A DNA stretch of 64,000 nt from NCBI RefSeq assembly GCF_964188315.1, contig NC_135657.1, positions 76,074,001-76,138,000 on the forward strand. The letters run 5' to 3'. The position numbers and the translations under genes were made by a program. Numbering within the stretch: position 1 is the first letter of the stretch; every line of letters begins with the position of its first letter. Shown piece by piece: positions 1 through 64,000 of the stretch. Source of the stretch: Podarcis muralis. Its lineage: Eukaryota. The notes under the pieces were generated by a model. That model saw only the letters and a list, made by a program, of their open reading frames with translations. It was not told the origin of the DNA and made no database searches.

Positions 1-180
1 AGAAACGTGCTAAGAGGAAAGCACGTTTGGCAAACCCTCACTGTGATCAACCTATGTCCCCACTGTGGAAAGACGTGTGGATTCAGAATTGGCCACACAG
101 TTACTTACGGACTCACTAAGACCATGTTCATGGAAGACAATCTTATTTGGCTACGAGTGATCACCAAATAAGAGAAGAAG
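1..180 (+). mobile_element. 3' end of an RTE-clade LINE, cut by the window start
   Basis: TGTCCCCACTGTGGAAAGACGTGTGG...CACTTACGGACTCA (C-terminal CPHCG motif region) ending in an AGAAGAAG tail; matches the recalled squamate RTE 3' end. Confidence 0.7.
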
Positions 181-519
181 CTAAACATGTGTTGGACCAC
201 CCTGTCTGCTGGCAAGCTCTTCCTAATACTGTTGTAGGATGCAACAATATCATTGGGCAGTTGTTTTATGGCATAATAAGTGCATCCTTGTATTAATACA
301 TTATGTTCAGGGAACAGGGAAAAACTAAAAATGAATGGCCCAGATCTATAAATGTCCATGTGCAACAAAGCATAGTTGTAGAACTACTGCTTTGAAGAGA
401 AGTGGCTGGAGAAGTGGAATTAAATCTATATTGCACATCAAGCAGAGACTAGGGCTACTGAGCAGAACACACTGCATTATTTTAACACCAGTCAGTATAT
501 GAAAGGCTATCTGAAAGCC

Positions 520-640
520 ATCAGAGTAGCATAGTTGGTAATGAGACTCTTAATCTAATGGGTCATGGGTTTGAGCCCTATGTTGGGCAAAAGATTCCTG
601 CATTGCAGCCAGTTGGATTTGATGATCTCCTTCCAACCAA
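520..640 (+). mobile_element. Degenerate tRNA-Lys(CTT)-derived SINE with CR1-like tail
   Basis: ATGAGACTCTTAATCT..GGGTCATGGGTTTGAGCCCTATGTTGGGC resembles the tRNA-Lys-CTT 3' half. It runs into AAAAGATTCCTGCATTGCAG, which also occurs in the CR1 tail near 8120. Confidence 0.65.
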
Positions 641-795
641 AGGAGCCAACTTCTATTGGCCAATGTCCCTTCGCCTCCCAATAAAATATTTGAGGGAGCC
701 AGCCCGCCCACCCCAAATTGATAAGCACTGCCATTCAAATGGTGGGTGGGTGCAGCATCTTGTGATCAATATTTTATTCAAGTTGGCATCCCTGC
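625..795 (-). mobile_element. hAT-type MITE, same family as 2450-2624
   Basis: The reverse complement begins CAGGGATGCCAACTTGAATAAAATATTG and ends GAAGTTGGCTCC, paralleling the copy at 2450. Confidence 0.55.
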
Positions 796-867
796 TTCCA
801 ACTTTCCAATTCTATGCTTCTGTGATTCTGCGGCCCTGTCTGGGTTGTGTGTCCCTTTACTACCATG

Positions 868-1012
868 CATAGATGCCAACTCCCTAGGAGCACCCACAAA
901 ATTCCCCATAAAGGGGCCGGGCATCCACAAATTTTGGTGCCTGGGCCATGCACGCTGCATGGCACCCATGGCCCTGAGCAGCTGCGCTCAAAGGGCCAAG
1001 TTGGCACTCCTG
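868..1012. mobile_element. hAT-type MITE
   Basis: Termini CATAGATGCCAACT / AGTTGGCACTCCTG. The flanking 8-mers CTACCATG and CTACCACA are both explicable as CpG decay of a CTACCACG TSD. Confidence 0.6.
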
Positions 1013-1199
1013 CTACCACACCCTAATTTTACCTCACAACTGAGATACTGAGATCGCTTTCGGCCACATCGCTATTGGGTTGGTGGGCAAAGCTATGACC
1101 ATGTGGCCTGTTCTTCTGAGCGTGAAAATTGCAATTAACAACTAAAAAAAAAAAGTTTATGTACTTCCAAAAACACTGGCTGATTTTTTTGTTTTGTTT

Positions 1200-2250
1200 T
1201 GTTCGCTAAGCCACCGCAACGCCTGGGGTTTCTCTGGCTGGCGACAGGCAAGAGACCCATCGTCCTTCCTTCCTTGGACTCTTCTCTTGGGCACCTTCCC
1301 CCTCCCCTCCATGGCAGAAAAAGCCAGCCAGGCTCCGGCTCCGCTTCTCACGACACCGAGCCGGCCGCTCTTCTGCGCCAAAGGCAGCGTTTACAGCTGC
1401 GGCAAGAAGAGGCCCGCGCGCCTCGGAAGGAGCCTCGCGCCGTCCAGGGAAGACGGAGAGAGAGGCAGAGAGCGCGCCGGCTCGCTTGCGCGCGACGCTC
1501 GGGCGCCCTGCCAGCCTCCGCCCACCCGGGCCCCTTGGCTCCGCCCCGGGAGCTGGCGACGCCGGCGACTCGTTCATCTCGCCCAGGAGCGAGGCTGGGG
1601 CGGGAGGGGGAGCGGGCAGGTTCCTTCTGCCTTCCGCGAGCAGCTGTCTCGCCCGGATAGGCTCGCGGAGCGAATGGGGCGGCTGCGCTGAGGAGGGGTC
1701 GGCGGCTGCGTGGGTGGATGGGAGTGGGGGGAAAGGCGGGCTGGGCTGAGGGGTAAACCCAGCCAGAGAGAGAGAGAGAGACCCCGCTCCAGCTCGCAGG
1801 CGATGCTCCTCACTTGCTGCCTTGGCCGTCTCCTCCTCCCCCCGTCTTGGAAGCTTTTGTTCTTCTCTCCACTTTGGGGCAGAGGCGAAGTGCTGCAGCC
1901 GCCGCCGCCGCCGCCGAAGCCTCGGCTTCCCAGGTCTCTTGTCCGCCAGGAAAGTTCCCGGAGGCAGCAGCCCTCGACTCGCGCCTCCGCCTGCCCAGGA
2001 CCGGGGCTTGTTATTGTTGTTTGGAGGTGAGGTTAAATCTCAGGGGGAAGAGGAGGAGGTTGGATGGGCAGGAGCAGATGGAGCCGCGTGTGGCTCCCTG
2101 GAGCGGGGCTGCGAACGGAGCGAGGGCGAGGGGCTCGAGCGAAACCTCGCCGCGATTCGGAGATGCTGGACTTGGGATCCTGCCCTCCTCCCCCTCCTCG
2201 CTCCCGACTTCATATCTTAGAGCACATGCTGCTAGGGGGTAGGGGAGGGG
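1200..2250 (+). promoter_or_regulatory. GPR63: CpG island: probable GPR63 promoter and non-coding first exon
   Basis: Abrupt GC/CpG-rich block in AT-rich DNA about 15 kb upstream of the coding exon. Contains (GA)n near 1765, (GCC)6 at 1898-1915 and G-runs. Exact TSS and donor site are not resolvable from sequence. Confidence 0.7.
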
Positions 2251-2449
2251 AGGTTGGATGTGATCTAGATACTCCTCCATCACCTTAAAGGGTAGATCTC
2301 TCCCCGCAGCTCTTTCAGTGCATTCTTGGGGGGGGGGGAGTAGAGATGGGGATGCACGTTGGTGATGGTGAGTGTGAAATGAAGGGAGCCTTGGATTTAC
2401 CAGTGTGCGCGCACATATATTTATACATATACATCCACACAGACACAGA

Positions 2450-2624
2450 CAGGGTGCCAACTTGAACAAAATATTGGGGGGGGGGAGGTAAGCCCTGCCC
2501 TGCATAATCAATCACAAGACCCGTTTGAATGGCAATGCCCTTCAACTTGGGGTGGTGGTGGCCCCCTCTAATATTTTATTGGGGGGGGCGAAGACCTCTC
2601 AGCCCTTAGGAGTTGGCTCCTATG
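2450..2624 (+). mobile_element. hAT-type MITE lacking a matching TSD
   Basis: Termini CAGGGTGCCAACT / AGTTGGCTCCTATG. The flanks GACACAGA and TATTCTGA do not match. Confidence 0.55.
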
Positions 2625-5033
2625 TATTCTGACTACAGAACCAAGGGATGGTATATATATATATATATATATGTATGGTGGTGCTATATGGATGGATGTG
2701 TGTTGTTTTGCAAGGTGCCAGAGTACTTTTTGAAAACCAGGAACCCAAATTAGGACCAGATGGATTCCATTGCCTTAATTTATAAAATCAGAGGTCTGCA
2801 GTAAGTCCTAGATGTATTGAGGACTGACGCCTCAGACTTCGGCTTTGGCCTTTAATTAATTAATTCCTGCTAAACCCTCCCTGTCTCAAATTAAACTTTG
2901 TCTAAAACACCAAGGGCAACTGCAGCATCCTTGGCAGTGATTAAAGAATTGGTGTGTTTAAGTCATTCGGGCACATTAGTTATTCCTTAATACACTTTCA
3001 CTATCCTCTGTTGCTACAATCAGAGTTATTAGAACCAGAGTGGTAGGGAATTGCATGATTCAGATTTAAACCACATTCCCCCCGCCCCCGTGTGTCCTCC
3101 ATGTTGGTATTCTGACTACAGAACCAAGGGATGGTATTTAGAAGTGAAATGATATTACTGTATGTACAAACTTACTGTTATGTGGTGGGTTAATAAGGGC
3201 TTTCAAACTTCACATACTTATGCTGGCTTTCCTGAAGTGGTAAAATATTGAATCCTGGTTAAAAGGAGAGGAAGTCCTTCACTTCTGAATATATGAGGTC
3301 CCTTAACCACATTTTTAAAAGCTGTTAAAAAGAGCTATAACAGAACAGTTTTATATTTTATATATATAAATAAAATACACACACACACACACAAAACATC
3401 TGTATGTTGCTCCATAACATGAAGTTCTCTGGGCAGCTACAATAAATAAGGAGCAGTTTTTTTCACTGGACAGTGTTCAGTGGGACTTACTCCAGTGTAA
3501 GTGTGTAACCTGGGAGTAAGTCTCACTGAGCTTATGCATGTATGGACATGTAATGTAAAGCACTAATTTATTTCCTTAGTATGTGTTAAGTTTATCTTGT
3601 TTTTCTCCTCCCTTTCAGTTTCTGACAGTTAAATCTGGGTTGACTTTATAGCCATGCATTCTGATTATTGAAAGGGGACTGTTTTTGTAGTCATTTGTCG
3701 GTAAATGTGAGGGGGGGGGTGTTGGCAACTGCTTATAGGGTGAAATACGTATATTTTAGGAGGGCTGTAATTCAGGTAGGTGGTGAAGGCTCCCTGCCAT
3801 CTTGTAAGGGAAAGTAAATTCACGGCTAAAATGTAAATGGTTGATTTGCTGGTAACTTCAGAACCAGGGTACTTCAGCTGAATTCAACAGGACATGCAGT
3901 TTGATGTGCTTCAATCTAACCCTGTGAATGGTAATTTGGGAGCCCTATTTAGGATGTATGTTTCTTGCAAGTATGTCTTGCAGTGTAACTCTAGCCGGTG
4001 TGCATGCTACTGTATGTAATGTTAGAACATTTGAATGGTTCTGTATTTCCTTATTGCAAAGCTTTTTTTGGGTGGCAGCGTGGTTTGTGATGCCAGAATG
4101 AACGCAGTTCAAGTGTACACTACTTGCATATCACCACCTGTAAGTTAGTTATTTCTTAGAGTGTGTTGCTGCCTGAATTCATCCTTAGAGAGTTGAAATT
4201 CTACTGCAGCTTGCTAAAGCTGTAAATTCTGCAATGACTAAGGCCACGTATAACAGGTAGGCTCTTTGATTAGGCAAACTAGTGAGCATATGCTTTTCTG
4301 TGTAGTGTACCTTTTCTGCCTTAATATTTTGGTATGGGTAATAACTTTTAGGAAAAGAGTTTACTCGCATTCTTTGTACTGAGATACTTCATGGAGATAA
4401 ATAAAAGGCAACTTGTGAAAGCAACAATATTACTTTTTGCAGAACTGTGTTTTAATTTAAAGCATCCCTCCAGAGTTTCTAACTCACCAAATCAGGTGCA
4501 GCTTACCAGCCACGTGACCTCAGGGAGGCAACAAAACTTGGTGGGTTTTATCAAGCACTTGGTAGGATGCCTATGTGGCTGCTAGGCTGCATTAGGCCTT
4601 GTGGGTTGCAAGTGGTACAGGCATGTCAGAACAGCTCACTCCTGCTTTGTCATGAAGACTGCAGTGTGCATTCCCAAGAGGAATGTGGAAAAGTTATTCT
4701 CTTCAACTCTTTTTTTATATATTACGTTTTATTAAGTTTCCAGGCTGCGGAGTTCATGACAAACTGTGTAGTAAAGAGAGAATGAGGCACTGATATAGTG
4801 TAGATTACTGCATTAAAACCACTTTTGAAGTGCTCTCTGGATGGGATTACTTCCAAACAAGTAGCTACGGAATTACAGCTTTTTTTTTTCATAGATAGGC
4901 TGTGTCTGGATCTCTCTTTAATAAGTGAGATAGATATTTCCAATGTTACTTTGAAAAGCCATCCAGTGTGCCTACAGTATGTAACTTTCCCTGTTGCACA
5001 CATTCCAAATAATGCTTATTGCTTTGAGAGATG

Positions 5034-5425
5034 CAGGGGCGTATGAAGTGTGGGGCGGAGGGGGTGGGTTGCCCCGGGTGCCACTCTGGTGTGTGTGTGT
5101 GTGTGACAAGATGGCCCCTGCTTCCCCGCAGCTGTAGAGAGGCCGAGGGTGTGAGCAGTCAGTATGGGCGCTGCTTGTGCGGTGTCTGTATGGGCTGCCG
5201 CTCTCTTGCGCCACCCATGTGGGCATCCATACGGGCTGCCTCTCACATAGCGACCGTATGGGCTGCTGCTCTCGCGCGCCATCCATACAGGCGTCTGTAT
5301 GGGCTGCCTCTTGCGCCACAGCCTGTATGGCTGGCGCACACGAGCGGCAGCCCATATGGAGTGTGCATGTGCGGCAGCCCATATGGACGTTGTGTGTGCA
5401 TCACTGGGCGGTTCCTCCGCCACTA
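5034..5425. mobile_element. Non-autonomous hAT element with internal motif array
   Basis: Perfect 8-bp TSD GAGAGATG (5026-5033, 5426-5433). Imperfect TIR CAGGGGCGTA / TCCGCCACTA. About 8 internal copies of TATGGGCTGCC. Confidence 0.75.
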
Positions 5426-5937
5426 GAGAGATGGGCAAGTTACTAAAGTGTATGACAGCATTTCAGCCTATGTATAAGTGCCAGTAGAACATTGTTAAAT
5501 TTGGAAATTTTACTTCTTTAAATCATTCAGTAGCATTTTTCATACTTTTATATATCACAGTTATTTTAGCAATGCGAGCAAGAGTTTGAAATCTTAAGTG
5601 GGACCTTACTCCCATGTGAGGTGTTTAGGATTGGGATATGAAGATTTAGTTTACCTGAATGCTTGTCCCAGTTGCCATGACTTCATTGTAGGTTGTTCAG
5701 TGAGTTGTTTCTGACTTGATGATGTAGTATTAAAACGGTTAATTTTAACTGGTGGAAGGACAGGGCTAGCTAGCATGATCCCAGTCTGTGTTAGTGTGCT
5801 ATTAGAGTAGCCTTAGGTAAAGATCTCTTTTCCATGAGAGTTTATCCTTCAGTAAAGAAGTGCAAACATTCCTACAATAAGTCTGGCTACGAGTCTCAAA
5901 GTATGCTCCTTGCTAGTGTTTAACAAGCTATTTGCTT

Positions 5938-5939
<2 letters not shown>

Positions 5940-5981
<42 letters not shown>

Positions 5982-6070
5982 TTATTATTTATACCCCGCC
6001 CATCTCCCATCTTGCTGAGTTTCCCCAGCCACTCTGGGCGGCTCCCAATCAAGTGTTAAACACAGTACAG
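5940..6070 (-). mobile_element. L2 LINE 3' tail with (ATT)n microsatellite
   Basis: (AAT)n at 5940-5981 followed by ATACCCCGCCCATCT...CCCCAGCCACTCTGGGCGGCTCCCAA, the reverse complement of the L2 tail at 27010-27108. Confidence 0.7.
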
Positions 6071-7049
6071 CGTTACATATTAAAAGCTTCTCCTGAAAAT
6101 TATAGGATCTGTCACCTTGTATAGCTGTATGTAGTCATAACGTTGCCCCCACTTTGGGGCTGTGTCGCTGCTATAAAATAATAATAAACTCTTGGGTTCC
6201 CAATACCAAAAAAGAGGAAGCTTACACACACAGGAGATGCACAAAAACATTTCAGGCAATATTTAAACCAGAAATGGGAACCTGTGGCCTCCTGGCATTC
6301 TTGGACTCTAACTTGCATCACCCTGACTTTTTGCCAAGTGGACTGGCATTGCTGGAGTTGGAGTCCAACAGCCTTAGGCGCTAACATCTAAAAGCAATAT
6401 GCTGAGTATTCAACTCAGCAGTTTTCTGGTTGGACAGTAATATGCAGATTTTTTCAAAACTACCAAATTTTCACCCACAACCTTTTATCTTGGAAACATC
6501 CCCGCTGCTTGTCTTAGTAGCTTCTGTGTATGGGCCAAACATTCACTTTCATCCTCAAAAAGGAGACCCTTGCGCAACACTCATTTATTTTGAGTTTCTT
6601 TAGCTTGTGCAGGAGAACTTCCTGGACGACTGCACTCTTTGCCAGTACTTTGGCCGTTATCAAGTACATATTCAGAGATTCAAGTGTTGAGTACCATGAG
6701 TATTCAAACTTGTGTCCATTAACCTGCTTATTTTGTACAGTAGCCAAACGTTAGCATTCATCAATGGATAAATGTTTTTTTAAACAGGCTAGTTGTCTTT
6801 TAGTCTATGGAATTAAAGTGAAACTCTTAATGGCATAAGAGGCCCTCAGGCCTTTTAAGTTAATAAAGTTTATAACCTTTCCAGACTTCCTGTTATGGAC
6901 TGTATAGCTGGCAGCTTGATTTGTGAAATGCAGAATAATCAACCATCCAGAAGTCTTAAAGACAAAGAACACTTGGGCTGCAAGTCTGAATCTCATTATA
7001 TGTATATTAGATTATACTGGAATCAGCAGGGTTTACACATAACAGAATA

Positions 7050-7291
7050 CAGTGGTAACTCAGGTTAAGAACTTAATTCCTTCTGCAGGTCTGTTCTTAA
7101 CCTGAAACTGTTCTTAACCTGAGGTACCACTTTAGCTAATGGGGCCTTCTGCTGTGGCTGCGCCACCGGAGCACGATTTCTGTTCTCATCCTGAAGCAAA
7201 GTTCTTAACCCGAGGTACTATTTCTGGGTTAGCGGAGTCTGTAACCTGAAGCGTCTGTAACCTGAAGCGTCTGTAACCCAAGGTACCACTG
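7050..7291. mobile_element. Tc1/mariner-type MITE, family A copy 1
   Basis: TA | CAGTGGTAACTCAGGTT ... AACCCAAGGTACCACTG | TA; 242 bp. Confidence 0.85.
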
Positions 7292-7897
7292 TATAGGACT
7301 CCAGTCATAAATTGTGGGCCAACAAATTAAAATGCCTTCTCCTTGACATTTTAGATTTGGAAGTGTGGGCGCTTTTTATTTTTTAAAAATAGGTTATTTA
7401 TAGCACTTGGATTCTGATGTTACATAGTACAGCAGAGGACTGTACCATATGCTTATGTGAATCATTGATTCACCTCTAAGACCTTATTAATGCAACCTTT
7501 TTGGTTTAATGCTTAATTCATCTCTGCTCCAGTTGTGTTCCAGAACTTTGTGCTGCCTAAGAATCTGTGTGGTTTTTTGACTCATCGGTTCAAGTATGGG
7601 ATGGCTGAACCTGGAAAGAAGGAATAGACTTTGTTCCTATGCTGGGTTTGAGAACTATACAGCTGCAGGAGTAATTTTTTTCTGGTGGGGCAGGAGGGAT
7701 GAGAGTTGCTTCTGAAGGAGTAGGAAATCTAATACTGACTCAGTAGGAAAAGACTTCATTGATTCCTTTTGGCTTTTGAAATGGATACCATGCTGTGAAG
7801 ATACAATATTACTAGTGCTTTTAGTATGGAGCTTAGTAATTCAGCCACAAAAGTGCTATGTGTGGAACTAGTTTCCAGATCCTTCATTTTTGCCTCT

Positions 7898-8193
7898 TAG
7901 AGCAAGCTTGTTTTCTCCTGCACCGGAGGGTAAGGACCTGAACCAATGGCTTCAAGTTACAAGGAAGGAGATTCTGACAAAACATCAGGAATGACTTTAT
8001 GATTCTAAGAGCTTGTTTGACAGTGGAACAGATGCCTTCAGAAGGTGGTGGACTCTCCTTCCTTGGAGGTTTCGAAGCAGAGGTTGGACGATCATCTGCA
8101 ATTGATGCTTAAGTTGAGATTCCTGCATTGCAGGAGGTTAGACTAGATGACGCTTGGGGTCACTCCCAGCTCTACAATTCTATGATTCCATGA
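7898..8193 (+). mobile_element. CR1 LINE 3' fragment
   Basis: AACCAATGGCTTCAAGTTACAAG ... GACTCTCCTTCCTTGGAGG ... ending ATTCTATGATTCCATGA, the characteristic CR1 octamer tail. Confidence 0.8.
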
Positions 8194-9204
8194 TAATAAC
8201 TTTAGTAAAATAACCATTCTAGTGTGCATAGGACATTTATTTTTATGTTTTTGATGAGGGTCTAATCATACAGCCACCATCTGCAGCCTCCAATGGTACA
8301 GTATAGGAGCAGTTTTACTATGCAATGAGCTTTTTTGTCTGGAGAGTGTCTCAGTAACTTATAATTGAAATAAATTGTAAATTATCCTAAATGGTACTAA
8401 ATCCCTAATGTAGCTGAATAGTTTAAAATACTTCTGCAAGAACAAATAAGTTCTGAGCTACTCTTCCATGAAATTATCTTTAGCCAATTTTAGGTTTTGT
8501 GTGTTTTACAAAAATGGCACAATAGCAATCAAGAGTAGGTTAGCTCCAGCTTTTTGTGGAACAAAGGCTTATCACCAGCTCTACCCAAATCCTATTTTAG
8601 CATCCATATGCAGAATATTCTGGTTAGCTTTGCTAACATGTTTTATGCTATAAGATTTACTGCCCCAAAATGCACTCTGAGTAGCTTCAGGCAGTCAAAA
8701 GAAGTGTTAGAAAGGAGCACAGGTGAGTTGTACCTTCTCTCATGCTTGCTTAAACCATCTGAAGCTGAGACTATGCACCTGCATCCATAGGATGATGATC
8801 AGATCACACAAACACACACTTATCTCATCATGAAAGATGGTGTGGGCTCACTTACAGATGTCCTAAACAAGAGCCAGTATGGATTTTCCAATCACTGCTG
8901 TTAGTTTGGAACACTGACTGGCATGTTTAGTTATAATTTTCTGCAGCTGACTCACAGTATGTGCTATACAGCAAGCTCCCACACCACCTTGAATCTGTGG
9001 TGATAGTGTAGGACTTTCTTCCCCCCTGCCCAGAGGCTCTGAATAGTCCTAGCCAATGACGACTCCTTACATTGCCAAATAGTTTTCTAAATTTGCTTCC
9101 ATATTTTTTTAAGCACCATCTCCCAGTTTATTTTTCTCCTTCCTGTCTCCATATATATATTGTACAGAGCTTTCTATATTTTATTTAAAGTTGCATTAAG
9201 ATTA

Positions 9205-9446
9205 CAGTGGTACCTCGGGTTAAGTACTTAATTTGTTCCGGAGGTCCGTACTTAACCTGAAACTGTTCTTAACCTGAAGCACCAGTTTAGCTAATGGGGC
9301 CTCCTCCTGCTGCCGTGCCGCCGGAGCACGATTTCTGTTCTCATCCTGAAGCAAAGTGCTTAACCCGAGGTAATATTTCTGGGTTAGCGGAGTCTGTAAC
9401 CTGAAGCGTATGTAACCTGAAGCATGTGTAACCTGAGCTACCACTG
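9205..9446. mobile_element. Tc1/mariner-type MITE, family A copy 2
   Basis: TA | CAGTGGTACCTCGGGTT ... AACCTGAGCTACCACTG | TA; 242 bp, collinear with copy 1. Confidence 0.85.
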
Positions 9447-12400
9447 TATGCAGAATTATGGTGTGATTTCTAAGTGTTAGGTGACATCTAGGATTTCCCC
9501 TTCCTGAATGAGGGTTAGGTTCACAAACAGGGTGCTTCTGTGAGTAGAAGCACTTTCATGAAGCAAAAATGTTGGATATCATCTAAAATGCTGAATGTGT
9601 ACTTACACTGGTTTTTCTTGTCTTAAGATAAGAATTGGGAATAGGCTGCAATGACCAATGCAGATTAAGTAAGGACACTCAGATGCAAACGTATTTGCGT
9701 CCTGCTACCAACTAAATTGCTTTCAGCATGAGTGTTTGAAAATGTGTTTCAATGTCCATATCCACATTCTGCTTCTACGGCTTGTGCAACCGTAACTAGT
9801 ACTGGATGTGGAATGACAATTTTCCAGTGACAGAAATGTCACTAAAAGAAAAGGAGAAAGAAATCCACACTGAAATGTAAAGGCAAAGTCTAGCGCTTGG
9901 AATGCTGTAAAGTGCAGGTGAGGGATTTATTTGCATTGCATTTTCAATCACAACCATTGAAAAATAAAAGCTTGATAGTCAGACCTTCTGACACCTACAC
10001 CAGCCAGGACATATGATGTCAGTCAAAGCTCTACCCACATGAACACAATAAAAATGGGATACCATAGGGAAAATTTACTGTGCCAGATTATCACAGAATT
10101 TAGAAAGTAGTGGAGGTGGAAAGCGTAAGATCTATTAATACCATGATAACCACCACAAATGAGCATAGGAGTGATGGATTTCAATACCTAGTCTGGTCTG
10201 GAATGAAGCAGGTGAAAAGGAAGTGCATTTGGTTATATGAACTTAAAGGAAGTAGACAATAGATGTAATTAAAAAGTGAAGGTGTTCTAGGGAGAGCCAG
10301 GGAGCTCTTTCCTGTCAAGGGCTGGATTTGCTAGGGGGAAATTATTATTCAGGGGTTGCATGCCACCAAAGGGAAGGATTCTTTAACCCTCTCTGCCAAC
10401 CCCTTTTTACTTTCCCTCTTAGTTTCATTGGGAACAGATTATTGTTGCCAGAAATCTGAACTGATCACTTGTGTTGACTCTCCGCCTCCCTGCACCCCTC
10501 CATCTGATTTTGCTCGCTTGTCCTCCTGGTTTTCCCATCCTTCCCTCTGGGTGCTCTTCCCACCCAAGTCTGCATGAAAGCCAAGGACCACATGTTCCCT
10601 GTCTCTGGGCCAGGGCAAGGAAAGTGACAGAAGATAGCATAGAAAAGGAGAAGAGCCTGCAAAAGCAAGTGGATTCAGAGATGGGTATAATGGCCGGGTT
10701 GGGCATTTTGTGTGTGTGGCTGATAGCAGTATCAGTCTTGACTGTGCCAAGCACAGCTACAGATGGCATAAATGAGGAATGGTGGAGAGGGACGAAGGAG
10801 CTGAAAGCAGATAAACACACATGGAAAGTGGGAAGGTGTGTGGGAGAGCTGTACAGATCCAAATCTGAAATAACAGTGAAACTAAGACTCTGAGACCAAG
10901 AGATTTGAGACTACTTTTACTTTACGTGGAGGCCTCCGTACTACATGGCCAACTGCTTTTGAAACTGAGGGAGTTTCAAAAGCTGGTTATGACATGTCTG
11001 TTCAAAGAAAACAGGCCCTTGTGTAAGCCTAATTAGTCCATTTTATCCCAAGTATGATCTGGAGAGCATTTGCTCTGTGTAATGCACTTATTCCTCATTT
11101 GCCGAGCAACTTGTCCAATTGTAGCCCATTGAAACAAGTGGGAAGGAGCTTCAAAAGTTTTGCTTTGTTAAATTACATTATTGTAACCTTCATTCTACAT
11201 CAAACTGAGGGCAGAAACCTCAAAATCTTTTGCTGTTTACTGTGTCTGGTGCCTAGCGTGCGTGTCTGGCAGAGACGGGTGCTCAAAATACTTTGAGCAA
11301 ACCTAAACTGGTAGCTATTTGATGTTTCAGTTGTGGGCTGAACATAATAAGCATTTTATATATAATAATCCAGGCTCTCTCCCCAATTATTTACAGCTAG
11401 CCACACTATTTGTTTTATTAGCGTGATTAATTACGTTAGTGACTTTGCATGAGTGGTAGTATAAATTCCTTTGTAGTCTATTTCTGGTGTAGATAGGAAC
11501 ATGGTTGTAAAATTTAGAAGCCTGTAGCCAGATGGATTAAAGTGTTGCTAAGGAAACAGACTTGGAAATGAAGTGGCAGCAGACTGTCCACAGAACATCA
11601 TGCTGTTTGGAACTGGTATTTTAGGTTCATGCAGATAGATAAAACAGAAGTATGAAATATTAATTTCCTGACTTTTTGAAAATACCATGTTAATTTTTAT
11701 TGCTCATTAATGTATACAAAGAACTCTACATGCTTTCCCTGTATCACAAAAAGTGAGAAGTCCACAGCAGTTTAAAGGGCACTCCAGTGGTTGGCCTCGT
11801 CTAGGTACAGATGTGGTCCATCACCTACTTAACTTAAGCAGTGATACGGGTCCCAGTTACATGTTTCTCAGGACTTGAGTGTTGAGTTGAAGAGCAGTGA
11901 TAGTCAGAATGTTAACAGAATTTAATTCATCTTGAAAACACAAGTGACGTTTGGATCTGTTTAGCAATGTTGGAAGATGGTGACTTGCTCAAGGGAACTT
12001 TGTGTCTTGCCAGATGATGGGTAACAGCTAAATTATACATTTTTTTAAAAATGAGGGATCAACCATTGCACATTTTTTTGCTCCCAGCAGTCTTAGATGC
12101 AATCTGAAACCTGTTTAGCACCTAAGAGAGCCTAATATGCATTTCTACTACTTTCTCCCAAATTCCATCTGTAGACTGACTAAATGCAGATTACGTGAGT
12201 TCAATGTCAACTGACATTTTTCTCCCTTGCTTGGTTTACCACCAAGCTTGGTGAAATGTTCTGGAGCTCAAAAACTTGCACATTATTTTGTGTCATTATG
12301 GGTTGGTTATCAGGCAACCCCCCCCCCAAACAGTGTGCAAGGGTTTGAGTTTGGGCCAATGTGGCTTATGGGAATCTTTCCTGTAAGCCAACATGTCTAC

Positions 12401-13918
12401 CTTTGCTATTCAAAAGGTGTTCCTTCCTTCTCAGATGATTCCTTGTATATACAGGGGCAAAGCAAAACGACTCAGTGCCTCTTTGGGGAATATAGTTGAA
12501 GAAGGCCTTCAAGCAGGGAAGTTGCACACCAGGAAGGGGGCCTGGCTTTTTGTTACAGTTTGATTTTTTTTTTTATGTTAACTTCTATTCTGCTCAAGAG
12601 CTAACTTTCTTTATTTTAAAATCATTTGGGAAATGCTTTTGGTATTAACACGAGGTGGAATTCAGCCCCACGCTCTTCAAGTCATTCCATCTGCGTGAGG
12701 GTTGCTGCTTCCCTCTGCACTCTGTTCTGGGGTATTTCTGCCCCCCCCCCAGCTGGACCTATTGCAGGGCGCATTGGGGGAGGAGAGCGGGGAAAGCCCT
12801 GTCATGTAAGGTGGAAGTTCTTGCTAATGGGGTTGGCTAGGTGAATCACACTCCCTGTATTTTCAACTGCACCAAAGCTGTTTTTTTCTTTGTTGGGTTT
12901 GGGGGCTTAGGTCTTCCCCTCCCCCCATTGCTTAGTATTGACACTGCTACCATCCCCCCCCCCCCATTTTTGCTTATCTGGAATTTTCATAGACTGGAAA
13001 TCATTATTCTGTGGAATTTACTACCAAGCATATGTTCTGAGGATTGTATTTTTATTCATGTCAAGCAGGTGTTTCCTGTGAACCTATTTGGCATGGATTT
13101 CTGAGGAGTTGATAGGTGAGCATAGGATTTAGTTCGATTGTGTGGAGCCCATTTTTTTTGTTTCCTCAACTTGGTGGGAGAATGTTGGCAGTAAAAAAGT
13201 ACAGTAGTTCATGTAATGCAAACAAAAGTTATGAGGCCTTGATCTCAATGTGAAGTGAAAACCATTTTGGGTGTCCTATTATGCCTTTTCTGATTGCATT
13301 CTTAATAATAAATGGTTATCTACTTTGCCTACTCTCATGCAGGCTGCAGTGTGTGGGTGGAATTTCTGTGTTTCCAGTTATTGTTGGATGCTGGGCTGAG
13401 TGCGGGCATAAAGCCCATTTGAATCTAGAGGGGCTGCTCTGGAGTAAATGGGCTGTGGATCATAGCCGCATTATGCTGATGCTGAATTGCCAGGTATGAA
13501 TCCAGCAGTTTTGAGAATGCTCACCAAACTGCACTGTTCCATACTATAGATCTGTAAAATCTATACATTTTATATATTTATAGTCCCACTAGGACCTGGA
13601 CTGTAAATTTCACAGATCTATAGGCCAAGACAGTGTAGCTACATATAATTGTTGCCACCATGGATAGGATATAGACATCAGTGCTGTCCAACCAGCATTC
13701 AGGTCCGGGCTTTTGGCTAATACCTGATTTGGTTGACTGTTGGGGCCGGGCTTGCTTTGATTTGCTCTGCCTATAAAGTTTGAGAATCAACTAAGACTGC
13801 AGTCCTTTAATAGCTTACCTGACAGTAAGACCCATTTAACTTCTGATTCTTAACGCCTTGTGAAGATGTACATTGTATGTTAAACTGTGATGTTTAGAGA
13901 CAAGTAGTGAATTATATA

Positions 13919-14127
13919 CAGTGGTACCTTGGGTTACAGACGCTTCAGGTTACAGACTCTGCTAACCCAGAAATAGTACTTTGTGTTAAGAACTTTGCTT
14001 CAAGATGAGAACAAAAATTGTGTGGCAGCGGCGCGGTGGCAGTGGGAGGCCCCATTAACTAGAGTGGTACCTCAGATTAAGAATAGACCTCCAGAAAGAA
14101 TTAAGTTCTTAACCCAAGGTACCACTG
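13919..14127. mobile_element. Tc1/mariner-type MITE, family A copy 3 (inverted, shorter)
   Basis: TA | CAGTGGTACCTTGGGTTACAGACG ... AACCCAAGGTACCACTG | TA. The interior is the reverse complement of copies 1 and 2. Confidence 0.85.
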
Positions 14128-17100
14128 TATTTCCAGTACTACTGATAGGAATAATTGTTTGAATCTAGTACAGAAACTATATGACACGCTGTCTTGACGT
14201 TTTATTAACTTTTAGCCTCTATGATTGCAGGCAATGCTTTAGAGCAGTGCATAAGCCCCTTTCACATGCTAGGGTCTTTTTCACCAGCATAGTGATCAGT
14301 ATCTTCCTTCATGATATTGTCCATAAGCATCTGGGTTGGAAGAACAGCCAGTGGGGATGGACTTTTTATGGTAACAGCTCTTACTAGAATAGATTGAAGC
14401 AACTTCTTCGGGAATTACTGAAGATGTTGGCTGTAGGGGAAGCTCTTCTAAGTTCTGGCAGTGCTGAATGCTTGCTAGCAGTCATGTTTCATACAACTGG
14501 CATATTGGACTAGTCTGTGAAATACTATTGCAATTTATTGCTGATATTTACTTACCTTTGTTCAGCAGAACAGCAATGATAAATCTTTATTAGTAATTAC
14601 AGGATGTCATCTGTCCAACAATCTTTGACTTCATTTGAGCCACAAGCATTAGTCTGTCAGTTATTGAATTAATGCTGAAACAAATGAAAGAGCTGCCTAG
14701 GCTGATAAGTTTTTGAAAGAGAAAATCAAATGGTGATTATCTCCTTGAGAATGCAGTCCCCCCCCCCCATTAAAATTTTATTGTTCTTTTATAATCTCTT
14801 CCTTCATAAATTGGATGTACATAATAATGTCATTTACTTAGGTCACAGAACTGGGGGAGAAAACTTCTAAGATGGCTTCATGACCCCTTTGAGCTATTAT
14901 TTCCCTTTGAAGGGAATAAGAGCCTTCCTAAGTACCCAATTTAATTTTGTTTTTATGGTTACATAAATAATAGCAGTGAAAGGCTTGGTATAGGGTGCAA
15001 CTGACTGCTCTTACAATTCATCGACTCAATTTTTAAAAACCAGCACCAGATTAACATTTTTATCCCAGGTAAACAGTATCTTGTTCATGAAGTATAAAAG
15101 AACATACAAATTGTTTTAAGATGACAGGTTGAAACCAGTTACTATCACTTCCTTCATTTTATCTGAATCTAATAATGAAGTTCAGCCATTATATAGGGGG
15201 AAATGTGTGGGAATGCATTAGATACTTGCAACTTGGTGGTCTTTGGACTGCCACTTAGACTGCAATCCTGACCCTGCTTACCTGGGAGTAAGTCCCACAG
15301 AATACAGTAGGACCTACTTCTGAGTAAACATGGTTAGGATTGTGCTGTAACTCAACTTCATCTTTACTGAAGATTTTGGTAAAGATTTTACTTTTATTTT
15401 TACTGCAGATTCATGTGTTATGGGACATTGTACCATTGCTGAAATAGGTCCTACATTTTTAAGGCTATGCTTGCACATTGTGGCTTTTACCGCAAAAGTG
15501 GTAGTTGTCACAAAAAGTCCCTCTTCCGTACTGCTGCACTTACAAACATGTGCGCACAAACATTTCCACTGCTCTATGAGACATCACCACAGCAGATCTC
15601 AAGCAGGCACACAAAGATGGCTTAAGAAAGTCACTGGTTCCCCCATGGACCACTTGGAATTTGCTGAGTGTCTTGGAGGACCACTTAATAATTTTTCTGC
15701 CTCTTGTAGCAATTGTAATGAACTGTACTAGATGCTGTATATGGAACACAGTTTGGAAACCCCTGGCCTAACTGATTCTTCATTCTCCAGAAGTGAGGTG
15801 AATTTCTAGACCTTCTCCCTCTCCTGGTGCTATTACATTAATTCACATGAACTTTAGTTCAGTTGAGTTTACAGACCACCTATGCTTCAAAAATCAAACA
15901 CTACCAGGAACTGGGACATCCTTGAGAATAATCTCAGCAATATATGCCAAGTCTCTAGTTTCTTCACTTAACCTGCTGGTTATTTTTACTGACTTGCCCA
16001 ATATATGTTAGAAAGAACTGAAGCACATAAGCAGAAACGGCTTCCCCTGTTTTCTGTTATCTTTTATTCTTCACCTGAATTATTTGTTCCTGTCATGCTA
16101 CCTTTTACATCACTCTCCCGTGGGCTACTGCTGTTAGTCTTTCCGTGCTTCTTGATGTATTATTTGAGTCATAGGCCTTTATGGGCTTTGTTGCCAGAGA
16201 TTTTTTGCAACTCATCGCAACTCATCGCAACTAAAAATAGCCCAAATTTCATTTCTCTTGCTATTGTAGATTGCATATTTAAGCTTTTTTCCCGGGGGGT
16301 GGGAGTGGAGAAAGAAAAGGATAGTCTTGGTTGAAATATACCTAAAATGGTTTGCTAAATCTCACTAAAGTTTTGAAACGTCTTGCCATTGTCCTTGTGT
16401 TTATGCCCCAGTTAATTATTAGCATTAGGACATACTCCATCAGCATCGATATCAAAGCTGGGTGAAATGGGAAAGGTGTGTATATGTGAAAGTGGTTAAT
16501 TGCAGCTCATAGTCGTTTGTAACTGCTGCTTTGGAAATGGGTTTTACTTCAATCTATCTGTAAAGCGGGTATGCAGGCACTGTTGGTGGTGCCTGCAAAG
16601 TTCTGGGCAAGGAACCACTTTTGAAAGGGGCATCTAAAGACCCATGGGGGTTGACATTTATTTATAACATTTATATACCACTTGATTATTGGAAAAAACC
16701 CCTCAAAGCAGTTTACAAGAAGGATAATAAAATTATCACTAAAAATTTACAACTGTAATTTAAAACTTACAAAGTTAAAATCACAATAGAATAGACTAAA
16801 ATGAATTAATACTCACACAGACTTCCTAAAGGTCTCCTACTCGCAGCAGAAACTTGTCTGAAGAAAGTTGTGCTGCAAAGGGGTTCCTGCTCCTAAATTA
16901 TGTCTGAATGTGCCTTTGCAAGGTTCTCAGAAACAGAATCTCACAGGACAATGCATTAGGAAAGAGAGGCTACTATGTACCTTTTTTTTTTTTTTTTGGT
17001 ACTCTAGGGTTTACTTGTGCAGCTCTTCTGATCATAGCCATATGCAGCACTGCATCCTCCCTTGATTTCTGTAGTAGATGCTTCCCCACCCCCAACTTTG

Positions 17101-17150
17101 TCTTCAGTATGCGTTAACACTAAGCAAAAGCAACAACATTATACTCGCGT

Positions 17151-17181
17151 CTAACCTTCTAATTCCTGCTTGATTTTTCAG
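17151..17181 (+). promoter_or_regulatory. GPR63: Branch point and 3' splice acceptor of the GPR63 coding exon
   Basis: CTAAC at 17151-17155, pyrimidine tract, then TTTTTCAG | at 17181. The exon would start at 17182, 157 nt before the ATG. Confidence 0.65.
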
Positions 17182-17338
17182 ACCAAAGCACTGCCATGAA
17201 GGGTGAAGCTTTACTTTCCCCCTGCTGGATCTCTAACTACGATTTGGGGCATGGCCATGGATCATGACACCACCCTTATATGCTAAAATGCCTTGAAGCC
17301 TCTTTATCTCTCCCTTGCATTCTGCTCTGTGGGAAGTG

Positions 17339-18595
17339 ATGTTTTTTTCTGCAATGCTGACGTCTGCTCATTCTGGGACATTCAATGCAACTTTTATTGT
17401 CTATGAAAATATGTACGCAAATATCACCACCCCCTCCTTCTTGGTTCGTAGTGGCACAACGCAGCCACTGAAATATCACTTGGGTGCCATGGTTATCACT
17501 GAGGTAACTACTCTGACAACCAACACTACAACTGCCCACCCATTGCAACCGGGCTCCAAGAGCTTAAGCCTGCCGCTCCAGGTAATTCTTTCTGCTGCCA
17601 TGATATTTATACTCCTCGTTTCTTTCCTTGGCAACCTTGTTGTCTGCCTAATGGTCTATCAGAAGACTGCAATGCGATCGGCTATTAACATTCTCCTCGC
17701 TAGCCTGGCTTTTGCAGACATGTTGCTTGCCGTGCTGAACATGCCTTTTGCTCTGATAACTGTCATCACAACCCGGTGGGTTTTTGGGAATATCTTCTGC
17801 AGAGTCTCGGCCATGTTTTTCTGGCTATTTGTCATCGAAGGGGTGGCCATTCTGCTTATCATTAGCATTGACAGGTTCCTTATAATAGTTCAGAGGCAGG
17901 ATAAGCTGAATCCATACCGGGCAAAGTTCCTCATTGCTGTCTCATGGGCTGCAGCCTTCGTAGTTGCTTTCCCGCTTTCTTTGGGAAACCCCAACCTGCT
18001 ACCTTCCAGAGCACCTCAGTGTGTGTTTGGCTACACAACAAGCCCTGGCTACCGTGCCTATGTGATACTGGTGGTACTGATTTCATTTTTCATCCCGTTC
18101 TTGGTAATGTTGTATTCTTTTATGGGCATCCTCAACACTGTACGGCACAACGCAGTTCGCATCCACAGCCACCCAGATAGCATATGCCTCAGCCAAGCTA
18201 GCAAACTTGGTCTCATGAGCCTTCAGAGACCCTTTCAGATGAACATTGATATGAGCTTTAAAACTCGTGCCTTCACCACCATATTGATTTTGTTCATTGT
18301 CTTCATAATCTGCTTGGCGCCCTTCACCACCTACAGCCTTATTGCCACATTCAACAGCCACTTCGATCAGAAGCACAACTTCTTCGAGATAAGCACTTGG
18401 CTCCTTTGGCTCTGCTACCTCAAGTCTGCCCTAAACCCATTGATTTACTACTGGAGGATCAAGAAATTTCACGATGCATGCTTAGACTTGATGCCGAAGT
18501 ACTTCAAGTTTTTGCCACAGCTACCTGGTCACACCAGAAGACGTATCCGGCCTAGCGCAGTATATGTGTGTGGGGAGCACCGGTCAGTTGTGTGA
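17339..18595 (+). CDS. GPR63: G protein-coupled receptor 63 (orphan class A GPCR), 418 aa, single coding exon
   Basis: True ATG at 17339; the track ORF starts 8 codons earlier on TTG. Seven hydrophobic segments with GN, LAFAD, DRF and NPLIY motifs. The C-terminus RRIRPSAVYVCGEHRSVV closely matches recalled human GPR63, and FHL5 synteny agrees. Confidence 0.97.
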   Translation: MFFSAMLTSAHSGTFNATFIVYENMYANITTPSFLVRSGTTQPLKYHLGAMVITEVTTLTTNTTTAHPLQPGSKSLSLPLQVILSAAMIFILLVSFLGNLVVCLMVYQKTAMRSAINILLASLAFADMLLAVLNMPFALITVITTRWVFGNIFCRVSAMFFWLFVIEGVAILLIISIDRFLIIVQRQDKLNPYRAKFLIAVSWAAAFVVAFPLSLGNPNLLPSRAPQCVFGYTTSPGYRAYVILVVLISFFIPFLVMLYSFMGILNTVRHNAVRIHSHPDSICLSQASKLGLMSLQRPFQMNIDMSFKTRAFTTILILFIVFIICLAPFTTYSLIATFNSHFDQKHNFFEISTWLLWLCYLKSALNPLIYYWRIKKFHDACLDLMPKYFKFLPQLPGHTRRRIRPSAVYVCGEHRSVV

Positions 18596-19147
18596 AACTT
18601 GCAGCAAAGGGACACTTGTTCTTTTTCTGATGTACGTAAAATTTGGTGGATTTAAATACAATGGCTTCTTTAGCTGCCATGTTTGTAACTTTAGTACGTA
18701 TTCCAGCTACCATGTGCAATTTCAAGAGAGAGATCATATTTGGACTTTGCTACTGGAGTATATGACTAAACAAAGATATTGGCTACAAACCCAAAAAGCT
18801 CCATGTGCACAAAGGAAGAATAATGCAGAGAGAGATTTCTGTTTGCCACAGCAGCTTCCACTGCTGCAGTTTAGGTTCCTCCTTCAGCAGATACAACTTC
18901 AAAGAAAACTCCTGCTATGTGCAGTTTCCCCCCTTGCACACGTGTAGCTTTCTGTGGATTGTGGCCACTACCTACAGCTTTCTGCAGTGGAGAGGAAGAC
19001 TTATTTGAATTATTTCTCAAGTTTGATGCTCAATGACTGCAGGTCCACTTAATTGTAGATGTTTTTAATGCTGCTATTTTATGGTACATTGGGCTGAATA
19101 CTTACTTTTTAAAAAAATAAAAGATGTTACTGTTTTATGCCAACATA

Positions 19148-19481
19148 GGCCGCATATCCACTATGTATTTAGAGCAGTATCATACCACCTTAAATAGTCA
19201 TGGCTTCCTCCAAATAATCCTGGGAACTGTAGTTTGTTAGGGGTGCTGAGAGTTGTTAAGAGATCCCTATTCCTTTCACAGAGTTACAATTCCCACAGCT
19301 CCCAGGGAAGAAGGATTGATTGTTAAACCACTCTGGGAATTGTATCTCTGTGAGGGAAATAGGGATCTCCTAACAACTCACTGCACCCGTAACCAACTAT
19401 AATCCCCAGGGTTCATTGAAGGAAGCTATGGCTCTTTAAAGTGGTTTGATACTGCTTTAAATGTATAGTGCAGATGGGACC
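19148..19481. mobile_element. Palindromic MITE (PIF/Harbinger-like) in the probable GPR63 3' UTR
   Basis: Left arm GCAGTATCATACCAC..AGTCATGGCTTCC..GGGAACTGTAGTTTG mirrors the right arm, giving a whole-element imperfect hairpin. 3-bp ATA flanks on both sides. Confidence 0.7.
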
Positions 19482-19999
19482 ATAGCAGAGCCAAAAGGTC
19501 TCTATTTAATTTAACATTTCCAAGAGTTGTAGTGATATTCAAAATAGATTCTACTTATCTTTGTGCACTTTAAAAAGAACTGTATAGGGGTGTTTTGTTT
19601 TTGTGTGTTTTGTTTCTTCCTGCAAGGGTTTAGTTTTTTATCCAACTTTTGTAGTGTTTCAGTAAACAATCTTTTAACAAACATTGTTTTCAGAAGGATA
19701 GATCTGCAAACACTGAGTTTATGTGAATCTCAGAAGCTCAGTGCATGTCGCTCTAAGTGAGGCTATACATAAATACATTCATTGTGGTCCAGCAGAAGTT
19801 AAACATGCTTAGGTCTCATTGAAACCATAACATTAAAATCTATGAATTTTAGTTGCTGAAGCACATGGGATTTTGTTTGGGGTCCTATTGATTTCAATGG
19901 GATATAAGCATCTTACATTTCTATGAATTTTACCTGTTCCGTGTCATAGGCTGAGCCCTGACCAAAAACAATTGATGCCATATTGCATTTTTTAAAGTA

Positions 20000-20224
20000 C
20001 AGTGGACGCTTGGGTTGCGAACGTGATCCGTGCGGGAGGCACGTTTGCAACCCGCAGTGCTCGTGACTTATGTGTCTGCGATTCGGCGCTTCTGCACATG
20101 CGTGAAGAGCGATTTAGCGCTTCTGCGCATGCGCAAGTGCCGAAACCTAGAAGTAACCCGTTCTGGTACTTCCAGGTTCGGCGCGGTGTGCCAACCGAAG
20201 CGACTGTAACCCGAGGTATGACTG
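20000..20224. mobile_element. Tc1/mariner-type MITE, family B, CpG-rich
   Basis: TA | CAGTGGACGCTTGGGTTGC ... GTAACCCGAGGTATGACTG | TA, with internal GCGCATGCGC palindromes. Confidence 0.75.
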
Positions 20225-23200
20225 TATACAAATTTCAGGGTGCAAAGAGCTACTTTATGTATATACCCAATGGAAACTACCATTATTCCTTTGGAATGCC
20301 AAGCCTCTAAGTCCATGTCACAAACTGTTTCTGAAACTGCCCTTAGTTTCAAGAGAGATTTGTCACCTGGAATAGTGGTGCAGTTGCTTGAGAAACGTTA
20401 GAACAACTCTCCTTTGTGCCTGTGGAACTAATTGTATGGTCTTTTGGATCAAAAAGGAAACAGTACTAACTTTTATTCATAAAGGGACCAGATCTCCACA
20501 AGGTACAAATAAAAACTGTTAATATATTGGAGCTATTATTAATGCACTGATTTCTTCTGTATGAGAGGTTTTTGGAGGAGGGAATTCTTTTAAAATGCTT
20601 TAGAAAGTGAGAGTAAGCAGGGGTTTCATACTTCCACAGGCATTAATAAGTTATCTTACTTGCATTATCAACCAGATTTAATTCTTCTCCCTCTTTCTTT
20701 AGTCAAGTCATTTTGTAGGGTTGCATCAGTTACCAGCTTTACTTGTCTTGATGTTAGCCCTACAAACACCAGGTCCTATCTGAGAAAATATGAAAAAAAA
20801 GTATGGAAAATTATGTTAGGAATTACTCGAGAATACTTGCGTGCAATCTGTTAAATGAACTTAAAGATGCCAATATATTAAATCTATCATCAGTTCTACT
20901 GTAGTTTACAAGAGGGCTAGATATGTTTTTGCTGGGGTTCTTTTTAACCTAATTGATTTCTTCAGTGGCAGCAAATGACATAACTGAAAACCACTACTTG
21001 GTCAAACAGGAAGAAGCAATGCTGTTCCTCTGAAAATTAAGTATATATATTTTTTAAAGTTGTGTTATGGAAGAACATTTCATAGACTGAGGTGTGTTTG
21101 CTGTTGATGCTACTTTACCTAACTTATTTTTACTGCAGGGAGAATTCATTGCCTCCCATTAAATCTATTACTAAATGTTATCACTCTCTAACAAAGGAAC
21201 TTGTCAATGCTGTCAATAACCAGTGCCATTGTTCTGTCTTCCAAAGGAAAGCAACATAACCCGCCTTTATGTGGTAACTGAAAGGGATCCTCACCTTAAA
21301 AGGGGCAGCAAGGATGTACTACTGATCATGCTTCTTAATATCTATAAATTGACCTTGGATATCTGAGCTGGGCAAGCTCTACAACACGTAGACATCTGCG
21401 CCTAAAAGCTTCCATTGAAGCTGGAAACCTATTCACACAGAACTAGACACACAGGCTTCCCTAGCTTGGACATCCATGCTTAATGCAGAGAACCACATAC
21501 TGTGGGAGTCCTGTAATCGGTTGGCCATCTTCATGTGCTTAACATTTGAATGGGGGCTATCAATGCAATAAAATATAAATAGAGAGGCGAGAGATATCGG
21601 AATTTGTAGGACATTTGTTTTTCATGTATTTCTGAAGAGCAAAATGTTCTTGAAGTTATAGCAGCAAGTTATATGCGGGAAAACAATCTTCCTTCTAGTA
21701 GTGCATTTATTTATTTATTTTAGTTGTATCAGAATATGTACTCTTTACAGTGCCTGAGGGATCAGGTCTTGCACCTCCCTATGCAATGCAATCATGTGCA
21801 TTGTATTACCTACAGAGACAAACACTGGCCTCACTTTTCTATCTTATTTTCTTTATGGGTGCAGGTTAGAGTTCAACACAGCCAGCATATCTTCATACAT
21901 CGTGAGACAGTTTGGGCATCTCATCCTTTAAAATTGTGGGGTGGTTCTTACATTAAATGGCAGTGTAAGGTATACTCGGGTGTAAATTAGTACTTCTGTT
22001 CCTGTGACTGGAAAAGTAAAAGTAGAATGGATTTAAATTTGACCAAATAACACATACCAAACTTCACTAATTGACTACAATGCACAAAAAAATGCTGAAA
22101 GGTTTAGACCTTGACATTTGCAGGAAATATTTCTCCTTAAAACTTTTGCATTCAGAAAATAGCTTTCCTATGATGATAAGGCTTTCCTTTGTATACAGGA
22201 TGATTCTGTAAACAACAAGCATTCTTGAAGCATGAGCCTGTTGTGTTGACTTGGAAGCAAGTCTCACAACATGCAATGGGTCTTGCTCCCACGTTATGCG
22301 CCTAGGATTGCAGATGCTGTCTTCAGCCAGCATGCCTTGCTGCACTAGGTGGTGAGGGTATGGCTATGCTTATGCTGTACAACTGTGAATTTACTTTGCA
22401 ACAGAATTTGGTATCTGATGCAGTATATGACAGCCTGACTTTTTTTAGTGGCTTAGAAGTGAAGAAAAAAAAATCCTGTTTCAACAAAAAGGTTGGAAGT
22501 AAGAGGTGACTAGACAAAATGTCTCTCCCTCATTCTCTCTCTCTCTCCCCCCTTTCACCTGCTCTTCTGGTCTTTGTTCTCTGGATTTTTAAATTGTGCT
22601 GCACTTGGAATAGGTAAATATTAAAAAGATCTTTGTATGCTAGGAAAGCTATTAACAGGATACTGTGTGTTAAAGGGAAACGTGAGCATGTGTGATTTTA
22701 AAATGTGATATTGTGATATAGCACCATTGGCTCTGTTGCTTTTCACATGCTGTTTTAGAACAGTGCCTTGTTCTGTTGGGATGAATTTCTATATCCTCTT
22801 ACACTTGAGAAGCTTTCACTCCTACTGGTAATCAGCTGCACACATGCATACATTTACACTTCTCTAAAGTTTACACCCGTGTTTACAGAAGTCATTTTGT
22901 ATGCATTTCAGAAGGCAACAGTGAAGTAGAGATTTCCCCCCTCTCCAGAAAATAAAAAAAAATAATGATGTAAATCATGCCATTAATAAATTTTGGTAAG
23001 GACTTTTACCCTTTGTTTATTTTTCAAATACATATTTGCTTGACGTTCCTCCTTTTAATAATGGGGAAACAAAAAAGGGAGGAGATTGCAGTAGGAAGAT
23101 CAAACTGAATGTGATTTTTAAATATATATATTTATAGCTATCTAAACTACTTGTCAAAACTGTCATGGTTGTACAAACCTGTTGCTAAAGGGGGTTTTCA

Positions 23201-23769
23201 CTGCAAATTATTGAGGGACATTGTACATGCCTTGAGGGGATTTACTACTTTGTGTAGCCTATTTTGTTTGTACAGAGAATAACAGTGGTGTTTCTTCTCC
23301 TCCCCTTCTGTTCGGTATTTTTATATATTTTTTAAAATGAATTTATGCATAAGTAGCTTCCCGAGTTTGATATTCTTTCATATATTTACCACCTACAGTT
23401 CATGAAACACTGTCCTGACAGAAAGATGTATTAGTTTATTTTTGCTATATGGCAACTAAGCCAATATTATGCACTTGTTGCAGGTGAAAAAGCTATGAAT
23501 TTCTAAAATCTGTTACTTTATAGAATTGATATTGGTTGTCAATGAAATGAAATGGTTTGACTTTCCTTTCCTTTTTCTTCTTCACAAAGCCAGTATGGAT
23601 AGGGACACCTCAGATGTAGAGTTCTAAACTAAAGGTGAAGCGTGTATGATGTACATATATTTTCCTTGGAAATAACGGGAAAACAAAGGGGGGGAATGAA
23701 CTTTGTCTAGCAGTCCAGAAGGAGCCTGCTAATGTTAACCAATCATGTCTATTCTTGAAATGCTGACCT

Positions 23770-23775
23770 ATTAAA
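23770..23775 (+). terminator. GPR63: Candidate distal GPR63 polyadenylation signal (ATTAAA)
   Basis: ATTAAA, then CA about 14 nt later, then GT-rich GTTTTTGTGTTTTGT. It ends an AU-rich, repeat-poor stretch. Other AATAAA hexamers occur upstream. Confidence 0.4.
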
Positions 23776-26714
23776 AATGTTTTCATAACAATTCAGTTTT
23801 TGTGTTTTGTTAGAAAAATCAGAGGCATGGTTTTAGAGCCTTTTGAAGACTAGTGTCTAATATAAGCAATTCTGACCTTTCAGATTTCAAATATAGCAGT
23901 AAAATACTTCACAAAAGATTGCAACGTGTCAGGTGGGTGGGAAAAGACAAGTGGCATTTTTTAAAAAAAGTTTCCAAATCCAGGCGCTCTTATTTTCATG
24001 TAGATTTCCTGTTCAAGTCCCCAACAGAATCTGCCACACAGTGGAGTTGTCCTAGGTGCTGAAAAGAACGGGCAGTTCCAGGTGGTGTTGAGCTCAATGG
24101 GCTACTTCATACACTGGAATGATAATGTTATTGATAATGATAATGATAATCTTTTTTTTATACCCTGCCCATCTGGCTGGGTTAAATAAACATAGGAAGT
24201 TTCCTTACATCAGATCACACTATTGGTATGTCAAGTTCTAGCTGAGTTTTGCATATGGGCAGAAGTTCACCCAGATGTCAGGCAAAGGTTTTTCCCATTA
24301 CCACCACCTTTTACCTGGAGATGCTGGGGACTGAATCTGGGATCTTTACAGAGCATCTTGGCTGATGCCGTAGCATAAAAGGAAATGATTAAAAAACCAG
24401 GACAAACATTTTTATAAGTGGTCTCAGCAGTGCTGCTTATAACCATTGTAGAAAAGGGTGCAGGATTCTTCCTTAAAGCGGATAATTGATTGTGCATCAA
24501 CCAGAAGACTTAACAGGAATTTGTATCTTTCATCATGGTCACAGCGTTCCACTAACAATTCCAAGTGGCTCCATGTCCACAGTCTCTGGAAGATTTTAGA
24601 GCTTGCCATTCAGCTAGCTGTAGCTGAGTAATTAAAAATTGTTCAAAGTAAACAGAATGTGTGCCAGAGGCATTTGTATCATGTTGTATGATTCATTTTC
24701 TACACAAAACAATGACCTTTATGACTCACTCAACTTTCTGTTTGTGCTACTTTCTTCTCCTGAATATCAGAAAAGATAAGAGCTGTTCTGTAATGGGAGG
24801 TAGCCAAGATTCCACTGGGATTAAACAACCATTTGTAAAATTTAAGAACAAAAGAAGAGTCAGATAGATAAGATAGATAAGATAAGATCTACTCCAGCAT
24901 CTGATTCTCAGTGATCAACCAGATACCTATGAGAAGCCTACTAGCAGGGCATAAGTACAGCTGCACTCTCCACTTGCGATTTCTAGCAACTGGCATTTGT
25001 AGACACACAATGTTTGGTACTGGAGGCAACACACAGCCATTGATCGCCTTATCCTCCAGGGATGCATCTAAACCCCTTCCAAGTTTCTGGTTATCACTAT
25101 ATCTTACAGTGAATTCTATAGTTTAAATATATACACTGCATGAAGAATCACTTCCTTTTATTGTGAATCTCCCACTGTTTAGCTTTGTTGGGTAACCTTG
25201 GGTTCTAGTATTATAAAAGAGACAAAGACGGAACCTCTCTTTATCCACTTTCCCCATAATTTCAGCATCTTTCCCTTTCTTTTCCTTTTTCCTAAGCTTA
25301 AAAGTCCCAAGTGTTGCAACTTTTCCTCATGAGAGAGTTGTTCTAGTACCCCTTGATCATTTTGGTTGCGCTTTTACAGCTTTACAAATATCCTTTGTGA
25401 GATACAGCAACCAGAATTGTACGCAATATTCAAAGTGTGGTCGCACAAAACATTTGTGTTAGTTATATTCAAAGTTTGAAAATGGACCCTTTCCTAATGA
25501 TGCACATTATGGAATCACCTTTTTCACAGCTGCTGCACACTAGATTGACGTCTTCATTGAACTATCAGCAGTACTCAGTCACTGCCAATTCAGATCCCAT
25601 TAGTGAAATCCAGTGTATTAGGGATTTTTGTTCCAAAGTACATCACTTTGCATTTGCTTGCACTGAATCACATATTAAATGTCTTTAGCAAACTTGGTCA
25701 TGTCACTGCTATATGAAATATGAACCTAGTAACCCCCCCTTTTAAGTAAGTGGGGTGTATCTTAATTTTTCCATGGATGTTAGTTCTGTCTCATTTAATA
25801 CTTAACTAATTTCTTTGATTACTGTTGCTCCACCTCTTTACCAGATTGATCTTTCTTTTTAATAAATCATTTCAAAACCATGTGGTTAACTTCTGCAGTT
25901 TACTGATTGGTGCAGCTTATTTCTCACCGCATATTTTAGGTTTGCTTGGCACATTTTAGTGACATAACATTACAAAGAGAAGAAGTTATAGTCAATTTCC
26001 TCCTAATGTGGAGCTGAAGACCTTTCTTGTTGCTGGTGCTCATGGCAGGTTGATTCTACACTGATCCTAATAAGCACTCTCTGAGGAATTCATTATTTTG
26101 AAACCCATGCCTAATAAGAGATGTTTTGTGCTTTTGAAGTTCAAACTAATTTCCACGAAGGCCGCCATTGCTAAGCAACAGATTCTGTTTGGTGCCTCTT
26201 GAGGGCAAAGGCTACAGTGCCTATATGATGTGAATCATAGTTAAAGAGTCCATTAAGTGGCACTAGGGCTGCTCTAGTAAGGGGGGAATAAATCATCCTA
26301 CAGTGCTCTAAAACCACTGCAAATGATAAGCATGCCAGTGAAAATGTCACTTAAAAAAGTAAATAAACAATCTTATTATTGTCTGGGAAATTGTCATTGG
26401 TTGAGTTCATGCGATGTCATGGGAATAGTCATGAATATTCTGCTAAATGGGGAAAACTAGTCAACAAATTATTACAATAGATTACTACTATCTATTGACT
26501 TTATAGCACATCTTTTCTCCCCAATGAACCCAAGGTGGTCATCAGATAGACAATTTAAAAACAAGAACAAAGCAAAAACATTATAAAACAGTTATAACAT
26601 TATAAAAACAATTACAATTTAAAACATCTGAAAGTGCTTACAGTTAGAAATCCTTTAATGGCAGCGACATCAACAAGGCTTCACCTGCCTATCATAGGGT
26701 CCAATATGGCTGGT

Positions 26715-27060
26715 ATTGGGGAAGGCATATACCTTCAGTATACCTGAAGGAGCATCTCCACCCCCATCGTTCAGCCCAGACACTGAGGTCCAGCACCGAG
26801 GGCCTTCTGGTTGTTCCCTCAGTGTGAGAAGTGAGGTTACAGGGGACCAGGCAGGGGGTCTTCTCAGTAGTGGCACCCACCCTGTGGAATGCCCTCCCAT
26901 CAGACGTCAAAGAGATACAGAACTATCTGACTTTTAGAAGACATCTGAAAGCAGCCCTGTTTAGGGAAGTTTTTAACGTTTGATGTTTATCGTGTTTTTA
27001 ATTTTCTGTTGGGAGCTGTCCAGAGTGGCTGGGGAAACCCAGCCAGATGGGCAGGATAAA

Positions 27061-27108
<48 letters not shown>
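26715..27108 (+). mobile_element. L2 LINE 3' fragment with (ATT)16 tail
   Basis: Encodes ...FSVVAPTLWNALPSDVKEIQNYLTFRRHLKAALFREVF (L2 ORF2 C-terminus), then 3' UTR and (ATT)n at 27061-27108. Confidence 0.85.
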
Positions 27109-27109
<1 letters not shown>

Positions 27110-27111
<2 letters not shown>

Positions 27112-27330
27112 ACTTGGGTCCCAAGCCACTGCAGTGCTTTCAGGAACTGTGTCTCATGGTCCCATCAGGTTGCCCCAGTTGCCATTCTAGCAGTCACATT
27201 CTGCACTCGCTGCAGCCTCCAGACCACTTTCAAGGGCAGCCCCATGTAGAACACATTACAGTAGTACAATCAGGAGGTCACTAGAGCATGGACAGCTGAG
27301 GCCAGGCTATCGCTGCCAGGAATGGCTATA
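27110..27330 (-). mobile_element. Older antisense L2 fragment
   Basis: The minus strand reads VHALVTS*LYYCNVFYMGLPLKVVW, a decayed L2 ORF2 motif. Confidence 0.7.
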
Positions 27331-30300
27331 TCTGACTAACTAGTCTATGCTGGGCATAAGCATTCCTAGCCAGTGACAGGTTGGAATCCATAAGTTTACT
27401 ACAATTAAAATTGCAACAACAACATGAAACCGCACTATCAAACAAAACTCAATGCAATGCAAATTTCACAAAACGACAAGGAACAAGTAGCCTTTGGAAT
27501 ATATGTAAGCCAAGCAGGAAGGTAGGTTGTACTTGAGCAGAAACTTCTAAATCAGAAGAACCTGGGGAGACATGGAGATCATGGAGCAACCGGCCCAGGT
27601 GAAAGAGAAAGCACTAATAAGCAGATAGCCGAGAAGAACTAACTTGATGGGAGGTGCAGTGGAAGCGACAAGGGTTAGAGAGACTTCACATGGGATCAAT
27701 GAATGAGTGTACTTGTTGAGAAGAACAGGAGAGGAGTCTAATTTCCAGAATGTAATTGGCAGATTGACATTGAAACATTTACATTGTTAATCTATGATGC
27801 ACAGAACCCAACACTGTGTGAGTAGACTTCACTGGTGCATCTAGTTCAGAATCGTGTTCAGGCCAGCCAGATGTCTGTGGGAAAGCAGATTTTGTGGGTA
27901 CATGGGGCCTGCAGAGGGGAGGAAAGGACGATGAATCAAAGTCATATCTATCTGCACATAGCACAGGATACAACCCACTATCTTTATTTTTAAGATAATC
28001 TTAATTGGTAAGGTAATCTTCAAGTAGATTATTAGGTCTTTTTCTGGCACAGGAAAGCTTCCCTTTCAACTCAGCAAACAACCATGGAGAAAAATGCTGC
28101 TAAAATCTGTTGACTGGATGAATGAACCTTCTACAATCAGCCATTGCACATAAGGACACTAAATATAGTCTATGCTAAAGAACACCCTGAGTTTGAAATA
28201 TTTTGAAATCTGGAGCTATTTGTACCCAGCACTGTGCTAAATAAAGTGAAAGCACTGCTGACAAATCCCCACGAAGTATTATTTATATCTAGCCGATTCC
28301 GACAGAGTGCCAGAAAAGATGAATATCTAGGTGACCTTTTGGAAAATATAACAAGCTGTCATCAAAACTGGCACTAATTGACAGTCTCAACAGGCGGATT
28401 TATTTGAGCTGAACACTCAGCAACTCAGCTAGCTCTAGAGCACAAGCTAAAACAAAGGTGCTGGAGTGGAGAGTGTAAGGACTTTGACTGGCTTCACATC
28501 TACTGCCTCCTCCAGGTGTTCTGTGCCAGTTTTGAAAGTAAGTCAAAAACTTAACATTCCCACAGAATACCTGGTTGCACTGCCAGAACTACAGGGGAAA
28601 CACAACTAACTCTTCAGGAAAATGGGAACATGCCTAACTGAAAAGTTGGCTAAGCTTAAACAACTCGGATTTTAATGGATGTGAAAGCTCAGTCCTAGAA
28701 GTCATCATTTTCTGTGCCAGGTCAAACAGTGGCATGCTCTACTCTAGCAAAGGCAAGAGCCCACACTGACAAATGCCGTTTGAGAAGTCATTTACCAATT
28801 CTCTTAAGGCAAGTGGGAGAATTTGCGTTTGATTTTCTTGAATATATGCTTACTGATAGTCAACAAGATACTATAGCCATGTAGTTCAGGGATGAGGAAC
28901 CTGTGATTCTTTAGATGCTGTCTGGCTCCAGCTCCCTTCATCCCTTACCATTGGCCCTGAAGGCTGGGACTGATGGGAACTAGAATCCAACAGCATCAGA
29001 AAGACAGATGGTCTCAATTCCTGGTGTACAATGAACCAGGATGCTGTCAGACAGTCTTTGCTTGTGTCTGTAGCTTAGTGCTCTGACGAGTCACAATTAG
29101 TCCTATTTAACAGGCAGAAGGCTTTGTCCAGATTCATACCTCTTTTCCAGTGTTCACTCCAGAGCACTCACAACCTTCTCAACTTCCCTTACCTATGCCC
29201 ATCTACCTCCTTCTTGCTAATAGTGCACAACACCAGGCTTACTTTCTCCTGGGGTTTATAGCTTTTCACTTCCAGTGCTGCCAGATATGAGAATCAAAGT
29301 CCTTGGTGGGAAGTAAAAGACACCAAGCAAAACATACAAACTGGGGATTAGAGTCAGCACTTCCCAAGGTATGTCCTGTCTTCTTTCAGCCTTTTTGGAA
29401 AAAAATGTGTGCTGGGCTCTTGCTACAGAAGCAGATGAAGGACATTTATCTTTCCTGGCAGCCGCTTGTGCCTATTTAATTAGGATCCCAGTCAGCGCAA
29501 AGTGGGAAAAATTCGACATCCTGATTGCAGCATAATGATAGCTGACCACTTCTCCTTGCATCCAGTTGCAAGAAGCATAAGAAGCTGTACAATAGCATTG
29601 GGTCATCTATATTTCATTTTATTTAATGTATTTTGTATATTATTTATTTGATTGTAAATAAAACCTCTAAGTGGTTTACAAAAGATAGATAATGTGTATT
29701 TAAATAGTTGATAAAGGCCAATGCTAAAGCAAGTTGGGTTTATATTAAAAAATCAAAATAGAAATAAAACCAACAGTTTAAAATATGCATTAAAACATGT
29801 CAGCTTTACATGTCTGGGTAAACAAAAGCATATACCTTTACCTAAAAAAAACCTAAATTCTGCTGCTTCCTTTTGCCTTATTGAAACAAAGCCTTCTAAT
29901 ATACATGTTCAGACATGGAAATTTTTAAACAAGCATTTAAGTTAGGGTCGTATTACGTAATACACATAATTGCTTTAGTTTAAAACAGCTGTACTGTCTT
30001 TCCTGGTGACATTCAATATTTATGAAACTTATATAATTTCCTATAGATTCACATCATGTAATGTAAAGAATATGAGAAATAATGTAACTGAGCTTGTTGT
30101 TGTAGAAATCTTTGTGAAACTAGGTTTCTTCACAAATATGTTTTTCACACACATAACCCAACTGCCTTATTTTAGGGTTGCTGTTTTTCCCCAATTTTCA
30201 AGACATGCAAACTCCATTTGAACCTTGGTGAGTATAGCTCACTTTTGAATGTGAATATCTGTAATATTTTAAACCTACTTTGGAGTTAGTTGTTCTGCCA

Positions 30301-31849
30301 CCAGCAACCATTTTGCCCTGTTTGATGGAAGTTGGAAGGAGCCTTTGTAGGTTACCTAGCAACTCTGAGATGTGCTTGCCAACCTGGAAGTAGCTGGTCG
30401 ACCACAGTATATTTTCCCTGTCTTGTTAACTGATGACTGGGGAAATGACCAGGGATGAAACAAGATGCTAGTAATGGCTCTACTGGGGACCTATCAGTAG
30501 TAGAATTACCTGACCATCTGTTTACATGGTATATTTCTCCCAACAATTGCACTTGTAGCGGCGTGCCATGTATTTACTGAGCGAGCCAGCAAAAATAAAA
30601 ACCTGGGAAGGAAAAGGTAAAGGAAAAGAGGAAAAAAAGTAGATTGGATAGCTGACAATTGTGTAGGCAGAAAGATTTAAAACAGATGGTAAATTAAATA
30701 TGTTAATTTCTGATTTCCTGCCCCATGGTAAATATTTGAAATCATAAAGCGATATTTTTTAAAAGTTCAAATGAAAAACAAATGTGTTTGTGTCTGGCAA
30801 AAATGGTGCAATGGTTGAACTCTCAGAATCTTATTCTGGCGTTATTGAAATCCACAATAAAATTCTGACTATGGTTGGGAGGGCAGAACGGTTTTTAGTT
30901 GAGAGATTATTTGACACACATCTACAGAATTTGCTTTTGTAATAGGAGAAGCAACTTTGAAATATATAAAAGGTTGATTGCTAAACTCACCCAGCATCTT
31001 TTCCTTTCTGCTTTCCTGAGCTGGACTGCTGCCTTTTAGAATATAAAAGCCAAAAGTTGCATGGGCAGTCTGCCTTCTGATATGTGTATTAAACTTGCTT
31101 CAGGGCATATCTACATGGTCTGTGTAAACACTCCTGCTTGCTCTGCATCTAGTGCGTTCCCACTGCTGGTTTGGGAAGCGGTATACACATGACATTAGCC
31201 ACAATTCATACCTATCTTGTACCTACCCTGTTGTTTCTTATGAAAGACTGCATTTTGATGTGTTTTCCCCAGACAAGCTTCAATATGAATTGATAAAATG
31301 AACCCACATTTTAAGCTGGCAACATGCACACAGCCCTAGGGTTCTTGTATGGAAACAATATCAAATACACATCCATTTCCCCCACCCCAAATCCTGCCAA
31401 GCCTTTAGACTGGTTTGATTGTCCAGCTATCTGTGCTGCAGTTTGGTTTTTAAAAAATTCTTTAGCAGTGCACAATGTTTGTTACCACGCAGTTCTTCCT
31501 ATGTAAGGCATGGGAGCAAAGAACCAGGGGATAATACATAAGAGCAGCAGGCAAAAGCCTTTGCTTACTAGGAATAATCGAGGAATAATATTACAGAGTG
31601 CTCAGGACATCAGCAGCACATTCTGTGCAAGTCTGGCATGAAAGGTACAATAAAACATTACTGACAGACAGTTCATCCACAATCTGCTGTACATGTCCAG
31701 AAGGGGCTAAATGTGACAAAAAGATTTCATGTTTAATGATGTCCCCACCACTCCCTGTTTATGAAGTCACTGGTAGGAGAGGTCATCAAGAGGTCTGAAA
31801 AATAGTGTTATCAATATGCACATCAATATGCACTATTTCTTCCTGAAAC

Positions 31850-32230
31850 AGAAGAGGTTGTATGGGTGCTGGACCATTGCTTAGTTGGATGTCAGCCAAT
31901 AAAGTGAAGATGAGTCCTGCTAAGATGGAAAGGTTGTGCATTGGTGGTTCTTGAGCCTGGGAATTAGGTAGATGGCCTGTCTTGGATGGTGTTGCACCTC
32001 CCTTGAAATAGCAGGCTTGTACTTTGGGAGAGCTCCTGGAGCCATTTTTGTCACTGGAAGTTCAAGTGGCTTCACTGGAAAGCACTGGCTATTACTGGTT
32101 ATGACTCTTTTTGGATGAAGAAAGCCTTGCCAAAGTGATCCATGCTAACATCCTGATTGGATAACTGTAACATGCTCTACGTGGGGTACTCTTGAAGACA
32201 TAGCTAGTCCATAACACTGGAGCCATATAC
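31850..32230 (+). mobile_element. Decayed L2 ORF2 fragment
   Basis: TGGATGTCAGCCAATAAAGTGAAGATGAGTCCTGCTAAGATGGA (the NRLKLNPDKTE region) through ATAACTGTAACATGCTCTACGTGGGG. Confidence 0.6.
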
Positions 32231-35200
32231 CAGTGGGTGGATCAGTGAATCATACCTTTGTACAGTAGGCAAGTTTTTTTACATACATTCACACGCATGT
32301 CTCTGAGAGGCACCACATCTGGCTGAGAGGCACCACGTTCAAGGACCACATTCCAAACAGGCAAACATACTCAAGGAGGCAGCAAAGCAGGTGTTGTTAG
32401 GGGTGTGGCCTGAAGAGAGAGGGTGTGGCTATAGAGGGGGCGTGGCCTAGGGATAGTCCCAAGGGCCAGACCTGAAAGGCCTGAGGGGTCACACTTGACC
32501 CCCAGGCCTGAGATTCCACACTCCTGCAAATGATGGGTATCTGCTCTAACCCTGGGATCTGTATGATGAATAGCAGCATAAATGAATGAAGCTTTCTCTA
32601 AAGTGGTGGTTCTTATATTGTGGGCTGGGGACCACCGGTGCTACAGTTCACCTTGTGGTCATACTTTCGTCAGCAGCAGTAGATCCATGAATGTGCAGTG
32701 CATGAGCACACATGAGAGTGGTAGGTAGTTAGAGAGAGAAAGAGACAAGAGTGGTGCTATAGTATACAAAGTTGTAGGGGAGGAAAGGAAAATGAGGATA
32801 CTGAGGACATTTGGAGTGATCATCCAAGCATGAGGGAAAGAAGAAAAAGAATGGGAAGGAAGGAACTGAAAGGGACAAATGGACTGAGGGACGTGTTGAG
32901 GGCTGCAAATCCAGCAATTTCCACTGTGGAATTAGATTTTTAAAGAAAATGGTGTCACTAATATGATATGTGATGTGCCAATTTCTGGCCCAGGGAACCA
33001 GTGGCTTACCCTTGGCTGTGTGTGCTTTCTCATAAAAAATACCTGTGCTTTCTCATAGTATGACATTTCAGAGGGTCAGAAACCCCATCTCATTTTAGAG
33101 CTGAAGAACCAAACCCCACTGAGTCCAGCAAAAGACAACTCTCTCTGCTTGTCTCCTTTGTGAGCTTTCCAGACCACAGTGTACCCAAAACAGACAGCAG
33201 GTAAACGGGAGGCACTGAACAACTTAATAGGGCTAGATGACTCATGCAACTCTGCTACACCACTTGCTGCAGGAGGGAGAGGAAGCTATCAAAGAGAGAG
33301 CAGGTATTGTGGAAATTGTTTGTGGTAATTGATAGCATATTGTAGCTTTGTAGGAGACCCTAAAGCCTTTTAAGGGTTGCTTTGCATTGTACTTAAATTA
33401 ACCAGTTCAACCAACCTGCGCATGGGACTTGCAGATCAAATCCAGCACTTCATACTGAAGAAACAACAACAGCAACAGGCTAGCATTCCTGTTTGTAACT
33501 GAAAGTCCTGAACACATTTACTTATGAAGGAAGGCCCATTGATTTCAATATAGTGATGTGCTTAGGATCATGGCCCAAGAATAGCTAACCATTTCACCAG
33601 CCAAGCTTGCCAGTGACAAACACTACAGAATTGTTAGCTTTACATGAATATACAGCTTCCACCTGCTGAGGAGAAAATTGTTGCTAAGACTTTAATTACA
33701 TACTTAGCTTTTATTTGTACAGTCCTCCCACTCAGTTTTCAGGCATGTAAGCATCATTTTCCTTATGACATTTGGAATCTCTTTATATCTACTTAGTGGC
33801 TATATGAATAGCAGACTTTCAAGATCTTAACATTTGTTAATTTTAAACCAGTATGAGCTTTTTTAAAACAACAACAACAACACCATATTACTGGTATTTG
33901 TTCTTTGATATGCTTTTGAAATCTTTGGTACCTTCTCACTATTTTGTTTTGATTTATATCCTACTTTTATTGTACTGTATTTTAATGCATTTTTTTTTAA
34001 AAAAAGATAAAAGATAAAGTTGCATAGAAGGCCTAATAAAACCAGGCTATACCATCTTGGACAGAGGACCTTCTTACTTATTAAACTATAATTATTAAAG
34101 TTTCATTTGCACTAAATAAATATTGTGTTTGTAGAAATCTGTTATTTGCAGAATTGACCTTGAAGACTGCATCAGACATACCACCATTGGCCAAGCCTTA
34201 AAATGACTGCTCTGGATTTTTACGTTAAAATATTTCATCTGTTGAATCTGTTGAATGATGCATTCTGGCTCATACAGCTTGGTAACAAGTAACTCATTTT
34301 GTTGGCTTAGCCATTTGATCATTCCCTCTACCCTCCTCACGATTAGCCCATTCAGTGACCAATGGGAGCTGTCCTCTTGCTCTCATTGTCCACTCCACTC
34401 CACTCCAGCCAAGCTTTGTCTGCTCCAGTCCAGCAAAGCTAGGGAACAAAGTCATTTGGTTCTGGCTCCTCAGAACCAATACACATTTCCCAGTCTCGTC
34501 CAGCTCTGGTTAGGTTATGGCATCTAGACATGATGAAGGCTTAGTTGCATATGACATCCATGCGGCTCTGCTTGTGATTTTCCAGAAGACTTTCCCTGGT
34601 CTAGTCCCTCACGCAGCTCAGCATCTTTACAAAGATTTCCCAAGGCACAGTTATGAAACCATGATGAAAGTAGAACAGCCTGATTTGTACCACGCTTCTG
34701 GTTGCTGTAGCAATCTAGGTGCAGGTTAATGCCATGATGATTCACAGAGTGACGTGCCTGAAGAGAAAAAAGCTAAGTCTAGCATCCACTACTTGTATAG
34801 TAGTCACCAGCAAAATTGCAAGGGGAAATAGACACAGGCCACATCTGTACCAAGCCACAAATGCTAATTTATCAAGCTAGGATATCAAGCAGGTGCATGG
34901 AGTGCCTTTGCAGCCATTTCGGTCCCCCCTTTGCGCATGTGACTGAGCAAACACTTAAGCACAGCTCCCCATTTGTGAACACAGAAACTGCAACTAATGG
35001 CTTCCAAACATGCTAACTTTGGACCATGGAGCAATATCCTTGGTTTGTTTTGAAGCCATTAACCATAGTTTCCAGGGTTGCACATAATGGGAAACTATGG
35101 CTATGTGCTGGATTTCTAGTCCTGCTCTTTAGCCAATAAAGTTCCAGGAGCACCTTGCATGCAACTTGATATGGGTGACAGGGGCAGCTCTGTCTTAAAG

Positions 35201-36741
35201 TTCATGTAATATGTTGCCAGTTATAAAATGAAGCTAGGCAAAGGCTCACAGCTGTAGATTCTTATTTTCTGCATGCCTTAGGGATGTCATGAGCATTCAA
35301 TCAAACATGCTTACAAAGCTGGTCAAATGCTTGCAAGGAAGATTGGTGTGACTACATCCCTGTGTGCTTGCTGAAATTCTGTGAGCCAACTCCATTGCCT
35401 CCCTTCAGCTGCAAGGCTCCTGAAAAAAATTACCTTGATGCTCGCGCAAAGGATGGCAACAGAAAGATGAGTGAGGGAACCACAAATGCACACAAATATG
35501 TACCTACTTTACTGAACCCAACATTTTTTGTGTTGGTGATTTTTCTTCAGGGGCACTGATTAAACAAAAAAGTTTTCTGTACTATCTCAGAGTCAGGGAA
35601 GATGCTGCAAATGAAGAATGGGTGTTTACAATGTAGATACAGATCTGCAAAAATGTAAGATGAATGAGCTCTTCGCCCCTGTGAGTTCACCATACTGAAA
35701 TGGTTATGGTGAATTCAACTATCTCATGAGCAGGCAAGCATAAAATGGTAAAGATTAAAGGATTAAAAATGCAGATAAAGTAAAGTGCTAGCTATGCAAT
35801 AGCACCTAGGAAGGCAGAATTGAAAAAACTGGCCAGTTCCAATTATTTAGCTTGAAAACTGGTTCTTAAGCAATTTAAAAGTTGTTCTTTGAAAGGAGGA
35901 GTAAATAATGTTGCTTTGATTAATTTCTTCTTTTTGCAGCAGCTTTTTTCATCTGGCTATTTCTGACCTACACTGTGTGGTAGGTGTGAACTGAGGTAAG
36001 CATTCTTTTACAAAATTACTTTTCTGCAGAACAATCAGCTGTCATTTTGTTCATTACGCCTTTCAAGATAGTGCTCAGGCTACACGGACAAAGCTTTTGT
36101 AGGAAGCCAGAAAGCATTCTACTAGATGTTTGAAAATAAACTCAAGAGAAGAATATGTGTAAGGAGGCAAGGTCTACTTTGAAGCTGTGATGTGCCTACC
36201 ATTCCAGTTTGTGAGTCGTCGTTAACAGAATTTTGGTTTGGAGCAGAGCTTGGCTAGGCCTTTTTGGCCATGGGCCACAACCCAGGTGATGATATGGTTG
36301 TGCAGAGCCAAGGCAGTCCCATGTAGCTCCTCTGAAATGCTACATTATATGCATGTTGATAACTGCTGTGCATTCTCATATTTACATAAAATATTGGTAT
36401 GTTTATGGATCCTTTGCCTCTCATATTAAATCTTCATTATGTTAGCTTTATACTTCATAATATGATAACAAGCAAAGAGCTCTGCTGTCTTTAGAAGCTC
36501 TGGGGAAGGGGAAATTAGAACATGTCCAACTTGTCATACACATGTATGACAAACTGCATCTTCTGAAATTCAACCTGCTGTACAACTGTATGGCAGTCAC
36601 TACACCTGATCTTTGATCTACAGCTAGGATGGGCAAATCTGTCAATTTGGATTTCCCTTTGTTTCTCATTTTACAAACTTTCATTCAGTTTTCATTTCCA
36701 CATCAGTCCCCCCTTTTTCACAAAAGAAGTCCTCGTGAAAA

Positions 36742-37126
36742 TGTTGGGAAACTGCCAGGGAGATATAGTCCATCATGGCCCCAAGCCGGCTGCCGGACTT
36801 CCATCGATCTCCCGTAGCCAGGCAGATCCAGCAGTTAGCGACACGAAGCCTTAGAAATAGATTGCCACATTCTAGGCTTGTGCACACTGTTCTTTATCAG
36901 CAGAAAACACAGCCAGAAAGCTTGCACCGAAGAAGAGCATAATTTACAGATTTTATTTAGCGTTGAACAGAACAAAGAGAAAACATGACCGTTCTGAGTC
37001 AGTGACTCCGACCGACTGAAATCGAAAGGAAACAGCAAGCATAAACATCCTGTGACTAGGACATGCGCAGACTCTGTGACTCTCAAAGCCTGCTCTCTCT
37101 TAAGGTGGAACGGAAATATCCTAACA
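36742..37126 (-). repeat. 3' LTR of the Copia element
   Basis: TGTTGGG...CCTAACA on the plus strand. No difference from 41454-41838 found by eye. Minus-strand AATAAA at 36952-36957. Confidence 0.97.
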
Positions 37127-40100
37127 TCCTCCCCCTTTCCGTGTAACCTGTTGTACCTGTGGTTCACTCAATTGCAACCTTTGTACATAAACCTTATGTT
37201 GTTCTCTGTTAACAACCTTAGACAACAGATCAGCAGGAATTTCGTTTCCTGGCATGTAGGACACCTGAATCAGTCCTTTCTGAATACACTCTCTTGCACG
37301 ATGTAGCTTAATCTGCAAGTACTTGGTTCTTTGCTTGCAACTCTCGGAGTTCAGCAAAGCCAAACACGATCTATTGTCTTGATACACTTGTATAGGACAT
37401 TTCACAGAAACCCCGATGTCCTTAAACAGTTGCATCAACCATTCACAATCCATGAGTGAAAATGACAGAGCATTGAGTTCTGCTTCACAGGAACTTAGGC
37501 TCACTGTTGTTTGCTTCCTGCACAACCAGTCAAACAGGCAGTGGTTGTACATGTAGCATACTCCAGAAGTGCTTGTACCATCTGTGGTGTCACTTCCAAA
37601 ACTTGCATCTGCAAAGATTTCAAGACCTCCAGTCTTCTGACTGGTGAACCTCAGCCTGTAGTGCATAGTCCCTTTCAAATAGCGGGCTATGCGCTTCAGA
37701 GCTTTCCAATCCTGAACCGTAGGATTGTTGGCATGTCTGCTAAGCAGATTACAGCTTACAGCTATGTCAGGTCTTGAACATCTGGCAATGAAATTCAGCT
37801 TACCTAGAATGCATCTGTACAGCGTTGTGTCAGAAAACGCTTCAGCAGTACTGTCTACCTGGTAACCTGTCACCATCGGTGTGTCTGCTGGGTTTGCATC
37901 AACCAAATTCAACCTGGTTAATACATCAGCAATTTTCTGTGTTTGGTGTACCAGAAAATTACCTGCTTGGTCCTTCTCCACCTGCAGAGAAAGATTGTTG
38001 GATACCTCACCAAGATCCTTCATGTCAAAGTGCTCCTTCAGCTGAGCTAGGGTGCTTTGATAGAAAGCCTGATTCTTCCAAAACATCAGAAGATCATCAA
38101 CAAAACATAAACAATACAGTTTGTTTTGCCCCTCCTCCTTGACAAACACACATGGATCAGCTTTGCCCTGGTGAAAACCTAGAGAAAGCAATGTCTCAGT
38201 GAGTTTTGTGTTCCAACACCTGGCACTCTGCTTGAGACCATATAAGGATTTCCGCAGTTTACAGACCATTCCCTTCTGTATCTGCATCCCGTCAGGTGGA
38301 AGCATAAACAGCTCCTCGTTCAAAATCCCGTACAAAAAAGCTGTATTAATGTCATGATGAGAAACATGCAGTTTCTCCTCCGCAGCGATCTTGAGCATCA
38401 GCCGAATGCTCTCATATTTGACTGTGGGTGAGTAGGTCTCGTGGTAATCCTGTCCTGGTACCTGTGAAAAACCTCTGGCAACCAATCTGGCTTTGTGTCT
38501 GACAACCTTGCCATTCTGGTCTGTCTTGGCCTTGAAGACCCATTTGCTGCCAACCAGTCTCATACCTGGGACTACCGGTACCAGCTCCCAAGTTTGGTTC
38601 CTGTTCAAGGAATCAACTTCAGCCTTCATGGCATTAAGCCAAGGCTCAGCATCTTTAGAGGTTAACTCCTGAACCTCTTTGAAGCTTGAAGGTTCCCATA
38701 CCTTCTCTGAGCTACTAAGAACAGCAGTTGCAGTCTTAGCAAACTCATCAGCAAATCTCTTAGGAGGTCTGCCTTTGGTCGCCCTTTCAGACCTACGTAC
38801 TAGACGCAAGTCTTCTGGACTCATCTCCTCTTTCTTAGGAGAAAAGTGACCAATGGTGAACAGTGGTTCTTCCAGTTCATTGTCAGACGCATCAGATGGT
38901 CTGACTGAGGCCTTTGCGCTCTGGTAGTCTGCTGTGTCATCACTGTCACTGACACCAGCAGCCGCACCGCCCACTGAACTGGAATCCGAACTCTGATCAT
39001 CATCATCATCATCATCATCATCCTCATCATCCTCAGCAGCTTCCTCAGCTTTAGCTGCTTGCTTGACATCACCTTCATCCTCCTCTGGGTAACTCTGGAA
39101 AATTCCCACATTTTCCCCCCACTTAGGATTGTACTCAACACTCCTTGTGAACTTTATGGATTTAGAGTCAGTCATCCATACCCTGTATGCACCTTTTTCG
39201 TACCCCATGAACAAACCATGTGCCCCACGCTTCCCAAGCTTGTTGGTTTGTGGGGTGCGTACCCACATGTCAGAACCAAAAATTCTCATGTGTTTGGTGT
39301 TGGGTTTCTTGCCAAACATCTTCTCATAGGGGGTACAACCAATGGGTGATGACAATCTGCGATTAATGGAGTAAACCAGATTTCCTAAAGCCTCCCCCCA
39401 AAACTTATCAGGGAGATTGGCATCATGCAACAAGGTTTTCATTCCTTGCAGCAATGTCTGATTTGCTCTCTCCGCAAGCCCATTCATCCATGGCGATCTG
39501 GGGGTTGACATGTCATGCTGGATTCCCTTCTCAGTCAGGAAAGCTTCAAACTGCTGAGAAGTGAATTCCCCGCCCCGATCGGTAAAAAGACAGGAAATAC
39601 GTTTACCGTGAGCATTCTCCAACCAAGCACAGAATGCCTTAAACTTCGGAAACGCTTGCGATTTCTGTTCGAGCAAAAACACATGAATGTACCTAGAAAA
39701 AGAATCAATTAGAACCATGAAGAACCTTGCTCCTCCTAAAGAGGGCGTAAGTGGCCCAACCAGGTCTGCGTGCACTAGCTGGTAGGGCTTGGAAGCCTGC
39801 CTGCTAGACACTTTGCCTTTTGGAGCAACCTTCACCTTGTTCTCAGCACAAGATACACATTTCATGTGATATTTACAGGGTTTGATGTTCAAACCCTCAA
39901 CCACCTCTGGCATCTTGGCCAGTGCCTTCCAAGAGAGGTGACCAAATCTTCGATGCGCTTCATGAATGCAACCTGCATGAAGAACTTTGTTAGTTTGTGC
40001 AACACAACAAGAATCAGCATTAGATACAACAGCAGTGTCCTCATAAGTTATATGGAACAAACCATCCATAAACTTTGCATGCAAATAGTCCTCTTTGCCT

Positions 40101-41212
40101 TTACTGATGACACAGACGCTCCTCTTGAAGGAAATCTGAAAACCACGTCCAGTAAGCTGCGGGACGCTCAACAAATTGCTTGCAGCTCCAGGAACATACA
40201 GAACATTACTGATGGTTGTATGCAAACTTGCAAGTTTCACAGTCCCTTCTCCTGCAATTTGCAACGTCCTTCCATCAGCCAGGTGGATCTCACCTTCCTG
40301 AGGCTTGAAAGAGATAAAGAGGTGCCGATCCTTTGAGATGTGGCGGGTACAGCCCGAATCAACAACAAAGCTGCCTTTGGCTGTTGGAGCAGCCTTCACA
40401 GCAAGCAAACCCTTGTTTTCCACTTGCTTGGGCTTTTGCAGCTTGCCCCCCTGCTGCTCCTGGCCAGCAGACGTGCCTTTAGCCTTTGGTGAAGCTGTGC
40501 CAGCAGACATAGCCTTGTCTTCCACTGGCGTGGGCTTTTGCAGCTTGCCCCCCTGCTTCTGGTCAGCAGACGTGCCTTTAGCCTTTGGTGAAGCAGTGCC
40601 AGCTAACAAAGCCTTGTTTTCCACTGGCGTGGGCTCTTCACCCTCCCTTCGCTCCTGGCCATCTGCAGATGTCTGCGTCTGCGTCTGTTTACCTTTGCCT
40701 TTCCGGCCTCTGCAAAGGCGATGACCTTGGTTCTCACGAGAAACAGAGCTCTCAGCTGCTGACTCCTTGGCTCCCCCTGGAGGCTGGAATGCTGCCTGGG
40801 ATGACGTGACGGTCAGCTCCCCCTGCAGCTTGCAACCGGTGCCCTCAGCATCCCTGCATTCACTCGCATTCTGGGAAACAGCTTGGACCTCCGATGCAGT
40901 CAAACTCTGGGCTGGGACGACTGAGTTGTGAGCTTTCATCAAAGCATACCACATTCCACGTGCAGTGGTGTTGCCAGCCAGCGTCTTAATTTCCTCAAGA
41001 GATACGGATAAGACTATTACGTCAATCGCCCTCGAATTCTGGGCCTCCCATTTCTCTGTCAGAGGAACTGGGGGGGCTTGAGACACAGTATGCCACACTC
41101 CATACTGACGCAGCAAACTCTCACACCATTTTGCCCAGGTCTGATAATTGTGCCGATTTAACTTTGGGCACTCAGTGGCCTCTGAAGCTTCAAAAGCGTG
41201 GAAAAACTCCAT
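37121..41212 (-). CDS. Copia Gag-Pol polyprotein, 1363 aa, uninterrupted
   Basis: ATG at 41212. Gag N-terminus PKLNRHNYQTW; protease VVDSGCTRH (D285, 40358-40360); HRRFGH/CVSC zinc domain; integrase HADLVGP, TDRGGEF, NGLAER; RT KARLVARGFSQ, YGLKQ, FVDDLL (38093-38104); RNase H FADAS, SCEAE, YQDN, ADLLSK. Confidence 0.97.
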   Translation of the reverse strand: MEFFHAFEASEATECPKLNRHNYQTWAKWCESLLRQYGVWHTVSQAPPVPLTEKWEAQNSRAIDVIVLSVSLEEIKTLAGNTTARGMWYALMKAHNSVVPAQSLTASEVQAVSQNASECRDAEGTGCKLQGELTVTSSQAAFQPPGGAKESAAESSVSRENQGHRLCRGRKGKGKQTQTQTSADGQERREGEEPTPVENKALLAGTASPKAKGTSADQKQGGKLQKPTPVEDKAMSAGTASPKAKGTSAGQEQQGGKLQKPKQVENKGLLAVKAAPTAKGSFVVDSGCTRHISKDRHLFISFKPQEGEIHLADGRTLQIAGEGTVKLASLHTTISNVLYVPGAASNLLSVPQLTGRGFQISFKRSVCVISKGKEDYLHAKFMDGLFHITYEDTAVVSNADSCCVAQTNKVLHAGCIHEAHRRFGHLSWKALAKMPEVVEGLNIKPCKYHMKCVSCAENKVKVAPKGKVSSRQASKPYQLVHADLVGPLTPSLGGARFFMVLIDSFSRYIHVFLLEQKSQAFPKFKAFCAWLENAHGKRISCLFTDRGGEFTSQQFEAFLTEKGIQHDMSTPRSPWMNGLAERANQTLLQGMKTLLHDANLPDKFWGEALGNLVYSINRRLSSPIGCTPYEKMFGKKPNTKHMRIFGSDMWVRTPQTNKLGKRGAHGLFMGYEKGAYRVWMTDSKSIKFTRSVEYNPKWGENVGIFQSYPEEDEGDVKQAAKAEEAAEDDEDDDDDDDDDQSSDSSSVGGAAAGVSDSDDTADYQSAKASVRPSDASDNELEEPLFTIGHFSPKKEEMSPEDLRLVRRSERATKGRPPKRFADEFAKTATAVLSSSEKVWEPSSFKEVQELTSKDAEPWLNAMKAEVDSLNRNQTWELVPVVPGMRLVGSKWVFKAKTDQNGKVVRHKARLVARGFSQVPGQDYHETYSPTVKYESIRLMLKIAAEEKLHVSHHDINTAFLYGILNEELFMLPPDGMQIQKGMVCKLRKSLYGLKQSARCWNTKLTETLLSLGFHQGKADPCVFVKEEGQNKLYCLCFVDDLLMFWKNQAFYQSTLAQLKEHFDMKDLGEVSNNLSLQVEKDQAGNFLVHQTQKIADVLTRLNLVDANPADTPMVTGYQVDSTAEAFSDTTLYRCILGKLNFIARCSRPDIAVSCNLLSRHANNPTVQDWKALKRIARYLKGTMHYRLRFTSQKTGGLEIFADASFGSDTTDGTSTSGVCYMYNHCLFDWLCRKQTTVSLSSCEAELNALSFSLMDCEWLMQLFKDIGVSVKCPIQVYQDNRSCLALLNSESCKQRTKYLQIKLHRARECIQKGLIQVSYMPGNEIPADLLSKVVNREQHKVYVQRLQLSEPQVQQVTRKGGGC
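37127..37140 (-). promoter_or_regulatory. Polypurine tract
   Basis: Minus-strand GGAAAGGGGGAGGA directly abutting the 3' LTR start TGTTAG. Confidence 0.9.
40411..40635 (-). repeat. Coding tandem repeat in Gag (102- and 99-bp units, about 2.3 copies)
   Basis: Units start at 40411, 40513 and 40612 on the plus strand. Peptide unit: PTPVE(N/D)KA..AGTASPKAKGTSA.Q.QGGKLQK. Confidence 0.95.
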
Positions 41213-41435
41213 TCCAGCTTTTTACTTGAGCCGTGAGCCTTTATGCCTTCTTATCTCGGCAGCTCATTAATCACGATGCCTTTTGGCTCGGCTCCCAGGC
41301 CAATTAAGCCTTGCCGGACATCAAAGGCTCCTTGTTGAGGTAAACAGAAAAGCCTCCGCTCTCGCTGCTTTCGCTTTTCACATACCTCTCAAACGCAGTC
41401 TGTTGCAGCTTTACTCTCCTGTAGGTGCTGTGAAT

Positions 41436-41449
41436 CTGGGCCCGAAACC
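41436..41449 (-). promoter_or_regulatory. Putative primer-binding site, variant of the copia half-tRNA-iMet type
   Basis: Minus-strand GGTTTCGGGCCCAG versus canonical GGTTATGGGCCCAG (12/14), lying 4 nt inside the 5' LTR. Confidence 0.7.
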
Positions 41450-41453
41450 TTGT

Positions 41454-41838
41454 TGTTGGGAAACTGCCAGGGAGATATAGTCCATCATGGCCCCAAGCCG
41501 GCTGCCGGACTTCCATCGATCTCCCGTAGCCAGGCAGATCCAGCAGTTAGCGACACGAAGCCTTAGAAATAGATTGCCACATTCTAGGCTTGTGCACACT
41601 GTTCTTTATCAGCAGAAAACACAGCCAGAAAGCTTGCACCGAAGAAGAGCATAATTTACAGATTTTATTTAGCGTTGAACAGAACAAAGAGAAAACATGA
41701 CCGTTCTGAGTCAGTGACTCCGACCGACTGAAATCGAAAGGAAACAGCAAGCATAAACATCCTGTGACTAGGACATGCGCAGACTCTGTGACTCTCAAAG
41801 CCTGCTCTCTCTTAAGGTGGAACGGAAATATCCTAACA
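41454..41838 (-). repeat. 5' LTR of the Copia element
   Basis: 385 bp and apparently identical to 36742-37126. Confidence 0.97.
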
Positions 41839-41993
41839 GAAAATTCATCAACATTTTTCTGGGCATTTCTCAGAAATGTTTGTATGCAATTTCCCTAATA
41901 TATGCATTTCTCCCCCAATACAATGCATTTTGGAATGTTATTGTCACTAATAAATGCATTTCTATGTACATTTTAATTTAGTATATGCATTTT

Positions 41994-42255
41994 GGATGGC
42001 AGCTAACAGATTGAGGATGGCGGCTAACAGATTGAGGTTGAATCCTGACAAGACAGAAGTACTGTTCTTGGGGGACAGGAGGCAGGCAGGTGTGGAGGAT
42101 TCCTGGTCCTGAATGGGGCAACTGTGCCCCTGAAGGACCAGGTGCACAGCCTGGGACTCATTTTGGACTCGCAGCTGTCCATGGAGGCACAGGTCAAATC
42201 TGTGTCCAGGGCAGCTGTTTACCAGCTCCATCTGGTACGCAGGCTGAGACCCTAT
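41994..42255 (+). mobile_element. L2 ORF2 fragment with a 21-bp tandem duplication at its 5' junction
   Basis: Encodes MAANRLRLNPDKTEVLFLG...SQLSMEAQVKSVSRAAVYQLHLVRRLRP. GGATGGC(A/G)GCTAACAGATTGA occurs twice (41994, 42015). Confidence 0.8.
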
Positions 42256-45200
42256 TCATAAGTGCCCAGTGCTGCCTGGGAATTCTAAGAAACCAAAAAT
42301 ATTGTGTGTTTTTTAATGGGTAGTGTAATTTGTGAGTTTTGAGGCTGTGTGCTCACGTACACATGCATGTTGATGCTCAGTGCATCCGACGGCATCCAAA
42401 TGTAAGTAAAAATCACCTCCTCCACCTTGGGAACCCATATACCAAGTTGGTTGGCAATATCTCAAAAGGCATCCAGATTGGCACAGTTGCAACCCATCAC
42501 ATTAATGTGGGTGAAGTCATGTCAAACAGGGCGATGATATATTCAGAGGTGTCCACATCATCACACCTTTATGCAGTGCCAACAAGCATATCATTCCTCT
42601 CATAGTGAATTCGAGTGACTGAGCATCTTATCAGTTTAAAAGCAGAGTAGACAAATTCATGGAGACTATTTATTCAGTTAATTTATTTCATTCCTCCAGG
42701 TGGTGCAGATGGTTCACCTCCCCATCTTATCCTCATAATAACCCTGTAAAGTAAGTTAGGCTGAGAGACGAGTGAGCTCACCCAGTGAGCTTCATAGCTG
42801 CGTGGAGAATCAAACCCTGGTCTATGAGGACTATGTTCTACCTCCCATGCTAGAGCAGTAGGCCTCTGAATAAGAATTGCTGGGAGTTGCAAGTGTGGAG
42901 AGTGTTGTGACACCTGGGTGCCGCTTGTGGGCTTCCCCTTGGTATCTGGTTGGCCGCAGTGAAAACAGGTTTTTGGACTATTAGGCCTTTGGTCTGATCC
43001 AGCTCAGCTTGGAAGTGAAAATGGGACCACCTCAAAATAAATTAGCAGTTTCAGCTCAGCTTGGGATTCCACAGACATGGAAACATACATAACTCCATAA
43101 TTACATAGCAAAGTGGAGGAAGTTTAATGGTGTGCCCTAGAAGTGCTGTGACCCCCTTATATCCCCCTCCTGTGCCCTTCCCTCAAAACCCCTTAAGAGC
43201 ACTGCTCTCCTCTTAGGGGCTGGAGGTATCCTGCAATATTCTTGGAGGTCCAGCTGCTTATTCTGCTTAAACAAGAAAGAAAAAGGTAAAACGTTATATA
43301 CATTTCTTTCATGTACTTTAAAACTATTTGTAGTCCAGGTTTGGCTGCTAAAAGCAAGGTGGATTTAGCAACTGTGCTATCGCTCTGAATTAATTAGTTT
43401 ACAGGTCACATCTCAACATCTGCAACGGTGAGAATATTCACACCCACGGTGGCAACAAATAGGCCTATTAAAATTCTTTGTAAATCCCTGTTCAGCAAAA
43501 ACGGAAGGTGCGACGAAACTTTCTGTACCAAAGTTACTGGTGTGATTCTGGTAATGGGAATGTCATATTCAATTTAGGAAGCATCATAAAAGAAACAGAA
43601 CAAAAGTAGATATTGAAGATAGACATTAGAATTTCCAGATAGAGACTGCATGGGGTTGACAGTGGCCTAAGAAAAAATATATGAACCTGGACCCTGTTAT
43701 TCTCTTGTGCCTTTAAAAGCCACTTGAGCAGCAGGTGAAGCATCAAGGACCAGCATGGGGGAGCATGCTGTCAAGAGAGTCCTGGATCTCTTCCTCCCTT
43801 TCACAGTTGCAGCTGGATTGGTCCTTTGCTTCTGGCTCTGGCCAAGAGAAGGTGAGCAAGCAAGGAACATTGGCAGCGAGGAGGAGGAAGAGCAGCTGCC
43901 GCTGACTGATTACTGATTGGTTCTGTCCGGCAAGCAATCAGGTGGCAGCAATGATGAAGCAGAGGAGGAGGAGCAATGAGGGGTTTGCCCAAGGGACCCC
44001 AGAATCGTAGTTTGAAGTGTTTCATGGCATGGAGATAAATATGATCACCAGCTAATTCTTTGTCATTTAAGCTACTCTTAAATGCACAAGAGCAGGGTTC
44101 TGTAAAAAGAATTGGCAGCTTAACCTTGGGGGGGGGGGGGATAAAGGAAGTTAACTGAAAATGGAAATGTCTTTGCTTTCATGTCTTTTGCTTTCTTCTA
44201 CCCTGATTTACAGTATTTGCAGTTTTCTTTCACTGATGTTTTCTGCTGCCTGGGTTTGACTCTTGTGTGCATCCCTCCAGTTCGTTGACTAACGTCAAGG
44301 TCTCCCCACATAGTCAGTGGTGGCCATACCTACTACCGCTGCCCCCCTGGAAATGACCCCTGTCTTCACCTTACACAAGATGGTAAAGATTTATGCTGAA
44401 ATGGGTATGCAGTTCAAAGCTTGGACACTCTCTCACTCAGCTCTAAATCACGCAGTCAGTTGAAAGCTAGCTGATAGGGCCAACATGATAAGATTCTATG
44501 TCATTTCATCTCGATCCAGAGATTATGAGGCCCATGACATTTGAAATGTACCCAAGAAGGTAGACTTTTGAAAACATTGTCATGACTTCCTATCAAGGAC
44601 TGGGAATGGCAGTAGAGCACATTATTTTCATGTGGGGCTTGCAGTTTAGCAATGGTAGCACCAGCTGCATTTGCACCATCAAGCATTACTCTACTCTCTT
44701 GCCCTTAGATTTATTCTCATTTGAATGTTGATGTATGCTAAATGAATGGTTAATTGTTGATTTCTTTTAGTGTTGAGTTTTAGTGACAGTATGCTTTTTC
44801 ATTCTGTGCTGTTATTGTACCAATATTAAAGACTTTTTTAAAAATGTGAACTGCTTTGAGCACAGGTGCCATTGTGGAAAATATGGCGTATAAATAAATT
44901 GACCAGGACTATGATTATGACTAACAGCTGCATAAAATGTAGAAATTTAACAGGTGCAACTCCATGTTACCTGTCATTCGGCTGTCAGCAGTAAGAACAC
45001 AGAGAGCCCAAGAAAAATGGCATTGTTTGAAATAAAGCAGTGCTGTAGCTCCAGAGTGCTTCTCTATTACAGTCTGGCAACCTTGCCTTTCACAACATTA
45101 AATCTAATTTTTGACCACAGGTGTTTCATGGTGGGAGCTTGTCACAGTAGTTGTTGCTGTACAATCAATATTAACACGGTTTATTGTGCCTCACAAAGTG

Positions 45201-47187
45201 GAATATAGACATTATTTTGCATTTAAAAGCAGTTCTCTGTCTGCCTCTCAGCATTCTAGACAGTAGATAAAAATCCATTTTGCTAATGTTTTACTCCTGG
45301 AGACAATCTATAATGTCACATAGGCAGTGTGTTGAGATGTAACATTAAGCCGTAGCTTAGGGCTACTAGAAAGACCCTTGGGCTCATGAGCTTCCCTTCC
45401 CTTCTCCTCGAGTGCACTTGTGAGGACATCAGAAACATTTATTTCCCTTTTCAACTAACTGCAGTTTGCTGTTTTTCCCAAAGTGGGAGAATTTAGTTTG
45501 TCTAAACAAACTAAGATCAAATTATGATTTCTGATTTTGGCTTTGTTCAGATAAGTCATAGTTAAAACTAACCACAGTTCCTGGTTTGGATGAAATGATA
45601 AACTGTGGTTAGTTGAAAAAGGAAACATGCTCCCACTCACATGAACAGGATGAGAAGGAAGGGAGGAGTAGGCTTGTGCACATAATGCTACATTCAGGGG
45701 TAGCCCATTTGCCCTCCAGGTGTTGCTGAACTCCCATTTCCATCAGCCCTAGCCAACCATCATGGCCAACCATCGATGATGATGAAAACTGTAATTCAGA
45801 AGGGCACTCTGTTGACTACCCCTACTTTAAAATATGGTTTAGGGCAGAAGACACCTCATGATGTACTGGTACGTCTCTGGATGATTTGCAAGAGTTTCTA
45901 GCTCACAACTGTTTAACAACAATAACATTAAGATGACGCTTTATTCTTAAATTAAGCTGCTGAAATACAGAAAGATAATCAGGAGTGGACTCTTTGTGCG
46001 AAATGACTTTGAGCCCAGTTTTGTTCTGGTGCTGAAAACAAATTCCTAGGTCATATTCTCAATTTGGGCTCATTTTCAGGAATGAGGTTCCACCTAACTT
46101 AAACCTAATGAAATGAGAACTGAATGTTTCTCACTTTGCTGATAAACTTGGTTTGTCCATATGCATCCTCTGAAGCAAGGCATATGGCGAGGCAGAGCGA
46201 AAACAGAATGTTGTTACTAGTGAGGTCTTTGGTCTGACCCAGCAGGGCTCTTCTTCTTATATTGTTATGTTCTTAACACTGAAAATGACTGGGGAGGAAA
46301 TGTGATTTTGCTATAGTCAGGCACAGATGCAGATTAAATGCAGTGTGAAGATAGAAATAGATTCCAGTTTCCTCTCACTTCGGTGCTGCAGTATGTGAAA
46401 TGCACTGTGCTCTTGTAATCTGGACCACTGACACCTTTAAAAGTGTTATTTTTAACTGAAATGTCCCCACAGTCATTAAATACTATGGTTGTCTGTACTT
46501 AGAGCTCTAGGTGCCCACACCCCTTTGCTGCAGCCTTTTGAACATCATGAATGGCTCTTTTCGAAGAACCCTCCAGAGCAGCAATCAATACCATTCAAGG
46601 AGATGTGTTTAAAAGGGACAAAATGGATGGCATAGCCCCCTGTGAACATGGAAGCTCTCCTGTTGTGCCACTTTTGGATCCTGGACTAGTCAGTGAGGTG
46701 CCGTGGTCATCTCTGTAGAAGATAAAAATATCTCCAAACAACCCTTCAGATAGCCCACAGATGAGCCTTGCTTTCTTTCCTTCAAACAAGAGAGCTTAAT
46801 TATCTCATTCACCCATCCAATGTCATTAAATCATTTTACAGATGGCTAAATCAGATGGTTACATTCACTGCTTCCTACAGGGAATACAAAAATGGCAAAC
46901 TGCTTGGAAAACTAAGTCTTCTGAGACCTTTAGATTGTATTGTAGAAAAGGATATAAATGGAGGAAGAATCATTGAATAATACTGTATAAGGAAAGGAAG
47001 AAAGAAAGAAAGAAAGAAAATCCATCACCGATGGGTACATTCTTTAATTCTATTCTCACTGATTCTGTTGTACATGAGAAGAAATATGGGGTTGTGTCCA
47101 ACTAAATCTTATGCAGAGTACTCCCATAGAATTTAATAGAAATAAGTTACTCATGTCTATTAATTTCAATGGATCTACTCTGAATAG

Positions 47188-47536
47188 GGGATACGGGTGG
47201 TGCTGTGGGTTAAACCACAGAGCCTAGGACTTGCCAATCAGAAGGTCCACAGTTCGAATCCCCGTGACGGGGTGAGCTCCTGTTGCTCGGACCCTGCTCC
47301 TGCCAACCTAGCAGTTTGAAAGCATGTCAAAGTGCAAGTAGATAAATAGGTACCACTCCAGTGGGAAGGTTAACGACGTTTCCGCGCGCTGCTCTGGTTC
47401 GCCAGAAGCGGCTTAGTCATGCTGGCCACATGACCCGGAAGCTGTACGCCGGCTCCCTCGGCCAATAAAGCGAGATGAGCGCCGCAACCCCAGAGTCAGT
47501 CACGACTGGACCTAATGGTCAGGAGTCCTTTACCTT
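47188..47536 (+). mobile_element. Full-length Sauria SINE
   Basis: tRNA-like head GGGATACGGGTGGTGCTGTGGGTTAAACC..GTTCGAATCC, core AAGTGCAAGTAGATAAATAGGTACC, tail CCTTTACCTT. TSD TACTC(T/C)GAATAGG. Confidence 0.92.
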
Positions 47537-48749
47537 ACTCCGAATAGGGCTTATATTGAATACTATCCTAAATATATGTTTCCAGAGGTTTAAGTCCTGT
47601 AGTTTCTTCCATTTCTACGCCAAATAAATTCTCCCAACCATGAAGGAGTTCTTTAGATTATAAAATTGCTGTATAATAACCCCACAGGTTGAAAGAGCAA
47701 GTTGTAAGGACACTTGGATGGGCCATTTGCATTCTTTGATGCTAAAATTTTGATGCCAGAGGGCATTAACACTTTTCCATGGCAGCTAGAAATCTTCTTT
47801 GAAAATTAGCTAAAAGTTATTTTAACTTCCTTTTTAACCAAATGTAAAAATAGTATTTCTATCTGTGGTGGCAGCATAGGCACACTCCCATTGCACTTCA
47901 ACCGGACTGTGTCACTCTTTTATTGTATTAAACAACAAAAAGAGAAAATACACAAAGGAGAAAAACAACCACAAAATAATATATGTTCAGCAATAAGGAG
48001 CTCTTGACAAGGTAGAAGTAAAATGAAAAAGTCAGGTAAATGAAATGAATACAATTTTTAAAAAATCAAAAATACATAAATAGGTATAAACACACTTAAG
48101 TTACTTTGTGCAATGAAGGAAACAGGAAAAAGATGCCATGAAATCATATTTTGAAGGGATCGCGTCACTCTGAACGCCCACTTCCTCAGAGTGAGGCTTG
48201 GGGAAACACCTGGTGAGTGATCTCTCTGGTAAGGCACATAAGGCAATTTTCTTCCATTTGTCCTATGGAAGCATTAGCCCTGATATGCTTGTCTTGTATA
48301 TATCTTAGGAGTTCTGTGTTGACAACTGGCTATTATTTTAAGATAGACTCTTGGTTCCTTCTTATGCCACATTCCTGTGCAAATGGACGGCAGGACCACC
48401 TTTTGACTTCACCAATACAAAGCAAAAGCTAGTCCTTTTGCACCACATCCCATCCAGTTCAAGCATCCTTTTTCAGTTGGTATGAACAGGCTGCTTGGTT
48501 GCCCTCAACAGAACAGGAAGAAGTGATGCATCAGTAAATTATTGTGAGGCTGAGTAAGCCTTCTTTGACTCATAGAATGATGTAACAGTCTAAATCAGCA
48601 GTAATTGTTTCAAAAGCTACCTGCCAATCTTAATTCGCCATCTATTAAAAGAAGGTGAGAATTAGCAGCCAATCTTGGAAGGAGCAATGGAGTATAGAGA
48701 GAAAGTACTGTAGTAATAATGTGGTAGCCTCACTTGAGGCACAAATGGT

Positions 48750-49425
48750 GCCATAAAAGTGTCTGGCTTAAAACCATCTATAAAAAACGTCACTCTTGTG
48801 GCCTATCCCCACAACACCTACTCACTATGGGCCCCACTAAAGCAAACAGTCTAATTGGTCAACATCTAAAAGATATTGAGCATCAGAACAAAGTGGCCAC
48901 CATAGGAAATTCTGCCCTTGGTATGTTTAGTTTCCACCTCTCCATTTTGATTCTCTGGCCCCATATCTGCACAAACTTATTATCCCAAAATACAGACATG
49001 CTTTTATACTTACAAGACTGGATGTTTTGCCATGTGCGGTACTTGAGGGTCGATTCCAAAAGATCCAGCCTGAAAAATGTCTTTGTCCCTGTGGAGATGG
49101 TAGCACCAAAACAGCGGCACACGTCCTCCTGTCCTGTACTCTCTACAAAGACCTGAGGAACGAGATCATCACCCCACTCGTACTAACCATCCCAGGGCAC
49201 TCAACCACTGCCACAATGTCCTTTCTTCTATCAGATCAAAATGAGCAGCAAAGGTTGCTAGGTTCATAGCAGGGGCAATCAGAATAAGGGCCACTAACTG
49301 ACTGCTGATTCAGGACTTTAAATTGTGCTTTTATATCAAATTTTCTTTTCTGCGTGTACTGTAATGTTTTACTGTTGCTACGGCCATTGGCTAATGCAAA
49401 TAAAGTCTCTCTCTCTCTCTCTCCC
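48750..49425 (+). mobile_element. Decayed LINE 3' fragment with a Cys/His C-terminal domain (RTE-X-like; clade uncertain)
   Basis: Reads RHAFILTRLDVLPCAVLEGRFQ...CLCPCGDG...HVLLSCTLYKDLR, followed by AATAAA and a (TC)n tail. Confidence 0.55.
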
Positions 49426-52245
49426 TCCCCCCCTCTCCATATTTTTATGTATGTTTTTCCCCAATATGCACATTTTTGCAAGCAATTTCTAATGATATAA
49501 TGTATTTTTGAATGCTATGTTCACCAATGCATGCATTTTAGTGCACATTTTTATAAGGTTTCTTTGCATATTATTGGATGTGAGAACTGCAACACAAAAT
49601 TCAGAGAAAAACAACACTATTCAAAGGACAGCTGTCTTTTGGTTTGTGTATTGTTTCAGGAAGTGAGAATTAGGGAGTTACATACTAAATGCAAACCAAC
49701 CTCCCCTCCCCCCCAATTCCTAGCAACAAACTCCTCCTCATCATCATCTTGAATCCCTTTGCCCTTTATCCAAAGCCAAGTCCTGCCCAGTTATCCCAAA
49801 ATTAGGTAACAGTCGCATGCAGCTTTGTTGAAGAGACCAATATGTAAATATTTTCAATAAGATAAGTAGGTGCTTGAATGCAGTTCTGGAAGAAAACACA
49901 TACCTGATTAACTTTGTGAGGGGAAAGAAAAGCATGCGACAAAATTGAAAAGGAAAGGAAAGGAGGGGGGAAGGGGAGAGATATCTGTCGAAGAGGGAAT
50001 TTTTCTTGACAAAAGAAAAATCAAAAACAAATATTTAATGGGAGAGATAGAGATGGGAGTAATAGGAGCATTTTACCCTCCTGACATCATCACTGACTCT
50101 GAATCAAAGTATTTTAATGTGATGTTTATCCACTTATTAAAAGAGCTCTTTCTGAAAAAATGTCTAACATCTTACATATTTTTGTAACATCTTACAAAAT
50201 GTGTAACAACATACATACTTCTCTGGAAGTGCAAAAAGCTGTTGTTTTTATTTCTTTTGTTATAGAAATTGAACATACAATAAAGCTGTTTAGATTTTAT
50301 ATCACCTTTTTCTGTCATAATATGAACATATTTATCAATACTAGAGCCTAGTGATGCTGAAACGCTGACATCCCTATGATGCATAATCATACTTCTGTTA
50401 CAAAGCATAGCAGGTAAGGGAGATCAAATTAGGCCAAGGACATTTGGAGTGACTGTGTTTTAAGATGTGGGGAGGAAACCATTGGCAGGATTCCTTTAAA
50501 CACAAACACAAACACACACACACACACAACCCCAGGGGAAAACATAGTTATCCTTCAGGATTCTCAAAGTGAAGAAATAAACATCTAGTTCTGACAATTG
50601 CTTAAAGTTTTTAAATTGAAGAAATATGAACCCATATATTCACTTACTGCATAACCTCCATGAAAAGGCCTTTTTGAGAACTCTGAAGGAAAGAGATTGT
50701 TTCTGAAGTTTAAGATGCTTGCGATTGCAAAACAAAAGCTTCGTTTTCTAGGAGGAAGGACTGCCTTAAACATTTTCTTCCTCAGCTAATTAGGGCATGT
50801 AAATAGTACCTCTACCATATACAAATGCTTAAGAATAAACAAGTTCAAGGCCCGTGAGTGCAGTGGGAAACCCACATTGCAAAAATGTGTTGATATTGAT
50901 TTCATCTAGCTTCTGTTAACTGTGCTTCTTCTTGTGTGCTGTCAAACTATCGAGCGTATTTGTTGTTCAAAGGAATTGCATTGCTGTTTTCCAGTTTTTG
51001 AATTGGTTTAGGGAATTGTTGGTCCCTAAATTCAAGCCTCATCAGAAGCAGCCAGCCACAACTGGAAAGAGGTTGTTATTCCTGGTGGACTATTGGTCTG
51101 AACCAGGAAAGCATTTGTTTTGCTCCCACTTTGTTCCAACTTTGCATTGGCAGTTCTACCCTATGGTACATGGAATGCATGGGGAAAGGGTTGTGGTAGG
51201 AGGGTCATTTGGAAGCACAGCAGCAGGAATCATTCAGTTAGGTAACTTAAGGGTTAATTCTGTTGACATCCAACAAGAAGATGATGGTGTTGCTGCCTGG
51301 CAACCAGTCAGATTGGCATGATCCTTGCTGAGGCAATGAGTTCTGGCTGGCTGTTTAGTTCCGAGGGTGTTTTTCCTGGTTTGCTTAGTTGCTGAATGTA
51401 TTCTTGCAATTAACACGGCCTGAAGGAAAGACAGAAGCCCTCTGCTTGTATATTGTCATATTATGTGATGTTTTTTGTTAACTTTAACTAGTGAATTATC
51501 AGTTTCTTTTCTCTTTGGATTTCATTTGTTTTATTTAAATGATGTTGCGTGTGACCTCTGCACATTCATACCAAGATTTGCAAGAGACTCTGCACATACA
51601 ACTTGACCAGATGTAGGATCTTTCTCAATCACCCTGATCATGAATACAAAGCTTATATTTGTCAATCCTGTACAGATTTTTTAGTTGAATGCATGGAGAC
51701 CCTTGGAGGAAGGTGGGTCTGCCACTGAGCTGCCAATCACCCCTCCTCTGCTTGTTGGGTGCTCCCTGTTTGTTGTGTGAATGAGGCTCCCCAGATCACA
51801 CCAATACTTTCCACCTGAATGTATCCTGCCATGGGTGCGGAAAACAGATAAGGACTGTGCATCCATTTTAAATACCTGCCGAGATGACAGTATGATCCCT
51901 GATAGAATCAGATACACTTTCAAGAGTTTTGTGTATCAGTTTCCATAGTACCCAGTCACGCTGTATTAGCAGCAGATGAATTATGAGGGATGCTCTTCAA
52001 TCCATGTGATAAATTGCATAATATTGAAACACGCTGGTTGGATTTTTTTCAAATAACGTCATCAGGCCAGTTGCACAGCTGGCATAAATCAATATTAGCA
52101 GTGCTGAAGTCAACACTGTGCCTATTTATTCCTCTATGAAGTGAATTTTCTTTTTTTGTTTCCTTTCTCCTATCAGCTTCCTTCTGATACAACACTGATG
52201 AAATCAGATATTAAGGACTCTCCAGACCTGGACAGCAGCGATGTT

Positions 52246-52263
52246 GCGCCACCTAGTGGCTGA
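52246..52263 (-). promoter_or_regulatory. Candidate CTCF-binding site
   Basis: Minus-strand TCAGCCACTAGGTGGCGC closely fits the CTCF core consensus and retains its CpG. Confidence 0.55.
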
Positions 52264-52348
52264 AAGGCAGAATCTGAAGAGTGCACTTCTGTGCCCAGTT
52301 ATGTATACCACAGTCCATTTGTTGCAATGGCATTAAAACACATTAAAG

Positions 52349-52484
52349 CAGTGTTTCCCAACCTTGTGCCTCCAGCTGTTTTTGGACTACAATTCCCATC
52401 ATCCCTTGCCACTGGTCTTGCTAGTCAGGGATGATGGGAGTTGTAGTTCAAAAACAGCTGGAGGCACAAGGTTGGGAAACACTG
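52349..52484. mobile_element. Young hAT-type hairpin MITE, 136 bp
   Basis: Perfect 8-bp TSD CATTAAAG. Long TIR CAGTGTTTCCCAACCTTGTGCCTCCAGCTGTTTTTG is mirrored at the right end. Confidence 0.92.
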
Positions 52485-52588
52485 CATTAAAGAACAGATT
52501 TATTAAGGGCCTGTTCTCTCTGCCCCTTCTGCTGGTCTCTGGGCTCTCACAGGGCTTGTGCTATCCCTACTCCAGTGGGAAGCCACTG

Positions 52589-52593
<5 letters not shown>

Positions 52594-52646
<53 letters not shown>
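52594..52646. repeat. (GA)n microsatellite
   Basis: About 26 consecutive GA units. Confidence 0.95.
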
Positions 52647-52650
<4 letters not shown>

Positions 52651-53891
52651 GCTTGAGACCTTATGCATGCAAAACAGATGCCCTATCATTCAGCAATGGG
52701 TCTTGCTGTTGCTTGATCCTATATGCTGACCAGAGAACTATTGTTGTAGGGTCAGTGTTGCAGTCGGGCAATTTTGAATTCTGGGTGTAACAGCCTTAGG
52801 ACTCCTCTCCCCAGTTTAAAAGATAACGTGCATTCACTTGACTTCCTTCAACATTTGGAAAGGTCGCCCTGCCGCATTTGGAAGTTCACCAGCTTCTTCT
52901 GCTGAATAGGGCCCTGGGCGCCTGCCTCAAAGTCCTATCCTGATGACACCCATTGTGTCAGGTGGCTTATAAATCATTGAAAAATAAGCTAGGTTTCCAA
53001 AAAGAGACTAAGTGATAATGCCACCTATTATTTACATTTTATGGAACTCAACAGATGAAATAATAGGAAAAGAAGAGGCTAGTCCCAGATGCTCCAACTT
53101 TTTCTATCCAGGACACTCACCCCCATCATGCCACCGCTGCCACCACCACACCACCCACCTTGAAATTGTGCCCGTGGGCAGGATTACAGATGCACACCAG
53201 AGTCAGTTCAATTATACATAAATATATCTACTAGCACCTGTTAAAATCGAAACCTCTGATCCAGAATGCGCAAGCTTATGCCTTCCCTCTATATTTTGTC
53301 ACCTAGAACAGAGATGCATGGTTTTGGTACTTAACTGGAACTTCCTTAAGAATCTGAGAAATACATATCAAATTGGCTTCACTTTCATAGATGTTCTACA
53401 AGTCTGCTTTTCACCCTCCCAGAAGTTTAGGTGAGAAGTGATACAAAACAAGCACTTCAGATTAGCTCTAATTTTTATTTTAAGATAGTTCAAACCACCT
53501 GGCATTTAACGGAGCATTCATTTCTGAAAAATCCTTGCACATATGCGCCTCTATTTGGGATTTTTATTTTTAGGCCTCGCAACCTAGTTCTATTTTTGAC
53601 AACTTTAGCCTTGTAAAGAGGAAGGTGCAGAATGTAAGAGAAATGAAAAGCAGGCAGGAGAAGTCAAGTGGGGGAGAATGCAGAGATGAGTGGCTTTGGA
53701 AGCGACAAAGGGGAAGAAGCAGCACTATTGATGGAGCTGGAATTCTGCTACATACAGCTAAGAAAAATAATGCTGGTCATATGAGTGGGCTGAGCAACCT
53801 TTTGATGGCAGCACATCTTGCTCTCAGGAACACAGGAACATTGAAAGCAGTGTTATACTGAATCATATTATTGGTTTATCTAGCTCAGTGT

Positions 53892-54375
53892 TGTCAATAC
53901 TGGTTGACAGTGACTGGCATGAGGCCTATGGAGATGTCATAGAAGGGATGGTTGGCTCCTGAGGAGCAATGGGAGGAGCTGAGGGAGCTGGAGCTGGATG
54001 ATCCTGAGGAAGGTCCTATCAGGATGGGGAAGGTGAAATTGGGACCCCAAGAAATGTCCAAGCCCAGGACTAGAGAGCTTGATTCAGGGGTGGGGCAAAC
54101 TGGGTTGGCAGTGGAGTCTGCCGCCCCAGTGATATCCAGCACCCCTAGTCACCCCAACACCTGGTGCTGGGGAGCTGCCTCTTCCTGCCAGGGAGGAGCG
54201 TCTTCCTTTGGGGGAGGCAACTGAGAGTGAATTGGAAGCTGAACTAGAACTGGCATCACTTCCACCTCCAGAGACACAAGGATGCCAATGCTGGCACAAA
54301 CAAACCTTGCATGCGCAGCCCGCTTGAAGAGGTTCTGCAAGTAAAGCTTTGGATAATATCTCATGGGTCTGGACA
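53892..54375. mobile_element. Possible solo LTR (Gypsy-like)
   Basis: TGTCA...GGACA ends, a purine-rich interior resembling recalled lizard Gypsy LTRs, and near-TSD GTGT/ATGT. Boundaries are uncertain. Confidence 0.4.
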
Positions 54376-55342
54376 ATGTTTTATTCCAAAAGGAATCAGT
54401 TTTTATGCATCCAGTTGCTTCATGCTGCACAGTATCAATATCTGCAATAGTAACTGCAGCAAAAGACCTTCCACATGGCTTCCACCCTGTTGTAGAAAGG
54501 GCATACAACCCAGCCCTTCAACATGCTGAGAGTAGGCTGTGAATCGGGCTCTGCATAGGAACAGTACTATAATGCTTTCTCCAACTCCCTTCCCTTCAAA
54601 CCCACATGTCAAATGTGTTGCCATTTATGGAAAGCAGAGACCTTTCCTGTGCTTCACACTGAGAAACATGTAGAGAGACCTGCTTCTACTTCAACTGCCA
54701 GGGCCGGCCCTACTCTTAGGCAAGGGTACATGGGAGCAGCTGTGACATCCACTTGGTTGTCCTTCCTAGACTGCTATTCTTCTCAGGACACAGGACAGAG
54801 CTGTGTATGTTCTGGTTCCCCTAAACTAGGCTGATGCTGGTGGTCATTATCATGTCAGCAGTGTTGAAGTAAGATTTATGAGCTAGACCAATTAGGTGAT
54901 TTCTGCACATGGAATGGGAAGAGAGGTACCATCTTGTTCTTTGCCTCTGACAGCAAAATTCCTGTACTCCATATGGGTACCTACAAGATCTGTGTTAAGG
55001 AATCAGCATGGGGAGAATGGTTAAATCTCCATATATTTCTCATCCAAATCAAGGCAGCCAATGTGACTTTTTGAACACAAATTTAAAAACACCAGGAGCT
55101 CCAATGTCATGTTTAGTGTGGCACTGATTTTTGTAATGTAAGATGGAAAAGCACCTCTAGGAGCAACAAAATAAAACAGAACATCCCCATTACTTTCCTC
55201 ACACAACTTTGTTGCTGTTTGACAGCACCCTTCGTTGCTGACCTACATATGCCTAGAAAGGGTCGCAGACAGTGATAAACACTGTGCTGTCGGAAAAATC
55301 TCATTTTGGTGTTTCTTAAACAGAGCTGTCATGTATGTTCTT

Positions 55343-55348
55343 TTTATT
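55343..55348 (-). terminator. FHL5: Candidate FHL5 polyadenylation signal
   Basis: First clear minus-strand AATAAA noticed, about 360 nt past the stop codon. Confidence 0.35.
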
Positions 55349-55704
55349 AGAATTTGAGCACAGTATTGGTTTGTGTTGCAAGCTTGCACACTCTTGCACT
55401 CCCAACAGTAGAGTGCACTCTACCTACAAGGAACCATCCACCCAACCAATCAGTTAAACAACCAAACATGCTTTCAGGTTAATATATCTTTATAACTGTT
55501 TCCTAGCAGAAACCCTGTTATTTAAAGTGGTTATACAGGATGAAAGGGACGTCTGCCAGCTGTGTCAGAAAGTCTGTCAGGAAGCATTTTGCACAACTGA
55601 ACAATAATTATACTTGTTAGACAGATTTTTGACCACTGAGCAATTATGCATGTGATACTTAAAGCGCACGGAAATTAACAAGGTTTGCTTTCAGGTCTTG
55701 TGAG

Positions 55705-55856
55705 CTATGCGGTGCTCCCGCACTTGCAGCAGAGGATCTCATCCTGCTGGGTTAGGAATCCTTTTCCCACCAGTGAGCTGGAACATTTCCCACACTTAAA
55801 GCAGTCACTGTGCCACTGGCGATCCTCAAATGAGATAAATTTGGCTTCGCCGAGAG
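55705..55856 (-). CDS. FHL5: FHL5 last coding exon (LIM4 C-terminal part; absent from the ORF track)
   Basis: Acceptor TTTTCTCTTCATAG|, phase matches the preceding exon. Reads (A)LGEAKFISFEDRQWHSDCFKCGKCSSSLVGKGFLTQQDEILCCKCGSTA*, TAG at 55705-55707. Confidence 0.95.
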
Positions 55857-56167
55857 CTATGAAGAGAAAACATGGAGATGAAAAGTGGGGCTGTGAGTGC
55901 CTTTTAGCAGATCACAAAGGCAGTAACTTATGCTCTAATAAGCAAAGTCCCTTCCTTCTTCCTTTAATAAATGTCAAAACCTGAGCTAAATGAAGTGAAG
56001 CTGCCATACACTGAGGCAAATTAGTTCCATCTAAAAATCTAAATAGGACTCTCTCACCCCTTGTTATGTCATGTCCACTGAGGGCTCCCAGATTAAATAA
56101 AACTCCCAGTTATCCTGATATATGGAAACTGGAGAAAAATTGGATCAATGAACACATGTGATTCATT

Positions 56168-56430
56168 CAGGGCCAGTCCTACCATTAGGTAGATTGAGGT
56201 GTCCTCCTCAGGCAATTGACTTGTGATGAAAACGCAGCAAAACATCAGATACATAATATTCTTGTTGTATTCTTTACTACCAGGTATGGAGACAATGCTT
56301 TTGGGAGTCTCTGTCTCATGGCACCAAAATAATTTGATGGGTCTTTGGAACTATGCACCTTGGCCTGGTTGGGGGCAGGGACACCATTTGCAATTCCACC
56401 TCAGGCAGCAAAGTGTCTACGGCCACCCTC
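56168..56430. mobile_element. Decayed hAT-type MITE
   Basis: CAGGGCCAGTCCT ... ACGGCCACCCTC with flanks GATTCATT / AATTCACT (6/8). Confidence 0.45.
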
Positions 56431-56489
56431 AATTCACTGAAGGGTCCATGTTTTGACATGTACTACACTAATAGATGCTGACACAACTA

Positions 56490-56679
56490 CTGTATTGGCC
56501 CGAATATAAGCCACTCCCTTAAAATTCCGCAGGCACTCACACCCGTTCCTTTTTACCGTTGTTACAGCAGTGATATCGTAATAGCCAATTTTTGTAAGGC
56601 CGCGAATTTAAGCAGTGCTTTAACTTTTCATGGTCGGAATTCAGAAAAAAAAGTGAGGCTTATATTCAGGCCGATACGG
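56490..56679. mobile_element. pogo/Tigger-type MITE C
   Basis: TA | CTGTATTGGCCCGAATATAAGCC ... GGCTTATATTCAGGCCGATACGG | TA. Confidence 0.85.
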
Positions 56680-56685
56680 TATATA

Positions 56686-56918
56686 CCGTATTTTTCGCTC
56701 CATAAGACACACTTTTTCCCTCTTAAAATCTGAGGGGAGATGTCTGCACAGTGCCCCTTCAGCGAAGCGGCAGGAGAAAAGGAAGGGGCTTTTCTTTCTC
56801 CTGCTGCTTCGCTGAAGGGGTGCTGCGCAGAGAGGAGGAGAATTTTTTTTCTTGTTCTCCCCCTCTAAAACAAGGTGCGTCCTATGGTCGGGTGCATCCT
56901 ATAAAACGAAAAATACGG
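56686..56918. mobile_element. pogo/Tigger-type MITE D with internal hairpin
   Basis: TA | CCGTATTTTTCG ... CGAAAAATACGG | TA. Internal inverted repeat CCCTTCAGCGAAGCGGCAGGAGAAA / TTTCTCCTGCTGCTTCGCTGAAGGG. Confidence 0.85.
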
Positions 56919-57180
56919 TATTTCTGAGATTCAGAAATGGCTACTATGGGACCAACAATGTGCACATTTTAAGCCAGCTTCCCTGAGCTGCCTTGTCCTT
57001 TTTAATTCAGGATGCATATCCACAGGTACGCACTGCTTTGTATACGTAAGAAGATAAGAAGAGTCCTACTGGATCAGACCTAAGGCCCACCTAGTTCAAT
57101 ACTCATAGCCTTATTCTACTATGGATTTAACAGTTCACCATATTTGTTGGATACTGTGAATTATAAATCTAACACATAAA

Positions 57181-57540
57181 AGTAAAGGTAAAGGTACCCC
57201 TGCCCGTATGGGCCAGTCTTGCCAGACTCTAGGGTTGTGCGCTCATCTCACTCTATAGGCCGGGAGCCAGCGCTGTCCGCAGACACTTCCGGGTCACGTG
57301 GCCAGCGTGACGAAGCTGCATCTGGCGAGCCAGCGCAGCACACGGAACGCCGTTTACCTTCCCGCTGGTAAGCGGTCCCTATTTATCTACTTGCACCCGA
57401 AGGTGCTTTCGAACTGCTAGGTTGGCAGGCACTGGGACCGAACGACGGGAGCGCACCCCGCCGCGGGGATTCGAACCGCCGACCTTTCGATCGGCAAGTC
57501 CTAGGCGCTGAGGCTTTAACCCACAACACCACCCGCGTCC
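57181..57540 (-). mobile_element. Full-length Sauria SINE, second subfamily, CpG-rich
   Basis: Perfect 12-bp TSD CTAACACATAAA (57169-57180, 57541-57552). Minus strand starts GGGACGCGGGTGGTG and ends CCTTTACCTTTACT. Confidence 0.95.
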
Positions 57541-58359
57541 CTAACACATAAATTGGCCTAAAAGGCACATTTTTATGGAGCTGTGGAAAGGTGGTGCTTA
57601 ATTGCTTGCAATTAATTATGCCTGTAGAAGAAATTCCAGGGTCTGCTGTGTGTGTGAACTCACATATGCAATAGAGAGAAAGGTTATGGCTGATTGAATT
57701 TCCCATCAGTTTTGTTTCTTTCTTTGAATGACGGGATCAGTAATTAATTGGCAGTGTTACTCTTCAGAACTGGGACAAGAGGTCATTCAATTTGTTTTTA
57801 AAAGGATCCAGCTAATGGTCTTAGAGTACTTTTAAATAGCCTCTGTGTGTTTGCCAAACATTTAATTATAAGCCATTTAAGCACAAATCTTGAAAGCAGT
57901 GTTCTATTTCTGGCAAGATCTGTTCTTCAATTCTGGGAATATGAAGGTGAGGCTAAATGATTCGAGCATGACACACAGAAAATGCCTGCTATGTCTTTCA
58001 TTGCAGAGAGAATAACAGACACACCTGCCAGCCAGAGTTTCATAGGATGCTTGGCAATGCTAGGGTTCCCCAGATCAGAGGCTCTTACCATGGCATCCTT
58101 AAAACAATTCCAACTGCTGCTTAATGTGTTTATGTGTACTAGAAATTGGAAAGGGGAGGATGACTCATTTAGATTTTGCTTTGCTTTAAACAGTTGTGTA
58201 TTTTGTTGGTTATTTGGTTTTTCAGAGGCTGGGAATAGATGCCTTTCCTTTTGCACTCATACTCTTTGACCCAAAATGTGGATGTAAACAAGGCCATGTT
58301 CGGCGGCGCCACTTACTTACCATGGTAACTGCATTGGTGTTGCTATTCTCACAGGAACA

Positions 58360-58530
58360 TGGGAACGCAGGGAGCTGCCTTACACTGAATCAGGCCATTG
58401 GTCCATCTGGTTCAATATTGTCTACAGTGATTAGCTCGCCAGAGTTTTAGGCAAGGTGTCCTTCCAAGCCCTGTCTGGAGATGCTTGGAATTGAACCTTG
58501 GACCTTCTGCATGTAAGACAGATCCCTGAC
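58360..58530 (-). mobile_element. Old tRNA-derived SINE
   Basis: Reverse tRNA-like head GGAATTGAACCTTGGACCTTCTGCATG..ACCACTGAAC. A related copy lies at about 24190-24380. Confidence 0.55.
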
Positions 58531-58874
58531 CACTGAACTTGGGCCCTCCTCCTAAAGAATTCATTTTGGATCTGACCTTTCCCCAAGATGTTCAGAGGAA
58601 CATAGGCAGTTTCCTCTTCCATTTTTATCCTCCATAACCATCTTGTGAGTTTATTTTTAGTTTGTTTATTCATTTGATTTTTATATTGCTCCTTCTCCCA
58701 ACTGGGAGCCCAGAGCAGCATGAAATATAATTAAAATCATCTCATCATCACTAAATGCTTCACAGTGCCATAAAAAAATCTAAAACCATCAAGTAGTGTA
58801 CTAAAATTACAATCTAATATTTACAATTGGTGGGCCCCTGGCCATTCAGTTCCCAAAGGCCCGGGGTGAATTAA

Positions 58875-59455
58875 NNNNNNNNNNNNNNNNNNNNNNNNNN
58901 NNNNNNNNNNNNNNNNNNNNNNNNNNNNNNNNNNNNNNNNNNNNNNNNNNNNNNNNNNNNNNNNNNNNNNNNNNNNNNNNNNNNNNNNNNNNNNNNNNNN
59001 NNNNNNNNNNNNNNNNNNNNNNNNNNNNNNNNNNNNNNNNNNNNNNNNNNNNNNNNNNNNNNNNNNNNNNNNNNNNNNNNNNNNNNNNNNNNNNNNNNNN
59101 NNNNNNNNNNNNNNNNNNNNNNNNNNNNNNNNNNNNNNNNNNNNNNNNNNNNNNNNNNNNNNNNNNNNNNNNNNNNNNNNNNNNNNNNNNNNNNNNNNNN
59201 NNNNNNNNNNNNNNNNNNNNNNNNNNNNNNNNNNNNNNNNNNNNNNNNNNNNNNNNNNNNNNNNNNNNNNNNNNNNNNNNNNNNNNNNNNNNNNNNNNNN
59301 NNNNNNNNNNNNNNNNNNNNNNNNNNNNNNNNNNNNNNNNNNNNNNNNNNNNNNNNNNNNNNNNNNNNNNNNNNNNNNNNNNNNNNNNNNNNNNNNNNNN
59401 NNNNNNNNNNNNNNNNNNNNNNNNNNNNNNNNNNNNNNNNNNNNNNNNNNNNNNN
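58875..59455. other. Assembly gap (581 N) in the last FHL5 intron
   Basis: Run of N. It is flanked on the right by a truncated MITE end (…CTCGAGGTACCACTG|TA at 59575). Confidence 1.
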
Positions 59456-59617
59456 AATACAATCAGAACAAAACTAAAAGGGCGAAAGTCCTGGGACAAG
59501 GTTCTCAACTCGAGATAATTCCTCCAGGTTAGTGGAGTTTGTAACCTGAAGCGTTTGTAACTCGAGGTACCACTGTAGTTCATACAACATGCAGACACCC
59601 ATTGCTGACAGCAGCAA

Positions 59618-59707
59618 CATAGCTGTCAACTTTCCCCCCTTTTTAAGGGAAATTCCCTTATTCCGAATAGGATTCCTCGCAAGAAAAGGGAAAAGTTGAC
59701 AGCTATG
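59618..59707. mobile_element. Minimal hAT-type MITE, 90 bp
   Basis: Perfect 8-bp TSD AGCAGCAA; TIR CATAGCTGTCAACTTT / AAAGTTGACAGCTATG. Confidence 0.9.
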
Positions 59708-60403
59708 AGCAGCAACTGTATAGCTTCTCCCTCCCTCTCCCTCCCTAAAATGTAGTCCAATGTATCCATGTTGCAAAATCCTGTATTTTCCCATTCCAGC
59801 TGCCAATTGTTGACTACCACTGGTAGAGTCACTAAACATAGAATAGTGTGTTCAGCACTGCTTGCGTGGAGTTATGCCTGTGTAATGGGACTTCTGCTCC
59901 TTCTCTTCTAAGCACCTTCAAAATCTGCTCCAAAGGGTCCTCTAATCTCATGGAACAGATTTTGGGAGTATTCAGGGTGCTGCAGGGGAAAGGGTAGAAG
60001 GGGGTAAATTCTGCTACATGCACCAGAGAACAGCAGCATTGGATATGAACCAGGGTGCTGTGATAGCAAATAAATTATGCAAGATCTTACGGAGACGAAA
60101 GAGGGAACTAGGCATGTGGCCAATATTTTGTTATGTACCGTAACATTTAGTTTGAGCCTGAATCTCATTACAGCTCAAGAATTGTGGCAACAGGGCCACT
60201 TTCTCATGATCATATAAATGTCCTGTGGTAATAGTACTGCTCTCCAATTCACCATAAATAATTTTAGCACCCTGTGCTCATCCGTCAGCAATGCTGAAAT
60301 AAGGAGCACAAATGCTGCCAATGATTATATAGGAGGCTTGCTTCTGCCATAATGACCATCAAAATATGGACTGTATTTTGTCAGTTGGGTAGTCAACAGT
60401 TAC

Positions 60404-60590
60404 CTGTAATAGACTTGGTGCAGGCCACACACTTCTTTGCGTAGCGCCTGCTGAAGCACTCAAGGCAGTAGGGATGTTCATCTTTGGAAATGAACCGCTG
60501 TCCTGCCAGCTGCTTCTCACATCCGGTACACAGAAAGCATTCTTTGTGCCAAGGCTGGTCATGATAGGTCACACCGCCAGCAGTTATCAC
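60404..60590 (-). CDS. FHL5: FHL5 penultimate coding exon, 187 nt (LIM3 to LIM4 start)
   Basis: AG|GTGATA ... ACAG|GTAACT. Reads VITAGGVTYHDQPWHKECFLCTGCEKQLAGQRFISKDEHPYCLECFSRRYAKKCVACTKSIT. Confidence 0.96.
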
Positions 60591-61790
60591 CTATTGGATG
60601 ATAAAGGAGCATTTGTAGTCAGATGCTGAACTTGGGCATTAAGTACAAAACCAAAGGTTAATAAGCACCACACTTCCTTGGTTAATTTATAAAAAGAGAG
60701 GGATGCTGAATATCCAGCGTACTTGGGAGTCACCCCACGATCAAGGAAAATGTCACTCCGGTTCTCTGTAGCAAGGGGAAAAGGCACTCTACACATGCTC
60801 AGAAGAATTATTTTCTTTTTTATTACTAATGTCCAACAGGGTTGGCTCTGAGACTATTCCTACAGAAACAGCTGCTGGTTGTAAAGGAGAAATGGATAAG
60901 AGGCTGCTGGACTGCCAACAGGAAATGCAGCATTGAGATTTTTAGAAGTATACTTAAACAGAAGGGCTCTGGCTTGGTGTTATATTGTGGAATTGCGTGG
61001 GTAGATGGACAGCTGAAGCATACTTTCAAGACAATCCAATGTATGCCAACCAGAAGTCCCACTGTGCCCAATGGACCACTTCCTAATAAGTGGTTTTAGG
61101 ACTGAAGCCTTCATATGATTTTCTCTCTAACAGTACAATCTTATATATGTCCATTCAGAAGTCTAATTGTGTCAAATGGGAGTTATTCCCAATAATGACA
61201 CACCTGTGCCTCCTAGATTAGGCTTTCCCAACCTTGTGTCCTCCAATGTTGTTGACTACAACTTCCAACATCCCTCACCACTGGGTCTGATGGCTGGGAC
61301 CCAAAGTTGGAAAATACTGCACTAAATGATGACTTGGGGGGGGCACCCATCTTGTATCCCATAAGGTGCTCCTGAAATGTAAAATGCACCATTGAATGCA
61401 TTGTTGGTGCTATTAGCATTCACCTTCTGCACACCTGTTCACCGCATGTAATTTTGACAATGGAAACAGATTCAGAGTATCTGCTTCCTCCCATCTCTTG
61501 GCAGTGAATTCTATCAAACCTGAGGATGTTTGCATCAGGGTCATTGTAAGAAAGAATATTTTTTGGTTTGTTAACAAACATTATACTGCTTAATATGAAG
61601 AGGGGTTTAAAGGTAATTATGGTCTCATGAATTATCTGAAGGAGTGCATTGCAGAGGGTGGCTGCTGTCACCAAGAGTGTCTGCTTCTCCTTTGTGGACA
61701 AATGACAACCCCCTGTTTGTGGAATGGTTCATTGTGATCACCTATCTCTCCACCCCCACTGCCCCAGTATTTTTCATTTCCTTCAATTAC

Positions 61791-61960
61791 CTTTTTGCAG
61801 GAGTAACAACACTGAGCAAATTGCTTCTCAAAACAAGGCACACAATAATTGTCGTTGTCCTTGGTAATCAAAGGCTTTGTCCCTAGCGGCTGCCGACAGT
61901 GTTGGCAAACAAAGCAAGCTTCGTGCCAACAACTTCCTTTAAACTCCATTTTGCGAGAAC
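61791..61960 (-). CDS. FHL5: FHL5 internal coding exon, 170 nt (LIM2 to LIM3 start)
   Basis: TTTTGCAG|GTTCT ... AAAAG|GTAATT. Reads SRKMEFKGSCWHEACFVCQHCRQPLGTKPLITKDNDNYCVPCFEKQFAQCCYSCKK. FHL5 is preferred over FHL2 from adjacency to GPR63. Confidence 0.96.
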
Positions 61961-64000
61961 CTGCAAAACCAATCATGAAACCTGACAGATTATTGGCCGG
62001 CTGGGAATGCTGTATTAAAAACTGTGCTAAAACAGTATGGTTAGGATATTATTTCTTCATTATCAATAATAGCACAACAGCCCCAGTTCAGCCAAGCACA
62101 GAAACTCATGGTTAAATTAAAGTTTTAATGTCAAAGTGAAATTGCCATCTCAAAACTAATCAAAGGACATAAAAATAAGATATAGGGAGGTAAGGTATTA
62201 ATATGTCCGATAGGGAAAGACATAATAATACATGTGGAGGTCTTTGCAGTTTTCCATATTTGTTTCAACAGATTTTCTTCGAAGTCTATGTACGCATTAC
62301 TGCTTTATTCTGCCTCAAGCATACACCCACCACAGGTGTTTGAAGCTGAGGAAACTTGACGTTAGTCACAGTCCATAGGTATCTTGCAGCATCTTGAAAA
62401 ATACCCTGGTGTGATGTGCTTTCCTTCAAATCAATTTCCGCAGAAGCCCTGGTTAAACTGAGGTGCGTACATTTGAGACAGCCATTGCACATGTGCGAAC
62501 GATGATGCGTGTGCAGATGAGAGCAGACACACAGATGACAGCTTCAGTGAATTGGAGTTTGTTGCAGGGAAGCAAATGAAGAAATGGACATTGGGTGTAG
62601 ACATCCCCCTTCTGGTCTGTACAGCAATGTTTTAGGTAAAAATCAGGAGCTTAAGTAAATCAGCAACATATTGCAGCTAGTTTGTCTAATCCTGAGCTGT
62701 TTTCTAAGTTTAGCCTAAATGGAATACTATAACACTTAATGGAAAATATTTTCAATTGACTATTGAAAATAAATGCAAAGACATTAGTTAACCAAGACTT
62801 TCCAACACCTCCTCTTCAAGGACTTGAAATAGCATGGTTTGAAATTGCAGTACAGGGGAAGCTTTACATAGAGGAGGAAGGCAGTTCAGGAAAATAGCTG
62901 TTTTGTACAAGTGGTAATTGAATATAGGGTAAGTATAATGAAAACAATGAGGTTCTAATTAGCTCCAAGTCCTGGGAAGCATTAAACTCCTATAGCCAGT
63001 GCTTGTGTGAATTGAGCACCTTTTCAAGACTCTTGTATCTTATGCTGGAAAGTGTCAACACTGCATTATTCCATTTTAGCTTCATGTTGGGTCTACAAAT
63101 TATTTCATCACTGCACTTTACCTGTACCAATAAACAATTTTTAGCAAGCCTATTATCCTCCTTTTTTAAAAAAGTTGATTAGTAGTAGAGGAAAATTGCT
63201 GTATATATGTGATAAGCTGAAATAAAACTCTGCTGTGAAACAAGCAGCCAAAAATAAGGTTGCCATCACATCTCTGTATCAGAACCAAGCAACAAAGAAT
63301 GCAAGAGTCCAAACCTCCCTGCATTTTTTTAGTAGTTGTGGGGGTTCTCTGGGGTTTACTGGAGAAGTGGCACAGGGTAGATGGACGGTCTTAGTCCTTT
63401 GTGCCTACACTGCTCCCCCAATCTAAATGTTCCCCTGAGGCTGGTACTGGGCTCACGGTGGGGATGTATGGGTACCTCAATAAAATTTTGAAAAGTTGTG
63501 AAATCCAGTGATGGTTCTATGCCAGACTTTATGGTATCACATGTAGTTTGGCTCTCACATCACTGCACTGCCCACTGTCTCTGTGACCCTTCTGATTGCA
63601 TCTGACTAGGCTGCTTGAATTAAAAGAAACTAGCTACCTATCACTATCAGTGCTTCATACCTTCAGCCATAGTTGTCTAAATTCAGCTGCCGAATCCCAT
63701 TCCTAAATCAACTCACAGGACTCAGCTATACAGCTGCAAATATAACGTCTTAGGTGTGTTTTAAGTGCATTATACAAATATGACATTAGATGGCGATGGT
63801 GAGCTTATGGCAAATTCAATATATTTTTCAAAACACTTTTTTAAAAAAGCACTTTCACAGTGTTTTTTTAAAAATTTGTGTATAGATTCCACCACAGTCA
63901 CGTTGGTCTTCCAATTTATTCAGAAGGGACCATAAGTACAGCTTAGACAGATTTAACATTAAGCATACTAATTTAATTGTGTGACTGCTACTAGTGTCCA

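Follow-up and report, generated by a model that had tools for sequence, protein, structure and literature searches.

A young Ty1/Copia family of the wall lizard Podarcis muralis in which most copies keep half a capsid and a complete Pol, and are probably mobilised by full-Gag sisters

Copia elements are present in reptiles (PMC4350176), and a young, active Copia family in squamates has already been published in the corn snake, where 85 near-identical copies are reported and are probably active (PMC11948899, PMC4657000) and where the family is the cause of the OCA2 amelanistic and CLCN2 stripe alleles (PMC4657000, PMC11948899). That element is 5832 bp long; our comparison is with its description, and the available accounts mention no split into autonomous and non-autonomous types. 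The Drosophila copia type (Ty1/Copia, Pseudoviridae, Hemivirus-like priming) has a single frame with the order protease, integrase, reverse transcriptase and RNase H (PR-IN-RT-RH), TG...CA long terminal repeats (LTRs), a 5-bp duplication and a primer-binding site (PBS) on the anticodon arm of the initiator tRNA. Its capsid comprises an N-terminal domain (NTD, residues 1–90), which forms the capsomer spokes, and a C-terminal domain (CTD, residues 91–186); as far as the source describes it, shell assembly needs RNA binding by the zinc finger, and Gag without the finger is blocked alone and co-assembles with the wild type (PMC11835246). Defective relatives of LTR elements are described in mouse and barley. 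In IAP 1delta1 of the mouse, an internal deletion yields an open gag-pol fusion that is non-autonomous and dominates new insertions, and the fusion protein is reported to act in cis (PMC6466679). Barley BARE-2, a Gag-defective Copia element that retains Pol, is described as borrowing the capsid of its sister BARE-1 (PMC4350172).

We analysed an insertion in a 64,000-nucleotide stretch of the Podarcis muralis genome (contig NC_135657.1, positions 76,074,001 to 76,138,000), here called the window. The insertion shares with Drosophila copia the single frame, its domain order, the LTR ends, the 5-bp duplication and the position of the PBS, and the full-type Gag of its family aligns to the copia capsid (PDB 8vvw, 8s41), whereas the window copy has lost its zinc knuckle and most of the CTD, has two PBS mismatches at the anticodon and carries FVDD in its reverse transcriptase. 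As in IAP 1delta1, a deletion has made an in-frame gag-pol fusion that outnumbers its putative helper among young copies. However, IAP is a class II endogenous retrovirus, whereas the window element has a Copia reverse transcriptase and domain order; and the 1.9-kb deletion of IAP 1delta1 includes pol, so that both Gag and Pol are needed in trans, whereas here 210 capsid bases are lost and Pol is complete and constrained. BARE-2 is described as having no Gag, whereas the window copy encodes half a capsid in frame from the start codon, apparently under selection and in a vertebrate host. Full-Gag sisters of this short type exist, with a predicted helper role, and recombine with it; unlike BARE-2 and BARE-1, the two types share one recombining pool of pol and LTR sequences. 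In the literature covered we found no account of a vertebrate Copia element with the capsid CTD deleted and Pol complete; subscription journals and Repbase lay mostly outside this scope, and the family may be catalogued there.

The element is intergenic; about 18 kb separate it from the end of GPR63 and 14 kb from the closest LIM-domain exon identified. The 418-aa GPR63 of the window shows 3–9 differences from its Podarcis, Zootoca and Lacerta counterparts, 20 from Rhineura and 32 from Salvator; it clusters with lacertid proteins, in keeping with the squamate host proposed in the preliminary description. GPR45 and a TGFBRAP1 intron were considered as neighbouring host genes and dropped, the gene being GPR63. 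The 101 stop-to-stop frames near the element gave a single clear host domain, the LIM exon at 55.7 kb; by synteny, the LIM-domain exons are probably those of FHL5.

The insertion lies on the minus strand. The preliminary description had matched its LTRs by eye, and exact alignment of 36742–37126 with 41454–41838 gave 385 identical bases out of 385; the termini are TG...CA, GAAAA abuts both ends, and the duplication, PBS and polypurine tract claimed earlier were all located. Also borne out was the stop-free frame of 1363 aa (ATG to stop, 41212–37121, minus strand), whose stop codon lies within the 3' LTR and whose open Pol contains the PR, IN, RT and RH catalytic motifs (motif scan). Along this frame Pfam places Gag, the protease barrel, pre-integrase, rve, SH3 and RVT_2; integrase precedes reverse transcriptase, which is the Ty1/Copia arrangement, and the earlier assignment stands on this PR-IN-RT-RH order and the RVT_2 match. 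The reverse transcriptase active site reads FVDD instead of the usual YVDD in 25/25 copies compared. The features of the window are as follows.

17339-18595, plus strand: GPR63, single-exon coding sequence
36737..36741, no strand: target-site duplication GAAAA, left (sequence)
36742..37126, minus strand: 3' LTR, 385 bp, same as the 5' LTR, contains the polyprotein stop codon (alignment)
37127..37141, minus strand: polypurine tract, unchanged in 25/25 copies
37121..41212, minus strand: one uninterrupted frame of 1363 aa in which a short Gag is joined to complete Pol (frame and Pfam)
37163..37645, minus strand: RNase H, approximate, D, E, D, D motifs (motif scan; no Pfam match)
37871..38599, minus strand: reverse transcriptase, Copia type, FVDD (RVT_2, full length, E 3e-67)
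39128..40015, minus strand: integrase with HHCC finger, DDE core and SH3-like domain (Pfam and motif scan)
40139..40369, minus strand: aspartic protease, DSG motif (Pfam and motif scan)
40370..40696, minus strand: Lys/Gly/Gln-rich linker of ~33-aa tandem units, unit count differing among copies, dN/dS ~1
40697..40927, minus strand: what is left of the final capsid helix, with a degenerate zinc knuckle (no CX2CX4HX4C)
40927..40928, minus strand: junction of the in-frame 70-codon deletion in the capsid C-terminal domain
40928..41161, minus strand: capsid N-terminal domain, kept, 56% identical to the NTD of the full-Gag sisters
41436..41449, minus strand: PBS, 4 bases from the LTR, 12/14 bases pairing with the initiator tRNA-Met anticodon arm
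41454..41838, minus strand: 5' LTR, 385 bp
41839..41843, no strand: target-site duplication GAAAA, right (sequence)
55708-55911 and 61668-61976, minus strand: LIM-domain exons

The predicted primer is the anticodon arm encoded by the initiator tRNA-Met genes of the host. Across the family, and in both Gag types, 22 of 94 copies have a perfect PBS and 69 of 94 carry the two mismatches at the tRNA anticodon; among the 100 host matches listed there was no variant anticodon arm that matches them. This pattern suggests that the primer does not serve as a template for PBS repair. The protease also occurs as two alleles that differ by about 10% at the DNA level (DSGC and DSGA; window 40139-40369 compared with L003, L011-L014 and L020) and segregate in both Gag types. 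In addition, contigs from other samples exit the LTR or polypurine tract at 37053-37131 into unrelated sequence, and depth over the LTR exceeds internal depth; solo LTRs or non-coding derivatives with the same LTR are likely to exist.

The preliminary description called the copy intact, which does not hold for its capsid. The window Gag covers positions 1-84 of the 172 in Retrotran_gag_2 and has no CCHC knuckle, the first two cysteines and the spacing being gone, whereas the Gag of the full-type sisters covers positions 5-171 and has the knuckle; a longer Gag with a knuckle was present in 3 of the best 25 genome matches. Residues 94-163 of the full Gag (70 residues, 210 bases) are missing in-frame. 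Residues 16-178 of the full Gag align without gaps onto residues 11-173 of the Drosophila Copia capsid, which puts the deletion at Copia 89-158. An alignment-based structure prediction of the full Gag (pLDDT 89.8; a single-sequence fold, at pLDDT 44, was left unused) gave 8vvw and 8s41 as its best fold matches. In this model the last NTD helix stops at residue 93, one residue before the deletion begins, and helices 98-110, 119-135 and 142-151 and most of 155-165 are removed, so the deletion starts at the NTD/CTD boundary and takes most of the capsid CTD. Of the properties of an autonomous Copia element, the window copy thus has the open catalytic Pol and lacks the two-domain capsid and the CCHC knuckle. 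The close outgroups (P0001 and a second Copia family) all have a full Gag. The deletion is not recent, because older, broken copies, with a Gag head 74% identical, share it.

A genome-wide census with short sequence tags (at most one mismatch; control tags gave 0 matches) returned 304 short-Gag, 26 full-Gag and ~420 RT matches, so that by tag count the short type outnumbers the full type ~12:1. We then sampled 60 loci, of which 59 were RT-tag matches taken in their order along the genome and one was a short-tag match, leaving out seven already-sampled short-type matches and four clustered matches on contig C2; 56 were short, 2 full and 2 without Gag. In 33 of the 50 short copies that retain both LTRs, no substitution separates the pair (terminal 5-6 bases excluded); 6 of the 50 have an indel between the LTRs and 37 retain a frame of at least 1300 aa; mean LTR divergence in the short sample is 0.15-0.20%. 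Full-Gag loci were examined for 25 of the 26 tags: 23 have two LTRs, 11 show no substitution and 15 have an open frame. The size of the family and the many unsubstituted LTR pairs bear out the earlier proposal of recent activity. The claim that the window insertion is very young stands as a young insertion in a young family, but its own LTR pair, with 0/385 differences, sets an upper limit of no less than 0.78% (95%) on divergence, and it is the family, more than the window copy, that speaks for a very young age. At a rate of 1-3 substitutions per billion sites per year, the 0.78% bound would put the insertion at under about 1–4 million years. The window LTRs match each other, yet no other copy examined has LTRs identical to them (closest 99.5%); this rules out assembly collapse, the objection raised in the preliminary description, as the source of their identity. 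As a separate observation, one small contig, G000:C20 (30.4 Mb), holds 12 of the 26 full-Gag tags as well as the majority of older full-Gag remnants, and several of its full-Gag copies are duplicates of one old insertion (common CCTTC duplication, 12-15 LTR mismatches). Our guess is that this contig might be the W chromosome, serving as a helper refuge.

The two types differ sharply within Gag, with no fixed difference elsewhere. We compared 57 open copies of the short type with 14 of the full type, after setting aside two segmental duplicates and an old full copy, and found 142 fixed differences between short and full copies, all of them in codons 28-184, and none in the LTR, the UTR or pol. 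Between the types, dS reaches about 1.0-1.2 in that block, as against 0.04-0.13 in pol, where values within and between Gag types are equal. All four combinations with Gag type occur for 166/166 common pol SNPs and 55/57 LTR SNPs, mean r2 between pol SNPs and Gag type is 0.016 (0.014 is expected under free shuffling), and linkage falls with distance. The nearest sampled relative of the window copy is 2.0% different, so each copy is its own mosaic. A known cause of such mosaics, according to the description available, is recombination between co-packaged RNAs (PMC6894440), and co-packaging of both RNA types would produce the shuffling of pol and LTR seen here, part of which could be accounted for by ectopic gene conversion.

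The short frame appears to be under selection. Of 17 indel classes common to at least two of 64 short copies, 15 are in frame and the other two lie at the end of the frame; singleton indels are in frame in 21 of 31 cases. This test is weakened by the many in-frame indels that add or remove whole repeat units, since a unit spans a multiple of three bases in any case. Among variants shared by short copies and absent from full ones, pN/pS is 0.36 in the NTD (binomial p 0.002), 0.74 in the remnant (p 0.31) and 1.17 in the linker (p 0.70); the NTD variants fall in haplotype blocks, which makes the p value too favourable, and full-type lineages now lost may have contributed some of them. Compared with an outgroup, the short NTD has 8 changes, about twice the 4-5 of the full NTD, so constraint on the short NTD is relaxed. 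Overall, the variant pattern shows what appears to be purifying selection on the NTD of the short type, in a frame kept open.

Four raw RNA runs bearing the species label of the host (tissue not given) were mapped on a full-Gag copy, 6-12% of each run being read, and in the bins specific to the full capsid the depth was 0 in 4/4 runs. In the two stranded bulk runs, nearly all reads are in the sense direction, with a depth mostly of 5-29 across pol. Reads that reach the edge of the Gag block continue as short-type sequence (at one edge, 13 and 7 reads), and the Gag reads of the four runs were of the short type only. Such a signal might stem from a few loci or from read-through. At L088:3363-4908, 4 RNA reads with 2 starts, all from one run, skip 1544 bases bounded by GT..AG, from integrase into RT; as a splice this joint is too weak to call, a deleted genomic copy being the alternative.

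The explanation we consider likely is that the short type is a non-autonomous Copia element mobilised in trans by its full-Gag sisters, and that the NTD-Pol fusion helps to bring its own RNA into helper capsids. That the short type depends on a helper capsid is very probable; that the retained NTD has a working role is less secure, though more likely than not. A short copy would be translated as an NTD-Pol fusion and, without most of the CTD and the knuckle, would be unable to build its own particle; NTD-NTD contacts might then insert the fusion into the helper lattice, bringing its own enzymes and probably its own RNA. Both RNA types would meet inside one full-Gag particle and recombine by template switching, half an initiator tRNA would prime reverse transcription, and integration would yield the 5-bp duplication. 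The ~12:1 excess of the short type likely arises because short copies ride in the particles of complete copies. A more speculative and rather improbable extension would have the family split into two long-lived, co-dependent Gag alleles on a shared recombining genome, the rare one donating capsid and the common one enzymes, with the trimmed NTD of the latter as a dedicated docking module for Pol. If true, such a split would replace splicing or frameshifting in setting the Gag:Pol ratio, and a vertebrate germ line would harbour a retrotransposon with two components and a multipartite-like organisation.

The short type may instead be a passive passenger, its RNA packaged by helper Gag through LTR or UTR signals, with the NTD serving only as a translation lead-in for Pol or as an RNA stabiliser. 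We regard this as possible but doubtful. It fits the lack of any fixed LTR or UTR difference from the helper and the short NTD being just 56% identical to that of the helper and faster-changing, and Pol requires an open frame whatever the NTD does; yet the deletion spares the NTD precisely up to its last helix, and the depletion of nonsynonymous short-only variants in the NTD is not found in the neighbouring remnant and linker of the same frame. That capsids come from the more numerous second Copia family with a full Gag, and not from the 26 sisters, is quite unlikely. That family has more than 100 matches, frames of ~1355 aa, a CCHC knuckle and near-identical LTR pairs, and transcripts of the full-type sisters were not seen in the four RNA runs; however, its LTR has no blastn match to the window LTR and its RT is 80% and its NTD 38% identical, whereas the sisters and the short type draw on one pool of pol and LTR sequences. 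The unrelated LTR and the 38% NTD identity make the sisters the likelier donors.

We consider it very unlikely that the short Gag is a dominant-negative brake like Ty1 p22, the spread of the short type being a by-product, even though a half-capsid protein could poison lattices and full-Gag copies are few. Ty1 p22 is the C-terminal half, as PDB titles agree, whereas the short Gag retains the N-terminal half, joined to a complete, constrained Pol. Hundreds of young insertions also argue that no brake is effective, although the copy-number control described for Ty1 offers a precedent (PMC8458377). Autonomy, with the NTD and basic linker sufficing for particles, is most improbable: the short type is the young, transcribed majority and has every catalytic motif, but Copia shells, as described, require CTD-CTD contacts and the zinc finger (PMC11835246), full-Gag sisters persist and recombine with the short type, and no close outgroup lacks a full Gag.

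If short copies are mobilised by the sisters, the pair offers a natural system for asking how a defective LTR element can outnumber its helper without losing it. The window copy is one of hundreds and lies between genes, and it is the structure of the family that counts. Pipelines that call autonomy from two LTRs and a long frame would misfile about nine in ten copies of this family, as happened to the window copy in the preliminary description. Copia capsid structures now exist, and testable predictions on capsid co-assembly and cis preference follow from where the deletion begins, from the constraint on the NTD and from the shuffling in pol.

The family is a second young squamate Copia system, and wall lizards may carry segregating insertions that stem from it. 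On the left flank of the window insertion, contigs from four runs end at ~36706-36710, short of the junction; the flank in one other sample shows 19 substitutions in 876 bases. This flank divergence exceeds the limit set by the LTRs; the insertion therefore probably arose after the host haplotypes had separated, and probably segregates.

The phylogenetic check on horizontal transfer proposed in the preliminary description gave no sign of a recent event. The nearest named relative of the family is a protein of the lizard Elgaria (60%), after which identity drops to ~40%. A quick RT-RH tree, with thin sampling, joins the family, P0001 and the Elgaria protein into a group (support 100, stem 1.52) that is well separated from the elements of nematodes, arthropods and plants; the long branch (1.52) to everything outside this lizard-containing clade speaks against recent transfer from invertebrates, and the tree fits long residence in squamates.

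The second young Copia family (L147-L158, L160, L161; e.g. G000:C4:1996300-2002900) has 311-bp LTRs unrelated to the window LTR and a PBS often with one extra base; with its full Gag and knuckle, it made up more than 100 of the 150 matches scored. A dispersed repeat (L137-L144) carries ~30 bases of initiator tRNA-Met beside a ...GCGACA end and looks like another LTR family, with what would be an unusually long PBS. Finally, G000:C2:116187000-116193000 (L145) is a tRNA cluster with four tRNA-Met(CAT) genes together with Val, Glu, Asp and Asn genes.

What the first reader, a model, noticed from the sequence alone, without database searches (positions are those of the whole stretch)
40373..41212. 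Recently inserted Copia whose Gag lacks the capsid C-terminal region and the CCHC knuckle
Seen in sequence: aa ~15-95 match the N-terminal part of Copia Gag (PKLNRHNYQTW...W...NSRAIDVIVLSVS...TARGMWYAL). Similarity then stops, and aa 96-280 are A/S/Q/G/K-rich low complexity. No C-x2-C-x4-H-x4-C exists before the protease; only NQGHRLCRGRKGKGK (aa 161-175) remains, which resembles the tail of the recalled Tnt1 knuckle (NQPGHFKRDCPNPRKGKG). Established: Copia Gag normally continues through helical capsid segments and a zinc knuckle used for particle assembly and RNA packaging. Yet the frame stays open for 4.1 kb and the LTRs look identical. Inference: either this is a Gag-defective, Pol-competent element packaged by a helper family's Gag in trans, or a vertebrate Copia lineage with a remodelled Gag that uses a basic disordered region instead of a knuckle.
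Basis: partly seen in the sequence, partly recalled or inferred. Interest (0 to 1): 0.8.

Follow-up and report, generated by a model that had tools for sequence, protein, structure and literature searches.

The report
Lizard Copia element with half a capsid
A very recently inserted, otherwise complete Copia retrotransposon of a lizard encodes a Gag that keeps only the first of the two capsid domains and has lost its zinc knuckle; a diverged sister copy in another lizard shares this build, so it is a propagating lineage that probably borrows a capsid from a related element.

Summary
Window 36742-41838 (minus strand) is a 5,097-bp Ty1/Copia element. It has identical 385-bp LTRs, a 5-bp target duplication and one 1,363-aa ORF with intact PR-IN-RT-RNase H motifs.

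Only Gag aa ~11-105 match Copia Gag. This part folds confidently as the capsid N-terminal domain. About 70 residues forming the C-terminal capsid domain core are missing through an in-frame deletion. The CCHC knuckle survives only as a decayed remnant (aa 151-167). Residues 125-281 are predicted disordered, the second half is basic, and they include a 33-aa tandem duplication of the Gag/PR junction.

This is not a private deletion. A diverged Zootoca vivipara copy (P0160/L003) has the same architecture and is sister to the window copy in a Pol tree (99/97). A Podarcis relative with a full Gag lies outside that pair.

No other such Gag was found among 1.84 billion representative proteins.

Best reading: a Gag-dependent, Pol-competent lineage that uses a related element's capsid. 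Rice Tos17 and barley BARE-2 are plant analogues.

An autonomous remodelled Gag is not excluded. The copy number in the source genome could not be tested.

The parts
41839..41843 (-). Target-site duplication, 5' side (TTTTC)
   Evidence: Read directly. The same 5 bases follow the 3' LTR.
41454..41838 (-). 5' LTR, 385 bp, TGTT...CAACA, with AATAAA at LTR position 170
   Evidence: (0 differences from the 3' LTR).
41436..41453 (-). Primer-binding-site-like motif ACAAGGTTTCGGGCCCAG directly after the 5' LTR
   Evidence: The motif GGTTnnGGGCCCAG sits in the same place in the Podarcis (L002) and Zootoca (L003) copies. Its resemblance to the half-tRNA-iMet site of Drosophila copia is recalled from memory and was not tested.
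37121..41212 (-). Single Gag-Pol ORF, 1,363 aa; the stop codon lies in the first bases of the 3' LTR
40922..41182 (-). Gag capsid N-terminal domain (aa ~11-97), five helices
   Evidence: Pfam PF14223 positions 1-84 of 172. HMM positions 5-105. AlphaFold2 pLDDT 95-98. Foldseek aligns 85 columns to the Drosophila Copia capsid 8vvw_A at rmsd 1.7.
40835..40924 (-). Deletion junction (between aa 96 and 97) and remnant of the last capsid helix (aa 97-126). About 70 residues of the capsid C-terminal domain core are absent here.
   Evidence: a 70-column gap against L002, P0001 and P0002. Helix 106-124 has pLDDT of only 63-80.
40712..40762 (-). Decayed zinc-knuckle remnant (aa 151-167; S and R where relatives have the first two Cys; H-x2-C instead of H-x4-C)
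   Evidence: Alignment to the knuckle of the Podarcis copy. Regex negative.
40370..40840 (-). Predicted disordered tail (aa 125-281); aa 161-280 carry net charge +12
   Evidence: pLDDT below 55. Composition. No Pfam hit. No homologue other than P0160 in the 1.84-billion-protein library.
40399..40669 (-). Tandem repeat, period 99 nt (33-34 aa), 2.4-2.7 copies; it duplicates the Gag/PR junction
40139..40369 (-). Protease (Pol_BBD), active site VVDSG at aa 283
39128..40015 (-). Integrase: HHCC zinc region, DDE core (HADL, TDRGGEF, NGLAER) and SH3-like domain
37871..38599 (-). Reverse transcriptase RVT_2 (E 3e-67), FVDD at aa 1037
37124..37870 (-). RNase H region (ADAS, EAE and DNRS motifs)
   Evidence: No separate Pfam model matched it; the assignment rests on the motifs only.
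37127..37140 (-). Polypurine tract GGAAAGGGGGAGGA abutting the 3' LTR
   Evidence: A near-identical tract occurs in the Podarcis copy.
36742..37126 (-). 3' LTR, 385 bp
36737..36741 (-). Target-site duplication, 3' side (TTTTC)

Best explanation
This is a young insertion of a lizard Ty1/Copia sub-lineage, probably lacertid.

Shown:
- Gag has been cut down to the capsid N-terminal domain followed by a disordered tail whose second half is basic.
- The core of the capsid C-terminal domain was removed by an in-frame deletion of about 70 codons.
- The CCHC knuckle decayed in place.
- The Gag/PR junction was tandemly duplicated.
- Protease, integrase, reverse transcriptase and RNase H remain intact, and Pol was under purifying selection.
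- The same architecture occurs in a sister copy in Zootoca vivipara.

Inferred:
- In the solved Copia capsid the C-terminal domain sits at the periphery of each capsomer and makes the CTD-CTD contacts thought to stabilise the shell. This Gag therefore cannot close a particle by itself.
- The lineage most likely replicates as a Gag-dependent, Pol-competent parasite of a related full-Gag Copia family.
- The helper would supply the capsid shell and nucleocapsid.
- The conserved N-terminal domain would let the element's own Gag-Pol enter the helper's capsomers, whose centres are built from N-terminal domains.
- The shared PBS-like motif, polypurine tract and LTR ends would keep its RNA and cDNA compatible with the helper's machinery.
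- The basic tail would give unspecific RNA binding.
For: Structure and recency:
- Identical 385-bp LTRs, TSD, PBS-like motif and PPT.
- All Pol catalytic motifs present.

Gag:
- Only the N-terminal domain matches.
- AlphaFold2 is confident only for aa ~15-97.
- Foldseek aligns 85-86 columns of the 184-187-residue Drosophila Copia capsid chains. The full-Gag relative P0001 aligns over 190-202 columns.
- The missing profile segment is the one that matches the Ty1 p22 CA-CTD.
- Remnants align in frame to the Podarcis copy's last capsid helix, pre-knuckle linker and knuckle.

Lineage-level evidence:
- Zootoca P0160/L003 shares the MEF-H start, the N-terminal domain, the same gap, the GCK-Q-EL-V-S motif and the absence of a knuckle.
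- It is sister to the window copy in the Pol tree (99/97). The alternative grouping of the window copy with the Podarcis copy is rejected (AU p 0.016).
- Repeat units differ by about 8% while the LTRs differ by 0%, so the remodelling long predates this insertion.

Selection:
- Pol dN/dS is 0.09-0.30.
- In the Gag N-terminal domain pN is below pS against both relatives (Fisher p 1e-3 and 4e-7).

Compatibility with a full-Gag relative:
- Same LTR termini (TGTT..CAACA), near-identical PPT and the same PBS-like motif.

Background from papers:
- Roles of the Copia NTD, CTD and NC, and the RNA requirement for assembly (PMC11835246).
- Active gag-less Copia Tos17, and other non-autonomous elements reported to hijack another element's GAG (PMC3977881).
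Against: - No helper element was shown in the same genome. The window holds no other Copia sequence, and the only full-Gag relative examined is a broken copy in another species.
- Only two copies with this architecture are known, and the Zootoca one is itself degenerate (PR DSG position reads SST; integrase partly deleted).
- If a helper supplied everything, an intact Pol and a conserved N-terminal domain would not obviously be needed.
- Co-assembly of a Gag holding only the N-terminal domain has not been demonstrated for any Copia.
- The dN/dS values rest on near-saturated synonymous sites and on protein-guided alignments, which bias pN downward.
Confidence: 0.5

Rival explanations
1. Autonomous element with a remodelled Gag. 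The N-terminal capsid domain together with the disordered basic, repeat-bearing tail would suffice for RNA binding, chaperoning and some form of assembly or condensate. No C-terminal capsid domain, knuckle or helper would be needed.
For: - The N-terminal domain is conserved, with pN below pS, and folds confidently.
- The tail has net charge +12 over aa 161-280.
- The architecture persisted through a lineage split, and the element was mobile very recently.
- Ty1 Gag supplies nucleic-acid chaperone activity (PMC8458377). That it does so without a CCHC knuckle is my own knowledge.
Against: - Every solved Ty1/Copia, Ty3 and retroviral capsid uses a C-terminal capsid domain for lattice contacts (PMC11835246; fold matches). 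Ty1 keeps its CTD.
- The repeat units differ mostly by non-synonymous changes (about 7 to 1), so the tail shows little sequence constraint.
- No precedent is known for a capsid built from N-terminal domains only.
Confidence: 0.2
2. Accidental passenger. A Gag-defective master copy with no adapted function was transcribed and mobilised once or a few times by whatever Copia machinery was present. The architecture is decay, not a strategy.
For: - Only one copy in the window and two overall.
- The tail region shows weak or no constraint.
- The knuckle looks like plain decay.
Against: - The ORF is open over 4.1 kb with all Pol motifs intact.
- The Gag N-terminal domain and Pol are under purifying selection.
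- Several separate Gag changes accumulated while Pol stayed intact: the deletion, the knuckle changes, and the duplication followed by about 8% divergence between its units.
- The same architecture occurs in a sister copy of another genus.
Confidence: 0.2
3. Private post-insertion deletion confined to this one copy.
For: None beyond the absence of further copies in the window.
Against: - The LTRs have zero differences, so there has been almost no time for post-insertion change.
- Several independent changes are involved.
- The Zootoca copy shares the architecture.
Confidence: 0.03
4. The truncated Gag acts mainly as an interfering or host-serving protein. It would resemble the capsid-fragment restriction factors Ty1 p22 and Drt2, here made from the N-terminal rather than the C-terminal domain.
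For: - Truncated Gag fragments are known inhibitors (PMC8458377; PDB entries 7nli and 9rxy).
- The Zootoca relic keeps a long nearly open frame and is annotated as an isoform of a CARD-domain gene.
Against: - The window copy is a complete mobile element with LTRs, a TSD and intact Pol, not a domesticated gene.
- There is no expression or orthology evidence.
Confidence: 0.07

Closest known systems
Drosophila Copia (Ty1/Copia, Pseudoviridae) and its solved capsid (PDB 8vvw, 8s41)
   Same: LTR structure, a single Gag-Pol ORF and the PR-IN-RT-RH order. The Gag N-terminal domain has the same fold (85 columns, rmsd 1.7). A PBS-like motif of the same general type (recalled from memory).
   Different: Drosophila Copia Gag has NTD (1-90), CTD (91-186) and an NC with a zinc finger (PMC11835246). 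The element here lacks the CTD core and the knuckle.
Rice Tos17 (active Copia without gag) and barley BARE-2
   Same: A Copia element with an intact Pol, a missing or defective Gag and proven or evident recent mobility. The presumed mechanism is use of a related element's Gag (PMC3977881).
   Different: Tos17 has lost gag entirely, without remnants. BARE-2 (recalled from memory) fails to express Gag. Here a conserved N-terminal capsid domain and a long disordered tail are kept and translated as part of Gag-Pol. The host is a vertebrate, and no helper has been identified.
Full-Gag lacertid Copia relative (Podarcis lilfordi locus L002) and P0001
   Same: The closest relatives: Pol is 66-74% identical at the amino-acid level and about 79% at the nucleotide level. 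Same LTR termini, PPT and PBS-like motif. Same clade with 100/100 support.
   Different: They carry the complete capsid (NTD and CTD) and a CCHC knuckle. The Podarcis copy is older (LTRs 95.8% identical) and is broken by frameshifts and stops.
Yeast Ty1 Gag
   Same: A member of the same superfamily whose Gag supplies nucleic-acid chaperone activity (PMC8458377). That it does so through a basic disordered C-terminal region without a CCHC knuckle is my own knowledge.
   Different: Ty1 keeps both capsid domains. Here the CTD is missing.
Squamate Copia, mostly the Mtanga clade (PMC11889832)
   Same: Copia is abundant in Squamata (23 of 24 species), so a Copia in a lizard is expected.
   Different: That survey classified RT/RNase H only and did not describe Gag. 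Membership of this element in Mtanga was not tested.

Membership tests
Ty1/Copia LTR retrotransposon | Direct LTRs ending TG..CA, flanked by a 5-bp target duplication | tested here: met
   385-bp identical LTRs, TSD TTTTC.
Ty1/Copia LTR retrotransposon | Pol domain order PR-IN-RT-RNase H with an RVT_2-type reverse transcriptase | tested here: met
   Pol_BBD 282-358, gag_pre-integrs and rve 400-574, RVT_2 872-1114. Catalytic motifs.
Ty1/Copia LTR retrotransposon | Gag with a two-domain capsid (NTD and CTD) | tested here: not met
   Only the NTD is present. A 70-column gap against relatives.
Ty1/Copia LTR retrotransposon | CCHC zinc knuckle in the nucleocapsid (present in most but not all members) | tested here: not met
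   No motif in any frame. A decayed remnant at aa 151-167. Nearly all of the top 60 hits carry one.
Gag-deficient, helper-dependent Copia (Tos17 / BARE-2 type) | Gag absent or unable to form a capsid, while Pol is intact | tested here: met
   The inability to form a capsid is inferred from the loss of the CTD and was not assayed.
Gag-deficient, helper-dependent Copia (Tos17 / BARE-2 type) | Evidence of recent transposition | tested here: met
   0 differences in 385 bp between the LTRs, and an intact TSD.
Gag-deficient, helper-dependent Copia (Tos17 / BARE-2 type) | A co-resident autonomous partner with matching PBS or packaging signals | tested here: inconclusive
   A related full-Gag family with the same PBS-like motif, PPT and LTR ends exists in Podarcis. 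None is shown in the source genome, and there is none in the window.
Ty1-like knuckle-less Gag | Both capsid domains plus a basic disordered C-terminal chaperone region | tested here: not met
   The basic disordered tail is present, but the CTD is absent.
Mtanga clade of metazoan Copia | Placement of RT/RNase H within the clade on a reference tree | not tested
PMC11889832 is cited only for context.

The most novel reading that the evidence does not exclude
A vertebrate Copia lineage that replicates autonomously without a capsid C-terminal domain and without a zinc knuckle. It would use an N-terminal capsid domain plus a repeat-bearing basic disordered region for assembly or condensation and for RNA handling. 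That would be an LTR retrotransposon life cycle without a conventional closed capsid.
Probability: 0.15. Interest if true: 0.85.

Novelty: new variant of a known kind. Interest (0 to 1): 0.45.

Why it matters
Gag-defective but Pol-competent Copia elements that live off a relative's capsid are documented in plants (Tos17, BARE-2). My literature searches found no such case described for vertebrates, where Copia is abundant only in squamates and has been surveyed by RT alone.

This lineage is unusual in keeping exactly one capsid domain, the N-terminal one that forms the capsomer centre, under purifying selection while discarding the lattice-forming domain and the knuckle. If it is helper-dependent, it offers a natural test of which Gag parts a hitch-hiking Gag-Pol needs in order to enter a foreign particle. 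If it is autonomous, it would challenge the view that a two-domain capsid is indispensable for LTR retrotransposition. The identical LTRs suggest that the system may still be active in living lizards.

Tried and rejected
- **Hidden capsid or knuckle in another frame (compensating frameshifts).** tblastn of seven relatives' Gag and of the Podarcis capsid peptide against the element found nothing in other frames. The six-frame HMM scan of the window found nothing either. The nucleotide alignment shows that the frame change lies in the broken Podarcis copy, not in the query.
- **Captured host sequence as the origin of the tail.** There is no Pfam hit. Apart from P0160, the only match beyond about aa 155 among 1.84 billion representatives was one weak, low-identity, multi-stretch hit (P0158, E 3e-4), which looks compositional. 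The profile search found only P0160. The tail aligns instead to the linker, knuckle and pre-PR region of the Podarcis relative.
- **Recombinant origin** (Gag from one lineage, Pol from a full-Gag lineage). The Pol tree groups the query with the Zootoca copy, in agreement with the Gag characters.
- **More copies.** There are none in the window and none in JGI metagenome contigs. No same-family protein appeared in the 5.8-billion-protein word-index search.
- **Phage database search.** It was irrelevant and found nothing.
- **phmmer of the query Gag against PDB sequences.** It gave no hit; only the fold comparison did.
- **Global MAFFT nucleotide alignment of the gag regions.** It was unreliable in the middle part and was replaced by local alignments.
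Full report
**What is there**

The finding lies on the minus strand, inside a complete LTR retrotransposon at window 36742-41838 (5,097 bp).
- The two LTRs are 385 bp, begin TG and end CA, and are identical at every position.
- The same five bases, TTTTC, flank both ends.
- A polypurine tract abuts the 3' LTR, and a PBS-like motif follows the 5' LTR.
- A single ORF of 1,363 aa (37121..41212) carries the following domains in Copia order:
  - Retrotran_gag_2 at aa 30-106;
  - the Pol beta-barrel protease at 282-358;
  - gag_pre-integrs and rve at 400-574;
  - the retroviral SH3-like domain at 633-695;
  - RVT_2 at 872-1114.
- The catalytic motifs of protease, integrase (HHCC and DDE), reverse transcriptase (FVDD) and RNase H are all present.
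- No other copy, solo LTR or Gag-like coding exists elsewhere in the 64-kb window.

**Check of the observation**

- The Pfam Gag model matches only its first 84 of 172 positions.
- aa 96-280 alone match nothing in Pfam, even at E<=10.
- I built an HMM from the Gag regions of 50 relatives, leaving the query out, and ran it with all filters off. The query matched HMM positions 5-105 and 245-299 and nothing between. The control P0001 matched throughout.
- No CCHC motif exists in any sense frame.
- Nearly all of the 60 best full-length relatives have one at aa ~190-330.
- Among 88 full-length hits, none had an N-terminal domain together with neither a matched C-terminal domain nor a knuckle; the window copy is the only polyprotein with that pattern.

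**Structure**

- AlphaFold2 with a 51-sequence alignment gives pLDDT 95-98 for aa ~15-97 (five helices). One further helix, 106-124, reaches pLDDT 63-80. From aa 125 to 285 the values stay below 55.
- Foldseek puts the two solved Drosophila Copia capsid structures (8vvw, 8s41) first, but over only 85-86 columns of their 184-187 residues.
- The closest full-Gag relative, P0001, was modelled in the same way. It is confident to aa ~205 and aligns over 190-202 columns.
- The profile of the relatives matches the Copia VLP protein at E 3.5e-54 across both domains and the knuckle. The profile segment that the query lacks is the one that matches the Ty1 p22 capsid C-terminal domain.
- According to the Copia capsid paper (PMC11835246):
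  - the NTD is residues 1-90, the CTD is 91-186, and the NC with its zinc finger is 186-270;
  - NTDs form the centre of each capsomer and CTDs the periphery;
  - CTD-CTD contacts are thought to stabilise the shell;
  - assembly needs RNA.
- So the element keeps the N-terminal capsid domain and has lost the C-terminal one.

**How the Gag came to look like this**

A Podarcis lilfordi gene model (P0097) contains pieces of a related Copia. Its locus, L002, holds a copy with Pol 66-74% identical in protein and about 79% in DNA.
- That copy is older (LTRs 95.8% identical) and is broken by frameshifts and stops. It still shows the full Gag: N-terminal domain, C-terminal domain helices and a CCHC knuckle.
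- Local alignments show that the query reads in the ancestral frame throughout.
- aa 97-126 align to the last capsid helix of the Podarcis copy and of P0001 and P0002, after a clean gap of 70 columns.
- aa ~127-176 align to the pre-knuckle linker and the knuckle. S and R stand where the relatives have the first two cysteines, and two residues fewer lie between H and the last C.
- The last ~20 residues before the protease align to the relatives' pre-protease segment.
- That segment, together with the stretch before it, has been tandemly duplicated: 99-nt period, 2.4-2.7 copies, 88% matches.
- The tail is therefore a decayed and expanded linker and NC region, not captured foreign sequence. Apart from P0160, the only match beyond about aa 155 among 1.84 billion representative proteins was one weak, low-identity, multi-stretch hit (P0158), which looks compositional.

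**Not a private deletion**

The only significant match to the tail in the 1.84-billion-protein library was P0160, a 389-aa Zootoca vivipara protein annotated as an isoform of LOC132593050. It is encoded in locus L003.
- It starts MEFLH (the query starts MEFFH).
- It has the N-terminal domain, the same gap, the shared motif GCK-Q-EL-V-S, an NQG string where the knuckle was, and no CCHC.
- A maximum-likelihood tree of Pol aa 281-975 places the query and the Zootoca copy together (bootstrap 99, SH-aLRT 97). The full-Gag Podarcis copy is their sister (91/91), and P0001 comes next.
- The alternative grouping of query with Podarcis is rejected (AU p 0.016). Shorter partitions agree with this.
- The truncated Gag therefore maps to one branch, the ancestor of the query and the Zootoca copy.
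- The duplicated units differ by about 8% while the LTRs differ by 0%, so the remodelling is much older than this insertion.

**Selection**

- Nei-Gojobori estimates against the Podarcis copy give dN/dS of 0.09-0.30 across Pol.
- In the Gag N-terminal domain, pN is clearly below pS against both relatives (Fisher p 4e-7 and 1e-3).
- The tail shows weaker constraint: 0.65 against the Zootoca copy.
- The two full repeat units differ by about seven non-synonymous changes, one synonymous change and a codon indel.
- Caveats: synonymous sites are near saturation, the comparators are decayed copies, and protein-guided alignment biases pN downward, most of all in the low-complexity tail.

**Mechanism**

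Shown: a recently mobile element with a complete Pol, a conserved N-terminal capsid domain, no C-terminal capsid domain, no functional knuckle, and a basic disordered tail (net +12 over aa 161-280). This architecture is inherited within a lineage.

Inferred:
- Without the lattice-forming domain this Gag cannot close a particle.
- The lineage therefore most likely depends on the Gag of a related full-Gag Copia.
- The retained N-terminal domain would serve to bring its own Gag-Pol into the helper's capsomers.
- The LTR termini (TGTT..CAACA), the polypurine tract and the PBS-like motif GGTTnnGGGCCCAG are shared with the full-Gag Podarcis family. This fits compatibility with such a partner.
- Plant precedents exist. 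Tos17, the most active rice retrotransposon, has no gag at all and is thought to use the Gag of Lullaby. The Tos17 paper also notes that other non-autonomous elements hijack another element's GAG (PMC3977881). BARE-2 is such a case (recalled from memory).
- I put this reading at about 0.5.

Rival readings are:
- an autonomous remodelled Gag (0.2);
- an accidental passenger without adaptation (0.2);
- an interfering or host-serving fragment (0.07);
- a private deletion (0.03, contradicted).

**Host and age**

- The host was not identified.
- The sister and next-closest copies are from lacertid lizards, and the window shares interspersed repeats at about 90% identity with the Podarcis locus. A lacertid or other squamate host is therefore likely.
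- Copia is known to be abundant in Squamata (PMC11889832). That survey used RT/RNase H only.
- With zero differences in 385 bp, and squamate neutral rates of the order of 1e-9 to 2.5e-9 per site per year (my recollection, not tested), the insertion is probably younger than one to three million years (inference).

**Limits**

- I could not search eukaryotic genome DNA. Copy number, the Gag architecture of other family members and the presence of a helper in the same genome therefore remain untested.
- Only two copies carry the architecture, and the Zootoca copy is itself degenerate.

**Verdict**

This is a new variant of a known kind: a Gag-deficient, Pol-competent Copia, here in a vertebrate and with only the N-terminal capsid domain retained. 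Interest is moderate.

Noticed in passing
L003:10001-12640 (Zootoca vivipara, GCA_963506605.1 OY735914.1); protein P0160: The Zootoca sister copy is very diverged (28-32% aa identity in Gag-PR). SST stands at the protease DSG position, and parts of the integrase are deleted. Yet about 880 codons read in one frame with only 2 stops and pN below pS. It lies within the span of a CARD-domain gene and is annotated as isoform X7 of LOC132593050. It could be an annotation artefact, a separate fast-evolving non-autonomous sub-lineage, or an exapted fragment.
   Followed up: partly
window 41436-41453; L002:~22815-22835; L003:~9675-9695: The PBS-like motif GGTTnnGGGCCCAG is conserved just after the LTR end CAACA in all three lacertid copies. 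The two central bases differ: AT in Podarcis, TC in the window, CC in Zootoca. From memory, the Podarcis version is complementary to the anticodon stem-loop of initiator tRNA-Met, as in Drosophila copia. ARAGORN found no tRNA gene in the window to compare with it.
   Followed up: partly
window 40370-40669: The 33-34-aa tandem repeat duplicates the segment that in relatives immediately precedes the protease, which is the probable Gag/PR processing region. The polyprotein may therefore carry up to three copies of that junction.
   Followed up: partly
window 17315-18595 (+): An uninterrupted 426-aa ORF (TTG start as listed) matches rhodopsin-family GPCRs (7tm_1, E 4e-48, full profile). It is probably an intronless receptor gene about 18 kb from the element.
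   Followed up: no
window 38996-39035: An (ATC)13 microsatellite encodes a run of aspartates in the long acidic linker between integrase and reverse transcriptase.
   Followed up: no
window 47188-47536, 7046-7293, 9203-9448, 26736-27110: Interspersed repeats of about 250-380 bp are shared at 84-92% identity with several places in the Podarcis lilfordi locus L002. They look SINE-like and suggest a lacertid or related squamate host.
   Followed up: no
window 58875-59455: A run of 581 N (an assembly gap or masked stretch), left untouched. The ORFs listed across it (58821-59598, minus strand) are artefacts of the N run.
   Followed up: no
L003:19565-20899: A second, different Copia-like fragment (35-39% aa identity to the query's protease and RT) lies about 7 kb downstream of the Zootoca copy.
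   Followed up: no
protein P0100 (1,501 aa, cluster of 156 members, ENA): A distant Copia polyprotein in which the N-terminal capsid domain and the CCHC match the family HMM, but the ~95 residues between them do not. This may be another lineage with a replaced or strongly diverged C-terminal capsid domain.
   Followed up: no
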